This document shows positions 1 to 64,000 of a stretch of DNA of 64,000 nt, one piece after another. The notes beneath the pieces are model-generated. The model saw nothing but the letters and a program-made list of their open reading frames with translations. It had not been told where the DNA came from and searched no databases. The DNA is taken from sequence record MF360958.1. One strand, 5' to 3'. Numbering within the stretch: position 1 is the stretch's first letter; each line of letters opens with the position of its first letter. The position numbers and the translations under genes were made by a program.

Positions 1-2
1 AA

Positions 3-89
3 GATTATAAAATTATTGGAGAATGGTTTGAAGGTATAACATTAAAAGATATTAGAAGAAAACTTTTAATGTTTCATGATCAAGATTGA
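3..89 (+). CDS. 3' end of a CDS entering from the left edge (partial, unknown product)
   Basis: Open frame from base 3 (DYKIIGEWFEGITLKDIRRKLLMFHDQD*) ends at TGA 87-89, convergent with the 92..1690 gene. Confidence 0.4.
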   Translation, partial: DYKIIGEWFEGITLKDIRRKLLMFHDQD

Positions 90-91
90 AT

Positions 92-1690
92 TTAAACCCA
101 AGAGCTTTCTATTAAGGGTCCGAGTAGTGTTCCATTGTTTTTAAATCCAAATTTGATTTCAGAAATAAAAGGCATAATCATATTGATTTTATAAGCTTTT
201 ATTTCTAACTTTATATATTTAATATTATCATTAAATTTTGGAGTATTTTTATATAATTGTTTTAAACCTGTACCGCCTTCATATATGGGATAATTATCAA
301 TCTTATTAAAACGATGTAAATCAAATCTAGTTGATTTTCTAGATAATAAGAATGATTGACTGAAACCATATTCATTATTATCAATTTTATAATTATCAAT
401 TAATATTGATTGAGAAAAATTACCATCAAAATATTCAGCATTTATAGGGTTTTTATTTGAATCATAAAAATAAGTTTTAATTTTTATTTCATCATTATCC
501 ATTTCTCCATGAAACCAAGTAGTAAATGAATAATCTATATTTGGATCTATTTCAATATAATCACTTATCATAGATGAAAGAATATTTATAGATTGTTTTT
601 TATCTTTATATAAGAATGTTTCTTCATCCATTACAAATGGTTTGATTCCTTGATTAAAAGCATTCTTATAATCATTTTCATTTTCATAATAAAAATTTCC
701 ATAACATTCATATATATCAAAACAAGAAAGATTTTCACTATTTTTATTAAATTTAAATTTAGTATTTGTGTCAATTAAAGATTTGCCGCATTTGACTACC
801 GAAATATTTTTTATAGTTATTGATATATCTGAATCTTTATCGATTATTAATTTATAGTTCTTATTATTATTCATATATAAGATATAATCTATACTTTCCC
901 ATATATTACTATCTATTTTAAAAGATTTAATGTTATTCCCATCTTCATTAATATAAACATTTGCGTTTTTATTAGGATACTCATGTAAGTTTTCTATGTA
1001 TCCTTCAAACTGAATTCTTATATTTTGACTTATATCAATATTACTAATTGGAATTTCATAGTTTGTAGAGTTTTTTGATTTACTTTTATAATCTTCTTTA
1101 TTAACTAAATTAATTCCATAACCATTTAACCCAAAACTATGAAAATCGTGATATGGAACATTAAGTAATGCATTATCATCTTCATCATTGACGATATAAT
1201 TACCGTATTTTTCATAAACAATTCCAAGATCATTACTCATAACACAACAATATGGTATTTCATTTTTAACAAATTTATTATCTATAATTTTATTATTAGA
1301 CTCTTTTTTATTCCATAAAACGCTACCAATATTTTTAAAAGTATTTTTTAGTATTGAACTATTATCTTGTTCTAGATTGCCTGATGAAACAATACAAATT
1401 AAATACTTTGTATTTGAATTATTAATACTATTAATGAATCTCATAGCACTTTTAGATTCTTGTTCTTTCTTTATTTTAAAGAACTTTTGTCTATTTAAAG
1501 TTAAATCGGGATTTATAACAACGATAAGTAATCCATTTTCATCGTTTATTTCGCTAATAGTTTCATAATTTATAGAAACGTATGAAGAATAAGATTCATT
1601 AGAATTTGAACCTTGTAATGTTATTATATTACTGCCATAAGCAGTTGACGTTCCTTTTGTGTAAAATCCTTGATATCTTATTACTTTCAT
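92..1690 (-). CDS. Putative virion/tail-associated protein with N-terminal ILEI/PANDER (GG-type lectin)-like domain
   Basis: 532 aa, last gene of the late structural operon; N-terminal pattern GLLIVVINP..FINSI..LICIVSSG..FKNIGS..PYCCV resembles the ILEI fold. Confidence 0.5.
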   Translation of the reverse strand: MKVIRYQGFYTKGTSTAYGSNIITLQGSNSNESYSSYVSINYETISEINDENGLLIVVINPDLTLNRQKFFKIKKEQESKSAMRFINSINNSNTKYLICIVSSGNLEQDNSSILKNTFKNIGSVLWNKKESNNKIIDNKFVKNEIPYCCVMSNDLGIVYEKYGNYIVNDEDDNALLNVPYHDFHSFGLNGYGINLVNKEDYKSKSKNSTNYEIPISNIDISQNIRIQFEGYIENLHEYPNKNANVYINEDGNNIKSFKIDSNIWESIDYILYMNNNKNYKLIIDKDSDISITIKNISVVKCGKSLIDTNTKFKFNKNSENLSCFDIYECYGNFYYENENDYKNAFNQGIKPFVMDEETFLYKDKKQSINILSSMISDYIEIDPNIDYSFTTWFHGEMDNDEIKIKTYFYDSNKNPINAEYFDGNFSQSILIDNYKIDNNEYGFSQSFLLSRKSTRFDLHRFNKIDNYPIYEGGTGLKQLYKNTPKFNDNIKYIKLEIKAYKINMIMPFISEIKFGFKNNGTLLGPLIESSWV

Positions 1691-3135
1691 TAATAAAACC
1701 TGAATTCTAATGCATGATTGTTTTGATTGTATTCCATTTCAACACCATTATTGGTGTTTTCATGTTCTACTTGTAATTTTCCTTTTGTTCTTAATGTTCC
1801 AGCTGTAGCGTCAATAATATCATTTTTAACTAATAACTTTTCATTATTATTATGTTTTACAACTAAATAGTCATTATTATCAGAAGACGTGTTAAGTACA
1901 AGTCTAGTATCTTTATTATTAGAATATTCTTCTACGTATATTCTATGAGAATCATTCAATCCTTGCCATGAAATACCATAAGAATCTGTATTCTTATTAA
2001 TATCATATATTAATTCTCCTTTGATATTGGTATCATCAACTATATTTTTCACAAATATATTTCTATATTGTGATTGCATTTCACCTAAATCATAATTATT
2101 ATTTGATTCGGGATAAAAATTATGAGAATACGTGGTATCTATATAATTTACAAATAATCTATTCCATTGATTTGAACTTGAACCTAAATTGTGATTTGAA
2201 TCACTAATTGGAATTAAATCTTGTGTATTTATTGTATCTAATTTATTGATTTTTACATTATTCCAACGTTTGGTATTTGATCCAAGATTGCGATTATTAT
2301 CTATAGGAACTATACTAGATGTATTATTAACATATAAAATATTTGTATGTGTTTCTTTCCAACGTTGATTTTCAGTACCAAGTGTATGATTATCATCTGC
2401 TTCAGGATTTACATCTGAATAATATTCGCTATTAATTAATACACTATTAATTTCTTTCCAACGATAACTGTCATTACCTAATATATAAGTATTAGTTTGT
2501 TCTGGAATAAGATCTCGTGAGTTAAGTGTATCAAGCGTGCCACTATAAATTATGTTCCATCGTTTATTAGGTTGACCTAAATTATGAGATAGATGGTGTG
2601 CAGGACTTAATCTTCCATCAAGATTTCCTTCTGAATCTTTACGCAAGAATTGGGAGCTATGAAGGCCATCTAAAAGATCTGAGTTCATGGCAAATTTTAC
2701 TGTTAAATCTTCCCATTCTGTACCTCTAGATACACATAAAACTTTTTTTGATGTATCATACCAAACTTCACCTTCAGTATGATACCATGGTTTTTGGTCT
2801 GAAATAATCCATTCAAGACGTTTAAAACCTTCAGTTTTTTCATCATCATTATTATTAAATATGTTTAATATTCTAGAATTTATATGATCATTATCGTCTG
2901 TATTATACCATAATTGTCCTAAAACATGATTATATGGTACTCCGCCATCATCATCATATCCCGGTATGTTTGGACCAGCAAAGTTTTCTGTTAATCTTAA
3001 AATATTTTCGTGTAATGTTTCACCATACCTACTATAATATTGTCCAACCCAATTTAAGCCTATCTGTTTCTTGATATTACTGGTGTCAACTTTAATAGGT
3101 ATTTTTGTATCATCAGTTCTGTTTATCTCATACAT
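1690..3135 (-). CDS. Tail fibre / short-fibre-like structural protein
   Basis: N-terminus (YEINRTD..GLNWVGQYY..YGE..ENILRLTENFA..GQLWY) typical of jumbo-phage fibre proteins; six P-x5-LG-x4-RW shaft repeats; C-terminal MEYN..ALEFRFY. Confidence 0.7.
   Translation of the reverse strand: MYEINRTDDTKIPIKVDTSNIKKQIGLNWVGQYYSRYGETLHENILRLTENFAGPNIPGYDDDGGVPYNHVLGQLWYNTDDNDHINSRILNIFNNNDDEKTEGFKRLEWIISDQKPWYHTEGEVWYDTSKKVLCVSRGTEWEDLTVKFAMNSDLLDGLHSSQFLRKDSEGNLDGRLSPAHHLSHNLGQPNKRWNIIYSGTLDTLNSRDLIPEQTNTYILGNDSYRWKEINSVLINSEYYSDVNPEADDNHTLGTENQRWKETHTNILYVNNTSSIVPIDNNRNLGSNTKRWNNVKINKLDTINTQDLIPISDSNHNLGSSSNQWNRLFVNYIDTTYSHNFYPESNNNYDLGEMQSQYRNIFVKNIVDDTNIKGELIYDINKNTDSYGISWQGLNDSHRIYVEEYSNNKDTRLVLNTSSDNNDYLVVKHNNNEKLLVKNDIIDATAGTLRTKGKLQVEHENTNNGVEMEYNQNNHALEFRFY
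2053..2610 (-). repeat. Six protein-level ~33-aa fibre shaft repeats
   Basis: LSPAHHLSHNLGQPNKRW, LIPEQTNTYILGNDSYRW, VNPEADDNHTLGTENQRW, IVPIDNNRNLGSNTKRW, LIPISDSNHNLGSSSNQW, FYPESNNNYDLGEMQSQY. Confidence 0.8.
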
Positions 3136-3152
3136 TAAATTTTAATCCTTAA

Positions 3153-3749
3153 TTATAATATTTCAAATCGTAGCGTATAGTCGAATTCTAAAACACGATT
3201 TAGAGATTTCTGAATAGGATGAAAAACAATATGTGTAAGCATATATGAATCATCAATATCATCAGTATTAGTAAAAAGACCTATTTCATCAAATACAAAA
3301 TTACCACCAAATTCTATAGAATTATCCATTGGTAATTGCCCAAAAGGCTCACCCTGTTGTAAAATTAAATTTATATTTATATCCGCTATGGGACGTTGAT
3401 AAATAACAGGACTTACCTCCATATTAAATCCTTCATTATTAATATTTTTTTGATAAACTCGCTGATATAAATCAGCAAGTTCATTTCGGTTATTAGTAGT
3501 TGCAGTTGGACGATATGTAATAGAACCAGTTTCAGAAATCTCTGAACCACCATCGCCAAATGCAAACCATCCTATGGCAAATGTATTAGCGCTATCTTGA
3601 CCTACCATCGATTTTGCGATGGCATAAACCATATTACCCGGATGTATGGCATTTTTCTTATCAACTATATTATAAGGGTTATCAGGATTAGTTTTATCAT
3701 TAATCCTTAAATGCCCTATGCAACCTAAATTACCAGAATCATTAAACAT
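3153..3749 (-). CDS. Conserved baseplate/tail-collar-like structural protein
   Basis: 198 aa; motifs FAFGDGGS..ITY..LY, FDEIGL, LTHIVFHPIQKSLNR..DYTLRF seen in structural proteins next to jumbo-phage baseplate genes. Confidence 0.6.
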   Translation of the reverse strand: MFNDSGNLGCIGHLRINDKTNPDNPYNIVDKKNAIHPGNMVYAIAKSMVGQDSANTFAIGWFAFGDGGSEISETGSITYRPTATTNNRNELADLYQRVYQKNINNEGFNMEVSPVIYQRPIADININLILQQGEPFGQLPMDNSIEFGGNFVFDEIGLFTNTDDIDDSYMLTHIVFHPIQKSLNRVLEFDYTLRFEIL

Positions 3750-3769
3750 TAAAATCTCCTATTATTTTA

Positions 3770-6700
3770 TTAATCTTTGCCTGACATTATATGACCATAT
3801 TTTGGATAACTTCTTTGAGAGTTAATACCGATATATGGTTCTAAAATTGTAAATTGTGGCATTTGATTTTCAATATCAATTGGATATGCCTTTACATGGT
3901 ATTTATCTATATCAAAATATTTTCTTCCTGTACTAAATATACTACGTTTAACATCTTCTAATGTTCTATTATTATTGTTAATAGTTTTGTAATGTATAAA
4001 TTCTACAAAGCTATGTTCTAATTTATCATTATTCATACGTGACGCATATAGAGCCAATAGCTTACCATTTTCATTATTAACAGGTTTTAACTTGTCAGTA
4101 ATTGTTTCTAATTCTATACTATGTTCATCAGGATGAATATGACTTTTAACATTTATAGCATCTTTTTCATCACATTTAAATAAAAATACTTTCCCTGAAT
4201 AATTATATAAAACAAATTCTCTATATTCATGTACAGCATGTTCATGATCTGGATTATTAATATCATTAAGATAATTAGGAAGTATCATATTTGAATCATA
4301 ACCACCCTGAACATTAATCCCATAATCATCATTTTCGTTCCCACCATAACGGTCAAATGCTGAATATCTATCTGTAATAACAACTTTATCTTTATAATTA
4401 AGACTCTTATGAAATATTATTTTATTTGGTCTTAATTCGTAATGATACTGAATATTGTTTTCTTCATCATCCATAACCCACTCATCGTCATTCACAAGCA
4501 CCATTACTTGTTCTTTATGAACATTTAGATTAATTGGATATTCAGTTTCTGTTCCATCTGAATTAAATGTAACAGTTTCAAAAATATTTAAAGGAATACT
4601 AGTTTCATACCCACGGGGCACTAATTTTAAATTATTTTTATATGTAACACACATTGATTCTTTGAAGTTTAAAGATGATTTTTCTTCTGGTACACCTCTA
4701 TGTGAAGTTTCTATAAACGGTGTATTATGACGAATATTATTTGCAGAACTATTATTAAAATCACTATTAGATTCTACTAATGTTGGCTCGATATTACTTT
4801 CTTCCAGATCATCAATATAATCTTGTTCAATAATTAGTTCTCCATTGTCATTTAATTTTATAGGGGAAGTATTACTATTAATTACAAACGGAAGTTCATT
4901 TATTTCATCAATATTATGATATGGTATACCGACACCACGAATTTCAGATGATTTTTGAATGAGAGTTCGGTAATCATCTTTAGAACGAACTTTGACCACA
5001 TCACCTTTATAAAGTTTATTAACAAATTCCAAATTAGTTTTACCATTTTTTGTGTTTATTTTATAATAACGTTCATTGATATATATATCATTAATGAAAA
5101 CTGATATATTATCTTTATTATGACTATTATCAATTGAAATATTTTTCTTTGTTTTTGAATTAACAAATATTGTTTTTGTTTCATTAACAATATTTTCAAG
5201 TAAATCACTATGATGTTGTATAATAATTCGATCTATTTCTGATAATGTTTGTTTAGGATTATCGTGATTGTATAAACTATAATTTGTTAGTTTTTCTAAT
5301 GGTTTATCCGAATTATCAATATTATTTTTGATTTTTAATAATTGTTCTAAACTAAATGTTGGTAGTAATGAAATACGATCAAAAACAATAGTAGATGATT
5401 TTTGGTTAACAGTCGATTTCCAATTTTTTAAATTATCCTGATTAACAGACATATAACCACGGGTATTTTTATAATTATTCAATATATTAATATGATCGAG
5501 GTTATTGGAACGAACTGTTATATTATTATAGTAATTTATAGGTTCTTGAACAATATTATTGAATATCAAAGTATTACCTATAATTTGATAAGAATCTTTA
5601 GGTAGTTTTTGATCTTCAATATAAACCTCAATTGATTCAAGATCATGAATTTTTTGCAATTCGAACTCGTTTTGAGGACGTTCTATATCACCCGCGTTAT
5701 AATGAATAATTGCTTCATTTTTTGAAATCATACGGGGGTATATAGCTATTTCATCAAAACAAACAATATCATTAGTATTATTATTTCCAAACATTACTTC
5801 TATATCACTATTAAGGACTTCTAAAAATTCAATAGATGTTTCACTAGCTAAACGATTATTGTTATATAATCTAATATCTCCATTACTATAACCAATACTA
5901 ATATAATTTGCTTTATTGTTAAATATAAGATTTAAGTTTATTTCTATATTTTCATTTAAACTGTTTACAAATATAACTTTATATTGCCAGATATTATCTG
6001 CATCAACATCTATAACAAATTCTATAGTATTAACTTTATTATTGTTATTAAATTTAATTAGTACAAAACTATTTCTTCCTTCAGAAAGATTATTTGGAGA
6101 TGTAAACCACCATTCAATATTAAATGAATTTGTTTCAAAATTTTTCAATGTGTTAGTATAACTATAATTGGAAGTTCCGCTTAAACAAATATTATTAGTA
6201 TACGATATTCCTTCATTTTGTTCTATATTAATAATTTCTGGATTATCGTTTAATATAAAATCATTTCCATATAATCCTTGTATATTCTTATTATCTTGAA
6301 TATTATTCATAGACCAATATTCATATGGATTACTGTTCATAATTTTATGATAATAATATTCGTTTTTACGATATCTTATTTTTTCTGTAACATATTCTTG
6401 AAGAATAATTTGATCTTTATCTTCAGTAAGATATGGTGGTTTATCAAAATCAGTTACAAATAAACCAATATTTTCAGGCTCACGTGTATGAGTTCTGTTA
6501 ATAGTACGTAATTTAGTATGAAATGGTTTTGCCTCATTAACATAATCAATAATTTGTTGTTCTCTATTTTGACGATATACATTACTCTTTGTAAGAGTAT
6601 TGGTTTTTTGATTTATACTAATATATGTTGATGGATATACCCAATCATTATTCGGTTGTTCAACAAAAATTTGCTCAACTAATCTAAAGAACAATTCAAA

Positions 6701-9700
6701 TATTGTATCTTTATTTTCACCAATTAAAATATAGTTAAAGATAACGTTCAATATTCGGCGCATTTCAATTGCTTCTTGAGCCGTTAATTCGCGCTTATAA
6801 ATAATTGGATTAAAACTCAAAGCAGAACGTGTTTGAAATACCTTTTCATATGTATTGTATTCTTTTATATAACGATATATAACAGTAGTTTTTTCATTTA
6901 TATATGTGTTCTGTTCTGCTGTTTCATTAACTGCTATATGTTCTCCATCTTCTAATGGTATAGAGTTTAAAAAGTTTCTATCTTTAATTTTATTTCTAAC
7001 TATAGTATCAGGGTCAAAATCTTCTTTATACCAATCTACTAGACTATAAAGTTCAGTATCTCGTTTTACATTATCAACTCTACGTTCCCAAAATATATCA
7101 GTATCCCATAGATTAATGTATTTAAGAACATTATTAATAACTTCATAAAATATTTTTCTTGCATTTTGTGCATTATAAAACCAACTTTGACGTTTAACCC
7201 TATCATTACCATATCGATTATTTGGTGCTAGATTAGGATTTGGAACTTTTAACCCTTCTGGATTTTGATCACTGGGTTCTGTATAACCTAATAAGCTGTC
7301 TACCATATTATTAAAAAGATATTCGGGTATTTCTTTACTATTCCTAGATAATAATTTCCATTGTGAATGATTTCGACTTTGCTCATTATAACCAAGACGA
7401 TAATTTATTTGAATAACAGTATCGTTATCAACTAAATCATTATTGATATCTATTATTGAAAAGATATCATTGCGTAGAAATTGTATATAACCAGTACCAT
7501 TATTTTCAGGATATTTAATACTATTTGCAATATCCACAGCATTAACATTTCGATTAGAGGTTTCTGGTACATTAATATTATTCTTTACCCAATAATAGTA
7601 ATATTCTATATAATTATCTGTTAAAACATCATACTCACTACCTATAGTGTATTTTGTTGTATCTAAAATAACACTTTGATCTTCAATATTTTCTGGCAAT
7701 ACTTTAGTTTTAATCCATTCATAAACATGTACTTCGCTTCCGGGGAACAATGAACCCCAAAGATTATTTCTAGTTTCAATATCAAAGTTTTCATATTCAA
7801 TATAACGAAGTTTAGATGTATCAAGCCATAATGTACCTACTTTAGAATCAGTCCAATATGAATTATTATCACTATCATTTAAATGATAGTTGGCAGGATC
7901 ATATTCTGTAAAGTAATCAATATAATTAATTAAACTTGAAGGATAAAAACCTTTAATAGGATCGAATATATTCAAATGTGTTACAAGATTATTTGTGTTT
8001 GATTCATAAACAGTAATATCTTTCATAAGATTACAGTCTATGACATCTTGCTCTTTATAATCTAAATTCCATTTTCCAGAATTAAAATAATAAACAGCCC
8101 ATCTATTTCTTTTATTTTCATTTTTTATTGTTTCGAGAGCGATATCATATTGCTCTTGTATGTCTTTAAGATCTAAAGCATAATCGTATACTGAAACGTG
8201 GTCAATGTAAGGCATGTCAGATTCTGGCTCAGCAGAATCTCCAATTACAGTATACCATAAAACATTATTATCTACATTTATAACAGATGAACTTACTAAT
8301 TCTTCAAAGTTTAACCCATTAATAAATGATTCTATATGTACCTTTCCGTTTATATTTTTATAATTCAGAACTATTTGATTATAGCCACTTTCAATTATTG
8401 CATCTAATTCTTGATCAATAATATCATTAACCATATAAACAATTTTGTAAGACCATTCAGAACCCACAATAGGAGGATCAACCATTAATTGAACAGTATA
8501 TGTGTTAGAAGTATCTAAATCCACACCAACTATACTTGCTATTGTAGTACTTACTGATTGATTATACCTATATGAAAATTCACCATTATTAATCCAAAAT
8601 TGAATAGATTTTTCTTTGTTACTTAAATTAAGATGATTGCCTAAATCGGCCCAGAATGATTGAGGCCAATTATTGTTAGAAGGATCATAATTTGTACCAC
8701 CTTTAAGTGACTTATCACCTAATATTAATCCATTATTTGGATTTTCAAACGCATAATCACTATTAGTAGTTAATGAAATATCATTTATATGTCCTATGAA
8801 TGTGCTATCTTCTTTATTATCAAATGTCCAATATTCTAAAGCAGACGATTCAAGTATTGATTGTTTGTAAGAAACATTACTATTTACACTATCAATAAAA
8901 AGTTTCAATCCATCAAATACATCAATGTTATTTTTTTGAATAAACCTATCAATTGTATCTTGAATATCATTATAAATAGTATTATAAAATTTATTAATAC
9001 GTAATGGCTTCCATATAATAAAAGTTGAATTATTTAAATCATCTTTAGTTAAATCTTCATTTAATGTTATATATGTACTATTATCATATGGCAATGCTAT
9101 AAATAAATTATCATTTTCATCTACTCGTTTAAAAGTAAATGTATATTTATATCCTAGATTATATAGGCTATAGATACTATTTTCTTCTACATTGTTTAAT
9201 CTTAGAATCATACTACTAATGTCTTCTTCACCATAAATTTCTATATCTTTAACTGTTATATTTTTATCTTCTTGAGAAATATAAACATTAAAGCCATATC
9301 CAGAATAACCATCTCTCGCAATCCACGCATATTGCTTAGGCTGTAGTTCTTTACCAGAGTTAATTATTTTTGTATTTAATTCGGATAAAGAGAAAGCAGT
9401 ATAGTCCACATCATAATAATTAACATAGCCTGCGGTAGGCATAACTTTCAAATTGCTTAAACGATCTTCAGTCCAGATTTTTTCATATTGTGAAAATCTA
9501 CTAGGAAATTTTAACCATTTATCTCGATTTGATGATTCTATTAGAATATCATTGTATGAAGGAGTTATATCTTCTCCATAACCGTTATAACGAAGTATGA
9601 TATTTTGCGGTGAAGATATGTAATCCATTCTATTTAATACATACTCCGTTGTTTGGTTATTAATTAATGAACCAAATTCACCTTCTTTGAAAGCCCATTC

Positions 9701-12700
9701 TTCATTAATACCCATATTTTCGTCAGCTTCAATTTGATTAGAACGAAGAATTCTTTGAAATGCTTCTGAAGTACCTTTTTGACGAATAAATCCTGAGTAA
9801 AATTGAATTTGTGATTTTTCATCCATATTAATATTTTCAAGATAACTACGATTTTCAAAACCAATATTATGGTATTTTAATGTATTGAAAATATATTGTG
9901 TGGATATAGAATCCATATCATTAATTGTTTTTAAATCAGTTATAGAAGATTCAAAATTAGGTAATAATCTATTATCTAATATAATATATCCATTAGCTTC
10001 TAACTTACCGTTCCAATCTTTTGTTTTTCGTGCATTAACTTGTAGACGTTCTTTTCTAATACCATAAAGAGGATTATATAATACATCAGAAAATATAGTA
10101 CGATTGTTAATAACCATTGCGTGTTCATATTCTCGTACATTCACACGAGCATAATATATAGGTCTTTGTGGAGTTATTTGAAAAACATCATTTTCTCTAT
10201 TAAAAGTATTTTCAGAAGGTGTAATAATACGACTTCTGTTATCTAGTAGAGTTATTTTATTTTTATTATAATTTCTAGAAATACTTGGAACACCATGATC
10301 ACTTTTAAAACGTATATTCATAGATGATGGGGATAATGAGATAACGGAACCTTCATTTTTATTTTCATAAGCCCATTGAATAAATTCTTTAACGGATAAT
10401 TCCCAATTTTTATAAATATTACGATTTTTATCACGTTCATCAAATAACCACCCTCTAGATTCTAAATAACGACCATAAGCAATAATAAATTCAGAAACAT
10501 CTTTTTCATTTCTAAATGTAGTTCCGTAAGGAACTACATTTAGAATACTATCATCACCCTCAATGCCTACCGTTGTTTTAGCAATATTCGTATAAGGAAT
10601 ATTTTCAACAATTGTCCAATATTCATTATCAAATGACTGCCCGGATTTATGTTTTTCTAATGCTCTTATTAATTTTCCATTTGGTAACGTTCTGTATTCT
10701 CCTTGTTCATAATTGGTTAAAGGCTCCCATTGTTTTGCATCAATAGCTTCCGACTCATTTGTAATAGATGTGATTGTTTTTTTCTTTCCAGAAGTTTTTG
10801 CTGGGATTGTTTTAAACTGTGAACCATATGGATCATAACCATATACTTTAAATACAGTATATTTAGGATCGGGAGCATCAAACATTAATGCCCATTCTGA
10901 ATCAATGAATCCTCTTAGTTCCCAATAATTCGAATCTGTAGGTGGAATATTCTGTGGTGAATGATCAACTATGCAATTCCATATTGTATTATTATAAATA
11001 ACCGCACGATTTTTAACATATGTCGTTTTTTCATTCCACTCAGGATAATCATATAAGCTTTTTACATTTTTATAGTAACTATCATCATTAGAAATATAGA
11101 CTATATCGCCCTTTTGATATAGTTCTCCTTTGATAAAATTAAGGTCTTTTCTATTAGGAGCGACACGTTCTATAATAACACCACTATAAACTTCTTCTCT
11201 TATATCCTTACTTTCATGAACAAAAACATTAATATCATCTTCTGGTAAAGAACTATTAACATTTCCGCTTCTAGGATTATAGGATTCACTTATAATTCGT
11301 AGATTCTGAGTATCAATGTATCCTCCTAATTTATGACCTAAAACTACATTAATGCCATTAAATGCATCAATCATAATATCTTCAACAGATTCATCATTTT
11401 CACGTATATAATCATGTATCCATTGAGTAACACCGGGAACATAGTTATTATTTTTTTGGTTATTAATTTCATAATTAATAACATTTGGGAAAAATGTAGA
11501 ATTCTTACTATATGTTTCAAATGTATTCCATGCTTTATTAATATAATCCAGTGGTTTTAATAGATAATGAACAATTTGTTTAGCATAAAAATAATCACTT
11601 TGACGTTTCCATGATTGTTCTACTGGACCTAGATCCCCATATTCCCAAGGCTGCGAAGCATTATAATAAGTTGGATAGTTATTAAACAAACCTAATTCCA
11701 CAGGATCTTTTAATGTACCATCATTTTTAACTGGTATAAGTTCTTTTAATCCAATTCTACGATATATATTATCAACACTCATATATCTCATATTTTCAGC
11801 ATTGGATCGTTCACCTTGGCGTATTATACCTTGTTCAAGATCGTTCCAAAGTTGAACGTTATTAGATGAGTAATCTGAACCGTATTCATTATCCCACCAT
11901 GCTGGTTTAATACTGAATCCAAGCATTTCCCACGGTCTTATATCAGGTCGATGGGTGTCATATAAGTATTCATATATACCTTTCCAATGTCCGGGTAATT
12001 TACTTCCATGTAATGAATAATTATAGGTCCAAGGGTTATCTTCATCATATTGGGTATTTTTTGAATAATTAACATTGTTATTATAGGACCAAATATGAAA
12101 TATATTAAATTCTGTATTTTTAAATTGTTCTAAATCATAACTTGATTTTCTAAAGTAACCTTCTTTAAGATAATTATAATCAAAATATTTTTTTTCTGTT
12201 TCAATAAAATCTTTATCAATGCCGTTATATATTCTTTTTTCAAATTCTAATAGAATTAAATCTCTAGGATCTAAATCATTTTCTTCAATCTGATTATAGT
12301 TTGAATATACTGGCGTTTTAGAGCCATCATGTCCAATAATGAAATGTTGTTTATTTTTAAAACTGTCGTCTTCTATAATCTCAGGTTTGAATGGTTTTTC
12401 AAGACCAAATTTAGCAGGTGTCGAAGGACAAAAAGATGGATCCATATCTTCATAATAACGAATTTCATCAATATCAGAAATATCAAAACTTTTAGGAATG
12501 ATTTTAGTTTCACCTACAATATCATCAATACTTATTTCATAATCAATATCTCTAATTTTAATACCTTCATTAGTAAAAATATAAAGTTCATTGTTAATTG
12601 GTTTTGTGTCAGCAAATTCGTTTAATTTACCATTATTATCAATTTCTAAATTGATAAACTTACGATATGTTCCAAACATATATGTTTGAGAGAATGTTTG

Positions 12701-15193
12701 ACGTGTTGTTTTACCTAAATTTATATTGCCAATAATTTTATCAAAGACATCACGCACATTTTGCTTATTAATATGCTTATTTTTCATTATATCTTCAGTA
12801 TTTAAAACAATTAGATTTTTAAATGACGAATATGCTCTCATGGAATTATAAATGCTGTCTACAATATCACGAGAGTTGTTATCATTAATAAACATTAAAG
12901 GAACCATAGAATTATCATGCTTTAGTACCTTATTGCCTTTAGAACGATCTTTTACTGTATCTCTGAAATTATTTTCACTTAATGAACTTCCTTTAATATA
13001 GTGTTGATTAAAGATTATTGATCTAAAATGATTAAATATTTCTGTGAATGCAAATTGCTCAACATTTTCGTTCATAGGATTATTAGACAGAGAATCCTGA
13101 ATCATTTGAATTGCTTCATTAGGATAATGTTCAATTCTTTCAAATGTTTCATATTTAACTTCTAAATAATCACCGCTTGATAAATTATCATTTAGTGGAT
13201 AAATTTTTAAATCTTCAAAATAAAAATCTTCATCTTTAATTAATCGATCACCATTTAATTCTACTTCAAAATTATCATTTTTAGGAATAAATTCAAATTC
13301 TAAATGAGGCCGTCCTGAATTAATATCCTCATCATTAAATACTTTTTTCTGTAGAAATGTTGTTAAATTACTGGTTTTTTCTTCCCAAATATCTTTATAT
13401 AATTCATCTTCAATAATATCATCTTCAATAATAATATAACCTGTTTTTGAACCTATAGTATAAGTATAAATATTATTTTCTGATTTATTTTTATCATATG
13501 AAAATTCAATATTTCTTATATTATTTGAATTATCGCCATTAACTTCATCGATAATTTTTTTACCATTACTATCTTTAATAGATATTGAATTATATTTTCC
13601 TGACCATCCTCTCGGGGTTGTAGTTGTATCTGAAAAATCAAATTTATATTGTATATTTTCTTTTAATATTAAGTTAGGTAACTTTTCATCATTAATATAA
13701 ATAGTTGGTTCATCATTTTCATCTTTATGAATAGTAAATAAATAAATATTATCAGATGTTATTTTTTCAGGATTTAACTTTTTATAAAAATGATTATTTA
13801 TTGTATGAGATACACCTCCTGCCTCATAAGAATATTGTTCATCCATAAAGTTTTCAAAAACAATATCAGAAGATTCTTGGAATGTTTTATATAATATATT
13901 CAAATCTAAATATTCATCATAAATTCCATCTTGTATGTCCGTTTTATAAGAAAATATTTTATTTCCTTTAAAATCACTATTCGGATAGCGATAAGGATCA
14001 TTGAGAAGTGTAGCTTTGCTTGAATCATTGTTATCATACAAATTAAATAGTGGTGCTTGTGTTGAATGGATTTTTTGTTGACATTGAATCCAACTATGAG
14101 TTTGTTCATCCCACTTAAATTCATCAGCTTTATAATTACCATCAAGAATTGTTACTTTATAACCATCATTTACTTTATCATATTCTACAAAATTATTACC
14201 ATCATAACGATAGATTTTAGGATTCCCTTCTTGGATTGCTAAGTCATTTACTTGAACAATCACTCCATCTGTTGCTATAGAAAGATTATTAGAAAATAAA
14301 GTTACATATTCATAAGGTGTATTTGAATAATTATAAAGTTCTATGTTTTTATCAAAACATATAATAGGACGTTTAGCTTGGCGTTCTCTACTTGCACTAA
14401 AACGTTCTTGTCCTACTTGTTGGTTCACCACATCTCTATGATACCAACAATTATTACGGCTCCATGGATTATCATCTAGACTTCCTCTTTCCATTGTAAT
14501 GTATTCAGCAGGAAAACGATCAATTAAATCTTGTATTTCATTATCTGCTATTTGAAGTCGATCAATACGTTTAGGTTTATTATTTTCTAAGGAAAATTCT
14601 ATAAGATTTATAAAACGTCCCACACCTTCAACAATGTATTCCTTATCATCATTAAGAATAATATGATGGCCACTACTAAGCATTATGTACTGATTAGATT
14701 CAGTAATCGTTGCTTGATATTGTGTTTTTCCAATAATATCTTCAGGTTGAGCATTAACATGAAAGGCCATAATTCCTTCAGGATACCAATAATAATTATT
14801 AAAGTTTATAAACATATCCATGTCTATAGGAGGGGCATAAGAGTAACTTTTTGAATTAAAAATACGATTATGATCAGATACATATGACCCTTTTGACTCT
14901 AAATTATTAAGTAAATCTTCATAAAACGTAGCAGATTTAATTTCACCACTATCAACATCTTTTATAACAAGTGTTTGTTCGAGTTGATAATCTTCACGAA
15001 TCTTACGATCTTCTTCTGAATAATAATCTTTAAATGGTTGAAACAATCCTCCGGGTGTTCGACCTATGTAAAATGGTACATCTTCGGAATTCTTCGATGT
15101 AAACAACGTTTCAGTTGTTGAATCCATGAAGTTACGGATTTTATTTGTACGAAATTGTCTAGGGAGAAATTGTTTAACATTTTTATTTGTCAT
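3770..15193 (-). CDS. Giant baseplate wedge-like structural protein (3807 aa) with inserted LamG-like and CBM5/12-like domains
   Basis: Size, position and N-terminal FLPRQFRT..YIGR..YQLE..DMFINFNNYYW pattern typical of the very large jumbo-phage baseplate protein; RBS AAGGA upstream. Confidence 0.7.
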   Translation of the reverse strand: MTNKNVKQFLPRQFRTNKIRNFMDSTTETLFTSKNSEDVPFYIGRTPGGLFQPFKDYYSEEDRKIREDYQLEQTLVIKDVDSGEIKSATFYEDLLNNLESKGSYVSDHNRIFNSKSYSYAPPIDMDMFINFNNYYWYPEGIMAFHVNAQPEDIIGKTQYQATITESNQYIMLSSGHHIILNDDKEYIVEGVGRFINLIEFSLENNKPKRIDRLQIADNEIQDLIDRFPAEYITMERGSLDDNPWSRNNCWYHRDVVNQQVGQERFSASRERQAKRPIICFDKNIELYNYSNTPYEYVTLFSNNLSIATDGVIVQVNDLAIQEGNPKIYRYDGNNFVEYDKVNDGYKVTILDGNYKADEFKWDEQTHSWIQCQQKIHSTQAPLFNLYDNNDSSKATLLNDPYRYPNSDFKGNKIFSYKTDIQDGIYDEYLDLNILYKTFQESSDIVFENFMDEQYSYEAGGVSHTINNHFYKKLNPEKITSDNIYLFTIHKDENDEPTIYINDEKLPNLILKENIQYKFDFSDTTTTPRGWSGKYNSISIKDSNGKKIIDEVNGDNSNNIRNIEFSYDKNKSENNIYTYTIGSKTGYIIIEDDIIEDELYKDIWEEKTSNLTTFLQKKVFNDEDINSGRPHLEFEFIPKNDNFEVELNGDRLIKDEDFYFEDLKIYPLNDNLSSGDYLEVKYETFERIEHYPNEAIQMIQDSLSNNPMNENVEQFAFTEIFNHFRSIIFNQHYIKGSSLSENNFRDTVKDRSKGNKVLKHDNSMVPLMFINDNNSRDIVDSIYNSMRAYSSFKNLIVLNTEDIMKNKHINKQNVRDVFDKIIGNINLGKTTRQTFSQTYMFGTYRKFINLEIDNNGKLNEFADTKPINNELYIFTNEGIKIRDIDYEISIDDIVGETKIIPKSFDISDIDEIRYYEDMDPSFCPSTPAKFGLEKPFKPEIIEDDSFKNKQHFIIGHDGSKTPVYSNYNQIEENDLDPRDLILLEFEKRIYNGIDKDFIETEKKYFDYNYLKEGYFRKSSYDLEQFKNTEFNIFHIWSYNNNVNYSKNTQYDEDNPWTYNYSLHGSKLPGHWKGIYEYLYDTHRPDIRPWEMLGFSIKPAWWDNEYGSDYSSNNVQLWNDLEQGIIRQGERSNAENMRYMSVDNIYRRIGLKELIPVKNDGTLKDPVELGLFNNYPTYYNASQPWEYGDLGPVEQSWKRQSDYFYAKQIVHYLLKPLDYINKAWNTFETYSKNSTFFPNVINYEINNQKNNNYVPGVTQWIHDYIRENDESVEDIMIDAFNGINVVLGHKLGGYIDTQNLRIISESYNPRSGNVNSSLPEDDINVFVHESKDIREEVYSGVIIERVAPNRKDLNFIKGELYQKGDIVYISNDDSYYKNVKSLYDYPEWNEKTTYVKNRAVIYNNTIWNCIVDHSPQNIPPTDSNYWELRGFIDSEWALMFDAPDPKYTVFKVYGYDPYGSQFKTIPAKTSGKKKTITSITNESEAIDAKQWEPLTNYEQGEYRTLPNGKLIRALEKHKSGQSFDNEYWTIVENIPYTNIAKTTVGIEGDDSILNVVPYGTTFRNEKDVSEFIIAYGRYLESRGWLFDERDKNRNIYKNWELSVKEFIQWAYENKNEGSVISLSPSSMNIRFKSDHGVPSISRNYNKNKITLLDNRSRIITPSENTFNRENDVFQITPQRPIYYARVNVREYEHAMVINNRTIFSDVLYNPLYGIRKERLQVNARKTKDWNGKLEANGYIILDNRLLPNFESSITDLKTINDMDSISTQYIFNTLKYHNIGFENRSYLENINMDEKSQIQFYSGFIRQKGTSEAFQRILRSNQIEADENMGINEEWAFKEGEFGSLINNQTTEYVLNRMDYISSPQNIILRYNGYGEDITPSYNDILIESSNRDKWLKFPSRFSQYEKIWTEDRLSNLKVMPTAGYVNYYDVDYTAFSLSELNTKIINSGKELQPKQYAWIARDGYSGYGFNVYISQEDKNITVKDIEIYGEEDISSMILRLNNVEENSIYSLYNLGYKYTFTFKRVDENDNLFIALPYDNSTYITLNEDLTKDDLNNSTFIIWKPLRINKFYNTIYNDIQDTIDRFIQKNNIDVFDGLKLFIDSVNSNVSYKQSILESSALEYWTFDNKEDSTFIGHINDISLTTNSDYAFENPNNGLILGDKSLKGGTNYDPSNNNWPQSFWADLGNHLNLSNKEKSIQFWINNGEFSYRYNQSVSTTIASIVGVDLDTSNTYTVQLMVDPPIVGSEWSYKIVYMVNDIIDQELDAIIESGYNQIVLNYKNINGKVHIESFINGLNFEELVSSSVINVDNNVLWYTVIGDSAEPESDMPYIDHVSVYDYALDLKDIQEQYDIALETIKNENKRNRWAVYYFNSGKWNLDYKEQDVIDCNLMKDITVYESNTNNLVTHLNIFDPIKGFYPSSLINYIDYFTEYDPANYHLNDSDNNSYWTDSKVGTLWLDTSKLRYIEYENFDIETRNNLWGSLFPGSEVHVYEWIKTKVLPENIEDQSVILDTTKYTIGSEYDVLTDNYIEYYYYWVKNNINVPETSNRNVNAVDIANSIKYPENNGTGYIQFLRNDIFSIIDINNDLVDNDTVIQINYRLGYNEQSRNHSQWKLLSRNSKEIPEYLFNNMVDSLLGYTEPSDQNPEGLKVPNPNLAPNNRYGNDRVKRQSWFYNAQNARKIFYEVINNVLKYINLWDTDIFWERRVDNVKRDTELYSLVDWYKEDFDPDTIVRNKIKDRNFLNSIPLEDGEHIAVNETAEQNTYINEKTTVIYRYIKEYNTYEKVFQTRSALSFNPIIYKRELTAQEAIEMRRILNVIFNYILIGENKDTIFELFFRLVEQIFVEQPNNDWVYPSTYISINQKTNTLTKSNVYRQNREQQIIDYVNEAKPFHTKLRTINRTHTREPENIGLFVTDFDKPPYLTEDKDQIILQEYVTEKIRYRKNEYYYHKIMNSNPYEYWSMNNIQDNKNIQGLYGNDFILNDNPEIINIEQNEGISYTNNICLSGTSNYSYTNTLKNFETNSFNIEWWFTSPNNLSEGRNSFVLIKFNNNNKVNTIEFVIDVDADNIWQYKVIFVNSLNENIEINLNLIFNNKANYISIGYSNGDIRLYNNNRLASETSIEFLEVLNSDIEVMFGNNNTNDIVCFDEIAIYPRMISKNEAIIHYNAGDIERPQNEFELQKIHDLESIEVYIEDQKLPKDSYQIIGNTLIFNNIVQEPINYYNNITVRSNNLDHINILNNYKNTRGYMSVNQDNLKNWKSTVNQKSSTIVFDRISLLPTFSLEQLLKIKNNIDNSDKPLEKLTNYSLYNHDNPKQTLSEIDRIIIQHHSDLLENIVNETKTIFVNSKTKKNISIDNSHNKDNISVFINDIYINERYYKINTKNGKTNLEFVNKLYKGDVVKVRSKDDYRTLIQKSSEIRGVGIPYHNIDEINELPFVINSNTSPIKLNDNGELIIEQDYIDDLEESNIEPTLVESNSDFNNSSANNIRHNTPFIETSHRGVPEEKSSLNFKESMCVTYKNNLKLVPRGYETSIPLNIFETVTFNSDGTETEYPINLNVHKEQVMVLVNDDEWVMDDEENNIQYHYELRPNKIIFHKSLNYKDKVVITDRYSAFDRYGGNENDDYGINVQGGYDSNMILPNYLNDINNPDHEHAVHEYREFVLYNYSGKVFLFKCDEKDAINVKSHIHPDEHSIELETITDKLKPVNNENGKLLALYASRMNNDKLEHSFVEFIHYKTINNNNRTLEDVKRSIFSTGRKYFDIDKYHVKAYPIDIENQMPQFTILEPYIGINSQRSYPKYGHIMSGKD

Positions 15194-15270
15194 TACTCAT
15201 TATATCCTTTTTATCTGTTAAAGTCTTAATTATTTATGGTTTAAATCTTCAGAGTCAATTTAAAAATGTA

Positions 15271-16317
15271 TTAAGTTGATCCGCCACAGTATCCTTCAAC
15301 ACAAATATCAATATTTGCTGAATCGCTATTATTAGAATCATACTTTATAACATACTGCTGTGATAACTTAACCCTAAAGTTTTCCATCGTTGTTGTCAAT
15401 TCATTAGCTGTATTAACATTATCATAATCACCATTTGTTTCATCAGCAATTTGTTTAAATACATTTTCATCAAAATTAGAACCAAAAGCAATTAAAAATA
15501 CTGGTATGGATGCATTTTTTGCTGAATCGATAGCATCTTGTAATGTATTATTTGAACTCCCATCGTTACCATCAGTTATTACCATTAACGCATTTTGCCG
15601 ACTGCTGGATTTTATTTCATTCACAGCTGTAATAATTGAATCATATAATGCGGTTGAACTTCCTACATCCGATGGGTTATTAATTGCATCTTTTAGATCA
15701 GATGCATTACTAGTTAAACTTTGATCAAGAGAAGCATCACCTCCGAAATTAATTATTGCTGCTTTATCAGAACTATTTAATTTATCTATTAGATTCGATG
15801 CACCTGTATTCATATCGGATTGGTAATCTGAAAATGATCCAGATCTATCTAGAGATATACCAATATCAACAAATTTATTTAAATCACCACTTGTTGAAAA
15901 TGTATAATTAGATATTTCAGAACCATTCTCAGTAACACCACAAATATCTTCACTTGTTATATCAGTAACAGACTCCCCCGTGTCGGGATCAATTACATCA
16001 AAATAAACTTCTGTTGTAGAGCCACTATTAATTTTCTCAATTTGTCTAATTTTGACGCCTTCTCCAACTACAGATATTGTTTTTGATATTGATGTAGAAT
16101 CAACAGTTGCTGTTAATGTTAATTGTTCATTTAATATGTCTGTTGAAACAGTAAGATTGCCTTGCGAATCCACTGTTCCTATACTATTACTAGTAGACCA
16201 TGAATCTACATTGATATCATCGCTTATTGTACCATCACCTTCTCGTTTTAAAACATTATATTGATGGCTGCTTCCTGCACAAATTCTTTTTGGACCATCT
16301 AAAATTAAATTACTATA
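15271..16317 (-). repeat. vWA module copy 2 (C-terminal); direct repeat of 18220..19272
   Basis: Near-identical DNA to copy 1 at a 2955-bp offset. Confidence 0.95.
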
Positions 16318-19300
16318 TAATATTTGTATATCTTTACTATCGTTTATTTCCCCATCACTAATATTAATTGTTATTACATCCTGATTGTTTGAGTTATTAC
16401 TATCAGGGGTTTCTAATGTAACCGTATCACCGCTTACTGAAACAGAACCTATATTACTTGAAACACTGTAATTTTTAGTAGAATCATAATTAGTGATTGT
16501 ATATTCATAGGTTTTGTTGGATTCAACGGGATCAGGCCCATCTAATAATATTCCATCATAAAGATAGGTCACATCTTTACTACCATTAACTCTACCATCA
16601 GTTATATCAATTGTGATTGTTCTTTCTTCAAAATTACTATTAGGGGTTTCTAATGTAACCGTATCGCCATTAACTGAAACACTTCCTATATTACTTGACA
16701 CATTGTAATTTTTAGTAGAATCATAATTAGTGATTGTATATTCATAGGTCTTATTGGACTCAACGGGATCTGGTCCATCTAATAATATCTCATCATATAG
16801 ATAGGTCACATCTTTACTACTATTTACTGTGCCATCAGTTATATCAATTGTGATTGTTTTATTGCTATCGTTACTATCAGGAGTTTCTAATGTCACTGTA
16901 TCGCCATTTACTGAAACATTTCCTATATTAGTTGAAACACTATAATTTTTGGTAGAATCATAATTAGTAATCGTATATTCATAGGTTTTGTTGGATTCAA
17001 CGGGATCTGGTCCATCTAATCCTATGTCATTATATAGATAGGTCACATCTTTACTACTATAAACATCCCCATCATTTATATTAATTGTGATTGTTCTTTC
17101 TTCAAAATTACTATTAGGGGTTTCTAATGTAACCGTATCGCCATTAACTGAAACACTTCCTATATTACTTGACACAATGTAATTTTTAGTAGAATCATAA
17201 TTAGTGATTGTATATTCATAGGTCTTATTGGATTCAACCGGATCCGGCCCATCTAATAGTATTTCGTCATATAATAACTGTACATTTTTACTACCATTTA
17301 CTGTTCCATCAGTTATATCAATTGTGATTGTTTTAGTTGAATCATTATTATTAGGGGTTTCTAATGTCACTGTATCACCACTTACTGAAACAGAACCTAT
17401 ATTACTTGACACATTGTAATTTTTAGTAGAATCATAATTTGTGATTGTATAGTAATATGTATTATCTGTTAAAACATTATTTGGTCCATCTAATAATATC
17501 TCATCATATAGATAAGTCACATCGTGTTTACTTGAAACATCTCCATCAGTTATATCAATTGTGATTGTTTTAGTTGAATCATTACTATTAGGGGTTTCTA
17601 ATGTCACTGTATCACCACTTACTGAAACAGAACCTATATTAGTTGAAACAGTGTAATTTTTACTAGGAAAATAATTAGTGATTATATATTCATAGATTTT
17701 ATTGGATTCAACTGGGTCTGGGCCATCTAATTTTATGTCATCATATAGATAAGTCACATCGTGTTTACTTGAAACATCTCCATCAGTTATATCAATTGTG
17801 ATTGTTTTAGTTGAATCATTACTATTAGGGGTTTCTAATGTCACTGTATCACCACTTACTGAAACATTTCCTATATTAGTTGAAACACTATAATTTTTAG
17901 TAGAATCATAATTAGTGATTGTATATTCATAGGTCTTATTGGATTCAACTGGATCCGGGCCATCTAATAGTATTTCGTCATATAATAACTGTACATCTTT
18001 ACTACCATTTACTGTACCATCAGTTATATCAATTGTGATTGTTTTAGTTGAATCATTATTATCAGGGGTTTCTAATGTCACTGTATCATCATTAACTGAA
18101 ACAGAACCTATATTACTTGACACATTGTAATTTTTATTTGGTTGATAATTAGCAATAATGTAATTATAAGTATTAGATGGTTTGACAAATTCTGGACCAT
18201 TCAATAAAATCTCATCATAAACATAAGAATTTGATCCACCACAATATCCTTCAACACAAATATCAATATTTGCTGAATCAGTATTATTAGAATCATATTT
18301 TATAACATACTGTTGTGACAATCTAACCCTAAAGTTTTCCATCGTTGTTGTCAATTCATTAGCTGTATTAACATTATCATAATCACCATTTGTTTCATCA
18401 GCAATTTGTTTAAATACATTTTCATCAAAATTAGAACCAAAAGCAATTAAAAATACTGGTATAGATGCATTTTTTGCTGCGTCTATAGCATCTTGTAATG
18501 TGTTATTTGAATTGCCATCGTTACCATCAGTTATTACCATTAACGCATTTTGCCGACTGCTGGATTTTATTTCATTCACAGCTGTAATAATTGAATCATA
18601 TAATGCGGTTGAACTTCCTACATCTGAAGGACTATTAATTGCATCTTTTAGATGGGATGCATTACTAGTTAAACTTTGATCAAGAGAAACATCGCCTCCG
18701 AAATTAATTATTGCTGCTTTATCAGAACTATTTAATTTATCTATTAGATTCGATGCACCTGTATTCATATCGGATTGATTATTTGAGAATGATCCAGATC
18801 TGTCTAGAGATATACCAATATCAACAAATTTATTTAAGTCGCCACTTGTTGAAAATGTATAATTAGATATTTCAGAACCATTCTCAGTAACACCACAAAT
18901 ATCTTCACTTGTTATATCAGTAACGGATTCACCTGTGTCGGGATCAATTACATCAAAATAAACTTCTGTTGTAGAGCCACTATTAATTTTCTCAATTTGT
19001 CTAATTTTGACGCCTTCTCCAACTACAGATATTGTTTTTGATATTGATGTAGAATCAACAGTTGCTGTTAATGTTAATTGTTTACCTGATGTGTCTGGTT
19101 TTATACTAACATTACCTTGCGAATCCACTGTTCCTATACTATTACTAGTAGACCATGAATCTACATTAATATCATCGCTTATTGTACCATCACTATGTTT
19201 AAGAGATAGGTTATATTGATGAGTGCTTCCTACACAAATTCTTTCTGGACCATTTAATAATATTTCATCATATAAGTAAGTTATATCTTTACTACCATTA

Positions 19301-22300
19301 ACTCTACCATCGGTTATATCAATTGTGATTGTTTTTTCATTATCATCAAAATTACTATCAGGGGTTTCTAATGTAACAGTATCGCCATTAACTGAAACAC
19401 TTCCTATATTACTTGAAACAGTGTAATTTTTACTAGAATCATAATTAGTAATTGTATATTGATAACTATTATTGGATTTGACGGTATCAGGTCCGTCCAA
19501 TAATATTTCATCATATAAGTAAGTTATATCTTTACTACCATTTACTGTACCATCAGTTATATCAATTGTAATTGTTTTAGTTGAATCATTACTATTAGGG
19601 GTTTCTAATGTAACCGTATCACCACTTACTGAAACACTTCCTATATTACTTGAAACATTGTAATTTTTAGTAGGTTCATAATTAGTGATTGTATATTCAT
19701 AGGTCTTATTGGACTCAACGGGATCTGGTCCATCTAATAATATCTCATCATATAGATAAGTTACATTATGATCACTAAATACAGTCCCGTCATTTATTTC
19801 AATAGTAATTGTTTTCTCTTCAAAATTACTTTCAGGAGTTTCTAATGTAACCGTTTCGCCATTTATTGAAACAGAACCTATATTACTTGAAACACTGTAA
19901 TTTTTGGTAGAATCATAATTAGTGATTGTATATTCATAAATTTTGTTGGATTCAACCGGTTCTGGGCCATCTAATAATATATCGTCATAGAGATAAGTCA
20001 CATCATGTGTACTATGAACCCAACTATCATTTATTTCAATAGTAATTGTTTTCTCTTCAAAATTACTTTCAGGAGTTTCTAATGTAACCGTATCACCACT
20101 GATTGAAACAATGCCTATATTAGTTGAGACATTGTAATTTTTACTAGGGAAATAATTAGTAATTGTATATTCATAGGTTTTGTTGGATTCAACGGGATCA
20201 GGCCCATCTAATAATATTTCATCATATTTTATAGGATCTACAGTAATGCAACGCACCGTATTAGTATGTCGTTCAAATGTCCATAACTCATAACCATTTG
20301 GATGGATTTTCTTTGCTGTTCTATCATTTGATGCACTATATATGTTAGTTTTATAGTCAGTTTCTAATCCATATACAACACTATTATGACCATCATAAGA
20401 CCATATTTCATTTCCACGAGGATCAAGTTTCTTAATTGTTTCATCAATGGAAGCACTGTAAATATTTTCATTATGGTCAGTAGCTACATCAAGTATTGCC
20501 GCTGAATGGCCAGTAAATGACCATAATTCATCGCCATCTAAGCTTATTTTACGTACTGTATTATCTAATGAACCACTAAATAAATATGCATCATAATAAT
20601 GCAACGCAAGACAACGAATACCATTTGTATGTTCTTCGTATGACCAAAGTTTTTCAGCTATTGAATTTAATTTTCTAATTGATCCATCTTTTGAACCTGT
20701 ATAAACATTTCCATCTTTATCAATATCAATAGCCCATATTTCATCATTATGACCATAATAAGTCCATATATGTTCACCGTTTGATTTTAATTTTTTAACA
20801 GTAGTATCTTTTGAACCTGTATAAACATTCCCTTCATCATCTACGACAACTTTATATATATTATCATTATGACCATAATAAGTCCATATTTTATTAAAAT
20901 CATTATCAAATTTTTCTACTATGTCATCTCTACTGCCAGTATAAATATTTCTATCTTTATCAATATCAATAGAATAATTAGTATTTGGACTAGAACTGTG
21001 AGAGTAAATTTCATAACCATTATTATCTAATTTACGAATAGTATTATCAAATGAAGCGGTATAAATGTTTATACCATTAGCATATTCTATATCATAAGTA
21101 TATTCTGTAGAAACATTTTCATCTGATATTGTTATTGTCGTTGCATCTACTGTATTTAAATCAGTTAAATCAACAATAAGCTCATCTTCATTTATAGTTG
21201 CATTACCTATTGAAGCAGATGCTTGATAATTTCGATGTGGTTCATGATTTATAATTTTATATTTATAAATCTCTCCGGCTTGCAATACATCTGGCCCTTG
21301 TAATATAATATCATCATATAGATAAGTTACTGTATGGTCAGAATATACTTTTCCATCATCTATACTAATAGTTAAATTTCGTTCTTCTGTATTATAATCT
21401 GGTGTTTTTAAAGTAATTTTATCATTATTAATACTTATATTTCCTATATTAGATGATACATTATAGGACTGACTAGAATAATAATTCACTATGGTATAAG
21501 TATATTCTTTATCGGATTTGACAGGATCAGGACCATCAATTTTTATTTCATCATAAGAACCATCACCTTTAACATTATATTGATATTGTGTTGAAATATG
21601 TTGATCAGTAATAATTACGTTAGCAATATCGGTTAATCTTACATTAGTTAAATCTAATGTAAGAACATCTTCTGAAACTGAAACTTCGCCTAAATCTGTA
21701 GTAGCACTGTAATCTCGCTGAGGGAAATAATTATCAATGGTATATGTATAAACATTTCCAGCATCAAGATTATCTGGACCAATAAGTATAATTTTGTCAT
21801 AATCTTCATGATCATCAACATTATAACTATAATCTGTTGACACATAGCCATCAGTAATCGTAATATCTACAATACCTCCTAGAGTAAATCCTTTAAGATC
21901 TAAAATTAATTTATCATCTTTAATTTCAACATCACCCATTGATGTTACCGCATTATAAACTTTATTAGGATCATAATTATCAATGGTATATGTATAGATA
22001 TTCCCCACTTGTAATTGTTGAGGACCAACAAGTATAATTTTGTCATACTCATTTGTTACTACTACAGGGTTAACAGCCACATCGTATACAGGGGCTGTAT
22101 GCCCTTTGTATTCCCAAATAATACTGTTTCCATAAGGCTCAAATTTTCGTACTATGTGATCCTCGGAGCCTGTATAAATATTTGAATTTTCATCGACAGA
22201 TAATGCCCATATATTATGTTCTAATTTATCATATGACCATATAAAAGTACCTTGATTATCATACTTTCTAATACGATCATCATGTGATACGATATAGAAA

Positions 22301-24561
22301 TTATCTTCATTATCAATTTCTATATCACGTATAGAATGGTAATCTTGAGTTTCTATATCCCATAATTTATCACCATTAGAATTAATTTTATGAATCTCAT
22401 TATCAAAAGAAGCACTAAATATATTATTATTACTATCTACTGCTAAGCCTGTAACCGTATTATTGTGAATACCATAGATCCAAATATCATTTCCATTTTT
22501 ATCTATTTTTCTTATGGTTTTATCAGAACTGCTAATGTAATTATTATAATCAAAATCTAAAATAATATCTCTTATTCTACTATTATTTTTTTCATAAACC
22601 CATAGTTCATTTCCATTGGCGTCTATTTTTCTAACTGTATTGTCAAAAGAACCGCTATATATATTTTTATCTTCATCAACAGTTAAAGTCCAAATAATAT
22701 CCATATGCCCTTTAAATGTCCATAGTAAATTTCCATAAACATCTAGCTTTTTAATTGTATGATCGGCAGACCCACAATAAATATTTCCGTAATTATCAAT
22801 ATCAATACACCATACTGTGTTTATAAAACCACCATAACTCCATAATAATTGACCATGCATATCTAACTTTTTAACAGTATTATCAGCAGATACACTATAA
22901 ACAGCACCATTTAAATCTTTAACTAGTTGTTTTTCTACATCATAATCGTATTCAGTAGATAATATATCATTTGAAATAGTTAGATTTAATACATCAGGAG
23001 AAGTTATATTTGTTAAATCAACAGTTATTTTTTCACCATCAATGGTAATATCGCCAATATTACTATTGACTTCATAATTAGAATTTAAATCATAATTATC
23101 AATTGTAAGTGTGTATATATTTCCTGCTTGAAAAATTTGAGGACCATTTAATATAATATCATTTTTATCTAGATACATAATATTATAAGAGTATTTTGTA
23201 GAAACATTAACATCCGATATAGTTATTTCTACAGTATTTTCATTATTAATATTTGTTAAGTCTAATTTTATTTCATCATGTTCAATTATCGCATTTCCTA
23301 CGTTAGTAGTAACATTATATTGTCTATTATAATTGTAATTATATATATATAAACTATTAACTTTACCAGCTATGAGTGTTTTTGACAGAGGATGTAATAT
23401 GATATCATCATAAAGAAAAGTAACATTATGTGTTTTATAAGAATCTTCGTTATCAACAATAATAGATATTATTTGCTCATTATTATTTTCAGATGGAGTT
23501 TCCAAAGTCAACTTATCTTGAGACAAAGAGACTTTGCCTATATTCGTTGAAACATTGTAATTTTTTAATGAATCATAATTTGTTATTATAAATTCATAAC
23601 TATTATTTGATTTTACAGAATTAGGTCCATCAATAACAATTTCATTATAGTCAAATGCAACAGTATGATTTGAAGTTATAGATCCATCAGTTATTGTTAT
23701 AACAATCTCAGTTTCAGAACGATTACCTGAAGGAGTTTTTATAATAACCCTGTTTTCATCAATTGCACTTTGACCAATATTTGTACTTACTGTGTATGTT
23801 TTATTTGGATCGTAATTAGCTATAGTAAACTCATATGTTTTAATTGATTCAACTCTTTCAGGACCATTTAGAACTATTTCATTATATCCAGTTACACCAT
23901 TGACTGATATAATATAATTAGATGTATAAGATTCTGTTGTTATTGTTAATATTAAATTATTATTAACGCTACTTGGAACATCAATATTAATAGTATCTCC
24001 ATCCAGTGTTGCTGTTCCTTCACTAATCGAAATATTATAATTAGCAAAACTGTTATAGTTTGTTATTGTATATTGATAGCTATTTCCTGTATTAACACTC
24101 ACAGGGCCATTTAATGAAGGGCGAAATTCATTCTCAATATTATTAATATGGAAACGGCTCCAGTGTATTTCACCTTTATCGTTCGTTCCAACTAAAGTTT
24201 TGGGTTCTCTAGTTATACTAACCGGGATGTCTTCATTGATGTCGGTTATTTTATTTTTAATTATATTTGTGTCTACATAATTATCAGCATAAGCTTTATT
24301 GATAAGAGACTTATTATCATCAAAATCAGTAACTTTAAGATAACCTTTCATAACATTGTTATCTTCATGAAGATAACGTTCATATAAATCTTCTAGAGTA
24401 TGATCATGAATACGTTCAGCATAAATGTTTTTGTTATTATATTTGCCAGCCAGTATCCCAAAATCCACAATATCATCTATATAATGATAATGTTCATTAG
24501 CAATATCTTCATGAATTATTCTTTCACCATTAATTTTAGAGTCTTTTATTATTCGCCCCAT
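15271..24561 (-). CDS. Giant modular adhesin/fibre-like protein (3096 aa): about 21 Ig-like repeats, 2 seven-bladed beta-propellers, 2 vWA modules
   Basis: Repeats directly visible in protein and DNA; vWA MIDAS motifs DRSGS, TALYD, TDG present twice; lies within the late structural operon. Confidence 0.85.
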   Translation of the reverse strand: MGRIIKDSKINGERIIHEDIANEHYHYIDDIVDFGILAGKYNNKNIYAERIHDHTLEDLYERYLHEDNNVMKGYLKVTDFDDNKSLINKAYADNYVDTNIIKNKITDINEDIPVSITREPKTLVGTNDKGEIHWSRFHINNIENEFRPSLNGPVSVNTGNSYQYTITNYNSFANYNISISEGTATLDGDTINIDVPSSVNNNLILTITTESYTSNYIISVNGVTGYNEIVLNGPERVESIKTYEFTIANYDPNKTYTVSTNIGQSAIDENRVIIKTPSGNRSETEIVITITDGSITSNHTVAFDYNEIVIDGPNSVKSNNSYEFIITNYDSLKNYNVSTNIGKVSLSQDKLTLETPSENNNEQIISIIVDNEDSYKTHNVTFLYDDIILHPLSKTLIAGKVNSLYIYNYNYNRQYNVTTNVGNAIIEHDEIKLDLTNINNENTVEITISDVNVSTKYSYNIMYLDKNDIILNGPQIFQAGNIYTLTIDNYDLNSNYEVNSNIGDITIDGEKITVDLTNITSPDVLNLTISNDILSTEYDYDVEKQLVKDLNGAVYSVSADNTVKKLDMHGQLLWSYGGFINTVWCIDIDNYGNIYCGSADHTIKKLDVYGNLLWTFKGHMDIIWTLTVDEDKNIYSGSFDNTVRKIDANGNELWVYEKNNSRIRDIILDFDYNNYISSSDKTIRKIDKNGNDIWIYGIHNNTVTGLAVDSNNNIFSASFDNEIHKINSNGDKLWDIETQDYHSIRDIEIDNEDNFYIVSHDDRIRKYDNQGTFIWSYDKLEHNIWALSVDENSNIYTGSEDHIVRKFEPYGNSIIWEYKGHTAPVYDVAVNPVVVTNEYDKIILVGPQQLQVGNIYTYTIDNYDPNKVYNAVTSMGDVEIKDDKLILDLKGFTLGGIVDITITDGYVSTDYSYNVDDHEDYDKIILIGPDNLDAGNVYTYTIDNYFPQRDYSATTDLGEVSVSEDVLTLDLTNVRLTDIANVIITDQHISTQYQYNVKGDGSYDEIKIDGPDPVKSDKEYTYTIVNYYSSQSYNVSSNIGNISINNDKITLKTPDYNTEERNLTISIDDGKVYSDHTVTYLYDDIILQGPDVLQAGEIYKYKIINHEPHRNYQASASIGNATINEDELIVDLTDLNTVDATTITISDENVSTEYTYDIEYANGINIYTASFDNTIRKLDNNGYEIYSHSSSPNTNYSIDIDKDRNIYTGSRDDIVEKFDNDFNKIWTYYGHNDNIYKVVVDDEGNVYTGSKDTTVKKLKSNGEHIWTYYGHNDEIWAIDIDKDGNVYTGSKDGSIRKLNSIAEKLWSYEEHTNGIRCLALHYYDAYLFSGSLDNTVRKISLDGDELWSFTGHSAAILDVATDHNENIYSASIDETIKKLDPRGNEIWSYDGHNSVVYGLETDYKTNIYSASNDRTAKKIHPNGYELWTFERHTNTVRCITVDPIKYDEILLDGPDPVESNKTYEYTITNYFPSKNYNVSTNIGIVSISGDTVTLETPESNFEEKTITIEINDSWVHSTHDVTYLYDDILLDGPEPVESNKIYEYTITNYDSTKNYSVSSNIGSVSINGETVTLETPESNFEEKTITIEINDGTVFSDHNVTYLYDEILLDGPDPVESNKTYEYTITNYEPTKNYNVSSNIGSVSVSGDTVTLETPNSNDSTKTITIDITDGTVNGSKDITYLYDEILLDGPDTVKSNNSYQYTITNYDSSKNYTVSSNIGSVSVNGDTVTLETPDSNFDDNEKTITIDITDGRVNGSKDITYLYDEILLNGPERICVGSTHQYNLSLKHSDGTISDDINVDSWSTSNSIGTVDSQGNVSIKPDTSGKQLTLTATVDSTSISKTISVVGEGVKIRQIEKINSGSTTEVYFDVIDPDTGESVTDITSEDICGVTENGSEISNYTFSTSGDLNKFVDIGISLDRSGSFSNNQSDMNTGASNLIDKLNSSDKAAIINFGGDVSLDQSLTSNASHLKDAINSPSDVGSSTALYDSIITAVNEIKSSSRQNALMVITDGNDGNSNNTLQDAIDAAKNASIPVFLIAFGSNFDENVFKQIADETNGDYDNVNTANELTTTMENFRVRLSQQYVIKYDSNNTDSANIDICVEGYCGGSNSYVYDEILLNGPEFVKPSNTYNYIIANYQPNKNYNVSSNIGSVSVNDDTVTLETPDNNDSTKTITIDITDGTVNGSKDVQLLYDEILLDGPDPVESNKTYEYTITNYDSTKNYSVSTNIGNVSVSGDTVTLETPNSNDSTKTITIDITDGDVSSKHDVTYLYDDIKLDGPDPVESNKIYEYIITNYFPSKNYTVSTNIGSVSVSGDTVTLETPNSNDSTKTITIDITDGDVSSKHDVTYLYDEILLDGPNNVLTDNTYYYTITNYDSTKNYNVSSNIGSVSVSGDTVTLETPNNNDSTKTITIDITDGTVNGSKNVQLLYDEILLDGPDPVESNKTYEYTITNYDSTKNYIVSSNIGSVSVNGDTVTLETPNSNFEERTITININDGDVYSSKDVTYLYNDIGLDGPDPVESNKTYEYTITNYDSTKNYSVSTNIGNVSVNGDTVTLETPDSNDSNKTITIDITDGTVNSSKDVTYLYDEILLDGPDPVESNKTYEYTITNYDSTKNYNVSSNIGSVSVNGDTVTLETPNSNFEERTITIDITDGRVNGSKDVTYLYDGILLDGPDPVESNKTYEYTITNYDSTKNYSVSSNIGSVSVSGDTVTLETPDSNNSNNQDVITINISDGEINDSKDIQILYSNLILDGPKRICAGSSHQYNVLKREGDGTISDDINVDSWSTSNSIGTVDSQGNLTVSTDILNEQLTLTATVDSTSISKTISVVGEGVKIRQIEKINSGSTTEVYFDVIDPDTGESVTDITSEDICGVTENGSEISNYTFSTSGDLNKFVDIGISLDRSGSFSDYQSDMNTGASNLIDKLNSSDKAAIINFGGDASLDQSLTSNASDLKDAINNPSDVGSSTALYDSIITAVNEIKSSSRQNALMVITDGNDGSSNNTLQDAIDSAKNASIPVFLIAFGSNFDENVFKQIADETNGDYDNVNTANELTTTMENFRVKLSQQYVIKYDSNNSDSANIDICVEGYCGGST
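16318..18219 (-). repeat. Tandem array of 8 Ig-like units (237 bp / 79 aa; last unit 81 aa)
   Basis: Consensus YDEILLDGPDPVESNKTYEYTITNYDSTKNYxVSSNIGSVSVxGDTVTLETPxSNxxxKTITIDITDGxVxxSKDVTYL; 1902 bp = 7x237 + 243. Confidence 0.95.
18220..19272 (-). repeat. vWA module copy 1 (Ig-like + linker + vWA, 351 aa)
   Basis: Near-identical to 15271..16317. Confidence 0.95.
19273..20226 (-). repeat. Tandem array of 4 Ig-like units
   Basis: 954 bp = 3x237 + 243; same consensus as the 8-unit array. Confidence 0.95.
20230..21075 (-). repeat. Seven ~40-aa WD40/PQQ-like blades (beta-propeller 2)
   Basis: Repeat [IV]YTGSxDxT[VI][RK]K[LI]xxxGxxxWxYxGHxxx[IV]xx[IV]x[IV]DxxxN x7; 120-bp DNA periodicity at 20691/20811/20931. 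Confidence 0.9.
22065..22915 (-). repeat. Seven ~40-aa WD40/PQQ-like blades (beta-propeller 1)
   Basis: Same blade consensus x7, from GAVYSVSADNTVKKLD to VYDVAVNP. Confidence 0.9.
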
Positions 24562-24562
24562 A

Positions 24563-26551
24563 TTATATTAGTCTCCATAGAGAATTTTCTTTATAATCAT
24601 AAATATATAGATATCCATATCTATCCGTTCCAAGAGGATAATCATATGGTTCTTTATATTCAAAATAGTGTTTATATTCTCCTATTTTCTGAAAAGATTC
24701 CATTTCGGGGTAATATTCATAAAAATTATGATCTTTATCCTCATAATTATCTTCACCCCCAAATATAAAGAATTTATCATCATGTTTAACACTATTATGA
24801 AAAATCTTATTTATATCAGTATTATTATTTATAACTTTCCAACTACCATGTATAATATGATATTTCCAAAAAATACTACCTCTATTACTATTAACCAAAA
24901 CATCACTATCAAAAGAATAATTCATACCATGTACATAAATACGACCTTTATAATATTCACATATATGTCCTTTTAATGAATTTTTAAAAGGTATTGGTGA
25001 AGAATGCTTTCTCCACGTATCGGTGTTTATATCATATTCATAAATATAATCATTAAAAACATTATTTGAAATAGATTCCATTCCTCCAACTAAATAGATA
25101 TGATTTATGCCATCTGTTGTGACATCATGATATATGGTATTAATTGGAAGATTATTCATTTTTTGAAATCCAGTATTATAACGATTTATACGAAACATAA
25201 CACTAGATGCTTCTAAACCATTACTAGATGAATCATTATAGTTGTTACTACCCCCAATTACATATATGTAATCCCCAATAACTGTCATTTTACAAAAGGC
25301 TGTAAAAAAATCACTTTGCGGAGGTTCATTTAACAAATTTTCCCATTTATTATTATAAATGTCATACTTATACACTTTAAAACGGTATTGTGATCCTGTA
25401 TTTTGTATACCAGTTAAATATAAGAAATTAAACTCTTTATCAATAGCTATATCACCATATTTCAAATCTTCAGGTCCATCGTTTTCAAGTGTTTTTTTCC
25501 AAATTTCATCAAGCATTGTGGGAGGACTGGAATTTAATGTTGTATTATTTAAATACCCTATAAAATCAATATTAAAATCCACAGCATTTCCATTTTTAAT
25601 TACTGTTAATGTGACATGCCTGTTATCATTTATTTCATTGACACTTATATTAATTGTGTCACCATTAATAGATGCATTACCATCTGTGATACGCACACTA
25701 TAATTAGAAAACACATCATAATCAGTAATAGTATACGTATAATTTCCACCAGAAATTATTCTTCTAGGGCCATCAAGAGAAATATTTTCTGTTAGACTTG
25801 GTTTAAATTGTAACCAACTGCGATCAATTATACCTTGATTATTTGTTTTTATAATTCCATAAGGTAATGACTTTTCAACTATAGGATGGCTTTTTAACCA
25901 TTTATAAGGCTCATATTTTTTTATTGAACTTATTTCTCCTGAAGAATTAGTTATTATTTCTGCAATAATATATTTATTTGAAGTGTTTTGAAAATAATTT
26001 TTATTCAACGTTATATCTACAACATCATTTTTTTGATCATATTCAATGACAACATAAATTTTTAAATTATTAATATTACTAAGATTGGTTATATCTAATT
26101 TTTTATATGATATATGATATTCACGTCCTTTTATAAAAATATAACAAGAATATATTTCAATATTAACATTATTAGTTTTATTGATATCAAAACTATAACT
26201 ATCTATAGATACATATGGGTTATAAGTTAAATATGTTGGATTATTTTTATAAATATAGTCTTCAAAATATTTTTTATTAATAGCTGAATCTGGATCAGAT
26301 TCAATCACATTATCAACTAACAAATTGCCTTCTACTTCATCTCCTAGAATATTAATAAAATTATCTTCGAAATCATTGAAATGATAACCGTCTAATCCAT
26401 CTACATTAAGATTTTCACCGGGACCATCATCTTTTATAGCACTAGAACCGCTTCCTATTATTTGTGAACTATCATGCGTATGTAATGATTTGGTTTTATG
26501 TGTAATGATTTCAAAACCACCTATAGTCGAACCTTTTCTTAAATTAGACAT
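24563..26551 (-). CDS. Fibre-like protein with one Ig-like unit and a C-terminal Kelch-repeat propeller
   Basis: 662 aa; Kelch motifs YIYVIGG, IYLVGG..YEYDINTDTW, GRIYVHG, KFFIFGG; N-terminal motifs shared with the 3096-aa protein. Confidence 0.75.
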   Translation of the reverse strand: MSNLRKGSTIGGFEIITHKTKSLHTHDSSQIIGSGSSAIKDDGPGENLNVDGLDGYHFNDFEDNFINILGDEVEGNLLVDNVIESDPDSAINKKYFEDYIYKNNPTYLTYNPYVSIDSYSFDINKTNNVNIEIYSCYIFIKGREYHISYKKLDITNLSNINNLKIYVVIEYDQKNDVVDITLNKNYFQNTSNKYIIAEIITNSSGEISSIKKYEPYKWLKSHPIVEKSLPYGIIKTNNQGIIDRSWLQFKPSLTENISLDGPRRIISGGNYTYTITDYDVFSNYSVRITDGNASINGDTINISVNEINDNRHVTLTVIKNGNAVDFNIDFIGYLNNTTLNSSPPTMLDEIWKKTLENDGPEDLKYGDIAIDKEFNFLYLTGIQNTGSQYRFKVYKYDIYNNKWENLLNEPPQSDFFTAFCKMTVIGDYIYVIGGSNNYNDSSSNGLEASSVMFRINRYNTGFQKMNNLPINTIYHDVTTDGINHIYLVGGMESISNNVFNDYIYEYDINTDTWRKHSSPIPFKNSLKGHICEYYKGRIYVHGMNYSFDSDVLVNSNRGSIFWKYHIIHGSWKVINNNTDINKIFHNSVKHDDKFFIFGGEDNYEDKDHNFYEYYPEMESFQKIGEYKHYFEYKEPYDYPLGTDRYGYLYIYDYKENSLWRLI

Positions 26552-26588
26552 AATTTACCTTTTAATTTAATTAATATTGCTTATAAGG

Positions 26589-26596
26589 TATTTATA
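26589..26596 (-). promoter_or_regulatory. T4-type late promoter TATAAATA for the structural operon
   Basis: Exact TATAAATA on the minus strand, 37 nt upstream of the ATG at 26551; gp55 is encoded in this window; this 8-mer also occurs by chance in AT-rich DNA. Confidence 0.65.
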
Positions 26597-26615
26597 TTAA
26601 AGCATTACCATTAAA

Positions 26616-26623
26616 TATAAATA
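26616..26623 (+). promoter_or_regulatory. T4-type late promoter TATAAATA upstream of uvsW
   Basis: Exact match in the divergent intergenic region. Confidence 0.5.
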
Positions 26624-26626
26624 CTC

Positions 26627-26654
26627 TTTACAGTTTAAATATTTATGCTAAAGT
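26627..26654 (+). promoter_or_regulatory. sigma70-like promoter TTTACA-N16-TAAAGT with extended -10 TGn
   Basis: Upstream of uvsW; same 16-bp spacer as other sites in the window. Confidence 0.55.
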
Positions 26655-26702
26655 TTTTCTCAACTATTAATAATAAACAATAATTTCAGGCACATATAAT
26701 AT

Positions 26703-28187
26703 ATGAGCACAGCAACTATAAAAATATTAGATGAGGTACACGCAAAAGTAGAAAATCTAGATCCCGTAACTAATAATAAATGTATGGAAGCTCTTAAATA
26801 CATGGTTCCTTATCGATTCCATGTTACTTCATTTCGATTAGGGAGATGGGATGGAAGTATACGTTTCTTCCATAAAAATGGACGCACATTCATAAATCTT
26901 TTAGGCGAAATTCTCCCTATAATTGCCAAAGCTGGTTATGAATTTGAAATTGAAGATCATCGAGAAGATAGCTATGCCTTTGATCCAATTGATAATGACT
27001 TTTTTGCAAATTATGTATGGCCAGAAGGTCATTTTAAAGAAGGCGAACCAATAACTTTACGAGATGATCAAACTGAAGCGGCTAATATATTTCTCAAAAA
27101 TCGCTATTGTGTACAGGCGTTGGCCACTGGTTTTGGTAAAACAATTCTAACTGCTGCTATATGTAAAAAAGTAGAGTATTATGGCCGAACACTAACCATT
27201 GTTCCCTCGAAGAGTCTTGTGGAGCAAACATATGATGATATGAAGCTCGTAGGAATGGATGTAGGCCGATACTATGGTGATGTGAAAGAACTTGGGCATA
27301 TGCATACAATATCAACTTGGCAAAGTCTGATGGAAGTTGTAGATGCGTATGATGACAATCCTCATATTCTAGATAGCATGATGGATAATCTTAAACAAGT
27401 ACTTGTAGATGAATGTCATCAGTGTAAAAGTAAAGTTCTTGATAGTTTAATGTCTAAGGTTTTTAATCACATACCGCTACGTCGCGGCTTTACCGGTACA
27501 ATTCCAAAAGAAGAATTTGATGCAAAAACAATCATTTCCAATCTAGGCGAAGTTCAAAATGTGGTTACAGCGAGAGAACTTCAAGAAAAAGGGATACTAG
27601 CCCGCTGTCACGTTTTAGGTGTTGTTACAAAAACGGATAAAGTCTTTCGTTCATACGATGAAGAAAACAATTATCTTAAAAAAGATACCGAACGACTTGA
27701 TTTTTTATGCGACTTTACTGAAAAAATTTCAAAAGATGGTAATACTCTTATTCTAGTAAATTCTGTTGATGCTGGTATATATCTTAATGATAAAATTCCC
27801 GATTCAACATTTGTGTATGGTAAAACAAAAATTAAAGAACGTAAGTCCGCTTATGCAGATGTTCAAAAATCCAACCATAGTGTTATTATTGCAACCTATC
27901 AAGTTGCAGCGGTGGGTATTAATATTCCGAGAATATTTAATCTGGTAATGGTTGAAGCGGGTAAATCATTTGTTCGTGTTATCCAAACAATAGGTCGCGG
28001 TATTCGTGTTGCAAAAGATAAAGATTTTGTTCAAATATATGATATATCATCAAATTCAAAATATAGTAAAAAACATTATAAAGTTCGTAAAGATTATTAT
28101 GACGAAGCAGAATATCCTTATGATACAATACAAGGTGATTATAAAAAAATACTTACTACTATAGATAAAGAACAACAGGACAAATAA
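26703..28187 (+). CDS. uvsW: UvsW-like SF2 DNA helicase
   Basis: Walker A ALATGFGKT, DECH box, GFTGT, motif VI QTIGRGIR; T4 UvsW-like size. Confidence 0.9.
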   Translation: MSTATIKILDEVHAKVENLDPVTNNKCMEALKYMVPYRFHVTSFRLGRWDGSIRFFHKNGRTFINLLGEILPIIAKAGYEFEIEDHREDSYAFDPIDNDFFANYVWPEGHFKEGEPITLRDDQTEAANIFLKNRYCVQALATGFGKTILTAAICKKVEYYGRTLTIVPSKSLVEQTYDDMKLVGMDVGRYYGDVKELGHMHTISTWQSLMEVVDAYDDNPHILDSMMDNLKQVLVDECHQCKSKVLDSLMSKVFNHIPLRRGFTGTIPKEEFDAKTIISNLGEVQNVVTARELQEKGILARCHVLGVVTKTDKVFRSYDEENNYLKKDTERLDFLCDFTEKISKDGNTLILVNSVDAGIYLNDKIPDSTFVYGKTKIKERKSAYADVQKSNHSVIIATYQVAAVGINIPRIFNLVMVEAGKSFVRVIQTIGRGIRVAKDKDFVQIYDISSNSKYSKKHYKVRKDYYDEAEYPYDTIQGDYKKILTTIDKEQQDK

Positions 28188-28188
28188 T

Positions 28189-28692
28189 ATGATTAAAATA
28201 TCAAGCGAATTTTTACAAATGCTTAAAAAACAACACGATGATAAATCCTCTGCTTCAAATAATAATCAATTTGAAGCATCTGAAAAGCAAGTACATCAAC
28301 AATACAATCAACAAAATAATAAGCCAAAAGATAAGAAATATAAAGATAAACGTGGCGTAAAAAAGAATACAGGAAAAGAAACTGTAAAAAACAAACAAAT
28401 ACCAGACCCTAATAAGGTAAATAATAATCATTACATAACGGAAAAAGAACATCAATCTTTAATAAAAGATTATAATAGCTTAGTTAAAGAATATGATCGC
28501 GTTTTAGTTGAACTAAGAACTCTTAGAAAGCGTCAAACTAGCATTGAAAGTAATATGAAAAAGTTAGAGGATGACTATCGTAGAATATATGATATGATGT
28601 ATCAAATGTATCAAAACATTGAAAATATGAATGATACATCCAATAACAAAGCAAGTAATAAAAAAACAAATAGTAATAAAAAATCTAAATAA
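28189..28692 (+). CDS. Hypothetical low-complexity coiled-coil protein
   Basis: 167 aa, K/N/Q-rich with heptad region LIKDYNSLVKEYDRVLVEL. Confidence 0.7.
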   Translation: MIKISSEFLQMLKKQHDDKSSASNNNQFEASEKQVHQQYNQQNNKPKDKKYKDKRGVKKNTGKETVKNKQIPDPNKVNNNHYITEKEHQSLIKDYNSLVKEYDRVLVELRTLRKRQTSIESNMKKLEDDYRRIYDMMYQMYQNIENMNDTSNNKASNKKTNSNKKSK

Positions 28693-28730
28693 TGATTTAA
28701 AAAACTAGATAATAATTAAGAGGTTTATTA

Positions 28731-29243
28731 ATGAAATTGCTAGGTGTAGAAAAAAATATAATTAATTTACAAGATGAATCGCATCGTTATCCTCAACAAT
28801 TTACTGTAATTGATCTTAATAGTGATATTAACATAGCGGATGGGGCTGATATTATTTTCCCGAAACTTCTTTATATAGAAGATTATGTTGGACCCGCAAT
28901 TGATTGTTCTATTGGTGGATATCGAGTAATGTTACCTTTATCATGGTGTATATTTATTGGGGATGAAGATGTTTCAGAAGTCGAAGCTATACCAATGACT
29001 TCTTTAAATGCTCGTGAATTCTCTACAATAGTAACAAATCCAATTGATGGATTTCGCCATTACTTTTTAGATATTCGCATTTATGATGTTCTTACGGAGT
29101 ATGAATGGATACTTCCTAAAATTAAAAATGGTCAATGTGTCGCATATCCTATAACAAACGATAGTAATAACCCATTATGTGTTTATGTTTCTCACTCAAC
29201 TACAAAAATACCCACATCGTTATCTCCAACAGATTTTATGTAA
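28731..29243 (+). CDS. Conserved hypothetical protein of the uvsW neighbourhood
   Basis: 170 aa, RBS AGAGG; motifs MLPLSW..IGD..EAIPMTSLN..TNP recalled from related large phages. Confidence 0.7.
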   Translation: MKLLGVEKNIINLQDESHRYPQQFTVIDLNSDINIADGADIIFPKLLYIEDYVGPAIDCSIGGYRVMLPLSWCIFIGDEDVSEVEAIPMTSLNAREFSTIVTNPIDGFRHYFLDIRIYDVLTEYEWILPKIKNGQCVAYPITNDSNNPLCVYVSHSTTKIPTSLSPTDFM

Positions 29244-29266
29244 CTTAAAGTATTATATATTTGTTA

Positions 29267-29294
29267 TTGACATATAATACTTTAAACCTATTAT
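29267..29294 (+). promoter_or_regulatory. sigma70-like promoter TTGACA-N16-TATTAT
   Basis: Precedes RBS GGAGAG and ATG 29324. Confidence 0.7.
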
Positions 29295-29323
29295 ATAGAG
29301 ACAAGCATTATTTGGAGAGAATC

Positions 29324-29836
29324 ATGTCTGATAAACGCAAATTAGATATAAAGGATATTCTTTATAATATAGATTTGAAACATTATGATTGGTTTTCAAA
29401 TCTATCCACTGAAGAACAAAAGTCTTTTGAACCTTATGTAGTGATGCAATTTTTATCATCTGGTTCAAATGATCAGCAAAACAGTTATTTTTTAGAAATG
29501 ACACATGAAGTTCTTAATAAAAATTTTTCAATAGTTTCAAAAAACAAAGATCTTTTTTATAGACTTTGCTGTGTTATAGGTACTGGTGATAAACATTTTC
29601 ATAAATTTTTAAAACCAACTTCTAATAAAATATCAAAAAATGAATTAACACAACAATTTTTATATGATATTTATGGAGAACAGCTAAAAGATGATGAAAT
29701 AGAAACTTTTCTGAAAGCCAATAGTGATCTTAAAAAAAATGATTGGTTAGATTATGCACAATCTTTAGGCTGGTCTGATAAAGATTCAGAGAGCCTTGTA
29801 AAAGAAGTGCATCAACTTCAAAAAAATATAACATAA
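29324..29836 (+). CDS. Putative clamp-loader small subunit (T4 gp62-like); start revised to ATG 29324
   Basis: LDIKDILYNID..YDWFSNLSTEEQKSFEPYVVMQFLSS..LNKNF..DLFYRL pattern; start supported by promoter and RBS. Confidence 0.55.
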   Translation: MSDKRKLDIKDILYNIDLKHYDWFSNLSTEEQKSFEPYVVMQFLSSGSNDQQNSYFLEMTHEVLNKNFSIVSKNKDLFYRLCCVIGTGDKHFHKFLKPTSNKISKNELTQQFLYDIYGEQLKDDEIETFLKANSDLKKNDWLDYAQSLGWSDKDSESLVKEVHQLQKNIT

Positions 29837-29892
29837 AAACTATGTTTTAATTATTATAATCTAAAATATAACTAAGTAGAACAACTAATTAT

Positions 29893-30774
29893 ATGGGTAG
29901 AAAAAGCGAGATAAAAGATATGAATGAAAGCCATGATAATAAGCAAAAAGGATTAAATAAAGAATATGTTTATTTAGAAGATACAAATAAAGAAATAACG
30001 TCCTATAGTAATATCGTTCAAAAACCTGTGAATAATAATGAAAATAATAAACGCACATTTCGAAAACTAAAAAAATCTAGTAAAAAGAAAAATGATTATC
30101 AATGCGAACTCTGTAAAAAAACCTATAAAACCGAAAGGGGTCTTCTTTTTCATATGTGTGAAAGTAAAAAACGTATGAATGAAAAAGAACATCTTTATGC
30201 TCGCATTGCATTTATGGCTTATATTCGCTTTCATCAATTCATCCAGCCAGAAGGTTTTAAAAAAAGACCCAAAAAATATAGCGATTTTGTGAATAGTCCT
30301 TATTATAAAGGTTTTATTGATTTTGGTCATTATGTTGCAGATATGAACATGAATGAACCCGAAAAATACATTGATTTTCTCATAAAAAACAGTGTTCCTT
30401 TAAAAGATTGGAGTAATGATAGAATTTATGAATTATTTATAACAGACATTTTGAAAAAAGAAAAACCAGATAGAGCAATTGAACGTTCTATTAAAACAAT
30501 GAAGAAATGGGCCTCTGAAAACGAAACAACATGGATAAAGTACTTTGATGAGGCAAGCAATTTTCGTATTCTTTCTAATGTAAAAACAGGTAAGATAAGT
30601 CCTTGGATTATTTTCAATACCAAGACAGGCAAACAATTTCTAAAAAGTTTGAGAGATAATGAGATTGATTATGTCTATAACATAATCAATCCTGATTATT
30701 GGAATAAAAAGTTTGAAAAAAATGAAACTGATGCAAAAGCGGTATCTAATGTATTAAAAAATGCAGGCTTATAA
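29893..30774 (+). CDS. Conserved hypothetical protein with a C2H2/C2HC-like zinc finger
   Basis: YQCELCKKTYKTERGLLFHMC motif; conserved C-terminal GKISPW. Confidence 0.7.
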   Translation: MGRKSEIKDMNESHDNKQKGLNKEYVYLEDTNKEITSYSNIVQKPVNNNENNKRTFRKLKKSSKKKNDYQCELCKKTYKTERGLLFHMCESKKRMNEKEHLYARIAFMAYIRFHQFIQPEGFKKRPKKYSDFVNSPYYKGFIDFGHYVADMNMNEPEKYIDFLIKNSVPLKDWSNDRIYELFITDILKKEKPDRAIERSIKTMKKWASENETTWIKYFDEASNFRILSNVKTGKISPWIIFNTKTGKQFLKSLRDNEIDYVYNIINPDYWNKKFEKNETDAKAVSNVLKNAGL

Positions 30775-30784
30775 AGGAAAGAAT

Positions 30785-31597
30785 ATGAAACGAATTTTTA
30801 ATTACATTAATGAATTTTATTTTTTTATTAAAAATTTTCGTTATTTAGAGTATGTCATAGATGAATATATAAGTAAAGAAAATAGTAATTTTAAAAAGAA
30901 AATAGAATTAATTAAGTTGCCTTGGAAAGTTTTATTTCAAGGGAAAGAGAAAGATTTTTATGCTGTTGAATCGAAACAATATGCTTATAGTGAAGGAAAT
31001 AATCAAAAAGAATCTATTTATATTAATGGTATCATGACTGAATGCGATAAAGCACGCTATGAAGCCAAACAACTTTCGGAAGTATTTGGAAAACCTTTTA
31101 CTGTATTCTGGAACAAATCAAATGGTTTCTTTGAAGATATCTATGACTGTATCCGAATGAAAATTGGTAACAAGTCTGATACTTCTTCTAAAAAACTTGT
31201 TAAATATATTATTCATCGTGTTAATAAATATAATCTTAAAAAAATTTTTATTGTTGGCTACAGTCAAGGAAGTATTATCGCATCTCATGCAATAGAACAG
31301 CTTCCTAAAAATATACGTGATCGTGTCGAGATAAACCTACTTACTATGGGCTCAGCACAGGATAGCCTTCATACGTATTCTAAAAAAGGTACTGCTATAC
31401 ATTTATGTCATACTAATGATTTTGTGGCTCGTATGGGTGTGTTAAACTATCAAAAGAAAAATGTTATTAAAGGATATATTTTAGAAATCCCTAAAGATAC
31501 TCATAGCTTTGAAACATATTTACTAAGCCTTAAAAATATTCGTACTGTAAATCGCAATTACGAAAGTATATTGACAACCTTTAAAAAGTCTCTATAA
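30785..31597 (+). CDS. Alpha/beta hydrolase (lipase/cutinase-like); start revised to ATG 30785
   Basis: Nucleophile elbow IVGYSQGS, then LLTMGS, HTNDFV (Asp) and THSFETY (His). Confidence 0.7.
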   Translation: MKRIFNYINEFYFFIKNFRYLEYVIDEYISKENSNFKKKIELIKLPWKVLFQGKEKDFYAVESKQYAYSEGNNQKESIYINGIMTECDKARYEAKQLSEVFGKPFTVFWNKSNGFFEDIYDCIRMKIGNKSDTSSKKLVKYIIHRVNKYNLKKIFIVGYSQGSIIASHAIEQLPKNIRDRVEINLLTMGSAQDSLHTYSKKGTAIHLCHTNDFVARMGVLNYQKKNVIKGYILEIPKDTHSFETYLLSLKNIRTVNRNYESILTTFKKSL

Positions 31598-31598
31598 T
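31571..31598 (+). promoter_or_regulatory. Consensus sigma70 hexamers TTGACA-N16-TATAAT
   Basis: Exact consensus hexamers, 47 nt upstream of ATG 31646. Confidence 0.85.
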
Positions 31599-31645
31599 AC
31601 AACTCATAAGCTATTGATCTAAAACAACTAAATGAGCTATATATT

Positions 31646-32857
31646 ATGCTTGAAGAACAAAAACAAGAAGCTAATAAAAAGCTGTCCGAGCTATACGACT
31701 ATCTTCAAAGTCTTTTTAATACCGATATTGATGGTGTCAATGATCTGATTCAAAAACAAGTAATTCAAATCTCTGGCGGTTTTGTTAGGAGATTATATTA
31801 TCTTCAAAATAATGTAGAACTTCATGAGAATGATTATTCTGCGTTTTTAGATGGATCTGATATTGACATTTTTCTAATTAATACTACCAACGATATTGAT
31901 AAAAGTTACTTTTTTATCATCAATAATGAAAAAACGGAAAACGAAAAGTGCAATTCATTTGAAGTTACAACCTCAGAAATTAATAAAATTTCTAAGGTTA
32001 ATGAATATCTAAGCTATCCAACCGAGCTTGATGTTTCCCTTTGTGATACAATTAAAAACATACAACACCCTAACAATCCCAATTATATTGAAGATATTAC
32101 TAATACTAGTATTAGTGTAGTAAACCTAAAAGTAACCGATAATTTAAATCAATCTTACCCTAGTAAAGATGTAGAAAAGAAAACCTATTTATATAGTAAA
32201 AAACATTTAAAAGATTTCGATGGGGATAATCATAATTTACCTAATATACTTAGATATTATAATCCTTTGGTTTCTTTTGAAATAATCAATGAAAACTTTG
32301 TATTGTTTAATAGAAAACATTTATTTAAAGTTTATAATAGTAATAATTTAAAGAACTTTTCAAGTAAAAGTCCTCTTTCAAGATTTAAAATCCTTAATAA
32401 TTGTGATAATGATAATATCAATATTCAAATAATTAAATCATTAACATTAAGTAAATTAAAACGTAATGTCATAGAAAAATTAGAAGAAATAAATCACATT
32501 AATAAACAAACTAGAGCTATAGATAATAATATTGTACAACATTATACTCTAGATAATTATGACAATAGCTATGAATTATTCACTAAAGTATTTGATCTTA
32601 AATGCTGCCGGTACACAATTACAACATTAGGTAAAAATTTGGATCAAACTAAAATACAAAATAACGACAATGCTAATTTCTATGAAATTGAATTTGATGA
32701 TGAAATGCCTCTATTTAAAAATATTGATCGTAGGATTATAAAATATTTGGATTATGGTTTTAAATTATCTGATAAATCTTATCATCGATTAATGAACTGT
32801 AAAAAAGAACATGAAAAACACAATTTTTCAAGAAAAATATTTTCAAGCTACTACTAA
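31646..32857 (+). CDS. Pol-beta-superfamily nucleotidyltransferase (CCA/polyA-polymerase-head-like phage family)
   Basis: ISGGFVRR..SDIDIF, NIQII, FDLKCC, RIIKYLDYGF motifs. Confidence 0.65.
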   Translation: MLEEQKQEANKKLSELYDYLQSLFNTDIDGVNDLIQKQVIQISGGFVRRLYYLQNNVELHENDYSAFLDGSDIDIFLINTTNDIDKSYFFIINNEKTENEKCNSFEVTTSEINKISKVNEYLSYPTELDVSLCDTIKNIQHPNNPNYIEDITNTSISVVNLKVTDNLNQSYPSKDVEKKTYLYSKKHLKDFDGDNHNLPNILRYYNPLVSFEIINENFVLFNRKHLFKVYNSNNLKNFSSKSPLSRFKILNNCDNDNINIQIIKSLTLSKLKRNVIEKLEEINHINKQTRAIDNNIVQHYTLDNYDNSYELFTKVFDLKCCRYTITTLGKNLDQTKIQNNDNANFYEIEFDDEMPLFKNIDRRIIKYLDYGFKLSDKSYHRLMNCKKEHEKHNFSRKIFSSYY

Positions 32858-32868
32858 TAATACAAATA

Positions 32869-34359
32869 ATGGAGATATCAATGAATAATAATTATTCACA
32901 AAAAATTATCAATAATGTAAAAAATGAATATAACATTGTATATAATAAAAAAGATAATTTTAATGATTATTTAAAGAAAAATATCAATAAAAATAAGATT
33001 TCATCTGAAGAAGAGAACTTTTCTTCAGGGCCATATATCTTTAAACCTTTAACAAAAATTAAAGATCCAAAATATTATGATTTTATAAACACTAGAGATA
33101 AAACTGAAATTTATACAATTACTAGAAAAATTTTAACACAAATATGTTCAGAAATAAGAAAAGATAACTATGATCACAAATCATACATATGTGATATGTA
33201 TCGTTCATATGACTATATTGCTTTTCAAAATGTTCTAGAAAATTACCTAGTATTGCCATCATTTATGACACACATAGCACCTATTGCATGGCGAATAAGA
33301 GACGAGTTTCATCAGTACTGTTTAGAAAAATTCAATACTGAATTAACGAAAGCAGGTTTGTATGATATCTTCTATTCTAAAGATAGCACTTTAGGACGAG
33401 GAAATCATCTTTTAGAAAACTTTATGTTTAAAACACAAACTATATTTTATGCATATAATTCTTCTAATTATTATAAACTTATGCATTATTTTTTCATTTT
33501 AAGAATAATTGACAATAATTATTCTGATATAAGTTCTGATAATTTTTCTCAATACATGATTCCAGTTTTATCTTATATTATCTTCTTAAATAAAAAATTT
33601 GGGATGAATGAACAACCTTATGTTTATATGTACAATCACAATACAATATTTACATTATTCGACTCAAATATTGATATGAGTAACAACGACGTAGACGACT
33701 TTGATATGATCAATAATCATTGCTTAACATTATTACTTTGTAATCGAATTAATAATGATACTAAAACTTGTAAAGATAATTATGTTGAACTTATTAAGAA
33801 TTCAGATTCAATACAACAAATTATTAATACAAATTCTACAACTGAAAATTTGACACTTCAAAACTGCGAAGATCTAAACGAAATATTTAAATTTTCGGGT
33901 ATTAATGTTAATACTATGAATAAATTTATGAATGAAATATTTCATAGTGTTAATAACGATGAGAAAGATTTAAATCGATTTATAAAAGGAAAAACAATTG
34001 AAGAATTTAAACATTCTTTAATATATTTTATTAATAATTATTGTTATCTCATTAATTTCAAAAAATTAGAACCATTAATGGAAGAAAATATATCGAATAC
34101 ACTATCAAATATTAAAAATTATGCACAATATTATTCTAGTAATTTAAATAATGTTTTTGAAAAAGCACATGAAAAAGAATTAAATCCTAATAGAATATAC
34201 TTTTGTTCTAAAACATTCGATTGTTCACAGCAATTATTTTTTGGAAATATTACGTCTTACTTTAATATTTCACCATGCGTCCTTTATAACAAGGCACGTG
34301 ATGAATATGAAGAGGGCTTGATTGAAGATATGAGAGAATTTATATATGGCGTTCAATAA
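32869..34359 (+). CDS. Hypothetical protein (N/Y/I-rich)
   Basis: 496-aa ORF, very low GC, no recognisable motif. Confidence 0.7.
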   Translation: MEISMNNNYSQKIINNVKNEYNIVYNKKDNFNDYLKKNINKNKISSEEENFSSGPYIFKPLTKIKDPKYYDFINTRDKTEIYTITRKILTQICSEIRKDNYDHKSYICDMYRSYDYIAFQNVLENYLVLPSFMTHIAPIAWRIRDEFHQYCLEKFNTELTKAGLYDIFYSKDSTLGRGNHLLENFMFKTQTIFYAYNSSNYYKLMHYFFILRIIDNNYSDISSDNFSQYMIPVLSYIIFLNKKFGMNEQPYVYMYNHNTIFTLFDSNIDMSNNDVDDFDMINNHCLTLLLCNRINNDTKTCKDNYVELIKNSDSIQQIINTNSTTENLTLQNCEDLNEIFKFSGINVNTMNKFMNEIFHSVNNDEKDLNRFIKGKTIEEFKHSLIYFINNYCYLINFKKLEPLMEENISNTLSNIKNYAQYYSSNLNNVFEKAHEKELNPNRIYFCSKTFDCSQQLFFGNITSYFNISPCVLYNKARDEYEEGLIEDMREFIYGVQ

Positions 34360-34927
34360 AAAAACTGATATTGATATTGATATATTTGATCGTGATAAAG
34401 CTCTTAATGTTTTACCTCATGTTAACGCATCAATTATAAAAAATGATACAATCCGAGATCATAATGTGGGGATTTATCTTCAAGATATACCTACATTTAT
34501 GAATTATAATATGGCTTCTCTTGATTATAAAGAAGCTAGTAAACATGGGTTTTTTAAACTGGACATATTGAATAATACTATCTATGAGTATGTTGAAAGT
34601 GAACAACATCTTGATACCCTCTTAGCAACCGAGCCGGATTGGTCTTTACTTATTCATGACGATATTATACCAAAATTATTTCAAATTCATAAATACGGAT
34701 ACGAACTAAAAAAGTGGAAGCCTAATTCAATTATGAAACTGGCTATGTTCATTGCTATGATCCGGCCCGCTAAGAAATATCTATTAGATTATTCTAATTG
34801 GGAGGATATAAAAGAGGAAATATGGAAAAAACCAGATAATAATGATTCTCATTATTTTAAGAAATCACATAGTATTGCTTATGCAAATGTGATTCGAATA
34901 CAATTAAATTTATTATCTGGTTTTTAG
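34346..34927 (+). CDS. Minimal DNA polymerase III alpha (DnaE)-like catalytic-core protein
   Basis: 193 aa with collinear DnaE motifs DIDIDI, HNVGIY, FFKLDILN, LAMFIAMIRP, FKKSHSIAYA. Confidence 0.8.
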   Translation: MAFNKKTDIDIDIFDRDKALNVLPHVNASIIKNDTIRDHNVGIYLQDIPTFMNYNMASLDYKEASKHGFFKLDILNNTIYEYVESEQHLDTLLATEPDWSLLIHDDIIPKLFQIHKYGYELKKWKPNSIMKLAMFIAMIRPAKKYLLDYSNWEDIKEEIWKKPDNNDSHYFKKSHSIAYANVIRIQLNLLSGF

Positions 34928-35287
34928 TGTACGATTTTTTCTATTATTATTAGACTGATCTAGTATTTTTTGAAGTGAGGCAATATGTCCTGATTTTAAA
35001 TAGGTGGTTTTATAGGGTAAATGAGTCACATATTGCATAAATGGTTGAACATCTTTTGGATAAAAAATATTCATTGGAATAACACGATTAGAATACCACC
35101 ACCAATTTTGTGTTATTTTCATCAATGAAATTAATTCTTGTTGAGAATATAATTTCTCTATATTGATGAATGATATACTATTACGATCACAATTAAGTAT
35201 GATTCCATAATAATTACGGCCATCTTCAGTTTCTAAATGGCTTAAAAAAGGAAAAGAGGATTTTAATTTTTCAATCTCAAATTTCAT
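34913..35287 (-). CDS. Conserved hypothetical protein; start revised to ATG 35287
   Basis: RBS GGAG before MKFEIEK; FPFLS..YYGII..WWWYSNRVIPMN motif. Confidence 0.75.
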   Translation of the reverse strand: MKFEIEKLKSSFPFLSHLETEDGRNYYGIILNCDRNSISFINIEKLYSQQELISLMKITQNWWWYSNRVIPMNIFYPKDVQPFMQYVTHLPYKTTYLKSGHIASLQKILDQSNNNRKNRTLKTR

Positions 35288-35308
35288 TAACAGTCTCCAA
35301 GGGTCAAT

Positions 35309-36139
35309 ATGAATCATTTATATAAATACGCTTACACGATTCCTGTATTTAGGAATCGATTAAATGCTGAATTTACGGAAAATAATGTTATGTTTAACGA
35401 TACGTTAACTCTCTATAAAAATTTTAGTAATACTGTTCACTTCAAGGTCCGTGATCGCGACCGTCGTTCTGTAGATCTCTCTACGCAAGATGTAAAAATG
35501 ACGATCATTGATGATCATCTCGGTATTGAAGCAATGTCATTCTATTTATCAGCTTCACAAACTTCTAATATTGTAGAAACTCAAATTCTCCCAACTATGA
35601 TTGATGATCTAGAAGATGGTGTTTATTATTCCTACATTGTTTCTATTGTTCATAATAAAGATCAATCTGACGAATATTTAGAGCCATTATATACTGATCA
35701 TCATTTTGATATCACTGGAAGACTTTATATTAAAAGTCCTTTGAAGAAAGTTCAAGAATATGTACTGACTAAAAAGCGTCAACGTATTGAGAACTTCATG
35801 AACCGACTTATTAACCAATTCCAAGTACACGATAGTGAAGATGTTGATTATGTAGATGGTCAGTATTATTTTGACGAAATAATCTACACAAGCGACAACT
35901 ATATATCAAGTTCATTTATGTCCACCGATGGTTCAACTTGCGATATGGTTGTTCAGAAACATAATGGTAAAGATTATCCTATGAATCTACGTGATAATGC
36001 ACAATGGAAAAACGTCATTCAACATTTTGATGTCGGTGACACTAAACTTGATATTAAGCTTGATCTTTGGTCGTATTATCGTGTTGTCATAAAAACCCAA
36101 TCTCCCGATCCATTTCAGTTTACCATTCGCCATGCATGA
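35309..36139 (+). CDS. Conserved hypothetical protein (beta-rich N-terminal domain)
   Basis: 276 aa; LTLYKNFSNTVHFKVRDRDRRSVDL pattern recalled from related phages. Confidence 0.7.
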   Translation: MNHLYKYAYTIPVFRNRLNAEFTENNVMFNDTLTLYKNFSNTVHFKVRDRDRRSVDLSTQDVKMTIIDDHLGIEAMSFYLSASQTSNIVETQILPTMIDDLEDGVYYSYIVSIVHNKDQSDEYLEPLYTDHHFDITGRLYIKSPLKKVQEYVLTKKRQRIENFMNRLINQFQVHDSEDVDYVDGQYYFDEIIYTSDNYISSSFMSTDGSTCDMVVQKHNGKDYPMNLRDNAQWKNVIQHFDVGDTKLDIKLDLWSYYRVVIKTQSPDPFQFTIRHA

Positions 36140-36144
36140 TTTAT

Positions 36145-36167
36145 AAAGCCTTGACAAATAAGGCTTT
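36145..36167 (+). terminator. Stem-loop AAAGCCTT-GACAAAT-AAGGCTTT (terminator-like) overlapping a promoter
   Basis: 8-bp inverted repeat directly after the stop at 36139, with a short T run. Confidence 0.55.
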
Positions 36168-36178
36168 TATCATAGCAT
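36151..36178 (+). promoter_or_regulatory. sigma70-like promoter TTGACA-N16-TAGCAT
   Basis: Immediately upstream of the primase ATG 36185. Confidence 0.65.
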
Positions 36179-36184
36179 AGCTAT

Positions 36185-37219
36185 ATGGATTTACTTAAAC
36201 AGATACTACTGAGTTATATTCCTTCAAAAAATACAAGAACAAGACATTGTATTTCATTCAACTGTCCTTGTTGTGTATATATGGGGGAATCACGTCCTGA
36301 TACGAAAGGCAGGGGTGGATTATTCATTGAATCCGATGAAATAGGCTATAACTGTTTCAATTGCGGGTTCAAGTTTCGCCAAGGTCCAAATGATGATTTT
36401 CATTTTAAAACGAAAAAATTCATGGAATTATTAGGAGTGAGTCAAGTTGATATTAATCGCATTCAGCTTGAGTTTATGAAAAATAATTATGCCAATGGAT
36501 TGTTAGGAGATTTGGTTGAACATAAATCAAAATCAAATACTATTCAGTATTCTTCCAATAGCCTTAACTTTAAAGAATGCAATTTACCAGCAAATACTCA
36601 TTACCTTAAAGATATCCTTATGGATAGTTCGCCCGATTCCGATGCATTTAAGGCATACAATTACGCTCAACAAAGGGGTATAGAAAATTGGCCTTATCTA
36701 ATGTGGTGCTCGCAAACAAAACATAAATTAAACAAGCGTTTAATAATTCCCTATTATCATGGTGAAAAAGTTGTTGGGTACACTGCTAGAGCATTTATAG
36801 ATAACATAGCGAAAGATGAGCGGTATTATTCATATACGCCTAATAATAACTATGTGTTCAATGTAGATTCGATTTTCAAGAAAAGACAATACTTGATTAT
36901 AAACGAATCTCCTATTGATTCACTGTTGTTTGATGGTGTTGCAACGATGACTTTTTCACCTAATAAGCAACAAGTGGATCTTATTAACAGTTCAAATGCT
37001 ACGAAAATTTTAGTTCCAGACTTAAATAACGAGTCTGGTAAAAAATTCATAGAAACAGCAGTGGATCAAAACTGGAATGTTTTCTTTCCTGATTGGGATT
37101 CAAATATGGATCTCGGAGAAGCCACAATTTACTATGGAAAGCTTTTCGTTATAAGCCAAATTATCAATAAGTCTATATCTTCTGCTATGAAGATTCGTGT
37201 TAAAGAAAAATTATACTAA
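36185..37219 (+). CDS. gp61: DNA primase (T4 gp61-like)
   Basis: Zn finger CPCC..RGG..YNCFNCG, RLIIP, GYTAR, TOPRIM ESPIDSL and PDLN. Confidence 0.88.
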   Translation: MDLLKQILLSYIPSKNTRTRHCISFNCPCCVYMGESRPDTKGRGGLFIESDEIGYNCFNCGFKFRQGPNDDFHFKTKKFMELLGVSQVDINRIQLEFMKNNYANGLLGDLVEHKSKSNTIQYSSNSLNFKECNLPANTHYLKDILMDSSPDSDAFKAYNYAQQRGIENWPYLMWCSQTKHKLNKRLIIPYYHGEKVVGYTARAFIDNIAKDERYYSYTPNNNYVFNVDSIFKKRQYLIINESPIDSLLFDGVATMTFSPNKQQVDLINSSNATKILVPDLNNESGKKFIETAVDQNWNVFFPDWDSNMDLGEATIYYGKLFVISQIINKSISSAMKIRVKEKLY

Positions 37220-37231
37220 TAAGGAGTCTAA

Positions 37232-38734
37232 ATGTACGATACTAATATCCAAAAGCTATATCTTGGAGTTATGCTTTCTGATGGTGATCTTTTAACCAAA
37301 GTAAAAAGCATAACAAAACCCAACTTATTCAGTAGAGAACTTCAAAAAGTAGTATCCGAAGTTCTAAGTTACGTCGATGAATATGATGGTATTCCTGATC
37401 CTACTTATATTGAAACAAAAACAAATGTTGAAATTAAGGTTCCTAATAAAATCGATGATTCAATCAGAGACTGGTTCTATGATGAATACCCTAAATTCTG
37501 CCTTCATAAAGCACTTGAAGAAGCAGTTATTAAAAGCACAGAACTAATCGAATCTGAAGATTATGATGGTGTAGAACAGCTTATTAAACAAGCTCAAGAA
37601 ACACGTCTAGTTAAAGATTATGGGCTTGATTACTCTGATAATCCTAAAGAACGTCTACAAGCAATTAAGGATCGTTCTGGTAACATCTCTACAGGTTTTG
37701 AATCACTGGATGATGTTGTAGGTAAAATTAATATAGGCGATTTGGTTATCTATGCTGGCGGTCCCGGTTCTGGTAAATCACTATTCCTACAGAACAACTC
37801 TCTCCATCATTATAGCGTTGAGGGCAAGAACGTAATGTATATTACGCTTGAGTTAAGCCCCGACCTTTGTGCGCAACGTATTGACTCTATGCTTTTGGAA
37901 CAGCCAACAAAACGGCTCTATGAAAATCTTGACGCAACCGATAAAGCTATTCGTAAAAAAACACAAGAGTTCGAGAAGCATCATAATGGGGGTATGATTA
38001 AAATTAAATACATGCCTTCAGGATCAACTACTAGTGATATTAAATCATTCGTGAAAGACTTTATGGTGACCACTGGTAATAAAGTCGATGTCCTAGTAGT
38101 AGACTATCTTGATCTTGTAAATCCCGCTCAAAAAGTCCAACTAGGAGATGTTTTCCAAAAAGATAAAGCAGTAAGTGAAGAATTACGTAACATGTCTCAA
38201 GAATTAGAAATGGTTTCTATAACAGCTTCACAGCTTAACCGTTCATCAGTTGGACAAGATGACCTTGATCATTCCCATATTGCGGGTGGTATTTCAAAGA
38301 TCAACACAGCCGATCTTGTACTTGGTATCATTATCACGGACGCTATGAGAGAAAAGGGTTATTACGAGCTACAGGCTCTTAAAGTACGTAATAACAATGG
38401 AACGGGACGTAGGGTACGGCTTGGATACAAAGAAAGCTGTATGAAGATTCACGATGATGAGGATCATTTGATAAATAACAATAGTGATGGAAAATCTCTT
38501 TCAGAAACTGAAGTGTTATTTAACGAAATTCAAAACGAACTTAACACTGATAATGAAAGTTATAATCCAATTGATATTGAAACGGGGAAAGTAAAGCCAT
38601 CACAAGATTTGATCGAAACGGATAAGAATGGAAATAATACTATTAATGTTCCAAAAGAAATGCGAACAGGATTAGGTAATGATAAAGCAGACCGTTTACG
38701 TTCAATGCTTAGAGATGATGACGACGATGTATAG
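37232..38734 (+). CDS. gp41: DnaB-like replicative helicase (T4 gp41-like)
   Basis: Walker A AGGPGSGKS, YITLEL, VVDYLDL, ASQLNR, LKVRN. Confidence 0.92.
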   Translation: MYDTNIQKLYLGVMLSDGDLLTKVKSITKPNLFSRELQKVVSEVLSYVDEYDGIPDPTYIETKTNVEIKVPNKIDDSIRDWFYDEYPKFCLHKALEEAVIKSTELIESEDYDGVEQLIKQAQETRLVKDYGLDYSDNPKERLQAIKDRSGNISTGFESLDDVVGKINIGDLVIYAGGPGSGKSLFLQNNSLHHYSVEGKNVMYITLELSPDLCAQRIDSMLLEQPTKRLYENLDATDKAIRKKTQEFEKHHNGGMIKIKYMPSGSTTSDIKSFVKDFMVTTGNKVDVLVVDYLDLVNPAQKVQLGDVFQKDKAVSEELRNMSQELEMVSITASQLNRSSVGQDDLDHSHIAGGISKINTADLVLGIIITDAMREKGYYELQALKVRNNNGTGRRVRLGYKESCMKIHDDEDHLINNNSDGKSLSETEVLFNEIQNELNTDNESYNPIDIETGKVKPSQDLIETDKNGNNTINVPKEMRTGLGNDKADRLRSMLRDDDDDV

Positions 38735-38743
38735 GTTTAACAT

Positions 38744-39004
38744 ATGACACAGGATAGTAATAATAACGATAATCAATCATCAGAAAACAGCAGAAATCTT
38801 TTAGAAGAAATAATGCAATCTCGTTGTAAATTAACCGAGGGCGTTATAAAGACAAGAGCGGATCATACTATTAATTCGGCTATTAATCTTCTAGAAGAAA
38901 TTGAAGAAAAGTATGGTGAAGATGCGGCGCGATTATTAGAAAAACGACTCGTTTCTGCAATTAAATCAAAAAATCCTAAACGATTTAAGTTTAGTAAAAA
39001 ATAA
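38744..39004 (+). CDS. Small conserved hypothetical protein
   Basis: 86 aa; RADHTINSAINLLEEIEEKYGEDAARLLEKRLVSAI. Confidence 0.75.
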   Translation: MTQDSNNNDNQSSENSRNLLEEIMQSRCKLTEGVIKTRADHTINSAINLLEEIEEKYGEDAARLLEKRLVSAIKSKNPKRFKFSKK

Positions 39005-39020
39005 TACGGAGAACTATTTC

Positions 39021-40034
39021 ATGGTTGATCCCATAATAAATTCAAAAAATATTATAAATCAAGTTGAAACTAATCTTGAAAAAAACTTTAATGACAGATC
39101 GCAAATTACTGAATCATTAGATCAAGAGTTTGAACAGTTATTAGAAAAAAGCATTGACAATACTGTTATAGAAAATGATGAAAGTGGTATTTCATTATTT
39201 GTTCTAACTGAAATGTATGATCAAATGGTTCTAAAAGAAAACTTACTAAGTAAGTCTAAAGAAATATTTCAGAATGTTTCTAAAGCATGGCAAAAAATGT
39301 CTACTAGTACTGAAAAAGAAACTAAACGAGCAATAAATCAAGAATTGAATATTGATCATCAAGGATTAAATTCAAAACAGAAAAAAAGATTACGTTATAT
39401 TACTAAAAAGTTAATTGAAAGTTATTATTTTGATTATAATGTAGTTCTTAATGAACATAATAAACTTAAAACACTTTACAGTAAGAAATTTTTTGACGAA
39501 CTTATTAATTCATTTAAATTAGCACCGCGTGTTGATAAAATTGTAAGGGGCGAGTTTAGAGATTCTATTAATAAGATAGTTAAAAAAGTTACTTATCTTG
39601 GTAAACAAGAATTAGAACAATATAAAGAAGATAATCCAAATAGTTCTTCTCCTATTAAAAACCAGAATCAATTATATACACTCCTAAATAGTTCAGATAA
39701 GCAAGAAATTCAAATGCAAGCGAGTGAACTTATTGGAAGAATTATAGGTTTCGCTGCTGCTATATCTATTGGAGAATATTTCAAGACTAATAGCAATGCT
39801 TTAGAATCCATTACTAATTTTAAAAATGATAATGGTCAATTATTAGAACAAATTTTAAATAGTATCACTAGTGATAGTATTCGTAATGAAAAATATAATA
39901 ATGCTTATAATCTAACAGAAAAAGATTCTCCCAAGTGGGATTCTTTAAGTGAAGAAGAAATCAAATTTTTAGATATGAAAAACGATACAATTTTTGACCA
40001 ATATATTAATAACGGGGATAATAGCAATGAGTAA
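39021..40034 (+). CDS. Hypothetical protein
   Basis: 337-aa ORF with RBS GGAG; several [IL]xE motifs near the N-terminus. Confidence 0.7.
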   Translation: MVDPIINSKNIINQVETNLEKNFNDRSQITESLDQEFEQLLEKSIDNTVIENDESGISLFVLTEMYDQMVLKENLLSKSKEIFQNVSKAWQKMSTSTEKETKRAINQELNIDHQGLNSKQKKRLRYITKKLIESYYFDYNVVLNEHNKLKTLYSKKFFDELINSFKLAPRVDKIVRGEFRDSINKIVKKVTYLGKQELEQYKEDNPNSSSPIKNQNQLYTLLNSSDKQEIQMQASELIGRIIGFAAAISIGEYFKTNSNALESITNFKNDNGQLLEQILNSITSDSIRNEKYNNAYNLTEKDSPKWDSLSEEEIKFLDMKNDTIFDQYINNGDNSNE

Positions 40035-40545
40035 TGATTGGAATACACATAACGAAGAAACATTTGAATATTATTATAACAGTTACAAATATGGTACATA
40101 TGCTGAAGTAAAGCCTACTGAAGAAAGTGCTGATACATTAGCTGGAATTACTAAAAAGGCTAAACCCAATGACCCGGTAGAAAAAGAAGATCTTCATACA
40201 ACACTTGTGTTTTCTATTGGTAAAGGCAATCCTACTATGCAACCAAGTCATGATGTAGAATACGTAGCGTATCTGGATTCATTTGAACTATTTGGTGAAA
40301 ATAGAGATATATTAGTCATTTCTCTCGAATCTGAAGATCTTGAACAAAGACACAATTATTTAATTCATAATGGATTGTTACGTCATAGCTTTGAAAAATA
40401 CCGTCCTCATGTTACAATTGGTTATAATTTCAGTGGGGATCTACCAAATAAAGAAAAGCTCCTTCGTGATAATAACGGTGATAAAATCAAAGTTATTTTT
40501 AAGGGCGAAAAATTTGACTATATCAATCCTAATTATATAGAATAA
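40027..40545 (+). CDS. acb1: Anti-CBASS 2H phosphoesterase (T4 57B/Acb1 homolog); start revised to ATG 40027
   Basis: Two HxT motifs (LHTTL, PHVTI); blocks GTYAEVK, DPVEKEDLHTTLVFS, LVISLESEDLEQRH, HSFEKYRPHVTIGYN match T4 57B as I recall it (GLYVAAK, NPVPREKIHSTICYS, LVLVLDSEYLRCRH, HDFDDYTPHITLSYN). Confidence 0.85.
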   Translation: MSNDWNTHNEETFEYYYNSYKYGTYAEVKPTEESADTLAGITKKAKPNDPVEKEDLHTTLVFSIGKGNPTMQPSHDVEYVAYLDSFELFGENRDILVISLESEDLEQRHNYLIHNGLLRHSFEKYRPHVTIGYNFSGDLPNKEKLLRDNNGDKIKVIFKGEKFDYINPNYIE

Positions 40546-40549
40546 TACA

Positions 40550-41026
40550 ATGAGTTCAGTTATATCTAATTATTTTTACGGTTCCAATCCTCCCAATTAC
40601 GATAATGGTATGTTTTGTTTCAATAATATTAAAAACTACCATTATTGTTGTTTTAAAATGAATAATGTCAATTATATTGTTCTGGTGGGGGATAATGGTC
40701 AAGTTATATTTTCATCACTTAAATGTCGGTATAATGTTGATGAAATCATATCCCATCAATTTAATAATTTATTAACAAAAAGAAATCTAAGTAAATGTTT
40801 ATCAAAATTTGAAATATGTTTAACATTACTTTTTAAAATTATAAAAAATCAAAATTTAAAATTTGATGAATTATTATTCATATGTCCTGATAGACATATC
40901 ACAAATTCATATAAAACGGAATTATTCAATAAGAATCATATAAAATCAATTGAATCTAATGGTTATTGTTTTCATTCAATAATCAACTATAACCATAATG
41001 AAACGATTTACTTTGTTAAATGTTAG
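40550..41026 (+). CDS. Hypothetical protein
   Basis: 158-aa ORF, no recognisable motif. Confidence 0.6.
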   Translation: MSSVISNYFYGSNPPNYDNGMFCFNNIKNYHYCCFKMNNVNYIVLVGDNGQVIFSSLKCRYNVDEIISHQFNNLLTKRNLSKCLSKFEICLTLLFKIIKNQNLKFDELLFICPDRHITNSYKTELFNKNHIKSIESNGYCFHSIINYNHNETIYFVKC

Positions 41027-41822
41027 ATGTTTTAGATCGTATCATATACATAATAAATGATACTGTCCATTGATTTCCTGAATTATTATGCGCAACAAGA
41101 CGAAATTTATGTCCGGGCGCAACTTTCCAAGTATTATCGTTTGTCAATTCATTATATCCATCAACATTATTATCAATGTATATATGATTTATTAATCTAG
41201 AAATTGTTTTTTCGATTTTATACAAATCATATATACCTTCTTGATTATAATTAGGAACAACCGTCTTATCTACAATATCCCACCAACCACTGTTATTATT
41301 ATTAGGAACTACTGCTTTAACACCATCTATAACATGAGTACCAGAATTATCTGAAACAGGTTCTATAAGGTCTCCATTAAGTATAACATCCCCGGAAGAT
41401 TGTGTTTTAACTGGTGTCGCAGAAGCCACGACATGAACAGATATAGCATCATTACTCCCTGTTCCGGACCAGCTTGCTTTGCCACCAAAAAGATATGTTT
41501 GATCGGCAATAAATTCTACATCTTGGGTATAATCTTGTTGTGTTGTTCCTGTTACTATCCTAAGAGAACTACCATCTCCTATAAGTTGGTTGGTTATATC
41601 ATCTCCTTTACCAGTAAAATAAGTTTGGAGACCATAATCATATATAATAGATCCTTTTTTCCAAAAATGGTAAATGTAATAATTTCCTTTTACAGAATAC
41701 TCTAATTTCCATCCCAAACCTTCGGGACGATTAATTGTGTGTTCTAATGTAACATTATCATAAGAATAGGATTCATCTGCTTCAGGAATATTATCTAATG
41801 TTATTTTATATTGAACTGACAT
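41016..41822 (-). CDS. Putative virion-associated beta-rich protein
   Basis: 268 aa, downstream member of an operon preceded by a late-type promoter. Confidence 0.55.
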   Translation of the reverse strand: MSVQYKITLDNIPEADESYSYDNVTLEHTINRPEGLGWKLEYSVKGNYYIYHFWKKGSIIYDYGLQTYFTGKGDDITNQLIGDGSSLRIVTGTTQQDYTQDVEFIADQTYLFGGKASWSGTGSNDAISVHVVASATPVKTQSSGDVILNGDLIEPVSDNSGTHVIDGVKAVVPNNNNSGWWDIVDKTVVPNYNQEGIYDLYKIEKTISRLINHIYIDNNVDGYNELTNDNTWKVAPGHKFRLVAHNNSGNQWTVSFIMYMIRSKTSNI

Positions 41823-41839
41823 GCTATATTCTCCGATTA

Positions 41840-43039
41840 TTAATATATTTCTCTAAAGGTTAAAGATGCATACACTGGAGCATTATTTCCACTTGCATTT
41901 TGTGCTATAACTGATATAATATCTGTATTACCATCAATATCAGAGCCTAATGGTAATATAGTTTCTAAATCTAAAGATAAAGGCATTCCCATTCGAGTTG
42001 GTATATATCCACTATTAAGTAACAGCCCTCCTGAAACATTTTCAGCATCAGTATTATATTCTGATATCATAAGTTCAGACATGCTATTCCATGTAATCCC
42101 ATCAAATGTATCTGGCCTCATGATAACTTCATAATAAATTGTACTAAACAACGAATCTTGTAATAATTTTATACTATTGGGTATGATTTGAGCCCTATTA
42201 TATTCTGATTTTAAACGTAAGCTAATTAAAGGTGTTCTACCACTTACTCTAACACTATCTAGTCCTGTATTAACACTTGTTTGTATGCCACGTTTATCAT
42301 AATCTCCTTCTACAAGAATAGAGCTTGCTTGTTGTTTTAATACAGAGTTATCGCCATTTGATGTGATTTCAAAACGAATTGGAAGACTCGGTGTTCCAAA
42401 GCTATTAGTAGGTTGTGTATTTGCAGCTTCAAATTGTTCTACATAATGCACTTCCCCATTTATCACAACACCAACTCGTAATCTTCCTATACCGGTCCAT
42501 GCAAAATCAAAGTAAAATAGCTGCATATTAGTAAAGTCAAGATTTATTTTACTAGGTCCAGTTCCATCCATTTTATCAAGCGACCAATTAGATTTTTGTA
42601 TAACTTGTTCTGTGACTGTTCCTGTAATATCTGAACGTAAAACTAAACTTATATTATCATTATACCCATCATAGCGAAAAAATAATCCATTATTATCATC
42701 GAAAAAACCAACTTCTTTTTCAACATTTGCTGAGTCTTGTTTTAAATTAGTTGAAAGCATCCCAACATGAGATTTACCGGATTGGAAATAAAAATACTGT
42801 CTTGATTGTCTAATAACACGATCTCCCGTAGTATAAACTTCTAAATCTACAAGATTTTCAGTATTATTATAAGAACTACTGCCTCCATTAAATATTTTTT
42901 CATCCCATAAAAATTCTTCTTTATTATATTTTAAAGGAGAATCAAACATTGTTTTTATAGTAGTTGTTCTTAATCTATTAAGAGCATCTACTTGAGAATT
43001 ATTCGTATATTCAACTTTATTAGGATTTATATAAGCCAT
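41840..43039 (-). CDS. Putative virion structural protein (jelly-roll/ConA-like phage family)
   Basis: Motifs DALNRLRT..MFDS..Y..FLWDE, RQSRQYFYFQSGKS, VGFFDDNNGLFF, YFDFAWTGIGRLRVG, LPIRFEI common in large-phage structural proteins. Confidence 0.6.
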   Translation of the reverse strand: MAYINPNKVEYTNNSQVDALNRLRTTTIKTMFDSPLKYNKEEFLWDEKIFNGGSSSYNNTENLVDLEVYTTGDRVIRQSRQYFYFQSGKSHVGMLSTNLKQDSANVEKEVGFFDDNNGLFFRYDGYNDNISLVLRSDITGTVTEQVIQKSNWSLDKMDGTGPSKINLDFTNMQLFYFDFAWTGIGRLRVGVVINGEVHYVEQFEAANTQPTNSFGTPSLPIRFEITSNGDNSVLKQQASSILVEGDYDKRGIQTSVNTGLDSVRVSGRTPLISLRLKSEYNRAQIIPNSIKLLQDSLFSTIYYEVIMRPDTFDGITWNSMSELMISEYNTDAENVSGGLLLNSGYIPTRMGMPLSLDLETILPLGSDIDGNTDIISVIAQNASGNNAPVYASLTFREIY

Positions 43040-43051
43040 AATTTGTAACCT

Positions 43052-43537
43052 TTATATTATAAACCAATTTGAACCATCACATATCATAGTGATACTATTA
43101 TAATTATTGTTTATTGTGAAAACCGTATCGCCATCAATTGTTTCATTACCTTCTGTGTCTATTGTTATATTATTTGTTTCAGATGTTCCTGACTTATCTT
43201 TTATAGTAATACAATAACCTTTTATTGTATTACTAGAAGATATAGTCAATGTTAATTGTGATGATTGCGAATCTGCAAGGTAATATTGCTCAGCAGTAGA
43301 ATTTATAAGAACAGTATCTGATGAAACAGTTTCTATTTTTTTAATACCTATTTCATACCATAACCCATTTTCTTTTCTATAAATAGAAGGCGGTGAAGTT
43401 TTAGTAAAATATACATCCCCATTATTTCCTAAAGTAGAATCTGGCATCGAATTACCTTGAAATAAACAGATACCACGTTTTCCTATTTTATAAAATGTAT
43501 TGGTTGTACCAGTTATGTTGCTTAAAACTTCAGACAT
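43052..43537 (-). CDS. Tail-fibre/baseplate-type small structural protein
   Basis: PDSTLGNNGDVYF motif plus C-terminal LAD..LTLT..IKDKSG..NNITI..ETIDG..SITMICDGSNWFII domain typical of fibre proteins. Confidence 0.6.
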   Translation of the reverse strand: MSEVLSNITGTTNTFYKIGKRGICLFQGNSMPDSTLGNNGDVYFTKTSPPSIYRKENGLWYEIGIKKIETVSSDTVLINSTAEQYYLADSQSSQLTLTISSSNTIKGYCITIKDKSGTSETNNITIDTEGNETIDGDTVFTINNNYNSITMICDGSNWFII

Positions 43538-43553
43538 AAGTTATTTCCCACTG

Positions 43554-43586
43554 TATAAATAATTTAAAACTCATGAATTATTTATG
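43554..43586. promoter_or_regulatory. Divergent pair of late promoters: TATAAATA (+, 43554-43561) and CATAAATA (-, 43579-43586)
   Basis: Both lie in the 82-bp gap between divergent structural-type genes. Confidence 0.65.
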
Positions 43587-43619
43587 CTTATTCTAATTAC
43601 TAACAAGGTTTAAAAATGT

Positions 43620-44183
43620 ATGATTAAAAACTACTCTATTAATGGTATAGGTAATAATGTAGAAATAGGTAAAAATGGTTGTAAAATTAATTATTCTAAA
43701 AATAATAATGTAGTATCTATAAATAATTCACAATCTCAATTATGTAAAATAGATTGCTCCAAAGGGGTAAATGTCTATAATACTATAAATGTTGAACAAA
43801 TAGAAAACGCATCAATAACAGGTAATTTAACAGGTTCATTTAGCATAGATAACAATGGTGATATTACATTTAATACAACAATATCTTCAATAAATATCAA
43901 TCAACCTTTTCAATATATAAATTCTAAACAAACATTAGAAATTAATAAACGTTATTATATAGAAAATGATATTACTGTGTTATTACCTACTATCTCTAAT
44001 TTAACAATTGGACACAGTATTGAAATTAGAAATAAATTTGGATCTTCCGTAACAATTGAAGTTAACGACACCAGTACAGAACAAATATATACTGATTCAA
44101 CAAGTTCATTTTCATCTATATTAGCAGATGTCCCTTCACATTATACTTTTATATTTAACGGTTCTGATTGGGAGGTGTTATAA
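43620..44183 (+). CDS. Tail-fibre/baseplate-type small structural protein
   Basis: C-terminal ITVLLP..IGHSIEI..YTFIFNGSDWEVL domain similar to that of 43052..43537. Confidence 0.55.
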   Translation: MIKNYSINGIGNNVEIGKNGCKINYSKNNNVVSINNSQSQLCKIDCSKGVNVYNTINVEQIENASITGNLTGSFSIDNNGDITFNTTISSININQPFQYINSKQTLEINKRYYIENDITVLLPTISNLTIGHSIEIRNKFGSSVTIEVNDTSTEQIYTDSTSSFSSILADVPSHYTFIFNGSDWEVL

Positions 44184-44185
44184 TA

Positions 44186-44626
44186 ATGACTAAAAATATT
44201 ATAAGAAGTAGTGTGTTACAAAGAATCAAAAAAATACCTAAGTTATCAAAAAATGCAATCAACACATTTACTAAAAACGCCCAAACTATAGGCGGAACTA
44301 TTAATGTAACAGTACCGGGAAGTATTGAACCAATTTTGGTATTAGATGCCGAAGGTATATTTGCTTTTGGTGGTATTGGTAAAGAATCATGGAGAGATAA
44401 TATTAAAATAACCAATATTATTATAGATGGAACTGCTGTTTTTGATTATACATATAATATCAATAATTTAAAGCTAGATAGTTTATTTCAAGATACCAAT
44501 GCAACAAAAAATGTAGGACATAATACCCCTCCATTTCTTGTTAATGATTCAATTCAAATATATTGCATAAATTCAGATCAATATTGGCCGGGTGAAATAT
44601 ATATTTCACTAGTACCTATTCAATAA
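44186..44626 (+). CDS. Hypothetical protein, possibly fibre-associated; start revised to ATG 44186
   Basis: RBS GGAGG; co-operonic with neighbours. Confidence 0.6.
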   Translation: MTKNIIRSSVLQRIKKIPKLSKNAINTFTKNAQTIGGTINVTVPGSIEPILVLDAEGIFAFGGIGKESWRDNIKITNIIIDGTAVFDYTYNINNLKLDSLFQDTNATKNVGHNTPPFLVNDSIQIYCINSDQYWPGEIYISLVPIQ

Positions 44627-44638
44627 GGAAAATATCAT

Positions 44639-45064
44639 ATGAAAAATATTTATAAAAACGACACGCATAGAATATCTGTACTAGATGATAATAAGGAAAC
44701 AAAGAAAGAAAAAAAGAAAAAAGAAAATAATAGAAAAAGAAAAAAAGTCGAAAAGGGTGGTGTAGAATACGGTCAAGATAAACATCTCATTGCTACGGAC
44801 TCTGAATCTATATCAAAGATAGTTTCAACAGCAAATGCATTAGACCAAGGCATCATTTCAAAAATTAAGTGGAAAGCAATGAATGGTTGGATAAATAATG
44901 TGGATTCAACAACCATGATGGACATATCTACAATTGTTACAAAACACATTCAAGAATCTTTTAGCACAGAACGCGAGATTGAAGAGTTTATTGATACATT
45001 AACAGAAGATGAGTTAGATCAATTAAATATTGAAGATGAATGGAATAAGCGTTTTGGATATTAA
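44639..45064 (+). CDS. DUF4376-like protein (tail fibre-associated)
   Basis: WKAMNGWINNVD..MMDISTIVTKHIQESFSTEREIEEFI matches the DUF4376 pattern WK..D/N..HVQ.CF..E. Confidence 0.55.
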   Translation: MKNIYKNDTHRISVLDDNKETKKEKKKKENNRKRKKVEKGGVEYGQDKHLIATDSESISKIVSTANALDQGIISKIKWKAMNGWINNVDSTTMMDISTIVTKHIQESFSTEREIEEFIDTLTEDELDQLNIEDEWNKRFGY

Positions 45065-45100
45065 TATGGCATTTTTTAGAAAATTATTAAAACTATGTAA

Positions 45101-45108
45101 TATAAATA
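45101..45108 (+). promoter_or_regulatory. Late promoter TATAAATA upstream of the M15 peptidase
   Basis: Exact match 29 nt upstream of ATG 45138, which has RBS GAGGA. Confidence 0.6.
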
Positions 45109-45137
45109 ATTATAAGAAAATTAAAGAGGAAGATAAT

Positions 45138-45644
45138 ATGGCATCCTTTAAATTAAATATGAATGAAAAGTTATCTAAAGATTTTAAATTAAAAGAATTT
45201 TTAAAATCTCAAACAGCTTCACGAAAAAATATAGATAACACACCCGGATCAGAACAATTGAATAATATTAGAAATCTAGTTGATAATTTACTACAACCAT
45301 TGAGAACACATGTTGATTCTGTACTTATTGTCACCAGCGGTTATCGTAGTCCTAAATTAAACGAGGAAATTGGTGGTTCTGAAACTTCACAACACATTGA
45401 GGGTCAAGCGGCAGATATTGAATCTACTGTATACAATACTTATGAACTTGCTGAAATTATAAAAGATAATTTTGATTTTGATCAACTTATATTGGAATTT
45501 TATAATCCAAATGAAGGTGATAATTCTGGTTGGGTACATGTTTCATACGTTAATGACAAAGAAAATCGTAATGAAGTCATGACCGCTATGAAGACTGGTT
45601 CTGGTCTCAACTATATGATGGGGCTAGTTAAAGAGGAACCTTGA
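45138..45644 (+). CDS. Peptidase M15 family Zn peptidase (endolysin candidate); start revised to ATG 45138
   Basis: LSKDFKLKEFLKSQTA, LQPLR, VTSGYRS, SQH..GQAAD, WVHVSY. Confidence 0.85.
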   Translation: MASFKLNMNEKLSKDFKLKEFLKSQTASRKNIDNTPGSEQLNNIRNLVDNLLQPLRTHVDSVLIVTSGYRSPKLNEEIGGSETSQHIEGQAADIESTVYNTYELAEIIKDNFDFDQLILEFYNPNEGDNSGWVHVSYVNDKENRNEVMTAMKTGSGLNYMMGLVKEEP

Positions 45645-45792
45645 TGGTTCCTCAAATCATATCATGTACATCTTTATGATAGAAATAATTACAAAATGTT
45701 TGATCATCAAAATTGCTAACAATGATTTCAATAATATTGTATTTAATAATATCAAACTGTATCTTCATGTATATCCCCCTTAGAATGTTATT

Positions 45793-46257
45793 TTAACGAA
45801 TTCCTATTACTTCGTACTCAATTGTATCATATCCTAGTGCAATTTCACATCCATCATCAACTTGTAATCCAATTATTTCTTTTCCAAGAGGCGAGAGATA
45901 ACTAATAACACCATTCTTAGGATCACTTTCATAGGCTCCTAGAATTTGAAATGATACCTCTTTATCATTTTTAACATCGTAAAGATCAACAATAGATCCA
46001 AATTCAACTTTTTCCATACTACGGTTTGAGATATCTACAATTTGACTATTGTTCAATACTGCGTGTAATTCATTAATAGTTTCATTTAAGCTCTGATAGC
46101 GTTGTGTGAATTGTCCTAGCTCACTTTCATCTTCTGTTGATAGTGAAGCATTTCTTACTTCCTGCATTTCATCAAGAGTCTCATCAACCTGTTTTTTTAA
46201 TTTAGAGACTTTAGCGGTAATTTGATCATAACCTTTTTGTGTCATTAAATGTTTCAT
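45793..46257 (-). CDS. greA: GreA/GreB-family transcription factor with atypical acidic tip
   Basis: MTQKGY N-terminus, coiled coil, VEFGSIVDL, FQILG.YESDP.NG.ISYLSPLG..IIG. Confidence 0.8.
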   Translation of the reverse strand: MKHLMTQKGYDQITAKVSKLKKQVDETLDEMQEVRNASLSTEDESELGQFTQRYQSLNETINELHAVLNNSQIVDISNRSMEKVEFGSIVDLYDVKNDKEVSFQILGAYESDPKNGVISYLSPLGKEIIGLQVDDGCEIALGYDTIEYEVIGIR

Positions 46258-46542
46258 TTTTAACCCTTATATTAATTTTAGAATGCCAATAGATTTTTAT
46301 TGTTTTAGTTTATACAATATTATTTAAATCCTAATTAAATTTTTGATATATTTATCTTATATTAAAATATTACATAAATTATGATAATAAATTATGATAA
46401 TTAAACATCAACTAAAAGTAATACGAATATTATGGTATAATTCTCAATCTATATTTGATCACTAAAAAAGTATATAATTATAATATCAAATAACGCTTCA
46501 TAAGAAATTTTCATAATTCATTAGGTTTGAAATTTAGATATA

Positions 46543-46572
46543 AAAAATCCTCCATGATCATGGAGGATTTTT
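46543..46572. terminator. Perfect 30-bp palindrome AAAAATCCTCCATGATCATGGAGGATTTTT; bidirectional intrinsic terminator
   Basis: Exact self-complement, 13 nt past the stop of 46586..47881, with T5 tracts on both strands. Confidence 0.85.
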
Positions 46573-46585
46573 ATAACACACTTTA

Positions 46586-47881
46586 TTACTCATTAACGTA
46601 GTCATTATAATACAATGTAGTACCAAATGGCGCTTCAACTTTTTGACTAATTGCATGTTCATCATGAATAAGGAAAATGGTATCACAGTACTCTGGATCG
46701 CCCCATGAACCATTAGGCATACCGTCAGTAAGCATCACAAAAGTATCAGGGCAAATATCATTGTTTTTCATGAATTCCCAACATGCCATAAAGTCAGTAC
46801 CACCACCACCTTGTGGCGCGTATTCAAGAAGCTCATCAATGTTATCTTGGTCAAATTCTTTATAACCATAGACTTTAGTATCAAACGTAAAGATACCAAT
46901 TTTAAACGATGTGAAACAGTTACCAATGAAATAAATCTCTGAAAGAAAATCAGTAAGCTGATCATTACTCATCGAACCACTCGCGTCCACGGCAACTGTA
47001 AATTCATAATGGTCATCCACGACAATACCGGGGATAATGATCCCAGCAGATAGGAATCGCTTATTAGGACGTTTCCAGCTATAATCAGTTTTGACCTTGG
47101 ATTTAGCATTCTCTCGAATGAAATCACGCCAGTTCATTACGGGTTCTGTGATTTCTTTGATCATTCGTTGAATTTCAGCCGGTACACTACCCGCTGATTT
47201 AGAACCTGACGCAATTTCAGAAGCTTGCATCATTGCAGATTGCATTTCATTATCGAGCTTTGCCATCTCGCTTTCAGTCATGATGATAGTATCACCATCT
47301 TGCCCATTTGAACCATCTTGTGATTGTTGAACATCGAAGTGGTCATCGAAGTTGCTTTGACCATCATCACCTTGGTCTTGACCGCCTTGGCTTTGGTTTT
47401 GTTTTTGTTCGTGAAGAAGATCATAGATTTCTTCAGTGGACTTGTCTGCGAGATTTTCATCATACAGCCCACCAACGCCGGGGAAACGACCTACACCGTC
47501 ACGAACAAGAATATGGTTGATAACGTAATCGGCAGACTTCCAATAATCATCATTGTCTTTCTTACCTTTACGTGTGAGATGCCGTAGAGCACAATGCATT
47601 ACTTCGTGAGCAATTGCGAAAACGATTTCGTCATCATCCAGAGCATTAATAAACCATGGATTATAATAGAGTGTACGACCGTCTACCATAATGGAACGAA
47701 CCGTTTGGTCCTCACAGTCTACCGCCTTCAGGCGAAGATTCAGAGCAATGGTTCCATAGAAAGGTTCTCGTTGCATCATACGGAGCCGATTAATCACAAG
47801 ACGCTGATGCATTTCTTTCTCATCAATGTCTGCTTCATAATCTACCGTTTTGTATTGTTCTCCGGGTTGGTAATTTGACAT
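46586..47881 (-). CDS. vWA-associated metallopeptidase (DUF2201-like: HExxH domain + acidic linker + vWA)
   Basis: AHEVMHCALRH, Q/G/D linker, VDASGSM, FDTKV, GGGTDF, LTDG. Confidence 0.88.
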   Translation of the reverse strand: MSNYQPGEQYKTVDYEADIDEKEMHQRLVINRLRMMQREPFYGTIALNLRLKAVDCEDQTVRSIMVDGRTLYYNPWFINALDDDEIVFAIAHEVMHCALRHLTRKGKKDNDDYWKSADYVINHILVRDGVGRFPGVGGLYDENLADKSTEEIYDLLHEQKQNQSQGGQDQGDDGQSNFDDHFDVQQSQDGSNGQDGDTIIMTESEMAKLDNEMQSAMMQASEIASGSKSAGSVPAEIQRMIKEITEPVMNWRDFIRENAKSKVKTDYSWKRPNKRFLSAGIIIPGIVVDDHYEFTVAVDASGSMSNDQLTDFLSEIYFIGNCFTSFKIGIFTFDTKVYGYKEFDQDNIDELLEYAPQGGGGTDFMACWEFMKNNDICPDTFVMLTDGMPNGSWGDPEYCDTIFLIHDEHAISQKVEAPFGTTLYYNDYVNE

Positions 47882-47931
47882 AATTTACTCCTGTTTAAAT
47901 AGTTTATATTATCGAGAGATAATAACATTCA

Positions 47932-48210
47932 TTAGCTCACTCGACAATAGACTTGTTCTTCAGAGACACAGTAATATTCATTACCATCATCATCTTTATG
48001 AATCATAGGCGAAATTGCATTAATGATAAGCGTATCACCTGCTTTTGTATAATCAACAAGCTCGCCTGCGCTTACAACTACAGCTTTACAGTATGTATCT
48101 TTACTATTGCTAATCTCAATAATAGTAGATAGTTGTTCATCATCTTCAATTCTTCGAGCAATAACATTTTCATTAATAGCACGAATTTTTTCAAAATTTT
48201 GTTCTGACAT
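47932..48210 (-). CDS. groES: Co-chaperonin GroES-like protein
   Basis: IRAINENVIARR..IIEI..KAVVVSAG..AGDTL..GNEYYCVSEEQVY follows the Cpn10 pattern; 92 aa. Confidence 0.78.
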   Translation of the reverse strand: MSEQNFEKIRAINENVIARRIEDDEQLSTIIEISNSKDTYCKAVVVSAGELVDYTKAGDTLIINAISPMIHKDDDGNEYYCVSEEQVYCRVS

Positions 48211-48279
48211 TATTAGAGTATCCTATATTTTTTATTTAAAATACATCCCTGTACTGATTAATGGTTTATTCTATTTATT

Positions 48280-49137
48280 TTATTCCACTTTACTTTCTGT
48301 TTGATTGCTGTAAAAATGATCCTCATCAGCATCACGAACATAATCATTGTCTTGATCGAAAACAATATGTTCGTAGAGTTCCGTAATAGTTTCCAGCATA
48401 AATTCTGCTAGTTTTTCACCATTATTCCCCGGTTCTCTGATGATATACGGTGCAATATCAGGATAGCGCACACATACATCAAATTTAGTAAAGATATGCT
48501 GCTTATTAATAAGCCCATAAAGCTGTGCATAATAAAATGCAAGACACTTATAGATATCTACAATATCTTGTTTTTTTCCAAAATCGTGAATATCTGAAAA
48601 ATCATTCTCAAGACGTTCAGTAATGAATTGTACTCGTTCGCTAAATGATCCATTTTTCATAAGGTCTTTAACTTGATCACGATAGCTTGTCCGAGACAGG
48701 AAACTAAGAGTATGACGAATCACCTTAATAGCTTTGAGAGAAATGCTTTGTTTAGCATAATCCTCAACGGGACAACTATCATGATTATGATAATTAAAAG
48801 AATGGTTATAGAATGTTTCCATAATACAATTCTGTGTTTCTTCAACATCCTTATTTTCAGCCCAAACTACCTCACCGTTAATGATTTTAATGAATTGAAG
48901 ATCAATATCATTTTCAGTAATTGTTCGAGATTTTTTAGCCAGATGTTTCTTGAGTGTGTTTTTGATCTTCATCAATTCACGCTTATCTGGCCCTCCATCA
49001 GAATTCAGAGGATTATCAATAAGGTTTACAAAATAATCGCGGTCGCGACTATTTGACGAACCAAATTGAAAAATTCGTGATTTATATGTATCTGTGATGT
49101 TAATTTCATCATACATTTCTTGTGTGGTAGCAACCAT
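48280..49137 (-). CDS. Putative nucleotidyltransferase (FGS-x4-DxD) with helical C-terminal domain; start revised to ATG 49137
   Basis: IFQFGSSNSRDRDYFV; third acidic candidate in DIDLQF; RBS GGAG before MVATTQ. Confidence 0.55.
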   Translation of the reverse strand: MVATTQEMYDEINITDTYKSRIFQFGSSNSRDRDYFVNLIDNPLNSDGGPDKRELMKIKNTLKKHLAKKSRTITENDIDLQFIKIINGEVVWAENKDVEETQNCIMETFYNHSFNYHNHDSCPVEDYAKQSISLKAIKVIRHTLSFLSRTSYRDQVKDLMKNGSFSERVQFITERLENDFSDIHDFGKKQDIVDIYKCLAFYYAQLYGLINKQHIFTKFDVCVRYPDIAPYIIREPGNNGEKLAEFMLETITELYEHIVFDQDNDYVRDADEDHFYSNQTESKVE

Positions 49138-49220
49138 AATCAGACTCCATAATTGTTTGATTTTTTGAAAAACAAGAAAGGGTATTGTAACCCTTTCTTG
49201 TTGAAAATGCAACTGAGCTA

Positions 49221-50579
49221 TTAAAGCTCAGTCAGGATGTTATCGTAACGGTCTACTAGTTCATCCATAGCATCACACTCACCGATCTTGAGATTGTACT
49301 GCTTCAGAGCAATACTAGCGCCCATGATGATGAAGTCTTCCTGAAAATCCAGATTTTCCATGAGGAAATTCAGGTAGTTATCACCGTACTTATTCATGGT
49401 GTCGTGAAGCTCACCAGTAGAGTTACCATCCTTCTGCTTGGAGCGAAGTGTTTGCTCTTTCTCGTGCATCCGGTGGCAGAGATTCACGATTAGCGCGTAG
49501 TTCGCTGACGCTTTGAGACTTTCAAGATCATGAGTTTTAACACGACCTTCCAGAATATCCATTGGATCAGGAAGCTGACCAAGAAGCTCGAAGCTTGCCA
49601 TGAATTCAGAACCTACACCTACGCCAACCATAGAATATACTTGGTTTTGGAGACGCTTGTAATGTTCCTGCTTCACATTACCTTTTTCGTCAGTAAGCGC
49701 TTTAAGCACATTACTTACGAATTCCCAAGAACGCGGTGTTGCGAATGCATACTCATGACGGTTTTTAGGATTGAATGTATTCAGGTTCCCGGAATGTGCC
49801 TTGAGATAACCAACCACTAGATGGTGAATATGGTTATCAATTGCCCACTGTTCCCAAGACTCGTAATGAGGTACAAGGGTAAAGTGTGAGAAGCGGTTTC
49901 GCAGTGGCGTAGGCATCGAGAAATTCACTGAATTATCTTCTGAACGGTTACCTGCCGCAATAAGTGACACGCTTTCAGGAAGCTTATATTCACCTACTTT
50001 ACGATCAAGCACAAGCTGTAGTGCTGCCGCTTGTACTGCTGGCGGTGCAGAACTGATTTCATCAAGGAAGATCACAGCATTACCCGCATTCACCATGTAC
50101 ATCAGCTTGGATTTTTCAACATCAGTGAAATCAACATTTTCGCCATTATCCATACGTTCCAGCTTATCCATAATTGTAGCAAGCTGGCGATCTGTTGGTT
50201 CAGTTGCGCTTGGCTCGATCATTTCAGGCTGACCTACCTCATCAAGATGCGAGCGCAGATAATCAAGCTCAGACATAGAAGGAGGAAGCTCAGACGGAGC
50301 ACCAGTTTCCATACGCTTCGAATCAGGATTGAAGTAAGGAATACCGGACAGATCTGTTGGATCTTTCAGCAGGAGACGAATATCAATAACGATACGCTTT
50401 AGCTCCCTACCGATCTGCCGAGCGAGGTCGCTTTTACCAACACCGGGCTGACCCCACATCATAATCGGTGGGAGTACTAGTCCTTGGCTTGGCGCTTCAT
50501 GAATATTGAATCGTAGCTCATCGAGCATGTCAGATGGTGTTAGCTCTGGATGTGTTGCAGTTTGATCGTTCTTAGACAT
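49221..50579 (-). CDS. MoxR-family AAA+ ATPase
   Basis: Walker A GQPGVGKS, Walker B IFLDEI, AAGNR, PLRNRF, ATPRSW; RBS AGGAG. Confidence 0.92.
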   Translation of the reverse strand: MSKNDQTATHPELTPSDMLDELRFNIHEAPSQGLVLPPIMMWGQPGVGKSDLARQIGRELKRIVIDIRLLLKDPTDLSGIPYFNPDSKRMETGAPSELPPSMSELDYLRSHLDEVGQPEMIEPSATEPTDRQLATIMDKLERMDNGENVDFTDVEKSKLMYMVNAGNAVIFLDEISSAPPAVQAAALQLVLDRKVGEYKLPESVSLIAAGNRSEDNSVNFSMPTPLRNRFSHFTLVPHYESWEQWAIDNHIHHLVVGYLKAHSGNLNTFNPKNRHEYAFATPRSWEFVSNVLKALTDEKGNVKQEHYKRLQNQVYSMVGVGVGSEFMASFELLGQLPDPMDILEGRVKTHDLESLKASANYALIVNLCHRMHEKEQTLRSKQKDGNSTGELHDTMNKYGDNYLNFLMENLDFQEDFIIMGASIALKQYNLKIGECDAMDELVDRYDNILTEL

Positions 50580-50732
50580 ATTAAGTTCTCCTGTTGATAG
50601 TTTCGAATTTAGTAGTTTAAAACAACGTTCCAGCTAATGCAATAGGTGAAACAACTTTTTAGAAGACATTAGATGAAAATATCTATATGTCTACGTTTCG
50701 AGGTAGGTTCTCTCCCCGAATCGCTGAAGCCT

Positions 50733-50760
50733 ATTATATATATTTGTAAGCTAATGTCAA
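50733..50760 (-). promoter_or_regulatory. Consensus sigma70 hexamers TTGACA-N16-TATAAT driving the MoxR cluster
   Basis: Exact consensus hexamers; the -35 overlaps the TGA stop of the upstream ORF. Confidence 0.85.
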
Positions 50761-51137
50761 CCGTAAAGGTGGGATTTGTCTATATAGTGGTTTTTAAAAA
50801 CTTCAAAATCGTACTGTGAAATTTTCATTTTATTAACAAATTTACGATCAGTAGTCTGCATACGAATTTTCTTAGAAGATTGATTCTTATTATAAATGTA
50901 ATAAAAACCGTTAATGACTTTACACAATGTATTATAATCTAACGGGGAATTATTTATTTCAAATTCTAATTCATAAAAATCATACAGATTTTTAATTTTT
51001 CGAAAACCAGTAAATGTCAACTTTCCACTAGTGGGATGAGGCATATAAAACAGATCAACAACTTCAAAATTTTGCTCATTTTGTTCTTTAACATATTCAT
51101 TAATATAGTCTGCTAAACGTTGTTTTACATCTTCCAT
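50757..51137 (-). CDS. Hypothetical protein
   Basis: 126-aa ORF in an operon. Confidence 0.65.
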   Translation of the reverse strand: MEDVKQRLADYINEYVKEQNEQNFEVVDLFYMPHPTSGKLTFTGFRKIKNLYDFYELEFEINNSPLDYNTLCKVINGFYYIYNKNQSSKKIRMQTTDRKFVNKMKISQYDFEVFKNHYIDKSHLYG

Positions 51138-51140
51138 ATT

Positions 51141-51455
51141 TTATGAACCTGTTTTGTAATCACTGTTACTATCTCGTAGAATACTAGCATCATCAATTAT
51201 TTTAACATTAAATTTATCTGTTTTATAAGTGTTATTAAGTTTATTTTTTAGATTATAAGCATGTGCTGGATTGGTGAAGGCTGTTCGCTTATAGCGAGCA
51301 CCGGGATAATCAAAATGCTTATTGAAATTTTTAATACTTATAGGTGTATTCTCATAGAAAACCATAAAAATGGTATCGCCTTCAAGAATCTGTTCACTTT
51401 TTCCGGTGTCTTCATCTGTATTTTCAAGAATGACTGTGGGCTTTTTTCGTGCCAT
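51141..51455 (-). CDS. Conserved hypothetical protein
   Basis: MARKKPTVILE..YPGARYKRTAFTNPAHAYNL pattern recalled from related phages. Confidence 0.75.
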   Translation of the reverse strand: MARKKPTVILENTDEDTGKSEQILEGDTIFMVFYENTPISIKNFNKHFDYPGARYKRTAFTNPAHAYNLKNKLNNTYKTDKFNVKIIDDASILRDSNSDYKTGS

Positions 51456-51509
51456 GTAATTAACCTAATTTATTGTAATAATGTTTTGATCAATAATTAT
51501 TGTCTAACA

Positions 51510-51749
51510 TTATTTATCAAATGTACCACCATGAAGTGTATAAGTATTTTTACTAAAATTATAATTTTCATTACTATTTTCGTTTTCTTTACTATTCTTT
51601 TCTTCTAATGTATCTAAAAGATATTGAGCATCTTTCTTAACTTCTTCAAGATACTCTATATCTAAAACTACTGAGTGTTTATTTTTTGAATGCATATTTT
51701 CAACTATTTTTATTAGGCGTTGTAAAGATTCACAATTATGCGTCATCAT
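51510..51749 (-). CDS. Hypothetical protein
   Basis: 79-aa ORF overlapping the rnh stop. Confidence 0.6.
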   Translation of the reverse strand: MMTHNCESLQRLIKIVENMHSKNKHSVVLDIEYLEEVKKDAQYLLDTLEEKNSKENENSNENYNFSKNTYTLHGGTFDK

Positions 51750-52803
51750 TATTCTCCACGAGAGTTGTTTGCTGTGCTAACTCTTTTTCTTTTTCCACAT
51801 CATCTTCTGGTGCTTTTTTACCTAAGAAATCCAAATAATAGGATGATGACCGAATAATTGCCTGAAGATCGTATTTTTTACAAAATTTCAGGAAGTGGAA
51901 ACCTATTTCATTAGTCTTCACTTCGCGAATCATTTCTTTAGTTAAATCTTCACGGATTTGCTCTTTCACAAAATCAGGAATAAGTCTAAGATCGATTAGA
52001 ATTTTATTAAATTCATATTCATCTTTAACAAGACGTTTGTTGCCATCAGCATCCGTCCATTCATGCATCATAACAGTGTTCCATTCATACCCTTTCGAAT
52101 GGCGGTCATTAAAAGCTTCTTGAAGTCCTACTGTATTTTTTGTTCCTTTTTCACGTACTCTAGGATAAGCACTGAAAATATTATCAGAAGGATCACCCCT
52201 GAAACACTTTTTAAACAGAATCCATTCAGGATCGCCAATTTGTTTTTGCTTCTTTGTATTTTTATCAATAACTGGCTTCATTCGATCATCAAATACGCCT
52301 TGATGGGTTACGATCTCCCCTTTCATTGCATCAAATATGCACACATTACTTGAAATAAGTTGGTGGAAATCCTTATCAGAAGATACAATAATATGGTTTT
52401 TATCAGGATGATCAAAGATAAACGTTGCTATTACATCATCAGCCTCAGCGTTCTTGGATGAAACAACTGTACAGTTCGTATAACGTTTGAGGTAATTTTG
52501 AAAATCATTTGCAACTTTTTGAAATTCTTCATCCATTTCAATTTCAGAAGGCTTCCTCTTTAATCGCTGCGCAACACGATTCATTTTATAATCAGGCGAT
52601 ACCTGCTTTCTCCAAGATTTCCCTTCCAACTCAACTATTACATGGGATGCATCAAAGCGATCCCATGCTGATTTTATACCAGTAAGCATTTGATGAATAA
52701 CGAGTCCGATTTGTTCATCTACGCTAGAGCCTTTAACACTCATATGTTTCATTCTATGAAACATATTATTAAAGTCTACATGTAAATAAGTCTTTTTACT
52801 CAT
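51736..52803 (-). CDS. rnh: T4 RNase H-like 5'-3' exo/flap endonuclease
   Basis: YLHVDFNN, EADDVIA, SSDKDFHQL, GDPSDNIF. Confidence 0.9.
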   Translation of the reverse strand: MSKKTYLHVDFNNMFHRMKHMSVKGSSVDEQIGLVIHQMLTGIKSAWDRFDASHVIVELEGKSWRKQVSPDYKMNRVAQRLKRKPSEIEMDEEFQKVANDFQNYLKRYTNCTVVSSKNAEADDVIATFIFDHPDKNHIIVSSDKDFHQLISSNVCIFDAMKGEIVTHQGVFDDRMKPVIDKNTKKQKQIGDPEWILFKKCFRGDPSDNIFSAYPRVREKGTKNTVGLQEAFNDRHSKGYEWNTVMMHEWTDADGNKRLVKDEYEFNKILIDLRLIPDFVKEQIREDLTKEMIREVKTNEIGFHFLKFCKKYDLQAIIRSSSYYLDFLGKKAPEDDVEKEKELAQQTTLVENNDDA

Positions 52804-52814
52804 AATGTTAACCG

Positions 52815-54137
52815 TTACTTATACATTCTGCGATTTTTAACATATGACAATACGTTATTAAATTCGTCATCATTATCATATGAATCTTTATCAATTTCGA
52901 TGTTTTCTACTAGTGATCCTTCTGGTGAGGAAGCCAATACGGATTGAAACGTGTCACCGTACTGATCGTCCTCCTGATGCTCCGCAAGTAATGATGCTGC
53001 TGTACGCATCAATGTATTTTTTACCCATCCTTCTATTAGGAGATCTTTATAATCTTCACTATTTCTATCTAGATTCTGATAACTTTCAAATTTACTTGGA
53101 TCATATTCCAGATCTTTGGATTTGAGCCATTCAATGAAGTAGTCGTTGTATTCCACATCAATTTCCACCATATCAGGATTGTCATAATCAGAATCAGGAT
53201 TTAATGTAAAATTAACCCATTTTTCACCATGAATACTATGATAGTTTTTTAGGTATTCTTTATAAGTAATCGTTCCTTTTGAGAATTCAATATTCAATAA
53301 TTCTTCATCAAGTTCTTTTAAACGTGCTTCTTTTTGAACTTTACTAAAGTTGAAAACATTTCCCTGTGTGTCGTTTTCGATACATTCTCTTTCATATTCA
53401 AAGCATTTACGTAAGTACTCGACTCGATCAAAAAGGCCCATGAGATAATATTGAACAAAATAAATTCTTTTTTGAAGATCAACATGTTTCTTTTTCGTTA
53501 CATTTTGACTAGGATCAGACATATTATGCTTAATATAGTATTCTGATAATACGCCTAAAACAAAGTTGCAATATGTATCGAACAATACATGCTCGTTACC
53601 ATGGTTAATAGGGTTAAGCGTATTTTTCTTACCTAGAAATTCCTGATTGCTTAATATTTTTGTTGAGATAAAAGAATCATGTTCATCAAATATGTTTGAC
53701 TTATCTACCGGGCACATATAGATAAAATACTCTATAATATCGCTATATGTAATTCTTTGTTCTTCAAGAACATTACGAAGATACTTGGTGATATCGCCAA
53801 TACGACGATGGATCATATCATTACTGTAATCTTCAACAACTACCATCCATTTACTTTTACTCAACATATCTTTAGAATGTTCTTCTGTTTCACCATCATC
53901 GTGTTTTTCTTCACTATTATTTGATTGTATATTAGTATTTGATTCATCTACATCATTATATGTATAACTTGGAATCTTTAATTCACTAAACGCCGTTTTA
54001 ATTTCATCACCAATAGTTCCTTTTGAACCATCGCTATTGCGTTTAGATATTTGTTTTTCAATATCTTCTAACGCTTTATAGATATTATTTGATGTTATAT
54101 TCTTTTTAATTTTTTTATCAATATACCAACGGTACAT
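52815..54137 (-). CDS. Hypothetical protein with a conserved C-terminal domain
   Basis: 440 aa; GEKWVNF..DYDNP..EIDVEYNDYFIEWL motif; RBS AAGGAG. Confidence 0.7.
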   Translation of the reverse strand: MYRWYIDKKIKKNITSNNIYKALEDIEKQISKRNSDGSKGTIGDEIKTAFSELKIPSYTYNDVDESNTNIQSNNSEEKHDDGETEEHSKDMLSKSKWMVVVEDYSNDMIHRRIGDITKYLRNVLEEQRITYSDIIEYFIYMCPVDKSNIFDEHDSFISTKILSNQEFLGKKNTLNPINHGNEHVLFDTYCNFVLGVLSEYYIKHNMSDPSQNVTKKKHVDLQKRIYFVQYYLMGLFDRVEYLRKCFEYERECIENDTQGNVFNFSKVQKEARLKELDEELLNIEFSKGTITYKEYLKNYHSIHGEKWVNFTLNPDSDYDNPDMVEIDVEYNDYFIEWLKSKDLEYDPSKFESYQNLDRNSEDYKDLLIEGWVKNTLMRTAASLLAEHQEDDQYGDTFQSVLASSPEGSLVENIEIDKDSYDNDDEFNNVLSYVKNRRMYK

Positions 54138-54155
54138 ATTATCTCCTTATGGTTT

Positions 54156-54178
54156 AAGGGACATTTGAACTGTCCCTT
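54156..54178. other. Intergenic hairpin AAGGGACA-TTTGAAC-TGTCCCTT
   Basis: Perfect 8-bp stem between co-directional genes; no U-tract on the coding strand. Confidence 0.6.
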
Positions 54179-54187
54179 TAAGTTTAT

Positions 54188-54955
54188 TTACGCTGCTGTG
54201 AGTTTGTAAGAATAAGAGACTTGATCTGTCTCTACATTAATATTGATCAAACCATTTTCATTAGAAACATGCATGGTTACTTGATCGAGATCAGGAGCTT
54301 GTTTCAAGATAGCTAAAACTTGCTTAACAGGCCAGAAGTTATTACCCGCCATTGATTCCAGTTCCGTATCATTAACTACTGGAATTTTTGCAGTATCATC
54401 TTCACCAAGATTCATATACAGAGTATGATCTTCAATGCTTAATGAAAATGTATTTGATTCCTTGCCAAGAATACTAGAAAATGATTGGAATTGTTTTAAA
54501 AACGATTCATCAGGCGTAAATACGATATCATAGTCATCATCATTTAATGTAACAGTAGGTGTAAATGTTTTAATTCGACGCCTTGCAATTTCAGGCTGCA
54601 TCATACGATAAGTGCAATAGTGGCCTTTATCTGTCTTAAACACTAACTCTCGGGGTGTACCATTATCCATATAACCAAGTTCTAGAGAACTACCTTCATC
54701 ATTAAATACAGGCGATTTAAGATAACCAGCCAATACGTTTAGACGAGAAAAACCAATTAGAGTTTTTCCTGATTCACTATCAGGCGGAATAGAGTTAGTA
54801 ATATCATGTTTAATAACACCATTAAGTGTTACTGTAAAATCTTTACTTGATGTTTTTACTTGCGCCACACCTTCATTATTGACTACTAGTTTGAAGGCTT
54901 CAAAATCGCCAAGTTCGTGTGTATGACGAATAACGTCTTTTAGAATCTCTTTCAT
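54188..54955 (-). CDS. Putative sliding clamp (T4 gp45-like processivity factor)
   Basis: 255 aa, beta-rich clamp-like size, directly downstream of the DNA polymerase; RBS AAGGAG. Confidence 0.6.
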   Translation of the reverse strand: MKEILKDVIRHTHELGDFEAFKLVVNNEGVAQVKTSSKDFTVTLNGVIKHDITNSIPPDSESGKTLIGFSRLNVLAGYLKSPVFNDEGSSLELGYMDNGTPRELVFKTDKGHYCTYRMMQPEIARRRIKTFTPTVTLNDDDYDIVFTPDESFLKQFQSFSSILGKESNTFSLSIEDHTLYMNLGEDDTAKIPVVNDTELESMAGNNFWPVKQVLAILKQAPDLDQVTMHVSNENGLININVETDQVSYSYKLTAA

Positions 54956-54984
54956 GTATAACTCCTTAATTTATTATATATAGT

Positions 54985-55012
54985 AACTTATCACGCTTTT
55001 CTATATTGTCAA
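54985..55012 (-). promoter_or_regulatory. sigma70-like promoter TTGACA-N16-TAAGTT with extended -10 TGn
   Basis: Intergenic, 29 nt upstream of the clamp ATG. Confidence 0.7.
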
Positions 55013-55063
55013 TTAACTTCGAGTTATAACTACTATAAACGATGAATAGAAATATACCTATTT

Positions 55064-58000
55064 TCAATCATCATCTTCAACAAAAATTTCATGAAACTTA
55101 CTGCTTGCTTTAAGAATACCCATATCCCAATCAAGCACACCGAATATATTATTCACCTTTTTATAAAAGATAGTTTCAGCCATTGCTTCTATATCAAAAG
55201 GTAATTCTTTAAACCATTCCGGGAAATGAATTTGATCTGTAGGATAAGCAATCTTATCATATCCGTAATCATTGATTTTTAGAGGGCATACGATAACCTT
55301 GGAACCATTTTTAATTTTTTCCATATGATCTTCTTCAAAGAAATCCAATAATTCATTCCATGCTATTGCACCTGCAATAGCATTTGGAATCATTGTTTTA
55401 CCCCGTACACCTGCTTTAATTTCATTATGTATTTGAGTGTAATAATCAACAGCATTAGCACCTGACGGTTTACCAATAAGCCAAGGTTGTTTTTCAAGTA
55501 GATCTTTTTTGAATTCTATCAAATAGTTAAGAACTTTGGATTCATCTTCACCGTCAAGAAGCATATTGAGTGCTTTTTCCAACACATTTTGGATAATTTT
55601 TGGAGTATCAGAACGTTTGATTTCGATACCCATAATCTTTAGCTTACCGCTTTTACCATTAGTATCCTGTCGTATACCATCTTTATCAAAAAGATTCATA
55701 GCATAACGTTTCTTTTTAATGAACAGTGAATAGCTGGATATATTCTCTCTCCCTGCTTTGATAATAGAACCATTGTTTATCCCAGTATTGAAACGCTGAT
55801 TCATAAATTCAGGGAACGTCTTATTAGTATTTTCAGATATATTGTCATACAATTCTATTGATAAATCACGATCATTTTCCAAAGCACGAGCATATTTGAT
55901 TTTTTCTTCATCGTTGGAATTCATGAATGCTTCATACATAGAGAAATAACTACTATCCGTATTTTTAAGTAGAATATTATTTCCAAAAAACCAATTATGT
56001 TCAGCATTTTTCATTCCAACATCGTATACATATTCATTATCAAAATATCCTAGCCAGACAATATCCTCTATAGAGCATTTTAATACCTCTCCACATTTTA
56101 CTGTTATTAATACATCCTCACCTTTTACGATATCTTTAGGCGAAATTTTAATCATTCCATCATCATTTTCAATCATTATAGAATGATCTTCGGTAACAAT
56201 AACTTCATTATTGTTACTATCCCTAATAAGCCATTTTGATTTACTTGTTTTATGACGGTAAATATAATTGATTTCGCCATAATAACTAGTACCATTTTGG
56301 GGATCGTATGTTTTTACTTTTATACTTGGATCATATGAATACTCTTTACCAGTTTCACTATCTTCCCAAAATCTACTAGAATTTACAAATAGTTTTTCAA
56401 TAGTATACTCGCCGTTATTTGTCGAAATTATAGTATCATGCGTAACGCTATCACCATATATGATAGATTTTCCAAGATAATTATAATCCCCTTCAATAAG
56501 TTCGTTAATTTTACTACTCATATGACGAGTAATAGAACGTCCAGTTAAAGTTGTAGACTGACCAAGCCTTTTGTCATAGAAACGGAAATGCTTGTTAAGC
56601 AATGCACCATAAAGCGCGTTAAGCATGATCTTCTTAGCTAACTGTCGCTGATCCCAAAACTTGAAGTTAATTTCCGCTTGTCGTTTTTCTTCTCCATCAC
56701 TTAATTCTGATACTTTCTTTTCCCATTTTTCAGCTTCAGCTTGCATTTCTTTACGTTCTGCATACCAACGAGCAAGTAGTGTCGGGATTATACCATCTTT
56801 CTCTCTAGTAAAGACACTACCGTTTGCGCTAACAATGTATTTGTCGCTATTATAGATTAAATCATAAATCTTATAAGCAGGTGCGGTGATAGAATCTTCA
56901 GTGCGATTGAAATGTAGTATAACTTCTTCTTCACTTTGCTCATAAACTTTATCAAACTCGAAGGTATTGAATAAATCACCCCATGCTTCACGCGGAGAAT
57001 CTTTTTCACCATTATTGACTTGATCAATAATATACTGATCTGTCTGAGTTGTATCAATTTGAGCAACAAGAGTCTCGGGGCTCATATTGAGAGCACGTAT
57101 GGTAGATGGATATAGAGAATTGATATCGTTACCAGCTACAAGTTTTCTCATCCCTTTTTGGGGCGGACTAACGAATGCACCCGCTGCACCGCTTTCGGAC
57201 TCATCCGCTTCGGTTTTTGAAGGGAAAATATAAACCTTATCGCTAAAGTAATGGCCTTGATTAAGTATAGCCTGTTCAGTAATGGACACAGTACCAAGCG
57301 TGGTTTCCATCAATACACCATTACTGTGTGCTAGTAGGTTTGTAAGATCGATAAACTTCTTACGGTCATCCAACATTTTAATAAGGTAGGTGTCCTTTAT
57401 GTTATAGCGAACGAAGTTTCTAAAATCATACTTATAGAGATGATCTAGAGAATAAGGATAATCAATTTTTTCTTCATCAAGCTCGACATAAGATACGTGA
57501 TTCAATGCATAACTGGATAACTCAGTGTATGTATATGTTTTATACAGCTCCATATAATCAAGATGAACACGTCCTAAACAATCATAGTACGTTTCTTCAC
57601 GTTTGAACTTTTTGTTGTACTGTGTTCTCTCAGCAGGATCTTTACCCAATAAACATAGATCTTTTAGGTAATAAGGACCAATGATTTTAGGAATTCTATT
57701 AGTAAGATATTTAAAGTCATACATCTTACTGTTCCATCCGGTAATAACATCAGCATCTTCAATTAAATGAAGGAAACATTTTAGTAGATCGCCTTCATCA
57801 TCAAATACCCACATTTTTACATCATAAGGGGCATCATCATATTCTTTAAGAACTTCATCACACTCATGCTCAGCCTGTTCTGGAGTCATTGTTGGTGGTG
57901 GTAGTACAAGCATATGCATCGTATCACACCAATCTTGTTGAACTGAAACAGATATGACTGGATTATCAGCACGATCCGGTGTTGAATATTTGTTTTCGGG

Positions 58001-58333
58001 AGTGTAACCAACCTCAATGTCATAAAAAACAATATGAAGCGGCGGGGTTTTATTAAAATCATAGTTCTTACTTAAATAGCGAAAAATTGGGTTTACATCG
58101 TCTTCATAAACTTTTTCTTTAGGAAATTGACTTTTAGCATTATAAAATTCGGATGCTTTATTAAAAGCATAACGAACGCACTTTTCTCCGAATATAGTTT
58201 CATAATCTCCATATTCATCTTCTACATAAAAAACAAAATCGAGTTTATCTTTGATAACTCGACGCTGCCCACTATCATCACGTTCCAAAATAATGATATC
58301 GTTTTTATCTCTTACCGCGCTTATGTAACTCAT
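55064..58333 (-). CDS. gp43: Family B DNA polymerase (T4 gp43-like) with intein
   Basis: Exonuclease motifs FYDIEV, GWNSKMYDF, YNIKD; polymerase motifs DINSLYPS, KIMLNALYG, YGD|TDS split by the intein. Confidence 0.95.
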   Translation of the reverse strand: MSYISAVRDKNDIIILERDDSGQRRVIKDKLDFVFYVEDEYGDYETIFGEKCVRYAFNKASEFYNAKSQFPKEKVYEDDVNPIFRYLSKNYDFNKTPPLHIVFYDIEVGYTPENKYSTPDRADNPVISVSVQQDWCDTMHMLVLPPPTMTPEQAEHECDEVLKEYDDAPYDVKMWVFDDEGDLLKCFLHLIEDADVITGWNSKMYDFKYLTNRIPKIIGPYYLKDLCLLGKDPAERTQYNKKFKREETYYDCLGRVHLDYMELYKTYTYTELSSYALNHVSYVELDEEKIDYPYSLDHLYKYDFRNFVRYNIKDTYLIKMLDDRKKFIDLTNLLAHSNGVLMETTLGTVSITEQAILNQGHYFSDKVYIFPSKTEADESESGAAGAFVSPPQKGMRKLVAGNDINSLYPSTIRALNMSPETLVAQIDTTQTDQYIIDQVNNGEKDSPREAWGDLFNTFEFDKVYEQSEEEVILHFNRTEDSITAPAYKIYDLIYNSDKYIVSANGSVFTREKDGIIPTLLARWYAERKEMQAEAEKWEKKVSELSDGEEKRQAEINFKFWDQRQLAKKIMLNALYGALLNKHFRFYDKRLGQSTTLTGRSITRHMSSKINELIEGDYNYLGKSIIYGDSVTHDTIISTNNGEYTIEKLFVNSSRFWEDSETGKEYSYDPSIKVKTYDPQNGTSYYGEINYIYRHKTSKSKWLIRDSNNNEVIVTEDHSIMIENDDGMIKISPKDIVKGEDVLITVKCGEVLKCSIEDIVWLGYFDNEYVYDVGMKNAEHNWFFGNNILLKNTDSSYFSMYEAFMNSNDEEKIKYARALENDRDLSIELYDNISENTNKTFPEFMNQRFNTGINNGSIIKAGRENISSYSLFIKKKRYAMNLFDKDGIRQDTNGKSGKLKIMGIEIKRSDTPKIIQNVLEKALNMLLDGEDESKVLNYLIEFKKDLLEKQPWLIGKPSGANAVDYYTQIHNEIKAGVRGKTMIPNAIAGAIAWNELLDFFEEDHMEKIKNGSKVIVCPLKINDYGYDKIAYPTDQIHFPEWFKELPFDIEAMAETIFYKKVNNIFGVLDWDMGILKASSKFHEIFVEDDD
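55961..56449 (-). mobile_element. 163-aa mini-intein at the YGD/TDS (pol-c) site, lacking a homing endonuclease
   Basis: Starts SVTHD; block B TEDH; block F YVYDVG; ends LLKN followed by +1 Thr; removal restores YGDTDS. Confidence 0.92.
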
Positions 58334-58455
58334 ATATATTAAATTTATCCTTAAAGTATTTTTGAGGAAGAAAGATCAACTCATAAGATAAGATAAGATT
58401 ATGAATCTAGAAAACCATACGAGTTGATCTTATTACTACTTATTTATGATAGATA

Positions 58456-58719
58456 TTAGAGCTTGCGTCCAGTTTCATCAAGAATGGTTTCAACATTTTC
58501 AAACTCTTCCTGTTCATCTTGAAAATTCATTTTTGATGCAACGGTTATTGCTTTACGAATTACCTTTGGTTTTACACCAAGTTCGTCAGCCTGAGCCTTA
58601 ATAGCCTCATTAAGGCTTTCATTTTTAAGTTTGATTTCTTCTTTAACCTGAACACCATAGGTAATTAGGTTATCTAGTTTACGCTTTTGTTCGGGATTAA
58701 GATTGCTTAGTGAACTCAT
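58456..58719 (-). CDS. dsbA: T4 DsbA-like double-stranded DNA-binding protein
   Basis: 87 aa; EEIKL..EAIKAQADELGVKPKVIRKAI..NFQDEQEEFENVETI pattern. Confidence 0.72.
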   Translation of the reverse strand: MSSLSNLNPEQKRKLDNLITYGVQVKEEIKLKNESLNEAIKAQADELGVKPKVIRKAITVASKMNFQDEQEEFENVETILDETGRKL

Positions 58720-58774
58720 ATTTTTCTCCTGTAAGTTAATAAATTCATTAAGTTACCTCTGTAACTTGATAATA

Positions 58775-58802
58775 AGTATTCCATAATTATAATTCTTGTC
58801 AA
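58775..58802 (-). promoter_or_regulatory. sigma70-like promoter TTGACA-N16-AATACT with TGn
   Basis: Upstream of the dsbA-polymerase unit; imperfect -10. Confidence 0.5.
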
Positions 58803-58843
58803 GGACTTGATAAATAATATTAGAGATATACTAGGAATAATTT

Positions 58844-59416
58844 ATGAAATTTAATGATACAATTTATAAAGATATAGTATCACAAACACGATTTGTAATG
58901 GAAAGATTGCGTATTTTTGCTCGTATATTTTTAATTGGATATCTTTACATACTATCAACAATGATTGATTGGGCAACAGGTTTAGATAACCTTAATAATG
59001 CTCAGACAGGATTAATTTCCACAATAGTGGGTTTAGGCACACCTCTTACAAAATTCTATACTGATACAGGCAAAGAATTATATGATTCATATGATAATTT
59101 AGAATATAAATATTCAATTGTTAAATGGATGGATAGAATTGGTTTTGTTATTAATAGATGGCGTATCGTTCCTTTAATATTTGTGACTTACTATGTTTAT
59201 AGTCTATATTGGGTTATAATGTGGGCAATGGAGTTAGGAAGTGATTTAACAAATCAACAAGCAACATTTGTTTCCACATATGCAGCAAGTGCTAGTATGG
59301 TTCTTGGATTTTTTATAAATACAAAAAATATTAATTTAAATTTAGAAAAGGATTTCTTCAAACGTTCAAACAAAAACAATAAAACAGAAAAGGCACAAAA
59401 GGTTAATAAATCATGA
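58844..59416 (+). CDS. Membrane protein with two tandem copies of a holin-like 2-TM domain
   Basis: RLRIFARIF..IDW..NAQTGLISTIVG and RWRIVPLIF..IMW..NQQATFVSTYAA; basic C-terminal tail; GATAAATA at 58809-58816. Confidence 0.6.
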   Translation: MKFNDTIYKDIVSQTRFVMERLRIFARIFLIGYLYILSTMIDWATGLDNLNNAQTGLISTIVGLGTPLTKFYTDTGKELYDSYDNLEYKYSIVKWMDRIGFVINRWRIVPLIFVTYYVYSLYWVIMWAMELGSDLTNQQATFVSTYAASASMVLGFFINTKNINLNLEKDFFKRSNKNNKTEKAQKVNKS

Positions 59417-59760
59417 TAGGATTTGTAGAAGTCGATATAAAATATATTAAAAAAGCTTATAGCTTTATTAAAAATTATGATAATGAAGAAACAATTTCAA
59501 AAAATGAAAAAATAAGCGAGAAACTTGAAAAAGTAAATGATATTATGAAAGTTTCAACAGGACGAAAAGGCTTCTTTAATAAAAAACAAAGAATTAAATT
59601 AAAAAGCCTTTTAGAAGAATTAGTATATTCTTCGTATATATCTTCAAATGAATATATCATATTACGTACAGAACTAGCAGGACTTATTCAAGATATTATA
59701 TATCTTTATGAAGATGTTCATAACAATAATGAAGACAGTCCCGACAACGAAAACAGATAA
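59413..59760 (+). CDS. Hypothetical protein
   Basis: 115 aa; ATGA overlap with the upstream gene. Confidence 0.65.
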   Translation: MIGFVEVDIKYIKKAYSFIKNYDNEETISKNEKISEKLEKVNDIMKVSTGRKGFFNKKQRIKLKSLLEELVYSSYISSNEYIILRTELAGLIQDIIYLYEDVHNNNEDSPDNENR

Positions 59761-59798
59761 TAATAATATAAAATAAATTTTATTAGGAGTTTAATTCT

Positions 59799-60698
59799 AT
59801 GACTAACAAAAATGAATCGATTGAACATGAAGACATCGAAACCCAAATTATTTCAAAACGTTCAAATCTAGAAGACTGTCGTAAAAACGTCAGCAAAGAT
59901 TTAAAAGATTGTATTGATAAAACACTTGACGGTGTTGATTATATAGAACGTTTTAAAGATTTCAAAGATGAAATTCTTAAATCTAAAGATGAATACCAAG
60001 TTGACCAAGTTCAGCCACTAATTAACACTTCCGAAGAATTATTTGGTCATTTTTTTGAAATGTCCGAATTTCTTTTAAATCTTTGTGAATCAATTAAAGA
60101 AGAAAATGAAAAAATTGAAAAAAAGAAGACACAATTTTGCGATTCTTACAGTCGTTGTATTGATGTTTTTATTACAGGTTTAGGTTATTGCTATGACTTT
60201 CTAACTGAAATTTGTAACAGCCTTATCGAGAGTGATGAAATGAGTATTGAAGATATTAATGAAGATAGTATTGATGAGAAAGCTAAAGAATATGAATCCA
60301 TTGAAAGTTATATCAGCCAATTAGTAAGTGTATTAGAAAAGTTTAACAAACCTCTTGAAAAATGCAAAGACATTATTCGTAAAATCGATAAGCAAATTGG
60401 TGAAATTATGCTTACAGAACAGAACATCAAAGGCAAATATTGGTGCGTATATCAACCGGGAGCTGCTATTTTTGGAATTGGAAAAACTGAAAATGAAGCT
60501 TGGAAAGACGCTGAAGAGTGGGCCGATGATGTTTCTGATAAAAACTGGAAGCAATCTTTTGAAATCATGCCATGTACTGAAGAACTTTATAACTATGTTG
60601 CTAACCATGGCACTCCCGATTATTGGGGTGAAATAGATGGTGTCCTTACTACAAAAGAACAAGAGCAGCAACTTGAAGAAGATATAAAAAATCTCTAA
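59799..60698 (+). CDS. Hypothetical protein: acidic coiled-coil N-terminus fused to a small C-terminal domain
   Basis: 299 aa, RBS AGGAG; C-terminal AIFGIGKTENEAWKDAEEW domain. Confidence 0.7.
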   Translation: MTNKNESIEHEDIETQIISKRSNLEDCRKNVSKDLKDCIDKTLDGVDYIERFKDFKDEILKSKDEYQVDQVQPLINTSEELFGHFFEMSEFLLNLCESIKEENEKIEKKKTQFCDSYSRCIDVFITGLGYCYDFLTEICNSLIESDEMSIEDINEDSIDEKAKEYESIESYISQLVSVLEKFNKPLEKCKDIIRKIDKQIGEIMLTEQNIKGKYWCVYQPGAAIFGIGKTENEAWKDAEEWADDVSDKNWKQSFEIMPCTEELYNYVANHGTPDYWGEIDGVLTTKEQEQQLEEDIKNL

Positions 60699-60704
60699 AT
60701 TTTA

Positions 60705-60734
60705 TTGACATCAACTTGTTAATTTGCGTATACT
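60705..60734 (+). promoter_or_regulatory. sigma70-like promoter TTGACA-N18-TATACT
   Basis: Intergenic, upstream of ATG 60782. Confidence 0.6.
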
Positions 60735-60760
60735 AAGCCAGTAATGAATACTGGCTTTTT
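60735..60760 (+). terminator. Intrinsic terminator AAGCCAGTA-ATGAA-TACTGGCTT-TTT
   Basis: Perfect 9-bp stem followed by a T tract, downstream of the stop at 60698. Confidence 0.75.
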
Positions 60761-60781
60761 ATATTTGAGGTTAATATTAAT

Positions 60782-61987
60782 ATGTTTTTAAACAATATAC
60801 AATATAAAACATTTAAAAAATTTCCAAATTTTTTAAAACAAAGCGTAATAGATCATGATAATAATAATGATTATCATCCACATTTTTACACAAAAGAAGA
60901 TGGAGTACTAGATGAAATTAGTCTAATATTTAAAGATATTTATACTTATTATGGTCTTTCTTATATTGATGTAACTAATATTCTAATTGTCCTTTTAACC
61001 CCTAATAAAATAAAAAATATACCAGAAGAACAATATATAAAAGAATTAGAAGTGGCTCATGACTTTTCTTTATTGTTTGATTATTATCATGAAGATTGTT
61101 GTAACATAACCAACATAAAAACATACTACTTTGAATATAACATTGAAGCTTTTCTATATGTATTATTTAAAATGTTTTTTAGTGAATATCATCAACATTC
61201 CGAAACTAATAATAAGGAAACTATAGGAAATAAATTATTACATCATGCTTCAGTGAATAAAAAATTGATAACTAATAATTATGGTAAAATTGATCGTGTT
61301 AAAAACAATTATGTGAAAATTAATACTAATTTTTTCAATACTATTATAGAATTATACATTAAAAATGATAATATTCGGTATTATCTAACTAGTATTATGA
61401 GAAACGATATAAATTTAAGCGATGTTTCTGCATCCCATTATATTCCTTCATATGCACTGGTCGTCTATATTTACATATTTTTAGGTATAAACGAAAAAAT
61501 TCAATACAATAAAAGCGATGATGTATGGTATGCATATAATTATTGTTTGGAAAAAATCATTAGTGATATGGCTGAACGACATATGGAAGAAATGTGTAAT
61601 GTTCTTATATTTCCAGCCAAACATTTTTTTAATAAAAGCAAATATATTAATACATATCATATCAATACTGTACTAGTTCAAACAGAATTTATAATGAATA
61701 ATTATAACACATTAAAAAATAAAAAACGTTTAAAGAATATCATTTTCATTGATTATTTTACTAACTTAATAGTTAATGTTTTAGGAATTATTCTTTATAA
61801 TGATAAACAAAATAAAACAATTACTGAATTAGAACATTTCATAAAAGAATGTCCAGAAGAATTATTTTCTAAACTCTTCTATAATTATGATGAATTAAAT
61901 AAATTGGTGAAAAGCTTTAATTCTTCTAAAATATTTAAGACACGATGGAATAAATTAAAGTTACAATACAATCTATACAGTGAGTGA
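60782..61987 (+). CDS. Hypothetical protein (N/Y/I-rich)
   Basis: 401-aa ORF, RBS GAGG. Confidence 0.7.
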   Translation: MFLNNIQYKTFKKFPNFLKQSVIDHDNNNDYHPHFYTKEDGVLDEISLIFKDIYTYYGLSYIDVTNILIVLLTPNKIKNIPEEQYIKELEVAHDFSLLFDYYHEDCCNITNIKTYYFEYNIEAFLYVLFKMFFSEYHQHSETNNKETIGNKLLHHASVNKKLITNNYGKIDRVKNNYVKINTNFFNTIIELYIKNDNIRYYLTSIMRNDINLSDVSASHYIPSYALVVYIYIFLGINEKIQYNKSDDVWYAYNYCLEKIISDMAERHMEEMCNVLIFPAKHFFNKSKYINTYHINTVLVQTEFIMNNYNTLKNKKRLKNIIFIDYFTNLIVNVLGIILYNDKQNKTITELEHFIKECPEELFSKLFYNYDELNKLVKSFNSSKIFKTRWNKLKLQYNLYSE

Positions 61988-61991
61988 ATAT

Positions 61992-63020
61992 TCACTCACT
62001 GTTATAATTAGATGGATCAATATGAACAACTTCACTAGGGGCCATATTTTTTTTCCCAATTTTATTATCCCAATACTCGCTTCGTGATTCTTCCAATTCA
62101 TACTGTTTCGTTGAACTTGGCATATGACCATTTTTCATAAGTAACTCATCTCGAAATTGTTGATTATCTTTTTCTGAATTGAAAACAACAGTAAACGCAT
62201 TATTAATAACCGTAGTATAGTAAGAAAAAGGATTAGAAGAAAATAGTTCATTAAATTGAAGCCCTACACTTGATAATTGCACCAATGCATGTGTAATCAT
62301 TTCATCAATGTAGGAATAATCTCTCCAATTATGCTTTTTAGAAATACGTTCTGTTAACTTCATAAAAGCTAATCCTAAACCATCATTTATTTTCCCATGT
62401 TTTACATCAAATTCTTTATTACTATTATAATGAGATAATGCTACACATTGCACTTGTCCATCAACTATTGCATAATGTTTGTAGGGTGGAAAATTAACTT
62501 TTTCTTTATAATCTGATACCAACATATGCTTTTTATTTTTACGAGGTTCACTTGTATAAGGAATATGCTCATAGGTAAAAACTCTTAAAACTAAATCATT
62601 CTCATCAATTTCAACATTTTTTGGAAGTTCATTAACACGTTTATTACCATTTTCATATAACTTTCTATTATAATGACCTAGTTTAAGATGATTTAATAAT
62701 TTTTCATCAAATTTTCCATTAAATATAACAATTTTATTATCTATATATTCAAAATCCTCAGAAGTTAATAAGTCCATATCTGATTCCTTCAGAACAGAAG
62801 TTCTTCGTTTATTCTTTTTTATTCGTTTATTGTTTACTATTTGTAACATTAATTGTTCACGACATTGGTAATATAAATCATCCGCACATGCTATAAAATC
62901 ATAATCCAAAAATTTTGTATTACGCCATGTTCCATCAATATACCATGTAAATGATGCCTTTGATAAATGAATATTTCTTAATATTTCTTTATTCTTTAAA
63001 TAGTGTTCTTGTTTTGCCAT
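61992..63020 (-). CDS. gp55: Late-transcription sigma factor (T4 gp55-like) with a large N-terminal insertion; start revised to ATG 63020
   Basis: HYLKNKEI N-terminus; NWRDYSYIDEM..QFNELFSSNPFSYYTTVINNAF..EK matches the gp55 core; RBS GGAG. Confidence 0.85.
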   Translation of the reverse strand: MAKQEHYLKNKEILRNIHLSKASFTWYIDGTWRNTKFLDYDFIACADDLYYQCREQLMLQIVNNKRIKKNKRRTSVLKESDMDLLTSEDFEYIDNKIVIFNGKFDEKLLNHLKLGHYNRKLYENGNKRVNELPKNVEIDENDLVLRVFTYEHIPYTSEPRKNKKHMLVSDYKEKVNFPPYKHYAIVDGQVQCVALSHYNSNKEFDVKHGKINDGLGLAFMKLTERISKKHNWRDYSYIDEMITHALVQLSSVGLQFNELFSSNPFSYYTTVINNAFTVVFNSEKDNQQFRDELLMKNGHMPSSTKQYELEESRSEYWDNKIGKKNMAPSEVVHIDPSNYNSE

Positions 63021-63045
63021 AAAAATTATCTCCAAAATTTATTTT

Positions 63046-63053
63046 CATAAATA
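63046..63053 (+). promoter_or_regulatory. Late promoter CATAAATA for the baseplate genes
   Basis: Intergenic, 56 nt upstream of ATG 63110; a second TATAAATA lies at 63101-63108. Confidence 0.55.
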
Positions 63054-63062
63054 CTTTTAGTT

Positions 63063-63090
63063 ACATTATCAAATTTTATAAAAATGTCAA
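63063..63090 (-). promoter_or_regulatory. sigma70-like promoter TTGACA-N16-TAATGT with TGn, driving gp55
   Basis: Intergenic, 42 nt upstream of ATG 63020. Confidence 0.7.
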
Positions 63091-63109
63091 TAAATTAGGA
63101 TATAAATAT

Positions 63110-63790
63110 ATGTCTTTTGCAAATCAATCAAATAATCTTTCGACAATGCCCATTGATAAAGTCAAACTGGTCTTTGATAAAAGTTTACGCGGTAATAATA
63201 ATCAACAATTACGCCAAATTATGCTCGGTGAAAATGCAGTAAATTCTAATAGTAATGGTGAAAAACTTATGCAACCGTTACTAGAAGATGGTGGTATAGT
63301 TTTCGATTATACCCCATCTGTAACTATAACGTATGTTACTAGTTACACACCATTAGATGTGGTTCATAGTAATTATGATTTTTATGCTTTTCAAAAAGCA
63401 GGCGTAAATGACTTTCAAATTGAAGCTCCTATTACCTCAGAAACAAGAGAGAAAGCCAACAAAACTCTTGCTATTATTCACTTTTTAAGAACTTTTAGTA
63501 AAATGAATTTTGGTATTAATGATGATATGCAAGGGTTACCTCCCCGCATACTAAGATTATTTGGTTATGGTGAATATATGATAAATAATGTACCAGTAGC
63601 TATTCGAAATTTTTCTATTGTTTTAGGTCAAGATACGAATTATGTTCAAACAGATTTTCAAACACAAGTTCCATTATCTATGACATTTTCTATTAATTTG
63701 CATATGATGCCTACACCATCAAAAATTAAAAACGAATTTAATCTTCAAGATTTTACAGCGGGAAAATTAATTAAGAAAGGTTACTTATAA
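63110..63790 (+). CDS. Baseplate hub / tail-tube-initiator-like protein
   Basis: GIVFDYTP..VVHSNY..IHFLR..KMNFG..GLPP..FGYGEYM.NNVPV motif set typical of this structural family. Confidence 0.65.
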   Translation: MSFANQSNNLSTMPIDKVKLVFDKSLRGNNNQQLRQIMLGENAVNSNSNGEKLMQPLLEDGGIVFDYTPSVTITYVTSYTPLDVVHSNYDFYAFQKAGVNDFQIEAPITSETREKANKTLAIIHFLRTFSKMNFGINDDMQGLPPRILRLFGYGEYMINNVPVAIRNFSIVLGQDTNYVQTDFQTQVPLSMTFSINLHMMPTPSKIKNEFNLQDFTAGKLIKKGYL

Positions 63791-64000
63791 TGGCGAAAAA
63801 GAATAATACAAATCCGTATTTCCTAACACCAATAACAGAAAATTATCTTGATATTTTAGTAATGCCTCAAATTGAACATTCTCCAAATGATAAGTTTTGG
63901 ATAATTGAAAAACATTACGAATATAGACCCGATAAATTAGCTAAAGAACTTTATGGTGATGAACGATATTATTATGCATTTATGCTCCGTAATATGGATA
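63790..64000 (+). CDS. Baseplate wedge subunit (gp53/LysM-like), partial at the right edge
   Basis: TAATG overlap; translates MAKKNNTNPYFLTPITENYLDIL..YEYRPDKLAKELYGDERYYYAFMLRNMD; RPDxLAxxLYG motif. Confidence 0.75.
   Translation, partial: MAKKNNTNPYFLTPITENYLDILVMPQIEHSPNDKFWIIEKHYEYRPDKLAKELYGDERYYYAFMLRNMD

What the first reader, a model, noticed from the sequence alone, without database searches (positions are those of the whole stretch)
15271..24561. 3096-aa phage-encoded giant adhesin with eukaryote/bacterial-style adhesion domains
Architecture read directly from the sequence: fibre-type N-terminal anchor, 5 Ig-like units, 7-blade propeller, 4 Ig, 7-blade propeller, 4 Ig, vWA module, 8 Ig, vWA module. 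Intact MIDAS motifs (DRSGS/T/TDG) imply metal-dependent ligand binding as in integrin I domains and pilus adhesins. This looks like a bacterial biofilm adhesin grafted onto a virion anchor, with four binding heads along a long stalk. I do not know of a characterised phage fibre with this layout. It may bind EPS, S-layer, mucus or particles rather than the infection receptor.
Basis: partly seen in the sequence, partly recalled or inferred. Interest (0 to 1): 0.82.

Follow-up and report, generated by a model that had tools for sequence, protein, structure and literature searches.

The report
Giant beaded adhesin of jumbo phage
A 440-kb phage from a salt pond encodes an intact 3,096-residue protein in which a small conserved phage module is extended by 21 Ig-like spacers, two seven-bladed propellers and two metal-site vWA modules; it is most likely a very long sticky appendage of the virus particle, and no other sequence found has this layout.

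Summary
Window 15271-24561 (minus strand) is one intact ORF, gp141 of Salicola phage SCTP-2 (MF360958), deposited as 'hypothetical protein'.

New here: the first 227 residues (N-domain plus one Ig unit) are a complete protein of 223-230 aa in the relatives. In the syntenic locus of the closest long metagenomic contig, a 229-aa protein sits where gp141 sits. So about 2,870 residues were added to a small conserved protein.

The same N-domain heads two other SCTP-2 proteins, gp142 (Kelch propeller) and gp438 (six Ig units plus a propeller). The gene lies in a tightly packed block with a conserved giant virion structural protein and a tail-fibre connector homologue. The two vWA copies are under strong purifying selection (dN/dS 0.09).

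Best reading: a virion-anchored, roughly 100-nm beads-on-a-string accessory adhesion fibril with four binding heads. Presence in virions and actual binding are inferred, not shown. The N-domain matches no characterised fibre anchor. The only similar architecture found is the paralogue gp442. I rate it a new variant of a known kind (Ig-bearing phage appendages and giant bacterial adhesins).

The parts
15271..24561 (-). gp141 (ASV44156.1), intact 3096-aa ORF including its stop codon; 344 kDa, pI 4.2
24124..24561 (-). N-domain (residues 1-146): conserved phage-specific module with an invariant HxH and a connector motif; the presumed docking part
   Evidence: No known family or structure matches it. 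Model pLDDT is below 50.
22924..24123 (-). Ig-like units 1-5 (residues 147-546). Unit 1 is the one that the short relatives share.
   Evidence: The model of unit 1 is a beta-sandwich with pLDDT about 70-80 and generic Ig/PKD/Rib matches.
22042..22923 (-). Seven-bladed WD40/PQQ-like beta-propeller 1 (residues 547-840)
21076..22041 (-). Ig-like units 6-9 (residues 841-1162)
20221..21075 (-). Seven-bladed WD40/PQQ-like beta-propeller 2 (residues 1163-1447); 39% identical to propeller 1
19273..20220 (-). Ig-like units 10-13 (residues 1448-1763); 237-bp tandem array
18214..19272 (-). vWA module 1 (residues 1764-2116): divergent Ig-like domain, small beta-sandwich, then the vWA domain (about 1906-2083) with a complete MIDAS
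16318..18213 (-). Ig-like units 14-21 (residues 2117-2748); 237-bp tandem array, units 71-92% identical in DNA
15274..16317 (-). vWA module 2 (residues 2749-3096), the distal end of the protein; 92-95% identical in DNA to module 1; complete MIDAS
24563..26551 (-). gp142, 662 aa: the same N-domain (with an insertion of about 110 aa), one Ig unit and a Kelch propeller. Its stop codon lies 1 nt before the gp141 start.
3770..15193 (-). gp140, 3807 aa: conserved giant virion structural protein of this jumbo-phage group, immediately downstream of gp141
92..1690 (-). gp137, 532 aa: homologue of the long-tail-fibre proximal connector (phrog_1154); last gene of the same-strand block examined

Best explanation
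gp141 is most likely an accessory adhesion fibril of the SCTP-2 virion.

- Anchor: the conserved N-domain (residues 1-146), which gp142 and gp438 also carry, docks the protein on the particle, probably at the tail, baseplate or neck.
- Stalk: 21 phage-specific Ig-like units plus two divergent ones form a flexible beads-on-a-string stalk, probably one chain wide. Its length is of the order of 100 nm, estimated from typical sizes of Ig-like domains.
- Heads: four globular heads sit along the stalk, two seven-bladed WD40/PQQ-like propellers in the proximal half and two vWA modules in the distal half, one of them at the tip.
- Binding: each vWA head would hold a divalent cation in its MIDAS site. 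An acidic group of a ligand on a cell surface or polymer would complete the coordination. The propellers would add further binding faces.
- Effect: several weak, reversible contacts would widen the capture radius of a very large, slowly diffusing particle in Mg-rich brine.

Shown: the anatomy, the graft onto a small conserved protein, purifying selection, and the neighbourhood of structural genes. Inferred: presence in the virion, site of attachment, oligomeric state, ligand and dependence on cations.
For: - The ORF is intact and has the stated modules.
- Relatives of the N-domain are 223-230 aa proteins that equal gp141 residues 1-227. Others have two Ig units (318 aa), or one Ig unit plus a propeller-like region that has no Pfam match (651-669 aa), or at least three Ig units (782 aa). 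The module therefore carries distal parts of varying size.
- Synteny in L002: a Kelch protein 38% identical to gp142, then a 229-aa protein, then a giant protein 54% identical to gp140.
- L004 and L006 have the same gene order, but the slot holds 669 aa in one and 223 aa in the other.
- The gp141 and gp142 N-terminal families are homologous (hhalign probability 99.8%, E 1.7e-29). gp438 is a third bearer in SCTP-2.
- Neighbours: gp140 is annotated as a virion structural protein in the records of PA5oct, Atu_ph07 and CBB-type phages. In Atu_ph07 it lies next to the baseplate wedge gene. gp137 is a tail-fibre connector homologue. In other relatives the cassette lies near genes for gp13-, gp15- and gp6-like proteins and a Collar-domain protein.
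- gp141 has no signal peptide or membrane segment, as expected for a part assembled in the cytoplasm.
- vWA module: model pLDDT 88. The fold matches ITIH1, ArnB, BatB, vWF A3, integrin I domains and the vWA-bearing pilin PilB. The MIDAS residues are invariant in 28 aligned sequences.
- The two vWA copies have dN/dS 0.086.
- Related jumbo phages carry hair-like whiskers whose genes have not been assigned (PMC6102473).
Against: - There are no proteomic or imaging data for SCTP-2 in the library searched.
- The N-domain has no detectable relation to any characterised fibre, whisker or baseplate protein, and its monomer model is unreliable.
- The closest relatives do without the extension, so it cannot be essential to the lineage.
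- The sigma-70-type promoter scan was uninformative in this AT-rich DNA, and the 8-mer seen upstream of gp142 is too common there to date expression.
- vWA domains also act inside cells, for example as co-chaperones of MoxR ATPases in jumbo phages (PMC7824862).
Confidence: 0.6

Rival explanations
1. gp141 is the primary receptor-binding long tail fibre. Its distal vWA module recognises the Salicola receptor and is needed for infection.
For: It lies in a block with a tail-fibre connector homologue and a baseplate-associated giant protein. Its distal tip is a ligand-binding domain with an intact MIDAS.
Against: The orthologous slot in the nearest relatives holds only the N-domain plus one Ig unit. 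The recently duplicated, interspersed heads and a single-chain Ig stalk are unlike known trimeric receptor-binding fibres (my own knowledge). Two further N-domain proteins and gp442 offer alternative heads.
Confidence: 0.15
2. gp141 is a neck or head decoration (a whisker, in the manner of T4 fibritin or Hoc). It would serve particle stability, fibre handling or prevention of aggregation in brine, rather than binding to surfaces.
For: In L002 the cassette follows a T4 gp13-like neck gene. In Atu_ph07 the hairs appear mostly capsid-associated (PMC6102473). gp99, which also carries these Ig units and propellers, lies just downstream of the major capsid gene.
Against: Intact MIDAS sites kept under strong purifying selection, together with propellers, point to ligand binding. 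In SCTP-2 the nearest structural neighbours are baseplate- and fibre-type genes.
Confidence: 0.12
3. gp141 is not a virion part. It would act inside the infected cell, or as a soluble protein freed at lysis, for example as a scaffold or chaperone partner, or by coating debris or cells.
For: vWA domains serve as co-chaperones in group 2.2 jumbo phages (PMC7824862). There is no direct evidence that gp141 is in particles.
Against: The vWA module is of the secreted bacterial type (TIGR03436-like; its relatives have hydrophobic N-termini). A stalk of 23 Ig-like domains has no obvious role inside a cell. The N-domain family is confined to phage-like contigs, next to tail and neck genes.
Confidence: 0.1
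4. The giant ORF, or its repeat count, is an artefact of assembling repetitive DNA.
For: There are 237-bp tandem arrays and two copies of about 1 kb that are 92-95% identical.
Against: The units differ by 8-29% in DNA, enough for unique placement. The frame is open throughout. Differences between the copies are mostly synonymous (26 synonymous against 9 non-synonymous), which is the mark of real coding sequence. The paralogue gp442 has a comparable array.
Confidence: 0.03

Closest known systems
SCTP-2 paralogues gp142 (662 aa), gp438 (1038 aa), gp442 (3456 aa) and gp99 (1735 aa)
   Same: They carry the same phage-specific Ig-like unit (1, 6, 15 and 2 copies) joined to beta-propellers. gp142 and gp438 also share the N-domain.
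   Different: None has vWA modules. gp442 and gp99 have other N-termini. Stalk lengths and propeller types differ: Kelch, Mal s 1-like, RCC1, SBBP.
Ig-like decorations of phage particles (T4 Hoc; Big_2, I-set and FN3 domains on tails and heads; adherence-to-mucus model; gut-phage modular adhesins, PMC13370021)
   Same: Ig-like domains are displayed on a virion part and are thought to give weak, reversible adhesion (my own knowledge).
   Different: Those proteins have a few Ig domains and no propellers or vWA modules. The gp141 unit matches none of the Pfam Ig families above threshold. gp141 is about eight times longer than Hoc (my own knowledge).
Giant bacterial RTX / BIg adhesins (LapA, SiiE, MpIBP, FrhA, the Aeromonas RTX adhesin; PMC7493085, PMC12077191)
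   Same: They have a long stalk of tandem beta-sandwich repeats with ligand-binding modules set into it. LapA-type proteins include a vWA domain (my own knowledge). They are acidic and depend on cations.
   Different: gp141 has no RTX repeats, no type I secretion signal and no N-terminal retention module. It has a phage N-domain instead, and there is no sequence relation between the repeats.
Secreted bacterial vWA proteins of the TIGR03436 (acidobact_VWFA) / BatA-BatB type, and metagenomic protein P0013
   Same: The same three-part module: beta-sandwich, vWA domain with MIDAS, and closing strands. P0013 is 42% identical to gp141 and also combines propeller-like repeats with the module.
   Different: These are free-standing proteins of 300-560 aa with signal or anchor segments. 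gp141 scores 67.8 bits, below the family cut-off of 81.25. gp141 carries two copies inside a phage protein.
vWA-tipped pili (Streptococcus sanguinis PilB, 7b7p; RrgA-type tip adhesins)
   Same: A vWA domain with MIDAS is presented at the end of a filament as the adhesive head (my own knowledge).
   Different: Those filaments are polymers of pilins, not one chain. The shared vWA fold is the only relation seen.
Hair-like whiskers of related jumbo phages (vB_PcaM_CBB, Atu_ph07)
   Same: They belong to the same broad phage group. Thin long appendages are seen on the tail or capsid (PMC6102473).
   Different: The genes for those hairs are not assigned. No homologue of the gp141 N-domain or vWA module was found in those genomes.
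Integrin alpha subunits
   Same: The same domain vocabulary: a seven-bladed propeller, a vWA (I) domain with MIDAS and an Ig-like stalk.
   Different: gp141's propellers are WD40/PQQ-like, not FG-GAP. Its vWA domains are separate modules, not inserted into a propeller. The resemblance is convergent, not a matter of descent.

Membership tests
vWA domain (Pfam VWA_2 PF13519 / VWA_3 PF13768) | Profile score above the curated cut-off | tested here: met
   VWA_2 62.6 bits and VWA_3 53.9 bits against a cut-off of 27; two stretches each
vWA domain | Complete MIDAS (DxSxS ... T ... D) | tested here: met
   D1920 S1922 S1924 T1985 D2012 and D2905 S2907 S2909 T2970 D2997. These columns are invariant in 28 aligned sequences.
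vWA domain | Alpha/beta Rossmann-like fold | tested here: met
   Model pLDDT 88, pTM 0.82. Foldseek probability 1.00 to ITIH1, ArnB, BatB, vWF A3 and integrin I domains.
vWA domain | Metal-dependent ligand binding | not testable with these tools
   Needs a structure with a bound cation or ligand
TIGR03436 acidobact_VWFA | Score above the NCBIfam cut-off over the whole domain | tested here: not met
   67.8 bits against a cut-off of 81.25, although profile positions 12-296 of 324 are covered. It is related but not a member by the curated rule.
WD40-type beta-propeller | Profile score above the cut-off, and seven repeats per propeller | tested here: met
   WD40 115.9 bits against 27. Seven repeats with a 40-41 aa period in each propeller. 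PDB 2ymu at E 1.7e-50.
Integrin alpha chain | FG-GAP propeller with the I domain inserted between blades | tested here: not met
   No FG-GAP match. The vWA modules are separated from the propellers by Ig arrays.
Known phage Ig-like families (Big_2, I-set, FN3, PKD) | Profile match above threshold | tested here: not met
   Only Ig_5 appears, at 30.8 bits with no single stretch passing. A profile of the 21 units finds nothing in PDB sequences.
Ig-like beta-sandwich fold (in the general sense) | Seven to nine strand sandwich | tested here: inconclusive
   The model of unit 1 has pLDDT about 70-80 and eight strands. Foldseek probabilities are 0.96-1.00 but E is only about 0.01 to ICAM, PKD, Rib and titin domains. 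A canonical unit was not modelled.
Characterised phage fibre, whisker or baseplate anchors (T4 gp34-37, gp9-12, fibritin and others) | Detectable similarity of the N-terminus to a characterised anchor | tested here: not met
   No Pfam family, no PHROG with a function, no PDB hit. tblastn finds no other phage.
RTX / type I secreted giant adhesins | C-terminal RTX repeats with secretion signal, and an N-terminal retention module | tested here: not met
   No such Pfam matches. The C-terminus is the second vWA module.
phrog_8401 ('beta-propeller repeat protein') | Profile match | tested here: met
   6049.9 bits over residues 1-2702. The profile evidently includes this protein, so the match says nothing about function.
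Virion structural protein | Detected in purified particles | not testable with these tools
   No SCTP-2 proteome in the library. The only evidence is neighbourhood.

The most novel reading that the evidence does not exclude
The N-domain is a general docking adaptor of one lineage of jumbo phages, and almost any distal 'cargo' can be fused to it. In SCTP-2 this produced a single-chain tether over 100 nm long with an integrin-like vocabulary (propellers, MIDAS vWA heads, Ig stalk). The tether would use the molar Mg2+ of saltern brine to hold the particle to surfaces other than the infection receptor, such as exopolymers, particles or non-host cells. That would be a hypersaline counterpart of phage adherence to mucus, built from bacterial adhesin parts.
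Probability: 0.25. Interest if true: 0.8.

Novelty: new variant of a known kind. Interest (0 to 1): 0.6.

Why it matters
If gp141 is in the virion, it would be the longest and most elaborate single-chain adhesive appendage that I know of described for a phage. It would also be a clear case of bacterial adhesin modules (a secreted-type vWA module and repetitive propellers) being recruited onto a phage docking module.

The series of 223, 318, about 660, 782, 1038 and 3096 residues on one N-domain gives a natural set of cases for how phage appendages grow by tandem duplication and module insertion. It also gives candidate genes for the unassigned 'hairs' of jumbo phages.

The sequence itself is already public, as a hypothetical protein. 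What is new is the reading of it, and that reading still needs particle-level evidence.

Tried and rejected
1. No function or fold could be assigned to the N-domain. Pfam, PHROGs, NCBIfam and PDB sequence searches, with single sequences and with profiles, gave nothing. The AlphaFold model built from 9 sequences has pLDDT below 50 for residues 16-146.
2. Foldseek on that model gave only generic Ig-like matches for unit 1.
3. Searches for more relatives gave little:
   - The full-length word-based search found only gp442.
   - The profile search with A2 added one 318-aa protein.
   - IMG/VR gave one locus, L008.
   - The scan with the Ig-array protein and the JGI metagenome and GTDB genome scans with A6 found nothing.
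   - Three other calls failed because the alignments had no conserved stretch to search with.
4. Promoter evidence was uninformative. The sigma-70-type scan means little in 28% G+C DNA. An AT-rich 8-mer read upstream of gp142 occurs 31 times in the window, mostly inside genes, so I dropped it.
5. A link from the insertion in the gp142-type N-domain to the C-terminus of a 'putative virion structural protein' of Erwinia phage Deimos-Minion is only marginal: tblastn through L008 gave E about 1e-6, and hhalign gave probability 54%. gp141 lacks that insertion, so I treat this as a lead only.
6. Integrin-type and RTX-type membership were considered and rejected.
7. The assembly-artefact reading was rejected because of the divergence between units and the excess of synonymous differences.

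Full report
**What is there.** Window 15271-24561 holds a single minus-strand ORF of 3096 codons with an ATG start and no internal stop or frameshift. The DNA is about 28% G+C. At that composition stop codons should occur about every 12 codons, so the open frame is real coding sequence. The plus strand across the interval has only 63-72 aa ORFs. The window is 100% identical to Salicola phage SCTP-2 (MF360958.1), a 440,001-bp jumbo myovirus from an Italian solar saltern. The ORF is gp141 (ASV44156.1), deposited as 'hypothetical protein'. The papers that mention SCTP-2 use its genome only for phylogeny and size comparisons, and none discusses this gene.

**Anatomy.**
- N-domain, residues 1-146
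- five units of 79-82 aa, 147-546
- propeller, 547-840
- four units, 841-1162
- propeller, 1163-1447
- four units, 1448-1763
- vWA module, 1764-2116
- eight units, 2117-2748
- vWA module, 2749-3096

Each propeller has seven repeats with a 40-41 aa period. The propellers score above threshold for WD40 and match a bacterial WD40 propeller structure, 2ymu, at E 1.7e-50. They are 39% identical to each other.

Each vWA module is itself tripartite: a divergent Ig-like domain, a small beta-sandwich, and the vWA domain closed by C-terminal strands. All five MIDAS positions are present in both copies, and they are invariant across 28 aligned sequences.

The protein is 344 kDa with pI 4.2. It has no hydrophobic N-terminus or membrane segment.

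**The repeat unit.** A profile of the 21 units matches nothing in PDB sequences. No Pfam Ig family matches above threshold. The model of unit 1 is an eight-strand sandwich with pLDDT of about 70-80. It gives generic Ig, PKD, Rib and titin matches with high probability but weak E-values. 'Ig-like' is therefore a reasonable description, not a family assignment.

**The graft.** The exhaustive search with residues 1-149 found only eight other proteins. Five of them are 223-230 aa long and align end to end with gp141 residues 1-227, that is, the N-domain plus one unit. Other relatives are:
- 318 aa, with two units
- 651-669 aa, with one unit plus a propeller-like region that has no Pfam match
- 782 aa, with at least three units

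On metagenomic contig L002 (29% G+C) the gene order is: a Kelch protein (38% identical to gp142), a 229-aa protein (aligning to the first ~230 residues of gp141, 41-46% identity by method), then a giant protein (54% identical to gp140). This is the SCTP-2 order, with a short protein in gp141's place. Two other contigs, L004 and L006, share the same gene order, but the slot holds 669 aa in one and 223 aa in the other. So about 2,870 residues of gp141 are an addition to a small conserved protein, and the size of this slot varies among relatives.

Within gp141, units 1-9 are old (52-64% DNA identity to one another). Units 10-21 are 71-92% identical, and the two vWA modules are 92-95% identical. 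These figures indicate recent tandem growth of the distal half.

**A family of N-domain proteins.** Profile comparison shows that the N-terminus of gp142 and its relatives is homologous to the gp141 N-domain plus unit 1. The gp142 form has an insertion of about 110 aa (probability 99.8%, E 1.7e-29).

I scanned the pieces of the SCTP-2 record one by one, without joining them. The N-domain occurs in three ORFs:
- gp141
- gp142, which ends in a Kelch propeller
- gp438, with six units and a Mal s 1-like propeller

The unit occurs in five ORFs: 21, 1, 6, 15 and 2 copies in gp141, gp142, gp438, gp442 and gp99. The only large protein resembling gp141 among about 5.8 billion clusters is gp442, which has a different N-terminus. 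That search is limited to proteins 0.55-1.75 times the query length that share short words with it. With the patterns used, the N-domain was not found in 185,579 species genomes or in JGI metagenome contigs.

**Neighbourhood.** gp142, gp141, gp140, gp139, gp138 and gp137 lie on one strand with gaps of 0-77 bp. The stop of gp142 and the start of gp141 are 1 nt apart, and a GGAG lies 11 nt upstream of the gp141 start.

gp140 has homologues in 93 jumbo-phage records. The PA5oct, Atu_ph07 and CBB-type records annotate them as virion structural proteins. In Atu_ph07 the homologue follows the baseplate wedge gene. gp137 matches the long-tail-fibre proximal connector family over its whole length (E 2.9e-70).

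In relatives the cassette lies beside a T4 gp13-like neck gene (L002), gp15-like and gp6-like genes (L008), or DUF4376 and Collar-domain genes (L004 and L006).

**The vWA module.** Its relatives are bacterial proteins of 300-560 aa with hydrophobic N-termini, several of them named 'Ca-activated chloride channel homolog' or 'VWFA-related'. The module covers nearly the whole TIGR03436 profile but scores below its cut-off. The best relative, P0013 (42% identity), also joins propeller-like repeats to this module.

The model is confident (pLDDT 88). It matches ITIH1, ArnB, BatB, vWF A3, integrin I domains and the vWA-bearing pilin PilB. No other phage among 50,697 records has this module by tblastn. 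Other viral vWA proteins exist, but none sits on such a stalk.

Between the two copies there are 26 synonymous and 9 non-synonymous differences in 261 codons (dN/dS 0.086). Units 10-21 have a median dN/dS of 0.34. Both vWA heads are therefore being kept functional.

**Most likely mechanism (confidence 0.6).** gp141 is a virion-anchored accessory adhesion fibril.
- The N-domain docks on the particle, probably at the tail, baseplate or neck.
- The Ig-like units form a flexible stalk of the order of 100 nm. This is an estimate from typical domain sizes (my own knowledge).
- The two propellers and two vWA heads give multivalent, reversible binding. The MIDAS cation would be completed by an acidic group of the ligand, as in integrin I domains and vWA pilus adhesins (established knowledge of the vWA family).
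- For a very large, slowly diffusing particle in Mg-rich brine, such a tether would enlarge the capture radius.

What is shown: the anatomy, the graft, the selection and the structural-gene neighbourhood. What is inferred: presence in the virion, the attachment site, the oligomeric state, the ligand and the cation dependence.

**Rivals.**
- A primary receptor-binding fibre (0.15). The short orthologues in the nearest relatives weigh against it.
- A neck or head whisker with a non-adhesive role (0.12).
- A non-virion protein (0.10). The secreted-type vWA module and the restriction of the N-domain to tail and neck gene neighbourhoods argue against it.
- An assembly artefact (0.03). The divergence between units and the excess of synonymous differences argue against it.

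**Comparison and novelty.** In function the nearest analogues are the Ig-like decorations of phage particles and the giant RTX/BIg adhesins of bacteria. gp141 fails the defining tests of the integrin, RTX and known phage-fibre families, and it is not a member of any of them. It is a member only at the level of domains (vWA, WD40). I rate it a new variant of a known kind. The sequence is public, but the reading is new: a conserved docking module carrying a recently expanded, four-headed adhesin.

**Limits.**
- The N-domain remains without fold or function.
- The habitats of the relatives are unknown.
- The gene is intact, so there are no breaks to count.

I stopped once I noticed.

Noticed in passing
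window 3770-15193 (-): gp140 is a 3807-aa ORF directly downstream of gp141. It has homologues in 93 jumbo-phage records (PA5oct, Atu_ph07, CBB, GAP32 and others), annotated there as virion structural proteins. In Atu_ph07 the homologue follows the baseplate wedge gene. It may be the platform on which the N-domain proteins dock.
   Followed up: partly
window 24563-26551 (-): gp142 has the same N-domain as gp141 (with an insertion of about 110 aa), one Ig unit and a Kelch propeller. In contigs L004 and L006 a 333-aa N-domain protein and a separate 545-aa Kelch protein occupy this place.
   Followed up: yes
MF360958.1 about 349.7-352.8 kb (+) and 354.0-364.4 kb (-); L010: gp438 (1038 aa) has the N-domain, six Ig units and a Mal s 1-like propeller. 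gp442 (3456 aa) has 15 Ig units plus RCC1 and WD40 propellers on a different N-terminus. They lie close together, near a TnsA-like (head completion type) gene.
   Followed up: partly
MF360958.1 88936-94143 (+); L012 39936-45143: gp99 (1735 aa) carries two of the same Ig units plus SBBP and WD40/PQQ propellers. It lies a few genes downstream of the major capsid protein gene, so it is a possible head-associated member of the same toolkit.
   Followed up: no
L004/L005 5796-7238 (-) compared with window 26703-28187 (+): In the metagenomic relatives the helicase gene next to the cassette has Hint/intein domain hits. The SCTP-2 counterpart (gp143, UvsW homologue, 494 aa) was not searched for such hits.
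   Followed up: no
MF360958.1 gp224, gp267, gp534 (L015, L019): Three separate CDS of 694, 297 and 130 aa are annotated 'terminase large subunit' in the deposited record.
   Followed up: no
L020 (Erwinia phage Deimos-Minion gp19, C-terminal ~120 aa): The insertion found in gp142-type N-domains resembles the C-terminus of a 'putative virion structural protein' that is widespread in Erwinia, Pseudomonas and Xanthomonas jumbo phages. The search with the L008 protein hit 52 records in all. The support is marginal (hhalign probability 54%).
   Followed up: partly
whole window and all SCTP-2 loci: G+C is uniformly 23-37% (28-30% overall), and the giant genes are no exception. So the adhesin modules are not recent imports from a donor of different composition. 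The closest vWA relative, P0013, sits on a contig with 44% G+C.
   Followed up: partly
window 44639-45064 (+): A 141-aa ORF resembles (27% identity) the DUF4376 protein that follows the N-domain gene in contigs L004 and L006.
   Followed up: no

Follow-up and report, generated by a model that had tools for sequence, protein, structure and literature searches.

Domain architecture of gp141

The window analyzed here comprises 64,000 nucleotides of the sequence record MF360958.1, which belongs to Salicola phage SCTP-2, a jumbo phage of a hyperhalophile (window coordinates equal record positions minus 124000). An open reading frame on the minus strand (15271-24561) matches gene 141 of this record at 100% and encodes a multidomain protein of 3,096 amino acids, gp141, annotated as "hypothetical"; its 9.3 kb are translated without interruption. 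Its domains are listed here from the N-terminus, with window coordinates on the minus strand. A domain of ~105 residues, the presumed attachment end (24247-24561; alignments A2 and A3), is followed by five diverged Ig-like units (aa 147-542, 22936-24123; 18-88 bits with the unit HMM), a first β-propeller (aa 543-838, 22048-22935; Pfam WD40 and Beta-prop_ACSF4), four further diverged units (aa 839-1161, 21079-22047; 35-98 bits) and a second β-propeller (aa 1162-1445, 20227-21078; Pfam WD40, 4e-34, and Beta-prop_WDR3_1st). Next are four closely related Ig-like units of 79 or 81 residues (array B, B1-B4; aa 1446-1763, 19273-20226; 138-149 bits), which lead to module 1, composed of a Big_2-like Ig domain, a β domain and a vWA domain (aa 1764-2114, 351 aa, 18220-19272; Pfam VWA_2/VWA_3). 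Eight more units of 79 or 81 residues come next (array A, A1-A8; aa 2115-2748, 16318-18219; 133-152 bits, with support from the identity matrix), and the protein ends with module 2, in which a Big_2-like Ig domain and a β domain precede a C-terminal vWA head (aa 2749-3096, 15274-16317; AF2 model).

In total, gp141 contains 21 Ig-like "TITNYD" units, nine of them diverged and N-terminal and twelve closely related. A preliminary description of this DNA regarded 16318-20226 as a repeat stalk. Since a 351-residue non-repeat module sits inside this interval, the twelve units constitute two arrays, split 4+8 by module 1, rather than a single stalk between an anchor and a tip, and two propellers precede them. 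Nucleotide composition of the repeat region is the same as that of its surroundings, and a foreign origin was rejected on this ground.

Genomic neighborhood and relatives

The stop codon of gene 142 ends one nucleotide ahead of the gp141 ATG. Its product (24563-26551, minus strand), a paralog of 662 residues, shares the N-terminal domain and contains a single Ig-like unit as well as a Kelch β-propeller. Downstream of gp141, gp140 (3,807 aa; 3770-15193, minus strand; PHROG 10938, tblastn) has homologs annotated as virion structural proteins in Atu_ph07 (gp180), PA5oct and other jumbo phages, and in Atu_ph07 the homolog adjoins a baseplate wedge gene. On the same strand and in the same cluster, gp137 (92-1690, minus strand) matches the family of long-tail-fiber proximal connectors (phrog_1154, E 2.9e-70). 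The UvsW mentioned in the preliminary description is indeed present as a UvsW-like DNA helicase (26703-28187, plus strand; record annotation and PHROG DNA helicase families), transcribed divergently from the fiber cluster. One copy of the T4 late-promoter motif TATAAATA is located 38 nt upstream of gp142; the motif was discarded as a marker, its count in the window being no higher than expected by chance in a genome of 26-30% GC.

The N-terminal domain is common to gp141, gp142, gp438 and smaller fiber-like proteins of uncultured jumbo phages (620-1,038 aa, 3-6 units, differing C-terminal domains), and three relatives (L003, L006 and L007) adjoin tail or baseplate-type genes. Sequence searches of PDB and Pfam returned nothing convincing for this domain. 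Its likeness to known fibers is weak: a profile search gave a weak match with the C-terminal end of hyaluronidase fibers of phages (E ~0.004), and Atlas look-alikes, a lead only, include Phage_fiber_2 proteins. Gene context, together with an N-terminal domain common to smaller fiber-like proteins, suggests that gp141 is probably located on the virion.

Megablast and tblastn searches of 50,697 phage records for a gp141 ortholog returned SCTP-2 alone, and related isolated phages yielded no homolog. Among 5.8 billion proteins, a word-index search found only the same-genome paralogs gp442 and gp99 along with distantly related WD40 or actinobacterial proteins; HMMER on 1.84 billion representatives added gp438, a relative from an uncultured phage (P0025) and many unrelated vWA proteins. 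IMG/VR contained no match to residues 1-540 or to the unit alignment, and two small relatives were found there with the N-terminal-domain alignment A2. A scan of JGI metagenomes for gp141 gave vWA proteins only (23-35% identity). The paralog gp442 carries the same kind of array with exact tracts of up to 160 nt, and the members of the family range from one to 21 units.

Fold of the repeat units and of the vWA heads

In the AF2 model of units A5-A7 (pLDDT 95.3, pTM 0.75) each unit forms a seven-strand β-sandwich, and no linker residues separate the last strand of one unit from the first strand of the next. The three-unit model superposes on titin, SbsC, invasin, a tail protein of phage SU10 and tandem BACON or cadherin-like arrays; for the whole model against linear tandem arrays, the TM-score is 0.5-0.64 and the rmsd ~4.5 Å. 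Structural matches comprise many phage "Ig" and tail proteins in BFVD and Big_9, cadherin-like and BACON arrays in the Atlas, while no Pfam model fits the unit except a weak Ig_5. The predicted structures support the view that each unit folds as an Ig-like domain and follows the previous one with no linker between them. In these models, the 79-81-residue units have the size of the folded domains (>50 aa) typical of periscope proteins, and the structure searches (PDB, BFVD, Atlas) place the repeated unit among the Ig-like β-sandwiches found in phage tandem Ig arrays.

The vWA assignment in gp141 is based on Pfam VWA_2 (6e-17) and VWA_3 (3e-14). The AF2 model of module 2 (pLDDT 89, pTM 0.81) matches vWF A3 (TMt 0.77), ITIH1, PTMP1 and the vWA pilin PilB of Streptococcus sanguinis; it has a Rossmann-like vWA fold with a D-x-S-x-S...T...D metal site formed by D2905, S2907, S2909, T2970 and D2997. 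The corresponding MIDAS residues (D157, S159, S161, T222 and D249 in alignment A4) are invariant in 34 homologs, and both vWA copies, in modules 1 and 2, retain the intact motif.

Divergence and mosaicism of the units

TRF detects two 237-bp arrays, one at 16389-18136 (7.4 copies, 84% matches to the consensus, score 2289) and the other at 19250-20227 (4.1 copies, 82%, score 1144). The twelve units of 79-81 residues reported in the preliminary description correspond to exactly twelve high scorers of the unit HMM (133-152 bits), and the far greater divergence that it ascribed to the N-terminal units is evident from the remaining nine (18-98 bits). Its claim of high DNA similarity is true of the segments 17501-17629 and 17738-17866, which lie in array A and are exactly identical over 129 bp; overall similarity is only moderate, with pairwise identities of 69-93% (mean 80.5%). 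At the protein level, neighboring units are 66-89% identical (average ~77-78%). Mean dS between the twelve units is 0.51, and the youngest pair, A2-A3, has a dS of 0.12. An ω of ~0.33 across the gp141 units shows purifying selection keeping each unit individually.

The sub-blocks described earlier (NDSTKT, NFEERT and NFEEKT; TVNGSKDVQLL, DVSSKHDVTYL and RVNGSKDVTYL) were found again, recombined between units. The nearest neighbor shifts from B1 to B2 and then B3 along A8, from B3 to A5 along A7, and from A5 through A6 to A3 along A2. In a max-run test with 2,000 permutations, the longest run, in which 63 polymorphic sites match between A2 and A3, exceeded all permuted values (23 expected, p<0.0005), and several further pairs reach p<=0.0005 at the per-pair level. 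Unit pairs that are otherwise 17-25% diverged contain stretches of 60-129 nt in which they differ at no more than one site, and the Hudson-Kaplan Rm is at least 16 across the units, although some of the four-gamete incompatibilities could reflect recurrent mutation given a dS of ~0.5. The twelve units are monophyletic (support 0.945) and are 80.5% alike within gp141 vs 73% to the array units of gp442. Spatial clustering of incompatible sites is not significant in a PHI-like test (0.477 observed vs 0.475 permuted), probably because incompatibility already affects 48% of all site pairs. The earlier suggestion of intragenic recombination or gene conversion is thus borne out by the run test, neighbor switching, Rm and clustering by gene, but not by the PHI-like test; as the mosaic pattern is statistically supported, intragenic exchange has occurred. 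Judged from its sequence, the gp141 array is a clean example of concerted evolution within a phage gene. The idea of "loop shuffling" between units was dropped because variable positions are no commoner in loops than in strands.

A larger repeat is superimposed on the units. Modules 1 and 2 are 94% identical at the nucleotide and 91% at the amino acid level, and exact tracts of 148, 139, 110 and 83 nt recur at an offset of 2,955 bp; the dS of the pair B3-A7 (0.20) lies within the 0.15-0.23 of the module pair. Gene 141 contains fifteen exact in-phase tracts of at least 50 nt, the longest being 148 nt. The statement that all units are in frame is confirmed by the exact direct repeats of at least 30 nt, all 56 of which have an offset divisible by three. 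As the homology tracts are all in phase, any additional exchange would insert or delete complete 79-residue domains.

Comparison with known repeat proteins

The term Periscope Proteins refers to bacterial surface proteins such as SasG/Aap, Rib, Sgo_0707 and CdrA, defined by a repeat number that differs between closely related strains; they were screened for at a protein repeat identity of at least 80%, and those with the most similar repeats at the DNA level vary most (Whelan et al. 2021, PMC8201768). Similarly to these proteins, gp141 has long tandem series of folded domains, each larger than 50 residues, with very short linkers, a DNA similarity between units that permits in-frame intragenic recombination, and a presumed anchor at one end with an adhesive domain at the other. 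It differs in being a phage protein, in having an array split by an internal vWA head with propellers ahead of it, and in the identity of neighboring units, which is borderline and mostly falls under the 80-100% of periscope repeats. The likeness to bacterial periscope repeats drawn in the preliminary description is overstated as regards sequence conservation: adjacent identities of 66-89% and a dS of 0.51 are well below their typical near-identity. Moreover, periscope proteins are defined by variation in repeat number, whereas gp141 is known from one genome.

A closer viral parallel is the crAssphage tail-associated protein, whose approximately eight BACON (Ig-like) domains arose from serial internal duplications and form a separate stable clade for each array position, with no homogenization (de Jonge et al. 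2019, PMC6949934). The three-unit model of gp141 superposes on BACON arrays (TM 0.61); unlike the BACON domains, however, its units are mosaic, cluster by gene and were probably also duplicated as a segment along with a vWA head. In the tail-fiber adhesin gp37 of T4, duplications of a small domain reportedly change the host range (Tetart et al. 1996, as cited in PMC3157838). gp37 resembles gp141 in having an in-frame tandem duplication in a fiber gene of a T4-type phage, and it sets a precedent for virion adhesins that change by duplication; the T4 element is reported to be a lab-selected small segment of a trimeric β-helical tip, whereas gp141 possesses standing arrays of autonomous Ig-like domains. 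Against this background, the preliminary statement that length-tunable virion adhesins are undescribed is too strong, considering that duplication-built Ig arrays of phage tails (PMC6949934) and the reported gp37 duplication are known. gp141 falls within a kind already known, that of phage Ig-domain arrays built by duplication, and periscope-like behavior on its part is plausible.

The β-sandwich of the gp141 unit is also shared with Ig-like decoration and fiber proteins of phages, which usually have one to four diverged domains, against 21 units in gp141, of which twelve are close, in addition to propellers and vWA heads. Ig-like domains on tailed-phage virions (e.g., T4 Hoc) are said to have been described by Fraser et al. 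in 2006 as weak accessory adhesion modules. A filament or Ig-like stalk that ends in a MIDAS-bearing vWA domain is reminiscent of the minor pilin PilB from S. sanguinis, and the tip adhesins of Gram-positive pili, such as RrgA, are vWA-tipped fibers. PilB and RrgA are pilus subunits that depend on pilus machinery, while in gp141 the stalk and two vWA heads belong to one phage polypeptide.

Origin and possible behavior of gp141

On balance, gp141 seems best described as a giant modular fiber or adhesin, probably virion-borne, whose units arose by tandem and block duplication followed by exchange, with slow turnover. The short N-terminal domain would serve for attachment and the 21 Ig-like units as spacers, among which four probable binding domains, i.e., the two β-propellers and both vWA heads with their MIDAS, are interspersed. 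To give the twelve similar units, single 237-bp units may have been duplicated in tandem and, in one segmental event, a block of units with an Ig-vWA head may have been copied as well; the two copies of this block lie 2,955 bp apart. Later homologous exchange within the gene, through gene conversion or unequal crossing-over, would have partly homogenized and scrambled the units, turning each into a mosaic of its neighbors; at the 2,955-bp offset, such exchange would add or remove a block of 985 residues including a vWA head. Judged by unit divergence (mean dS ~0.5), turnover of the array is slow, and the array would be kept by purifying selection rather than act as a fast length switch. In principle, gp141 could change its length in frame.

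A faster mode of change would make gp141 a true periscope, frequently expanded and contracted by unequal crossing-over through a T4-type recombination system, so that a lysate would be mixed in fiber length and head number, a mixture favored by selection as bet-hedging to reach receptors through variable host envelopes. The tandem, in-frame folded domains without linkers, the in-phase exact tracts, the clear footprints of past exchange, the like array in gp442, the range of unit numbers in the family and the UvsW-like helicase encoded beside the cluster are all in accord with it. Yet the units are far more diverged than the near-identical and most variable bacterial periscope repeats, the vWA module interrupts the array, and the differences in unit number are those among distant paralogs and relatives, with one SCTP-2 genome. 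This possibility is considered rather unlikely, and it is similarly doubtful that each burst consists of virions differing in fiber length and vWA-head number by way of the 237-bp and 2,955-bp repeats of genes 141 and 442. The opposite extreme is an array frozen at a fixed length, in which old duplications are under purifying selection, the footprints of exchange are historical and no relevant change takes place at present. Mean dS, which is 0.12 even for the youngest pair, the individual maintenance of the units and the crAssphage BACON arrays, duplication-built and stable in order and number (PMC6949934), point in this direction; but the near-identical tracts of 60-129 nt in diverged pairs argue for exchange well after the original duplications, and the mechanism behind it also yields length change. 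A frozen array is unlikely.

It is quite improbable that gp141 acts in or on the infected cell, e.g., as a scaffold or surface modifier. A literature search found no SCTP-2 proteome, and jumbo phages have vWA domains in chaperone systems inside the cell, too (PMC7824862); on the other hand, the N-terminus does not resemble a signal peptide by eye, the gene is clustered and co-oriented with those of a tail-fiber connector and of a virion structural protein that is conserved, and Ig-like arrays, propellers and vWA domains together are typical of extracellular adhesins. Mis-assembly of unit number or order from short reads is very improbable: collapse and expansion are classic at tandem repeats, but all units are distinct, identical tracts reach just 148 nt, the reading frame is intact over 9.3 kb and the independent paralog gp442 has the same architecture.

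Possible implications for jumbo phage adsorption

Irrespective of length variation, the probable giant modular fiber encoded by gene 141 illustrates how such fibers are built, with an Ig-like unit multiplied both singly and in blocks with a binding head. Its predicted domains also suggest testable adsorption ligands for a phage of a hyperhalophile, namely MIDAS-dependent ones for the vWA heads and carbohydrates for the propellers. Should array length prove variable, gp141 would be the first documented virion appendage with reach and valency tuned by repeat number, and the periscope concept would extend from bacterial surfaces to viruses. Jumbo phages would then gain a cheap route to heterogeneity in host range and adsorption, with reach and avidity tuned at the population level without point mutation.

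Domain architecture of gp141

The window is 100% identical to the genome of Salicola phage SCTP-2 (MF360958.1; subtracting 124000 from a record position gives the window position), a jumbo myovirus of 440,001 bp that came from a saltern in Italy, and the whole twelve-unit span is enclosed by gene 141 (15271-24561, minus strand), whose 3,096-aa product (gp141) is annotated as 'hypothetical protein'. Two 237-bp arrays are detected by Tandem Repeats Finder (16389-18136, 7.4 copies, 84% matches; 19250-20227, 4.1 copies, 82% matches), and no further large tandem arrays were found in the 64-kb window. A profile derived from the 79-81-aa Ig-like units delimits twelve high scorers in gp141 (133-152 bits), namely B1-B4 of array B (aa 1446-1763, nt 19273-20226) and A1-A8 of array A (aa 2115-2748, nt 16318-18219); the outer ends of the arrays match exactly the span 16318-20226 of the preliminary description. 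The repeat feature is real and well delimited, and the facts given in that description all hold. The single stalk of twelve units proposed there retains its number of units but not its continuity, being split 4+8 by module 1 (aa 1764-2114, nt 18220-19272), a 351-aa segment in which a Big_2-like Ig domain and a small β domain precede a von Willebrand factor A (vWA) domain. A second copy, module 2 (aa 2749-3096, nt 15274-16317), forms the C-terminal end of gp141; the two copies share 94% DNA and 91% protein identity.

The N-terminal half contains nine more units that score only 18-98 bits, in agreement with their earlier description as more diverged. The protein begins with an N-terminal domain of ~105 aa, followed by five diverged units, β-propeller 1, four diverged units, β-propeller 2, the four close units of array B, module 1, the eight close units of array A, and module 2. 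The repeat region has a GC content of 26-30%, the same as its flanking sequence. The open reading frame is uninterrupted and, as had been claimed, the repeats are in frame: all 56 exact direct repeats of at least 30 nt (56/56) have an offset divisible by three.

Predicted folds

The AlphaFold2 model of A5-A7 (alignment of 27 rows of three-unit windows; pLDDT 95.3, pTM 0.75) shows every unit as a β-sandwich of seven strands, and no linker intervenes between its last strand and the start of the next unit. Foldseek matches of the model include tandem Ig arrays (titin I65-I70, S-layer SbsC, invasin/InvD, cadherins, and a tail protein of phage SU10) and many phage 'Ig' and tail proteins. The entire three-domain model can be superposed on tandem arrays of BACON and of bacterial cadherin-like domains (TM 0.5-0.64). 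A Pfam search with the unit yielded no model, only a weak Ig_5 match. The module model (pLDDT 89, pTM 0.81) consists of the β domain and a vWA fold, matching vWF A3 (TMt 0.77), ITIH1, mussel PTMP1, and the S. sanguinis PilB vWA pilin. Across 34 homologues there is no variation at the MIDAS residues (D-x-S-x-S, T, and D), which both module copies of gp141 also have.

The 'TITNYD' Ig-like unit, which has no Pfam model, recurs outside SCTP-2 in arrays of 7-19 copies, carried by fibre-like proteins of uncultured phages (P0007 and P0012) and by actinobacterial wall proteins (P0003 and P0014). The N-termini of the phage carriers are tail-fibre-like; the actinobacterial carriers are FN3-rich surface proteins. 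The unit may merit a domain family of its own.

Evidence of intragenic exchange

The claim of intragenic recombination or gene conversion is supported by long matching runs, switching of nearest neighbours, the Hudson-Kaplan bound, and within-gene clustering. The peptide sub-blocks quoted in support of shuffling occur in differing combinations among the units, and the tracts 17501-17629 and 17738-17866 are identical across exactly 129 bp. In a permutation-based run test of the gp141 units (114 polymorphic ungapped sites), the longest matching run, between A2 and A3, covers 63 polymorphic sites, compared with an average of 23 in the permutations (p<0.0005), and many pairs are significant individually (e.g., B3-A7, B1-A8, and B1-B2). 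Unit A8 has at most one mismatch to B1 at nt 1-60 and to B2 at nt 61-120, and is near B3 at nt 121-165; A7 equals B3 at nt 1-60 and A5 at nt 61-210; A2 tracks A5, then A6, then A3 along the unit. The Hudson-Kaplan lower bound is 16 events among the gp141 units. A PHI-like test on the same units is not significant, probably due to the 48% of all site pairs that are already incompatible.

When 41 units from five SCTP-2 genes are placed in one tree, the twelve close units of gp141 group as a single clade (support 0.945), apart from the close units of the paralogue gp442; unit identity is 80.5% within gp141 and 80.6% within gp442, versus 73.2% between them. Such clustering reflects concerted evolution or independent expansion inside each gene. 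Because unequal crossing-over itself makes hybrid units, the mosaics are compatible with past length changes as well as with conversion; past unequal crossing-over and gene conversion both fit the mosaic data, which do not separate them.

Probable segmental duplication, and selection on the units

Exact tracts of 148, 139, 110, and 83 nt recur with a fixed offset of 2,955 bp and thus define a super-repeat in gene 141, in which B1-B4 with module 1 are in register with A5-A8 with module 2. Units B4 and A8, each directly before a module, both have 81 residues. Synonymous divergence (dS 0.15-0.23 for module 1/module 2; 0.20 for B3/A7; 0.53-0.62 for B1/A5, B2/A6, and B4/A8) is consistent with one segmental duplication spanning at least B3 through the module, after which B1/A5, B2/A6, and B4/A8 were presumably overwritten.

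The twelve units share 69-93% pairwise DNA identity (mean 80.5%), and neighbouring units 66-89% protein identity. Their mean dS is 0.51 and mean dN 0.17; the resulting ω of ~0.33 indicates that purifying selection keeps the units individually. They are far older than the repeats of classical periscope proteins, which are nearly identical. Between modules 1 and 2, dN/dS is ~1.0 (dN 0.24) over the initial 64 codons (Big_2-like Ig) and 0.09 over the other 283 (β domain and vWA), at similar dS (0.15-0.23). The Ig domain beside each vWA head is fast-changing and the head tightly conserved. The ω of 0.09 in the vWA part versus ~1.0 in the preceding Ig suggests that the vWA heads are the functional elements.

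Gene neighbourhood and paralogues

Gene context and a common N-terminal domain point to gp141 as a probable virion fibre. It belongs to a co-oriented cluster from gp142 to gp137, the latter matching a long-tail-fibre proximal connector PHROG (E 3e-70). The giant gp140 (3770-15193, 3,807 aa) has a 'virion structural protein' PHROG match and no Pfam match; its homologues with the same annotation occur in Atu_ph07 (gp180, whose gene adjoins a baseplate wedge gene) and in PA5oct-like and Rak2-like jumbo phages. gp141 and its paralogue gp142 (24563-26551, 662 aa; family N-terminal domain, one Ig-like unit, and a Kelch-type β-propeller) look like lineage-specific additions, placed upstream of the conserved gp140 gene. 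Only 1 nt separates the gp142 stop codon from the gp141 ATG, a spacing that suggests translational coupling; the ATG is preceded by GGAG. T4-late-promoter-like TATAAATA is located 38 nt upstream of gp142 (26589-26596, minus strand) and CATAAATA in the 77-nt gap before gp140 (about 15229-15236, minus strand); the motif is no more frequent in the window than chance predicts for this AT-rich genome.

The first ~100 residues of gp141 recur in gp142, gp438, and proteins of 620-920 aa from uncultured jumbo phages (P0025/L003, L006, and L007). The proteins from uncultured phages have three to four units and then unrelated domains at the C-terminus, and their genes adjoin tail-type genes (e.g., T4 gp15-like). 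By eye, the N-terminus of gp141 is unlike a signal peptide. Related phages of the SCTP-2 clade are termed 'hairy', with whisker-like appendages (PMC6102473); a literature search found no SCTP-2 proteome.

At least five SCTP-2 proteins contain the unit: gp141 (21 units), gp442 (15), gp438 (6), gp142 (1), and gp99 (1). gp442 (L004:6001-16371, record about 354-364 kb; 3,456 aa) combines its Ig-like units with RCC1-like and other β-propellers and has a separate 237-bp array, with exact in-frame tracts of up to 160 nt. Exact matches between genes 442 and 141 reach only 43 nt, so each array is homogenised separately. gp438 (P0004, named by position; L004:17579-20695) has 1,038 aa. gp99 (L005:8001-13208) is a β-propeller protein of 1,735 aa with matches to 'virion structural protein' PHROGs. 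Its gene is downstream of those for the prohead protease and the major capsid protein, a few genes away, and the protein could be a fibre associated with the head. Elsewhere in the genome, the ribonucleotide reductase large subunit gene (L002:1103-3772, record about 340.8-343.5 kb) contains an intein with a LAGLIDADG endonuclease domain (precomputed Pfam).

Relationship to Periscope Proteins and potential mechanism

Periscope Proteins contain long, highly identical tandem folded domains (screened at >50 aa and at least 80% identity) with short linkers, forming a rod-like stalk that projects a distal functional domain from the bacterial surface, and their repeat number differs from strain to strain (PMC8201768). 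Measured against this description, gp141 has the tandem folded domains and is borderline on identity, but it is not a single stalk on a bacterial surface; formally, gp141 is not a member of the class. Unit number in the family spans 1 to 21 among paralogues and distant relatives, not strains, and SCTP-2 is the sole genome with gene 141, no orthologues being found in the phage, protein, IMG/VR, and JGI collections searched; a search for sequencing runs listed none. No paper that carries the periscope concept over to phage virions turned up in a full-text search. The analogy is reasonable as to how gp141 could work and unproven as to what it does.

gp141 is closer to the tandem Ig-like arrays that are associated with phage tails and arose by serial duplication of domains, the crAssphage BACON array (PMC6949934) being one example; that array is positionally stable, without homogenisation (PMC6949934), whereas the gp141 units are mosaic. 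Judging by the title of Tetart et al. 1996 (cited in PMC3157838), change by duplication has a precedent in a phage adhesin, T4 gp37.

A spacer role is the most likely one for the Ig-like units, which would spread four binding domains out along a long, thin appendage; at an assumed ~4 nm per unit, array A would add an estimated ~30 nm and array B ~15 nm. The sequence evidence supports a recombinational history of the repeats, and a UvsW-like helicase gene is indeed present in the window (26703-28187). Gene 141 contains fifteen exact in-phase tracts of at least 50 nt, on which homologous recombination could act. Whole domains would be gained or lost by exchange at multiples of 237 bp, while exchange at the 2,955-bp offset would delete or duplicate 985 residues, one vWA head included, and would alter valency as well as length.

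Follow-up and report, generated by a model that had tools for sequence, protein, structure and literature searches.

The window analysed here is a stretch of 64,000 nucleotides from sequence record MF360958.1, the 440-kb genome of Salicola phage SCTP-2, with window position 1 at record position 124001. An earlier note on this stretch, made from the letters alone, had singled out a 193-aa ORF at 34346-34927 as a mini-DnaE, lying just upstream of a primase and a helicase in a genome that encodes a complete family B polymerase elsewhere. The ORF exists as described (gp151, record positions 158346-158927), and our searches recovered the primase, the helicase and the family B polymerase. The genes on which the analysis turns are the following, the last one lying outside the window:

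34346-34927, + strand: gp151 (C-unit), ATG start, 193 aa; C-terminal half of a putative split minimal Pol III alpha
34913-35287, - strand: gp152, 124 aa as annotated; convergent with gp151 and overlapping the 3' end of its gene; phrog_11637, E 5.8e-46
35309-36139, + strand: gp153, 276 aa, between gp151 and the primase; weak match to phrog_14467, E 0.0031
36185-37219, + strand: DNA primase (T4 gp61-like); phrog_47, E 5.7e-26; start annotated at window position 36281
37232-38734, + strand: DnaB-type replicative helicase (T4 gp41 homologue); PF03796 (DnaB_C), E 4.5e-21; phrog_19, E 1.1e-74
55064-58333, - strand: complete family B DNA polymerase, presumed main replicase, 1089-aa ORF
record 274489-275034 (about 150489 in window numbering): gp291 (N-unit), 181 aa, annotated as hypothetical

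PF00136 matched the family B ORF twice (E 6.5e-21 and E 1.3e-6), both times within a single, stop-free reading frame. Searches of the whole 440-kb SCTP-2 genome for the PHP domain (PF02811), for further Pol III finger domains and for a DnaQ-type exonuclease (DnaQ/RNase_T) were negative.

In a PHROG search gp151 matched phrog_11778, 'DNA polymerase' (197 positions), from end to end with an E of 5.6e-92; a polymerase PHROG of 1190 positions was matched faintly as well. With the single gp151 sequence as query, Pfam and PDB sequence searches returned nothing relevant, and the kinship of gp151 to Pol III is visible only through its family profile and its structure. A word search placed the family in at least 414 clusters at 90% identity, and the 120 clusters listed from this search all have members of 187-210 aa. 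An exhaustive profile search gave 531 representatives of 50%-identity clusters (358 of them at E <= 1e-10); among the matches listed nearly all have 180-220 aa, the others being shorter, contig-truncated pieces. The earlier note had mentioned annotated DnaE-like ORFs in related jumbo phages; in relatives the orthologue is labelled 'DNA polymerase', 'DNA polymerase III alpha' or 'hypothetical protein'.

The family profile of gp151, when compared with the PDB, reached only Pol III alpha chains. The match was colinear, with profile positions 94-140 on E. coli alpha 594-641 and positions 166-179 on 754-767, at an E of about 0.9. PF17657 (DNA_pol3_finger) was weakly matched by 28 of 36 gp151 family members, and hhalign of the family against DnaE gave a probability of 12%. 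The link by sequence is thus weak but specific. The earlier note had proposed a structure comparison with the DnaE palm. The AlphaFold (AF2) model of gp151 had a pLDDT of 92.1 and a pTM of 0.85, and with this model C-family polymerases made up 12 of the top 13 Foldseek matches. VIA-align superposed 175-191 of the 193 residues on C-family polymerases with Z scores of 6.1-9.7, unrelated folds beginning at Z 3.9. A search of 48,161 chains, independent of Foldseek, returned the same seven polymerases at the top (Z 6.3-9.6), the next fold scoring Z 4.1. Over the Foldseek-seeded and the exhaustive searches, C-family polymerases were the only fold matched by gp151, at Z 6.3-9.7 with 184-191 residues aligned.

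Segment alignments of gp151 to the E. coli dnaE product were used to map individual residues, and conservation was counted, in gp151 numbering, in 102 full-length representatives of the 50%-identity clusters:

D8 / D10 / D12: E. coli alpha D401 / D403 / D405; D8 and D10 each in every ungapped row (100/100); D12 in 98
H39: E. coli alpha H511; 99 of 102
K71 / D73: E. coli alpha K553 / D555; both in 102/102
R140-P141: E. coli alpha R639-P640; R140 in 100 and P141 in 101 of 102
K173-S174-H175: E. coli alpha K758-S759-H760; H175 in 97 of 102
Y179: E. coli alpha Y764; 89 of 102, with F in 8 more

The adjacent K172 is found in 93 of the 102 representatives, with R in 6 more. The reading of the earlier note, that gp151 keeps all three catalytic aspartates together with the RP and KSH..AY motifs, is borne out by this map: the motifs are colinear with E. 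coli alpha, and D8, D10 and D73, equivalent to D401, D403 and D555, are nearly invariant among the orthologues, a conservation on which that note had made its case depend. In E. coli alpha D401, D403 and D555 are the catalytic residues and H760 is an invariant steric gate against ribonucleotides (PMC8485763). Predicted structure and motif colinearity together indicate that gp151 is derived from the core of a C-family (DnaE/PolC) polymerase.

The same alignments locate what gp151 lacks. Its start lies six residues ahead of the DxD strand, the structural alignment beginning at E. coli 395-399, and its end is equivalent to E. coli 778. Twelve residues (27-38) replace E. coli 419-510, a segment within which we take the thumb of E. 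coli alpha to fall (domain limits after Lamers et al. 2006), and 29 residues (142-170) replace E. coli 641-755 in the fingers. The protein is thus without thumb, most of the fingers, the HhH/clamp-binding region and the OB domain; the lack of PHP, most fingers, clamp-binding and OB domains had been read correctly in the earlier note. Alignment of the family, inspected by eye, showed variable C-terminal tails and no evident clamp-binding tail. By these model-based comparisons gp151 keeps about half of the residues of E. coli alpha ~395-778, the remainder having been deleted. The NTP-binding loop (E. coli R362-G363-S364) is also absent from the gp151 polypeptide.

This loop is encoded elsewhere in the genome. 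A scan of the whole SCTP-2 record for PF07733 gave one match above the cut-off (E 3.7e-11, record positions 274801-275034), which lies inside gp291, 116 kb from gp151. The gp291 family comprises at least 140 clusters, with PF07733 in all of them and an invariant W-G-x-G-R-G-S-S core. R150-G151-S152 of gp291, equivalent to E. coli alpha R362-G363-S364, are kept in 76/76 rows, and hhalign placed gp291 135-181 on E. coli alpha 347-393 with a probability of 91% and an E of 1.2e-6. In the gp291 model (pLDDT 91.9) residues 85-181 aligned to C-family polymerases with Z 7.4-12.2, the next fold scoring Z 3.0. As modelled, gp291 corresponds to alpha ~278-393 and bears the nucleotide-triphosphate-binding loop. 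Upstream of gp151 lies gp150, a 496-aa ORF with a 14-nt overlap at the gp151 start codon, which we considered as the missing N-terminal half. It was rejected since it matches no PHROG and nothing of Pol III, since different small ORFs occupy this place in relatives and since the true N-unit, gp291, is located elsewhere.

The term mini-DnaE holds only in part. gp151 is DnaE-derived and catalytic-looking, but it is not complete, the NTP-binding half of the palm being the separate gp291. The earlier note had missed both this partner and a 2021 description of the split (PMC7824862). The main value of the present analysis is corrective, in that the ORF is half an enzyme whose other half has now been located.

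To define the junction between the halves, the model of each was aligned separately to the same four solved polymerases, with the following VIA-align ranges for N-unit residues 85-181 and for the C-unit:

E. coli alpha: N-unit 278-393, C-unit 395-778
Thermus alpha: N-unit 296-455, C-unit 456-835
M. tuberculosis DnaE1: N-unit 305-413, C-unit 415-805
PolC: N-unit 823-965, C-unit 966-1293

On all four templates the modelled end of gp291 abuts the modelled start of gp151 exactly, with neither overlap nor gap. Such an arrangement raises the question of whether the two products are joined covalently by a split intein. Halves of split inteins measure roughly 100 and 35 residues. In SCTP-2 the N-unit stops at the equivalent of alpha ~393, with no extension at its C-terminus, and only about 6 residues precede the DxD strand of the C-unit, which leaves no room for intein halves at either terminus; natural fusions of the two halves (see below) carry a plain 10-residue linker. 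There is a precedent in cyanobacterial DnaE, where two distant genes encode the parts and trans-splicing rejoins the products (PMC3919608). Here, however, the sequences at the two termini exclude joining by an intein, and we attach practically no weight to it.

The two halves also travel together. With tblastn, 96 phage records gave a match to the C-unit and 101 to the N-unit, and the tallies by genus nearly coincide. The surplus of N-unit records includes six from Bacteroides phages, and the one that was examined, Bacteroides phage SJC03, encodes an ordinary full-length alpha of 1274 aa. All split-form genomes checked (SCTP-2, Atu_ph07, PAC2, 121Q and Slicko01) have one copy of each half. Slicko01, an Alishewanella phage of 141 kb, is a sub-jumbo carrier of both. 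The distance between the halves ranges from 31 to 182 kb in relatives.

In metagenomes we identified three natural fusions of N-unit and C-unit, of 375-376 aa. In one of these, P0290 (375 aa), the N-unit occupies positions 14-184 (hhalign probability 99.6%, E 6.8e-25) and the C-unit positions 190-373, and the 10-residue linker sits exactly at the N-unit/C-unit junction. The two further fusions, from other assemblies, are 78-81% identical to P0290. The fused gene occupies the C-unit locus and retains the phrog_11637 and phrog_14467 neighbours. In a quick IQ-TREE phylogeny of 107 C-units the fused clade had an SH-aLRT of 100 and was nested five nodes deep (support 85-94) among standalone C-units of 206-218 aa. 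Because of this nesting, the fusion is probably secondary (derived) in its lineage, as judged from a quick tree with a midpoint root. Among possible constructs, these single chains are the simplest with which to begin testing for activity.

Each half is fixed in its own conserved replication module. In SCTP-2, Atu_ph07, PBECO4 and PAC2 the C-unit is always followed downstream by the phrog_11637 ORF, an ORF of 240-330 aa, the primase and the helicase, a synteny that spans phages of Salicola, Agrobacterium, Pseudomonas and E. coli. The place and orientation of gp152 are the same in Atu_ph07, PBECO4 and PAC2, and also beside the fused form; an Atlas search with gp152 returned no informative match. 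gp153 likewise keeps its position in these three phages, and its counterparts in relatives are labelled 'virion structural protein'; its equivalent next to the fused gene matches phrog_14467 with an E of 8.3e-14. In the genomes compared the N-unit is always followed by an ORF of about 115-150 aa, a GroES-like co-chaperonin and a gp44-type clamp loader.

We favour the reading that gp151 is the C-terminal half, on the metal and template side, of a C-family DNA polymerase core that has been stripped down and divided between two proteins, and we consider this likely. We infer that its partner is gp291, a pairing supported by the exact junction, the co-occurrence and the natural fusions. The two proteins would associate non-covalently and rebuild one Pol-beta-like nucleotidyltransferase palm, to which the N-unit would bring the triphosphate-binding loop and the helical side, and the C-unit the sheet, which bears the carboxylates for the two metals, together with the finger helices by which the dNTP is held and selected. 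The putative active-site set of the C-unit comprises D8/D10/D73, K71, R140, K172/K173, the steric-gate H175 and Y179. The heterodimer would then extend the 3'-OH of a template-bound primer by dNMPs, although templated, primer-dependent synthesis is uncertain because the thumb, most of the fingers and all the duplex-binding modules have been lost. Since PHP and DnaQ, the thumb, the HhH/clamp-binding region and the OB domain are all missing, its synthesis would be expected to be distributive, non-proofreading and partner-dependent, and other replisome proteins would recruit it.

Because the C-unit is fixed beside the primase and helicase, and the N-unit beside the clamp loader, the heterodimer might act as an accessory replisome polymerase alongside the family B replicase; this suggestion, drawn from gene neighbourhood, is speculative and we hold it only tentatively. 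Possible tasks would be gap filling or, like that of B. subtilis DnaE for PolC, a first extension of primers ahead of the hand-off. A bolder version, that the gp291-gp151 pair and the natural 375-aa fusions are the smallest active C-family polymerase known (~290 core residues, with neither thumb nor proofreader), a dedicated primer-extension or hand-off enzyme docked to the primase-helicase alongside a family B replicase, with its activity gated by replisome assembly via the split, strikes us as somewhat more doubtful again.

Several other readings have to be weighed against a two-protein polymerase core. gp151 alone could be a self-sufficient miniature polymerase or nucleotidyltransferase: the catalytic aspartates, all three, and the helix with the steric gate are present in it, and its model is confident as a single chain. 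However, it starts at the DxD strand, without the R-G-S loop and the palm helices, which are invariant in gp291, and the N-unit not only co-occurs with the gp151 family but, in some lineages, forms one chain with it. Moreover, the exhaustive search of 48,161 chains with the gp151 model matched no Pol-beta/X-family, CCA-adding or cGAS-type enzyme, an absence that is expected because the gp151 fold is incomplete. We regard activity of gp151 on its own as very unlikely. A host dnaE that was captured and then decayed, with gp151 as its fragment or pseudogene, is a concern raised in the earlier note and could be argued from gp151 being short and covering only a part of alpha. Against this stand a widespread and conserved family, with 531 clusters at 50% identity, at least 414 at 90% and, among those listed, similar lengths in nearly all apart from contig-truncated pieces, a fixed active site, synteny across four host genera and deletions that are precise at the level of domains. 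Since the active-site residues are essentially fixed in the 102 representatives, we consider decay to be excluded, with hardly any probability left to it.

The more serious alternative accepts that the halves assemble and questions what they do. The product could be a template-independent terminal transferase, or a transferase that modifies nucleotides or makes a signal molecule, or else a part of the replisome whose role is mainly structural or regulatory, as might be suspected of a protein pair that is missing the thumb, most fingers, HhH, clamp-binding and OB modules, in a genome with no proofreader and with a complete family B replicase already present. Yet the finger helices that have been retained are those that contact the incoming dNTP; the conservation of H175 (97/102), R140-P141 and K172/K173 matches that in replicative alpha, and both genes lie within replication modules. 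We find this alternative unlikely, though less so than activity of gp151 alone, and keep the two-protein polymerase core as our preferred reading.

The arrangement of gp151 and gp291 has been known as a kind since 2021, when Iyer et al. (Viruses 13:63; PMC7824862) described by computer analysis a 'split minimal Pol III alpha' of group 2.2 jumbo phages, in a dataset that included SCTP-2. They suggested that it works with the family B enzyme on one strand, or in repair, and proposed the two-piece Pol III alpha core as a model of the ancestral bacterial replicase (PMC7824862). The roles put forward in the earlier note (extending primers, hand-off from primase to polymerase, adding nucleotides) are speculation of a similar kind. 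The features of their system are the same here: a standalone Mg2+/template-binding C-unit and an NTP-binding N-unit encoded by distant genes, a family B polymerase alongside and the other Pol III domains absent. Nothing in SCTP-2 differs in kind. To their description we add the residue-exact junction on four structures, the per-residue conservation, the neighbourhoods of both halves, a phage of only 141 kb as a sub-jumbo carrier and the three natural fusions into a single chain. The N-unit of Atu_ph07 (gp316) had already been named a Pol III alpha subunit in the paper on that phage. Our literature search found no biochemical or genetic study of any member of the gp151 or gp291 families, in agreement with the earlier note, which knew of no functional characterisation; the PA5oct omics paper makes no mention of C-unit or N-unit genes, and neither half is covered in the Timinskas 2014 survey or in a 2026 survey of bacterial polymerases.

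Compared with bacterial Pol III alpha (DnaE1-3 and PolC; PDB 2HNH, 3E0D, 5LEW and 3F2B), the phage pair shares the palm and finger core, with the catalytic triad, the lysine equivalent to K553, the R-G-S loop, the R-P motif and the K-S-H steric-gate helix. Unlike bacterial alpha, it is without PHP, thumb, distal fingers, HhH/clamp-binding, OB and tau-binding domains, and it has 290 core residues in two chains, whereas E. coli 278-778 has about 500 residues in one. As a means of replication, a two-piece Pol III alpha core of about 290 residues next to a family B replicase is unusual, and the pair would define the minimal requirements for C-family catalysis. Cyanobacterial intein-split DnaE resembles SCTP-2 in making alpha from two distant genes, but that enzyme is full length and covalently rejoined, whereas in SCTP-2 there is no intein and the split falls inside the palm. 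Finally, the B. subtilis DnaE/PolC pair may offer a possible functional analogy only: B. subtilis DnaE extends primase products briefly and then hands off to PolC (PMC5627055). It is, however, a full-length, clamp-binding alpha, and the main replicase beside which the phage pair would work belongs to family B.

The NTP-binding half (N-unit) and the metal-binding half (C-unit) of the split minimal Pol III alpha were found naturally joined in one chain of 375-376 aa in three metagenome assemblies. The genomic site of the fused genes is that of the C-unit locus, and a quick tree placed the fusions nested within the split forms. Such natural fusions are not mentioned in the accessible part of the paper that described the split enzyme in jumbo phages (Iyer et al. 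2021, PMC7824862). Two fused proteins were located as follows:

L019:1066-2193, fused split mini Pol III alpha, P0290
L020:519-1649, fused split mini Pol III alpha, P0392

In SCTP-2, the gene encoding the C-unit (gp151) overlaps both of its neighbours:

window 32869-34359, + strand, gp150, a 496-aa ORF with a 14-nt overlap at the C-unit start codon
window 34913-35287, - strand, convergent ORF, phrog_11637, with a ~15-nt overlap with the C-unit gene's 3' end

The phrog_11637 ORF keeps its position in all lineages checked, including the fused-form locus, and is a candidate accessory partner. In relatives, the position of gp150 is taken by unrelated, small ORFs; gp150 had no PHROG match, and its sole Pfam match, to PriX (primase X), was below threshold (E 0.0017). 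Elsewhere in the window, a 278-aa ORF (30761-31597, +), annotated as hypothetical, had alpha/beta-hydrolase (cutinase/lipase-like) Pfam matches (PF01083, E 2.4e-7).

Both split halves are also present, ~11 kb apart, in Alishewanella phage vB_AspM_Slicko01. Since its genome is only 141 kb, the split enzyme is not limited to phages >200 kb. Bacteroides phage SJC03 (167 kb) encodes an unsplit protein:

L014:3228-3740, Slicko01 N-unit, annotated as hypothetical
L018 (OQ508956.1 67591-68154), Slicko01 C-unit, annotated as hypothetical
L013:2256-6080, SJC03 full-length alpha-like protein, 1274 aa, annotated as hypothetical

The partial N-unit-like match of SJC03, the record that was examined, recurs in five related records of Bacteroides phages. 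Two short proteins distantly matching the fused form, P0404 and P0405 (540-551 aa), combine PHP and PF07733 domains and may be alpha homologues that are truncated or of intermediate size.

Finally, the SCTP-2 N-unit (gp291) carries an additional N-terminal domain, outside the window:

L005:1189-1440, extra N-unit domain of ~84 residues (gp291 residues 1-84)

This domain is less conserved and gave no structural match (best Z 2.2); it stands where cellular alpha carries its PHP domain.

Follow-up and report, generated by a model that had tools for sequence, protein, structure and literature searches.

Organization of the Locus

Positions 46,586 to 50,760 of the window, i.e., the whole stretch of 64,000 nucleotides of record MF360958.1 that was analysed, are identical in sequence to genes 172–169 of the Salicola phage SCTP-2, a lytic giant phage of a salt pond. 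The four genes are co-directional, on the minus strand, and encode successively a MoxR/midasin-type AAA+ ATPase of 452 amino acids (gp172, 49221..50579; PHROG 1297, AAA_5), a protein of 285 amino acids with the predicted fold of a Pol-β nucleotidyltransferase (NTase) followed by a C-terminal HEPN-like helical domain (gp171, 48280..49137), a divergent second Cpn10/GroES-fold protein of 92 amino acids recognized from Pfam/PHROG and fold (gp170, 47932..48210), and a protein of 431 amino acids in which Pfam identifies a zincin metallopeptidase domain (DUF2201_N) joined to a DUF2201 vWA domain (gp169, 46586..47881). All four domain identities put forward in the initial annotation are thus borne out by profile or fold matches. 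The block is surrounded by genes of replication and transcription, coding for a DNA polymerase, an exonuclease, a primase-helicase and GreA.

The successive intergenic gaps measure 83, 69 and 50 nt. The first gap had been given as 8 bp, a value which has to be corrected since the NTase starts at ATG 49137 and not at TTG 49212: a GGAG motif occurs 7 nt upstream of this ATG, GenBank retains the same start and the N-termini of the orthologues align there, and the TTG start was rejected on these three grounds. The TTG-started reading frame had run across a terminator-like hairpin located in the 83-nt gap.

A perfect σ70-type promoter, TTGACA-16-TATAAT, overlaps the stop codon of gp173 (50733..50760, minus strand), in agreement with the strong promoter claimed beforehand; two such perfect sites occur in the 64 kb against 0.28 expected. 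Upstream of the ATPase of the relatives, the promoter is perfect in L005 and matches at 11 of 12 and 10 of 12 positions in L017 and L012, respectively. The 5′ leader of about 147 nt (50580..50726, minus strand) is moderately structured (MFE −32 kcal/mol, z −2.75) and matched no Rfam family. Directly 3′ of the ATPase stop codon, a 13-bp stem followed by UUUUUC forms the terminator-like hairpin (49171..49202, minus strand; −20.5 kcal/mol, z −6.2), which escaped the scan for consensus terminators, its stem being followed by only 4 T, and which is probably an attenuator or a 3′ stabiliser. Hairpins of other sequence occur at the same place in L005, L012, L014 and L017, and a hairpin also follows the ATPase in pairs devoid of the two middle genes (L028, L002, L003 and L023); this conserved hairpin argues for at least partial termination at this point. 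Behind gp169, a GC-containing palindromic stem with a T-run (46537..46572, minus strand; −17.2 kcal/mol, z −4.2) confirms the intrinsic terminator that had been announced as perfect, and a terminator-like hairpin with T-run similarly follows the DUF2201 gene in L005, L012, L014 and L017. The initial picture of a tight single-promoter unit accordingly holds for the co-directional genes, the promoter and the terminator, but neither for the 8-bp gap nor for a plain single-promoter operon, given the hairpin in the 83-nt gap. No clear promoter occurs in the region before gp171 in SCTP-2, so that gp171 and gp170 would depend on read-through from the ATPase promoter.

The ATPase and the Zincin-vWA Protein

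The ATPase gp172, encoded by a single copy in the SCTP-2 genome, matches PHROG 1297 at 3e-94 in a profile search and the Pfam family AAA_5 at 29.5 bits (cut-off 22), whereas AAA_3, with 25.0 bits, remains just under its cut-off of 27. Midasin is the best solved match of its profile (E 1e-9). The single AAA+ module of gp172 contains GQPGVGKS (Walker A), FLDE (Walker B), AAGNR (sensor-1 Asn) and RNRF (Arg finger); most of these motifs are invariant across homologues, and the first three do not vary in the family. The acidic insertion of some 60 amino acids noticed before the Walker B strand is real: it comprises about 62 amino acids (residues ~106–170; 50070..50264, minus strand), with 14 D/E and 6 K/R residues, and varies with the lineage. 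In the alignment it is present in SCTP-2, L005, L012 and L014 and absent from L017, L023 and L033; since L017 is a block-bearing relative, the insertion is not tied to this layout.

The gp169 protein, also a single-copy product, matches DUF2201_N at 6.6e-43 (147.7 bits, cut-off 23.2) and the DUF2201 vWA domain at 3.7e-13 (50.1 bits, cut-off 26.4), and its profile further matches the minigluzincin MJ1213 (6.5e-5) and M48. It contains the zinc-binding and catalytic motif HEVMH (47594..47608, minus strand), the MIDAS motif DASGS of the vWA domain (46973..46987, minus strand) and an acidic, Q/G/D-rich linker. Residues H92, H96 and H101 and the MIDAS residues D299, S301, S303, T362 and D386 are invariant across 10 homologues, and the MIDAS site is intact, with DxSxS, T and D all present. 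The catalytic E93 is conserved as well, except in L012 where a V replaces it. The partnership initially proposed between a MoxR ATPase and a vWA/HExxH protein is sound.

The Nucleotidyltransferase and the Cpn10-Fold Protein

No match was found for the gp171 sequence in Pfam, PHROG, NCBIfam, PADLOC or the solved families. Its AF2 model (pLDDT 96.2) gives moderate fold scores (VIA), with Z values of 7.6 for AAD(9), 7.3 for ANT(3'')(9), 7.0 for HalB and 5.5 for MNT; the best Foldseek matches, at a moderate E of 0.011, are all NTases, and NTases account for all the top fold matches with two independent aligners. The family of gp171 counts 391 representatives. Residues G26-S27 and D32-x-D34 are conserved; setting aside the subfamily found in the block, F25-G26-S27 and D32-R33-D34 occur in 95–96% of the 92 remaining alignment rows, and they occur in every row of this subfamily that covers the region. 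Two positions come into question for the third catalytic carboxylate: E100 is conserved at 93%, and D79, invariant in the block subfamily, gives way to N in about 70% of the family at large. The block subfamily has lost D99, R130, Q202 and E214, all near-invariant elsewhere, which would fit a new role.

The wider family is unannotated and occurs in megaphages and giant viruses. It includes fusions to a PNKP phosphatase and an NYN RNase, and its neighbours outside the SCTP-2-like clade include an Rnl1 ligase, RlaP, RNB and a metallophosphoesterase, a company that points to RNA repair or RNA ends rather than to protein tagging. No MoxR, DUF2201 or Cpn10 gene adjoins the members from phage G, Lak phages and giant viruses.

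With 19.1 bits, gp170 stays below the Pfam Cpn10 cut-off (21.1), which its orthologues from L012, L014 and L018 pass with 24.5–27.3 bits, and it matches PHROG 3188 at 1.5e-8. Its AF2 model (overall pLDDT 72) resembles the Cpn10 of T. thermophilus, T4 gp31 and GroES (Foldseek E 1e-4 to 1e-3, TM 0.6–0.67), with residues 24–30, at the position of the mobile loop, of low confidence or disordered. The loop of gp170 reads S-x-I-I versus a GGIV-type sequence in the other, more canonical Cpn10 encoded elsewhere in the SCTP-2 genome, and the hydrophobic loop motif of gp170 is kept across orthologues. No GroEL is encoded in the SCTP-2 genome, and the host GroEL would therefore be the partner of gp170.

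These protein features bear on the suggestion that all four products build a single machine, in which the MoxR/zincin-vWA system would have gained two further subunits: the NTase, for marking or priming a target, and the Cpn10-fold protein, as a cap or regulator of the ATPase or of the protease. Such a machine is considered unlikely. It is favoured by the residue changes specific for the NTase subfamily, by the more canonical Cpn10, which would free gp170 for a new role, by the protein AMPylators DrrA, MNT and GlnE found among the NTase-fold relatives, and by 7ekq, in which Cpn10-type proteins are bound to Clp protease, found among the fold matches of gp170. The RNA ends to which the wider NTase family leads speak against it, as does the hairpin that sets the ATPase apart from the other three genes; moreover, we know of no pairing of a heptameric Cpn10 with a hexameric AAA+ ring.

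Distribution of the Pair and History of the Insert

The pair formed by the ATPase and the metallopeptidase-vWA protein has already been published for jumbo phages (Iyer 2021, Viruses 13:63; PMC7824862). The pair is widespread, the ATPase being present in 714 phage records, from N4-like, rV5-like and jumbo phages. Out of 80 IMG/VR loci surveyed, 75 had room downstream of the ATPase, and in all 75 a DUF2201 vWA gene follows on the same strand, a coupling to a MIDAS-bearing partner that is adjacent or within 400 nt in 67 of them. The two genes adjoin in the Yersinia phage fHe-Yen9-04 and the Xanthomonas phage XbC2. Neither an NTase nor a Cpn10 gene separates them in any of these 75 other viral loci. 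Judged from gene content, nearly all other phages use the pair without the two middle genes, so that it would be self-sufficient, which argues against the two middle proteins as subunits.

The NTase and Cpn10 genes occur between the pair only in one monophyletic SCTP-2-like clade; in a tree of 71 sequences, the ATPases of the 7 loci with the block group on a single branch (SH-aLRT 99), for which one change suffices. The upstream genes of L028 are syntenic (exonuclease, small genes, ATPase), but its DUF2201 gene is directly adjacent. Other occupants of the spacer comprise GIY-YIG, DUF7487/Vsr-like and HNH genes. GC3 is raised in the ATPase and DUF2201 genes of every relative, and gp171 and gp170 remain at background. 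This distribution fits a single old insertion in the SCTP-2-like clade, at a site which elsewhere collects homing endonucleases.

Within the clade, the order ATPase-NTase-Cpn10-DUF2201 is kept in 7 of 7 full blocks and in 3 distinct partial ones, with the identity of the insert proteins falling to 22–29%, while the genes downstream of gp169 turn over between relatives. No lineage with just one insert gene was found, and the NTase and Cpn10 genes overlap or lie 2–5 nt apart in four relatives (L005, L014, L017, L018) and 21–37 nt apart in two more (L015, L012). This strict order over a deep divergence, the missing half-inserts and the close spacing all favour recruitment into one machine; however, the whole neighbourhood is syntenic within the clade, and the kept order is therefore not special.

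Proposed Function of the Locus

The account that we hold to be reasonably probable is that of a composite locus, made of a known pair and a two-gene insert with functions of its own. The core would consist of the MoxR/midasin-type ATPase gp172 and the zincin-vWA protein gp169: by analogy with the characterised MoxR-vWA couples, the MIDAS of gp169 may hold a client protein by an acidic peptide, hexameric gp172 may remodel or release the client, and the fused HExxH domain could cut it. The two-gene cassette, with gp171 as a divergent member of the RNA-repair-linked Pol-β NTase family and gp170 as a second and divergent Cpn10, would have entered the spacer a single time, in the ancestor shared by the SCTP-2-like phages and downstream of the conserved hairpin; this spacer has repeatedly taken up foreign genes. 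Transcription would start at the strong host-type (early) promoter, be probably attenuated after the ATPase and end at the terminator behind gp169, so that a putative transcript reading to this terminator would co-express the insert with gp169. Most likely, gp171 adds nucleotides to a nucleic-acid end and gp170 serves as a co-chaperonin for the host GroEL, and neither is likely to belong to the MoxR machine as a subunit.

Several observations count against the composite locus, namely the strictly kept block order next to changing genes downstream of gp169, the lack of single-insert-gene lineages among the relatives found, the residue losses of the block NTase subfamily, the status of gp170 as a second, divergent Cpn10 beside a more canonical copy, and the reliance of the insert on read-through from the ATPase promoter. 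They leave some room, which we judge small, for a clade-specific version in which a neofunctionalised RNA-repair-type NTase and a specialised Cpn10-fold protein became obligate extra subunits of an early four-component system for remodelling and proteolysis. From the quality-control or counter-defence machine first imagined to tag, unfold and cleave target proteins, the domain identities and the MoxR-vWA pair survive; the combined machine appears unlikely, with a pair that elsewhere lacks the middle genes, an RNA-linked NTase family and a hairpin separating the ATPase.

Host σ70-type promoters presumably mark early genes in T4-like phages. This background, together with the location of the block, weighs on another proposal, according to which the pair assists virion assembly or processing, the Cpn10 is a further helper in the folding of structural proteins and the NTase is a passenger. 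The conserved perfect promoter would designate early genes, the SCTP-2 block lies amid genes of replication and transcription, and the pair sits beside a helicase in the N4-like phage SBP1, all of which disagree with a role in morphogenesis. Conversely, 'structural protein' genes immediately precede the pair in XbC2, and phage Cpn10s such as T4 gp31, a fold match of gp170, take part in capsid folding; a virion assembly/processing role was proposed for the pair by Iyer et al. (PMC7824862), and the MoxR-vWA tail assembly of the archaeal virus ATV offers a precedent. On balance, a morphogenesis island appears quite improbable, and the composite locus is retained.

Relationship to Known Systems

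The locus resembles the published jumbo-phage pair (PMC7824862) by its two families, the N-terminal HExxH-vWA fusion, the co-directional genes and the T4-related jumbo phage that harbours it, but differs by the 1.3 kb and the NTase and Cpn10 genes which separate the pair in SCTP-2. The NTase/Cpn10 arrangement, the inter-gene hairpin and the early-type promoter, all three present in SCTP-2, do not appear in that account. With RavA-ViaA, CoxD-CoxE, midasin and the tail-assembly pair of ATV (Kaur et al. 2020, PMC7159879), it shares the coupling of a MIDAS-bearing vWA protein to a MoxR/midasin-clade AAA+ ring and, presumably, peptide capture followed by ATP-driven release; in contrast to these characterised couples, the SCTP-2 vWA protein possesses a zincin domain and the ATPase a lineage-specific acidic insert. 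The ternary conflict systems of the VMAP, iSTAND, FtsH and β-propeller types (PMC7159879) similarly add linked genes to a MoxR-vWA core, and such third components lend some credit to additional subunits. However, Pfam and PADLOC detected none of these defining components, either in the four proteins or among neighbouring ones; SCTP-2, a lytic phage, has an NTase and a Cpn10 as extra genes instead.

Like GroES and T4 gp31, gp170 displays the same fold and size, with a flexible segment where the mobile loop lies, in a phage that, like T4, has no GroEL of its own; it departs from them by its score under the Pfam cut-off, its S-x-I-I instead of GGIV-type loop and its status of second copy. The N-terminal minimal NTase domain of gp171, with GS and DxD, is shared with AAD(9), ANT(3'')(9) and ANT(4') of the ANT/KNTase type, Hailong HalB, MNT antitoxins and RlaP. 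The modelled C-terminal four-helix HEPN-like domain, a putative substrate- or NTP-binding domain, is likewise shared with this group, and the genomic link of the gp171 family to RNA repair recalls RlaP. Unlike all of them, gp171 has no family match at the sequence level, the Z values of 7–7.6 being moderate.

Conclusions

The locus offers three handles on the pair: a conserved host-type (early) promoter, a likewise conserved attenuator-like hairpin whose position between the ATPase and DUF2201 genes implies an unequal dosage of their products, and a clade which has long kept an insert. If the extra genes encode partners, a phage MoxR system would have gained accessory subunits in the manner of bacterial conflict systems, and the resulting early four-component system could, for example, dismantle a host complex or a defence protein. 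Otherwise, the locus still records an insertion hot spot and reveals an unannotated, RNA-repair-linked NTase family of megaphages and giant viruses.

Gene organization of the locus

The window is 100% identical to the genome of Salicola phage SCTP-2 (MF360958.1), a jumbo phage of 440 kb that comes from a solar saltern; window coordinates equal those of the record minus 124000. The locus consists of genes 172 to 169, all four annotated as hypothetical and all located on the minus strand: gp172 (49221-50579, 452 aa), a MoxR/midasin-type AAA+ ATPase, gp171 (48280-49137, 285 aa), a nucleotidyltransferase (NTase), gp170 (47932-48210, 92 aa), a Cpn10/GroES-fold protein, and gp169 (46586-47881, 431 aa), a zincin-vWA protein of the DUF2201 type. 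These four domain assignments, previously made by reading the sequence, are borne out by profile and fold matches. The true start of gp171 is almost certainly the ATG at 49137, considering the GGAG located 7 nt upstream, the GenBank start and the aligned N-termini of the orthologues. The TTG at 49212, which opens a 310-aa ORF running through a hairpin, was ruled out as a start since the ATG fits better, and the 8-bp gap reported earlier is an artefact of this longer ORF. With the start at 49137, the successive intergenic gaps measure 83, 69 and 50 nt.

A gene-free, strongly AT-rich spacer of 328 nt (46258-46585) separates the gp169 terminator from the GreA-like gp168. The corresponding position is occupied by one extra gene in L005, the closest metagenomic relative of SCTP-2, and by two in contig L014. 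L005 also possesses an Acb1-family (anti-CBASS) gene (14891-15415) near its primase-helicase region.

The ATPase and the zincin-vWA protein

The ATPase gp172 matches PHROG 1297 (3e-94) and exceeds the cut-off for AAA_5 but falls slightly under that for AAA_3, the MoxR model. Among solved structures, the profile built from gp172 and related sequences matches midasin best (E 1e-9), and the family conserves its Walker A and B, sensor and Arg-finger motifs. The acidic insertion noticed ahead of Walker B is real, about 62 aa long and mildly acidic (14 D/E vs 6 K/R); since it is missing in contig L017, which carries all four genes, and in most homologues, it represents a variable loop and no hallmark of the SCTP-2 locus. 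In gp169, a DUF2201_N domain (6.6e-43) is accompanied by a DUF2201 vWA domain (3.7e-13). Both the HEVMH motif with one more invariant His and the complete MIDAS (D299, S301, S303, T362, D386) are conserved in 10 homologues, and the profile matches the minigluzincin MJ1213 and M48 peptidases.

Two relatives depart from this scheme. The zincin-vWA protein of L012 (4735-6012) displays HVVMH in place of HExxH, the catalytic Glu being replaced and the MIDAS intact, which may point to a copy without catalytic activity or to a sequencing error. In the partial relative L015, the DUF2201 gene (1346-2687) is called as two overlapping ORFs of 304 and 154 aa, which may reflect a frameshift or an assembly error.

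The GC and GC3 of the ATPase and DUF2201 genes (GC3 0.30-0.43) are higher than those of all neighbours (0.16-0.26) in SCTP-2, L005, L012, L014 and L017, with the exception of the L012 NTase (0.36), and the GC3 of the middle genes gp171 and gp170 equals the genome background. Because the same contrast occurs in every relative, recent horizontal transfer was ruled out as its source; as read from the sequences, it is a maintained codon-usage difference.

Distribution of the ATPase-DUF2201 pair

The pairing of the ATPase with DUF2201 is common, and 714 phage records contain the ATPase. Of the 80 IMG/VR loci surveyed, all 75 with sufficient room have the DUF2201 gene downstream of the ATPase in the same orientation, at most 400 nt away in 67 of these 75. 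Eight loci show 0.8-4.8 kb between the two genes, and in six of them recognisable genes of the GIY-YIG, DUF7487, Vsr-like or small ATPase type lie there; an HNH gene is similarly found inside the pair of the N4-like phage SBP1. Judging from such homing-endonuclease-type genes (HNH, GIY-YIG, DUF7487/Vsr-like), identified in L004 (5035-5535), L079 (7207-7881), L021 (7231-8217), L024 (7404-9395) and L065 (8105-9598), the spacer is a recurrent landing site. This recurrence may explain why PHROG 1314, the DUF2201 family, bears the label 'HNH endonuclease', apparently a mis-annotation. A 237-aa gene inside the pair of L033 was ruled out as a gp171 relative (hhalign probability 0.3).

The NTase and Cpn10 genes occur inside the pair in one clade only, their HMMs finding neither gene in any of the surveyed IMG/VR pair loci. 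The full four-gene order is found in SCTP-2 and the metagenomic contigs L005, L012, L014, L017, L104 and L105, and partial copies occur in L015/L016, L018, L006 and L013. All contigs that reach beyond the block on the given side share an exonuclease upstream and GreA downstream. Identities between SCTP-2 and L005 amount to 71, 55, 40 and 73% for the four proteins. In an ATPase tree of 71 sequences, a branch with an SH-aLRT of 99 sets the seven block-bearing sequences apart from the rest, and a single change suffices to account for the block. L028, a 214-kb contig, has the upstream synteny of the block clade, yet its DUF2201 gene directly follows the ATPase, which looks like the pre-insertion state. 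The NTase and Cpn10 cassette would have split the pair once, in the ancestor of this clade, at an insertion-prone spacer.

The nucleotidyltransferase and Cpn10-like protein of the probable insert

No match to gp171 was found in Pfam, PHROGs, NCBIfam or PADLOC, and neither the PDB (single sequence and profile) nor the ESM Atlas returned anything usable. A word-index search yielded one relative and an exhaustive profile search 391 cluster representatives of a family that is unannotated and lacks a Pfam or PHROG model. The AF2 model built from 102 of the 391 (pLDDT 96) retrieves two-domain Pol-beta nucleotidyltransferases at the top of both Foldseek and VIA-align, namely AAD(9) (Z 7.6), ANT(3'')(9) (Z 7.3) and HalB (Z 7.0), followed by DrrA, MNT and GlnE; residues 129-270 resemble the HEPN-like substrate-binding domains of NTases. 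Across the family, the GS and DxD motifs hardly vary. The NTase call, initially a guess, is now based on the fold.

Outside the block clade, the family extends to Bacillus phage G (gp208), Lak megaphages, other huge phage contigs (500-640 kb) and Klosneuvirus-type giant viruses, and never adjoins MoxR, DUF2201 or Cpn10. Its members include, besides gp171 (48280-49137), those of L007 (3375-4085), L008 (3486-4196), L019 (5001-5816), L100, L101, L103 and L106. Some are fused to a PNKP phosphatase domain or a NYN RNase, one is clustered with an Rnl1 RNA ligase and RlaP, and others adjoin an RNB exoribonuclease or a metallophosphoesterase. These associations tie the family to RNA-end repair, and the NTases in question probably make up a new RNA-repair family shared by large viruses. 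The block subfamily retains GS, DxD, D79 and most basic residues but has lost N81, D99, Q114, R130, Q202 and E214, which are 86-96% conserved elsewhere, and its substrate may therefore have changed.

With 19.1 bits, gp170 stays slightly under the Pfam Cpn10 cut-off (21.1), which three orthologues exceed. Its AF2 model (pLDDT 72) matches the T. thermophilus Cpn10, T4 gp31 and GroES, with a disordered segment at the position of the mobile loop. SCTP-2 encodes another Cpn10 outside the window (record 275598-275876; 1498-1812 in L010), better-scoring (30.5 bits), more canonical and located directly upstream of a clamp-loader-like gene. Instead of its GGIV-type mobile loop, gp170 and its orthologues exhibit a hydrophobic S-x-I-I motif. 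No GroEL was found in the SCTP-2 genome. The 86-aa ORFs following DUF2201 in L027, L028 and L059 (E 0.045 as gp170-like) carry no Pfam Cpn10 signal and were taken as noise.

The suggestion that the four proteins form one system which tags, unfolds and cleaves its targets is compatible with the strictly kept gene order of the block, the often overlapping or nearly abutting NTase and Cpn10 genes, the divergence of the block NTase subfamily and the availability of gp170 as a spare Cpn10 copy. The contexts of the NTase family, however, speak against protein tagging, and we consider such a system improbable.

Transcription signals

A perfect promoter (TTGACA-16-TATAAT) occurs at 50760-50733, one of two such sites in the window vs 0.28 expected. 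An identical site precedes the ATPase in L005, and 11/12 and 10/12 positions are kept in L017 and L012, respectively. A consensus terminator scan gave no hits and an Rfam search of the region nothing above threshold, but folding recognises as real both the hairpin with T-run after gp169, a terminator also occurring behind gp169 orthologues, and a hairpin after gp172. The latter, a 13-bp stem followed by UUUUUC (49171-49202; -20.5 kcal/mol, z -6.2), lies in the 83-nt gap. The end signals of the unit drawn initially from one promoter to one terminator are thus confirmed, whereas this terminator-like hairpin speaks against a single plain operon.

The position of the hairpin, with unrelated sequence, is kept among distant jumbo phages, in the four block-carrying relatives examined, including L005 (7919-8000), and also in the insert-free pairs of L028 (7084-7192), fHe-Yen9-04 (L002, 5309-5362), XbC2 (L003, 5234-5284) and L023. 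This conserved element would attenuate transcription or stabilise the 3' end, setting the dose of the ATPase above that of the downstream products. The loop sequence of SCTP-2 and L005 is TACAAT, and a TTG-type hexamer precedes it by 17 nt, so that a promoter may overlap the hairpin.

Functional implications

The initial annotation was largely correct in its observations, except for the size of the gap and details of the operon, and its interpretation holds in part only. A composite locus is the reading with the best support: a known, self-sufficient MoxR/zincin-vWA pair would have received an NTase and Cpn10 cassette, now probably co-expressed with gp169 behind the attenuating hairpin. Carrying over the MIDAS and ATPase roles of the characterised MoxR-vWA couples (PMC7159879), we infer that a client peptide would be captured by the MIDAS, remodelled by the ATPase and cut by the zincin. 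A role of the pair in virion assembly and processing has been proposed by Iyer et al. (PMC7824862); given the conserved promoter of host type and the replication genes nearby, we lean instead towards an early role for the locus. The ATPase-DUF2201 core pair was already known and its split arrangement is a lineage-specific variant; what is new here is the 13-bp hairpin in the gap after the ATPase.
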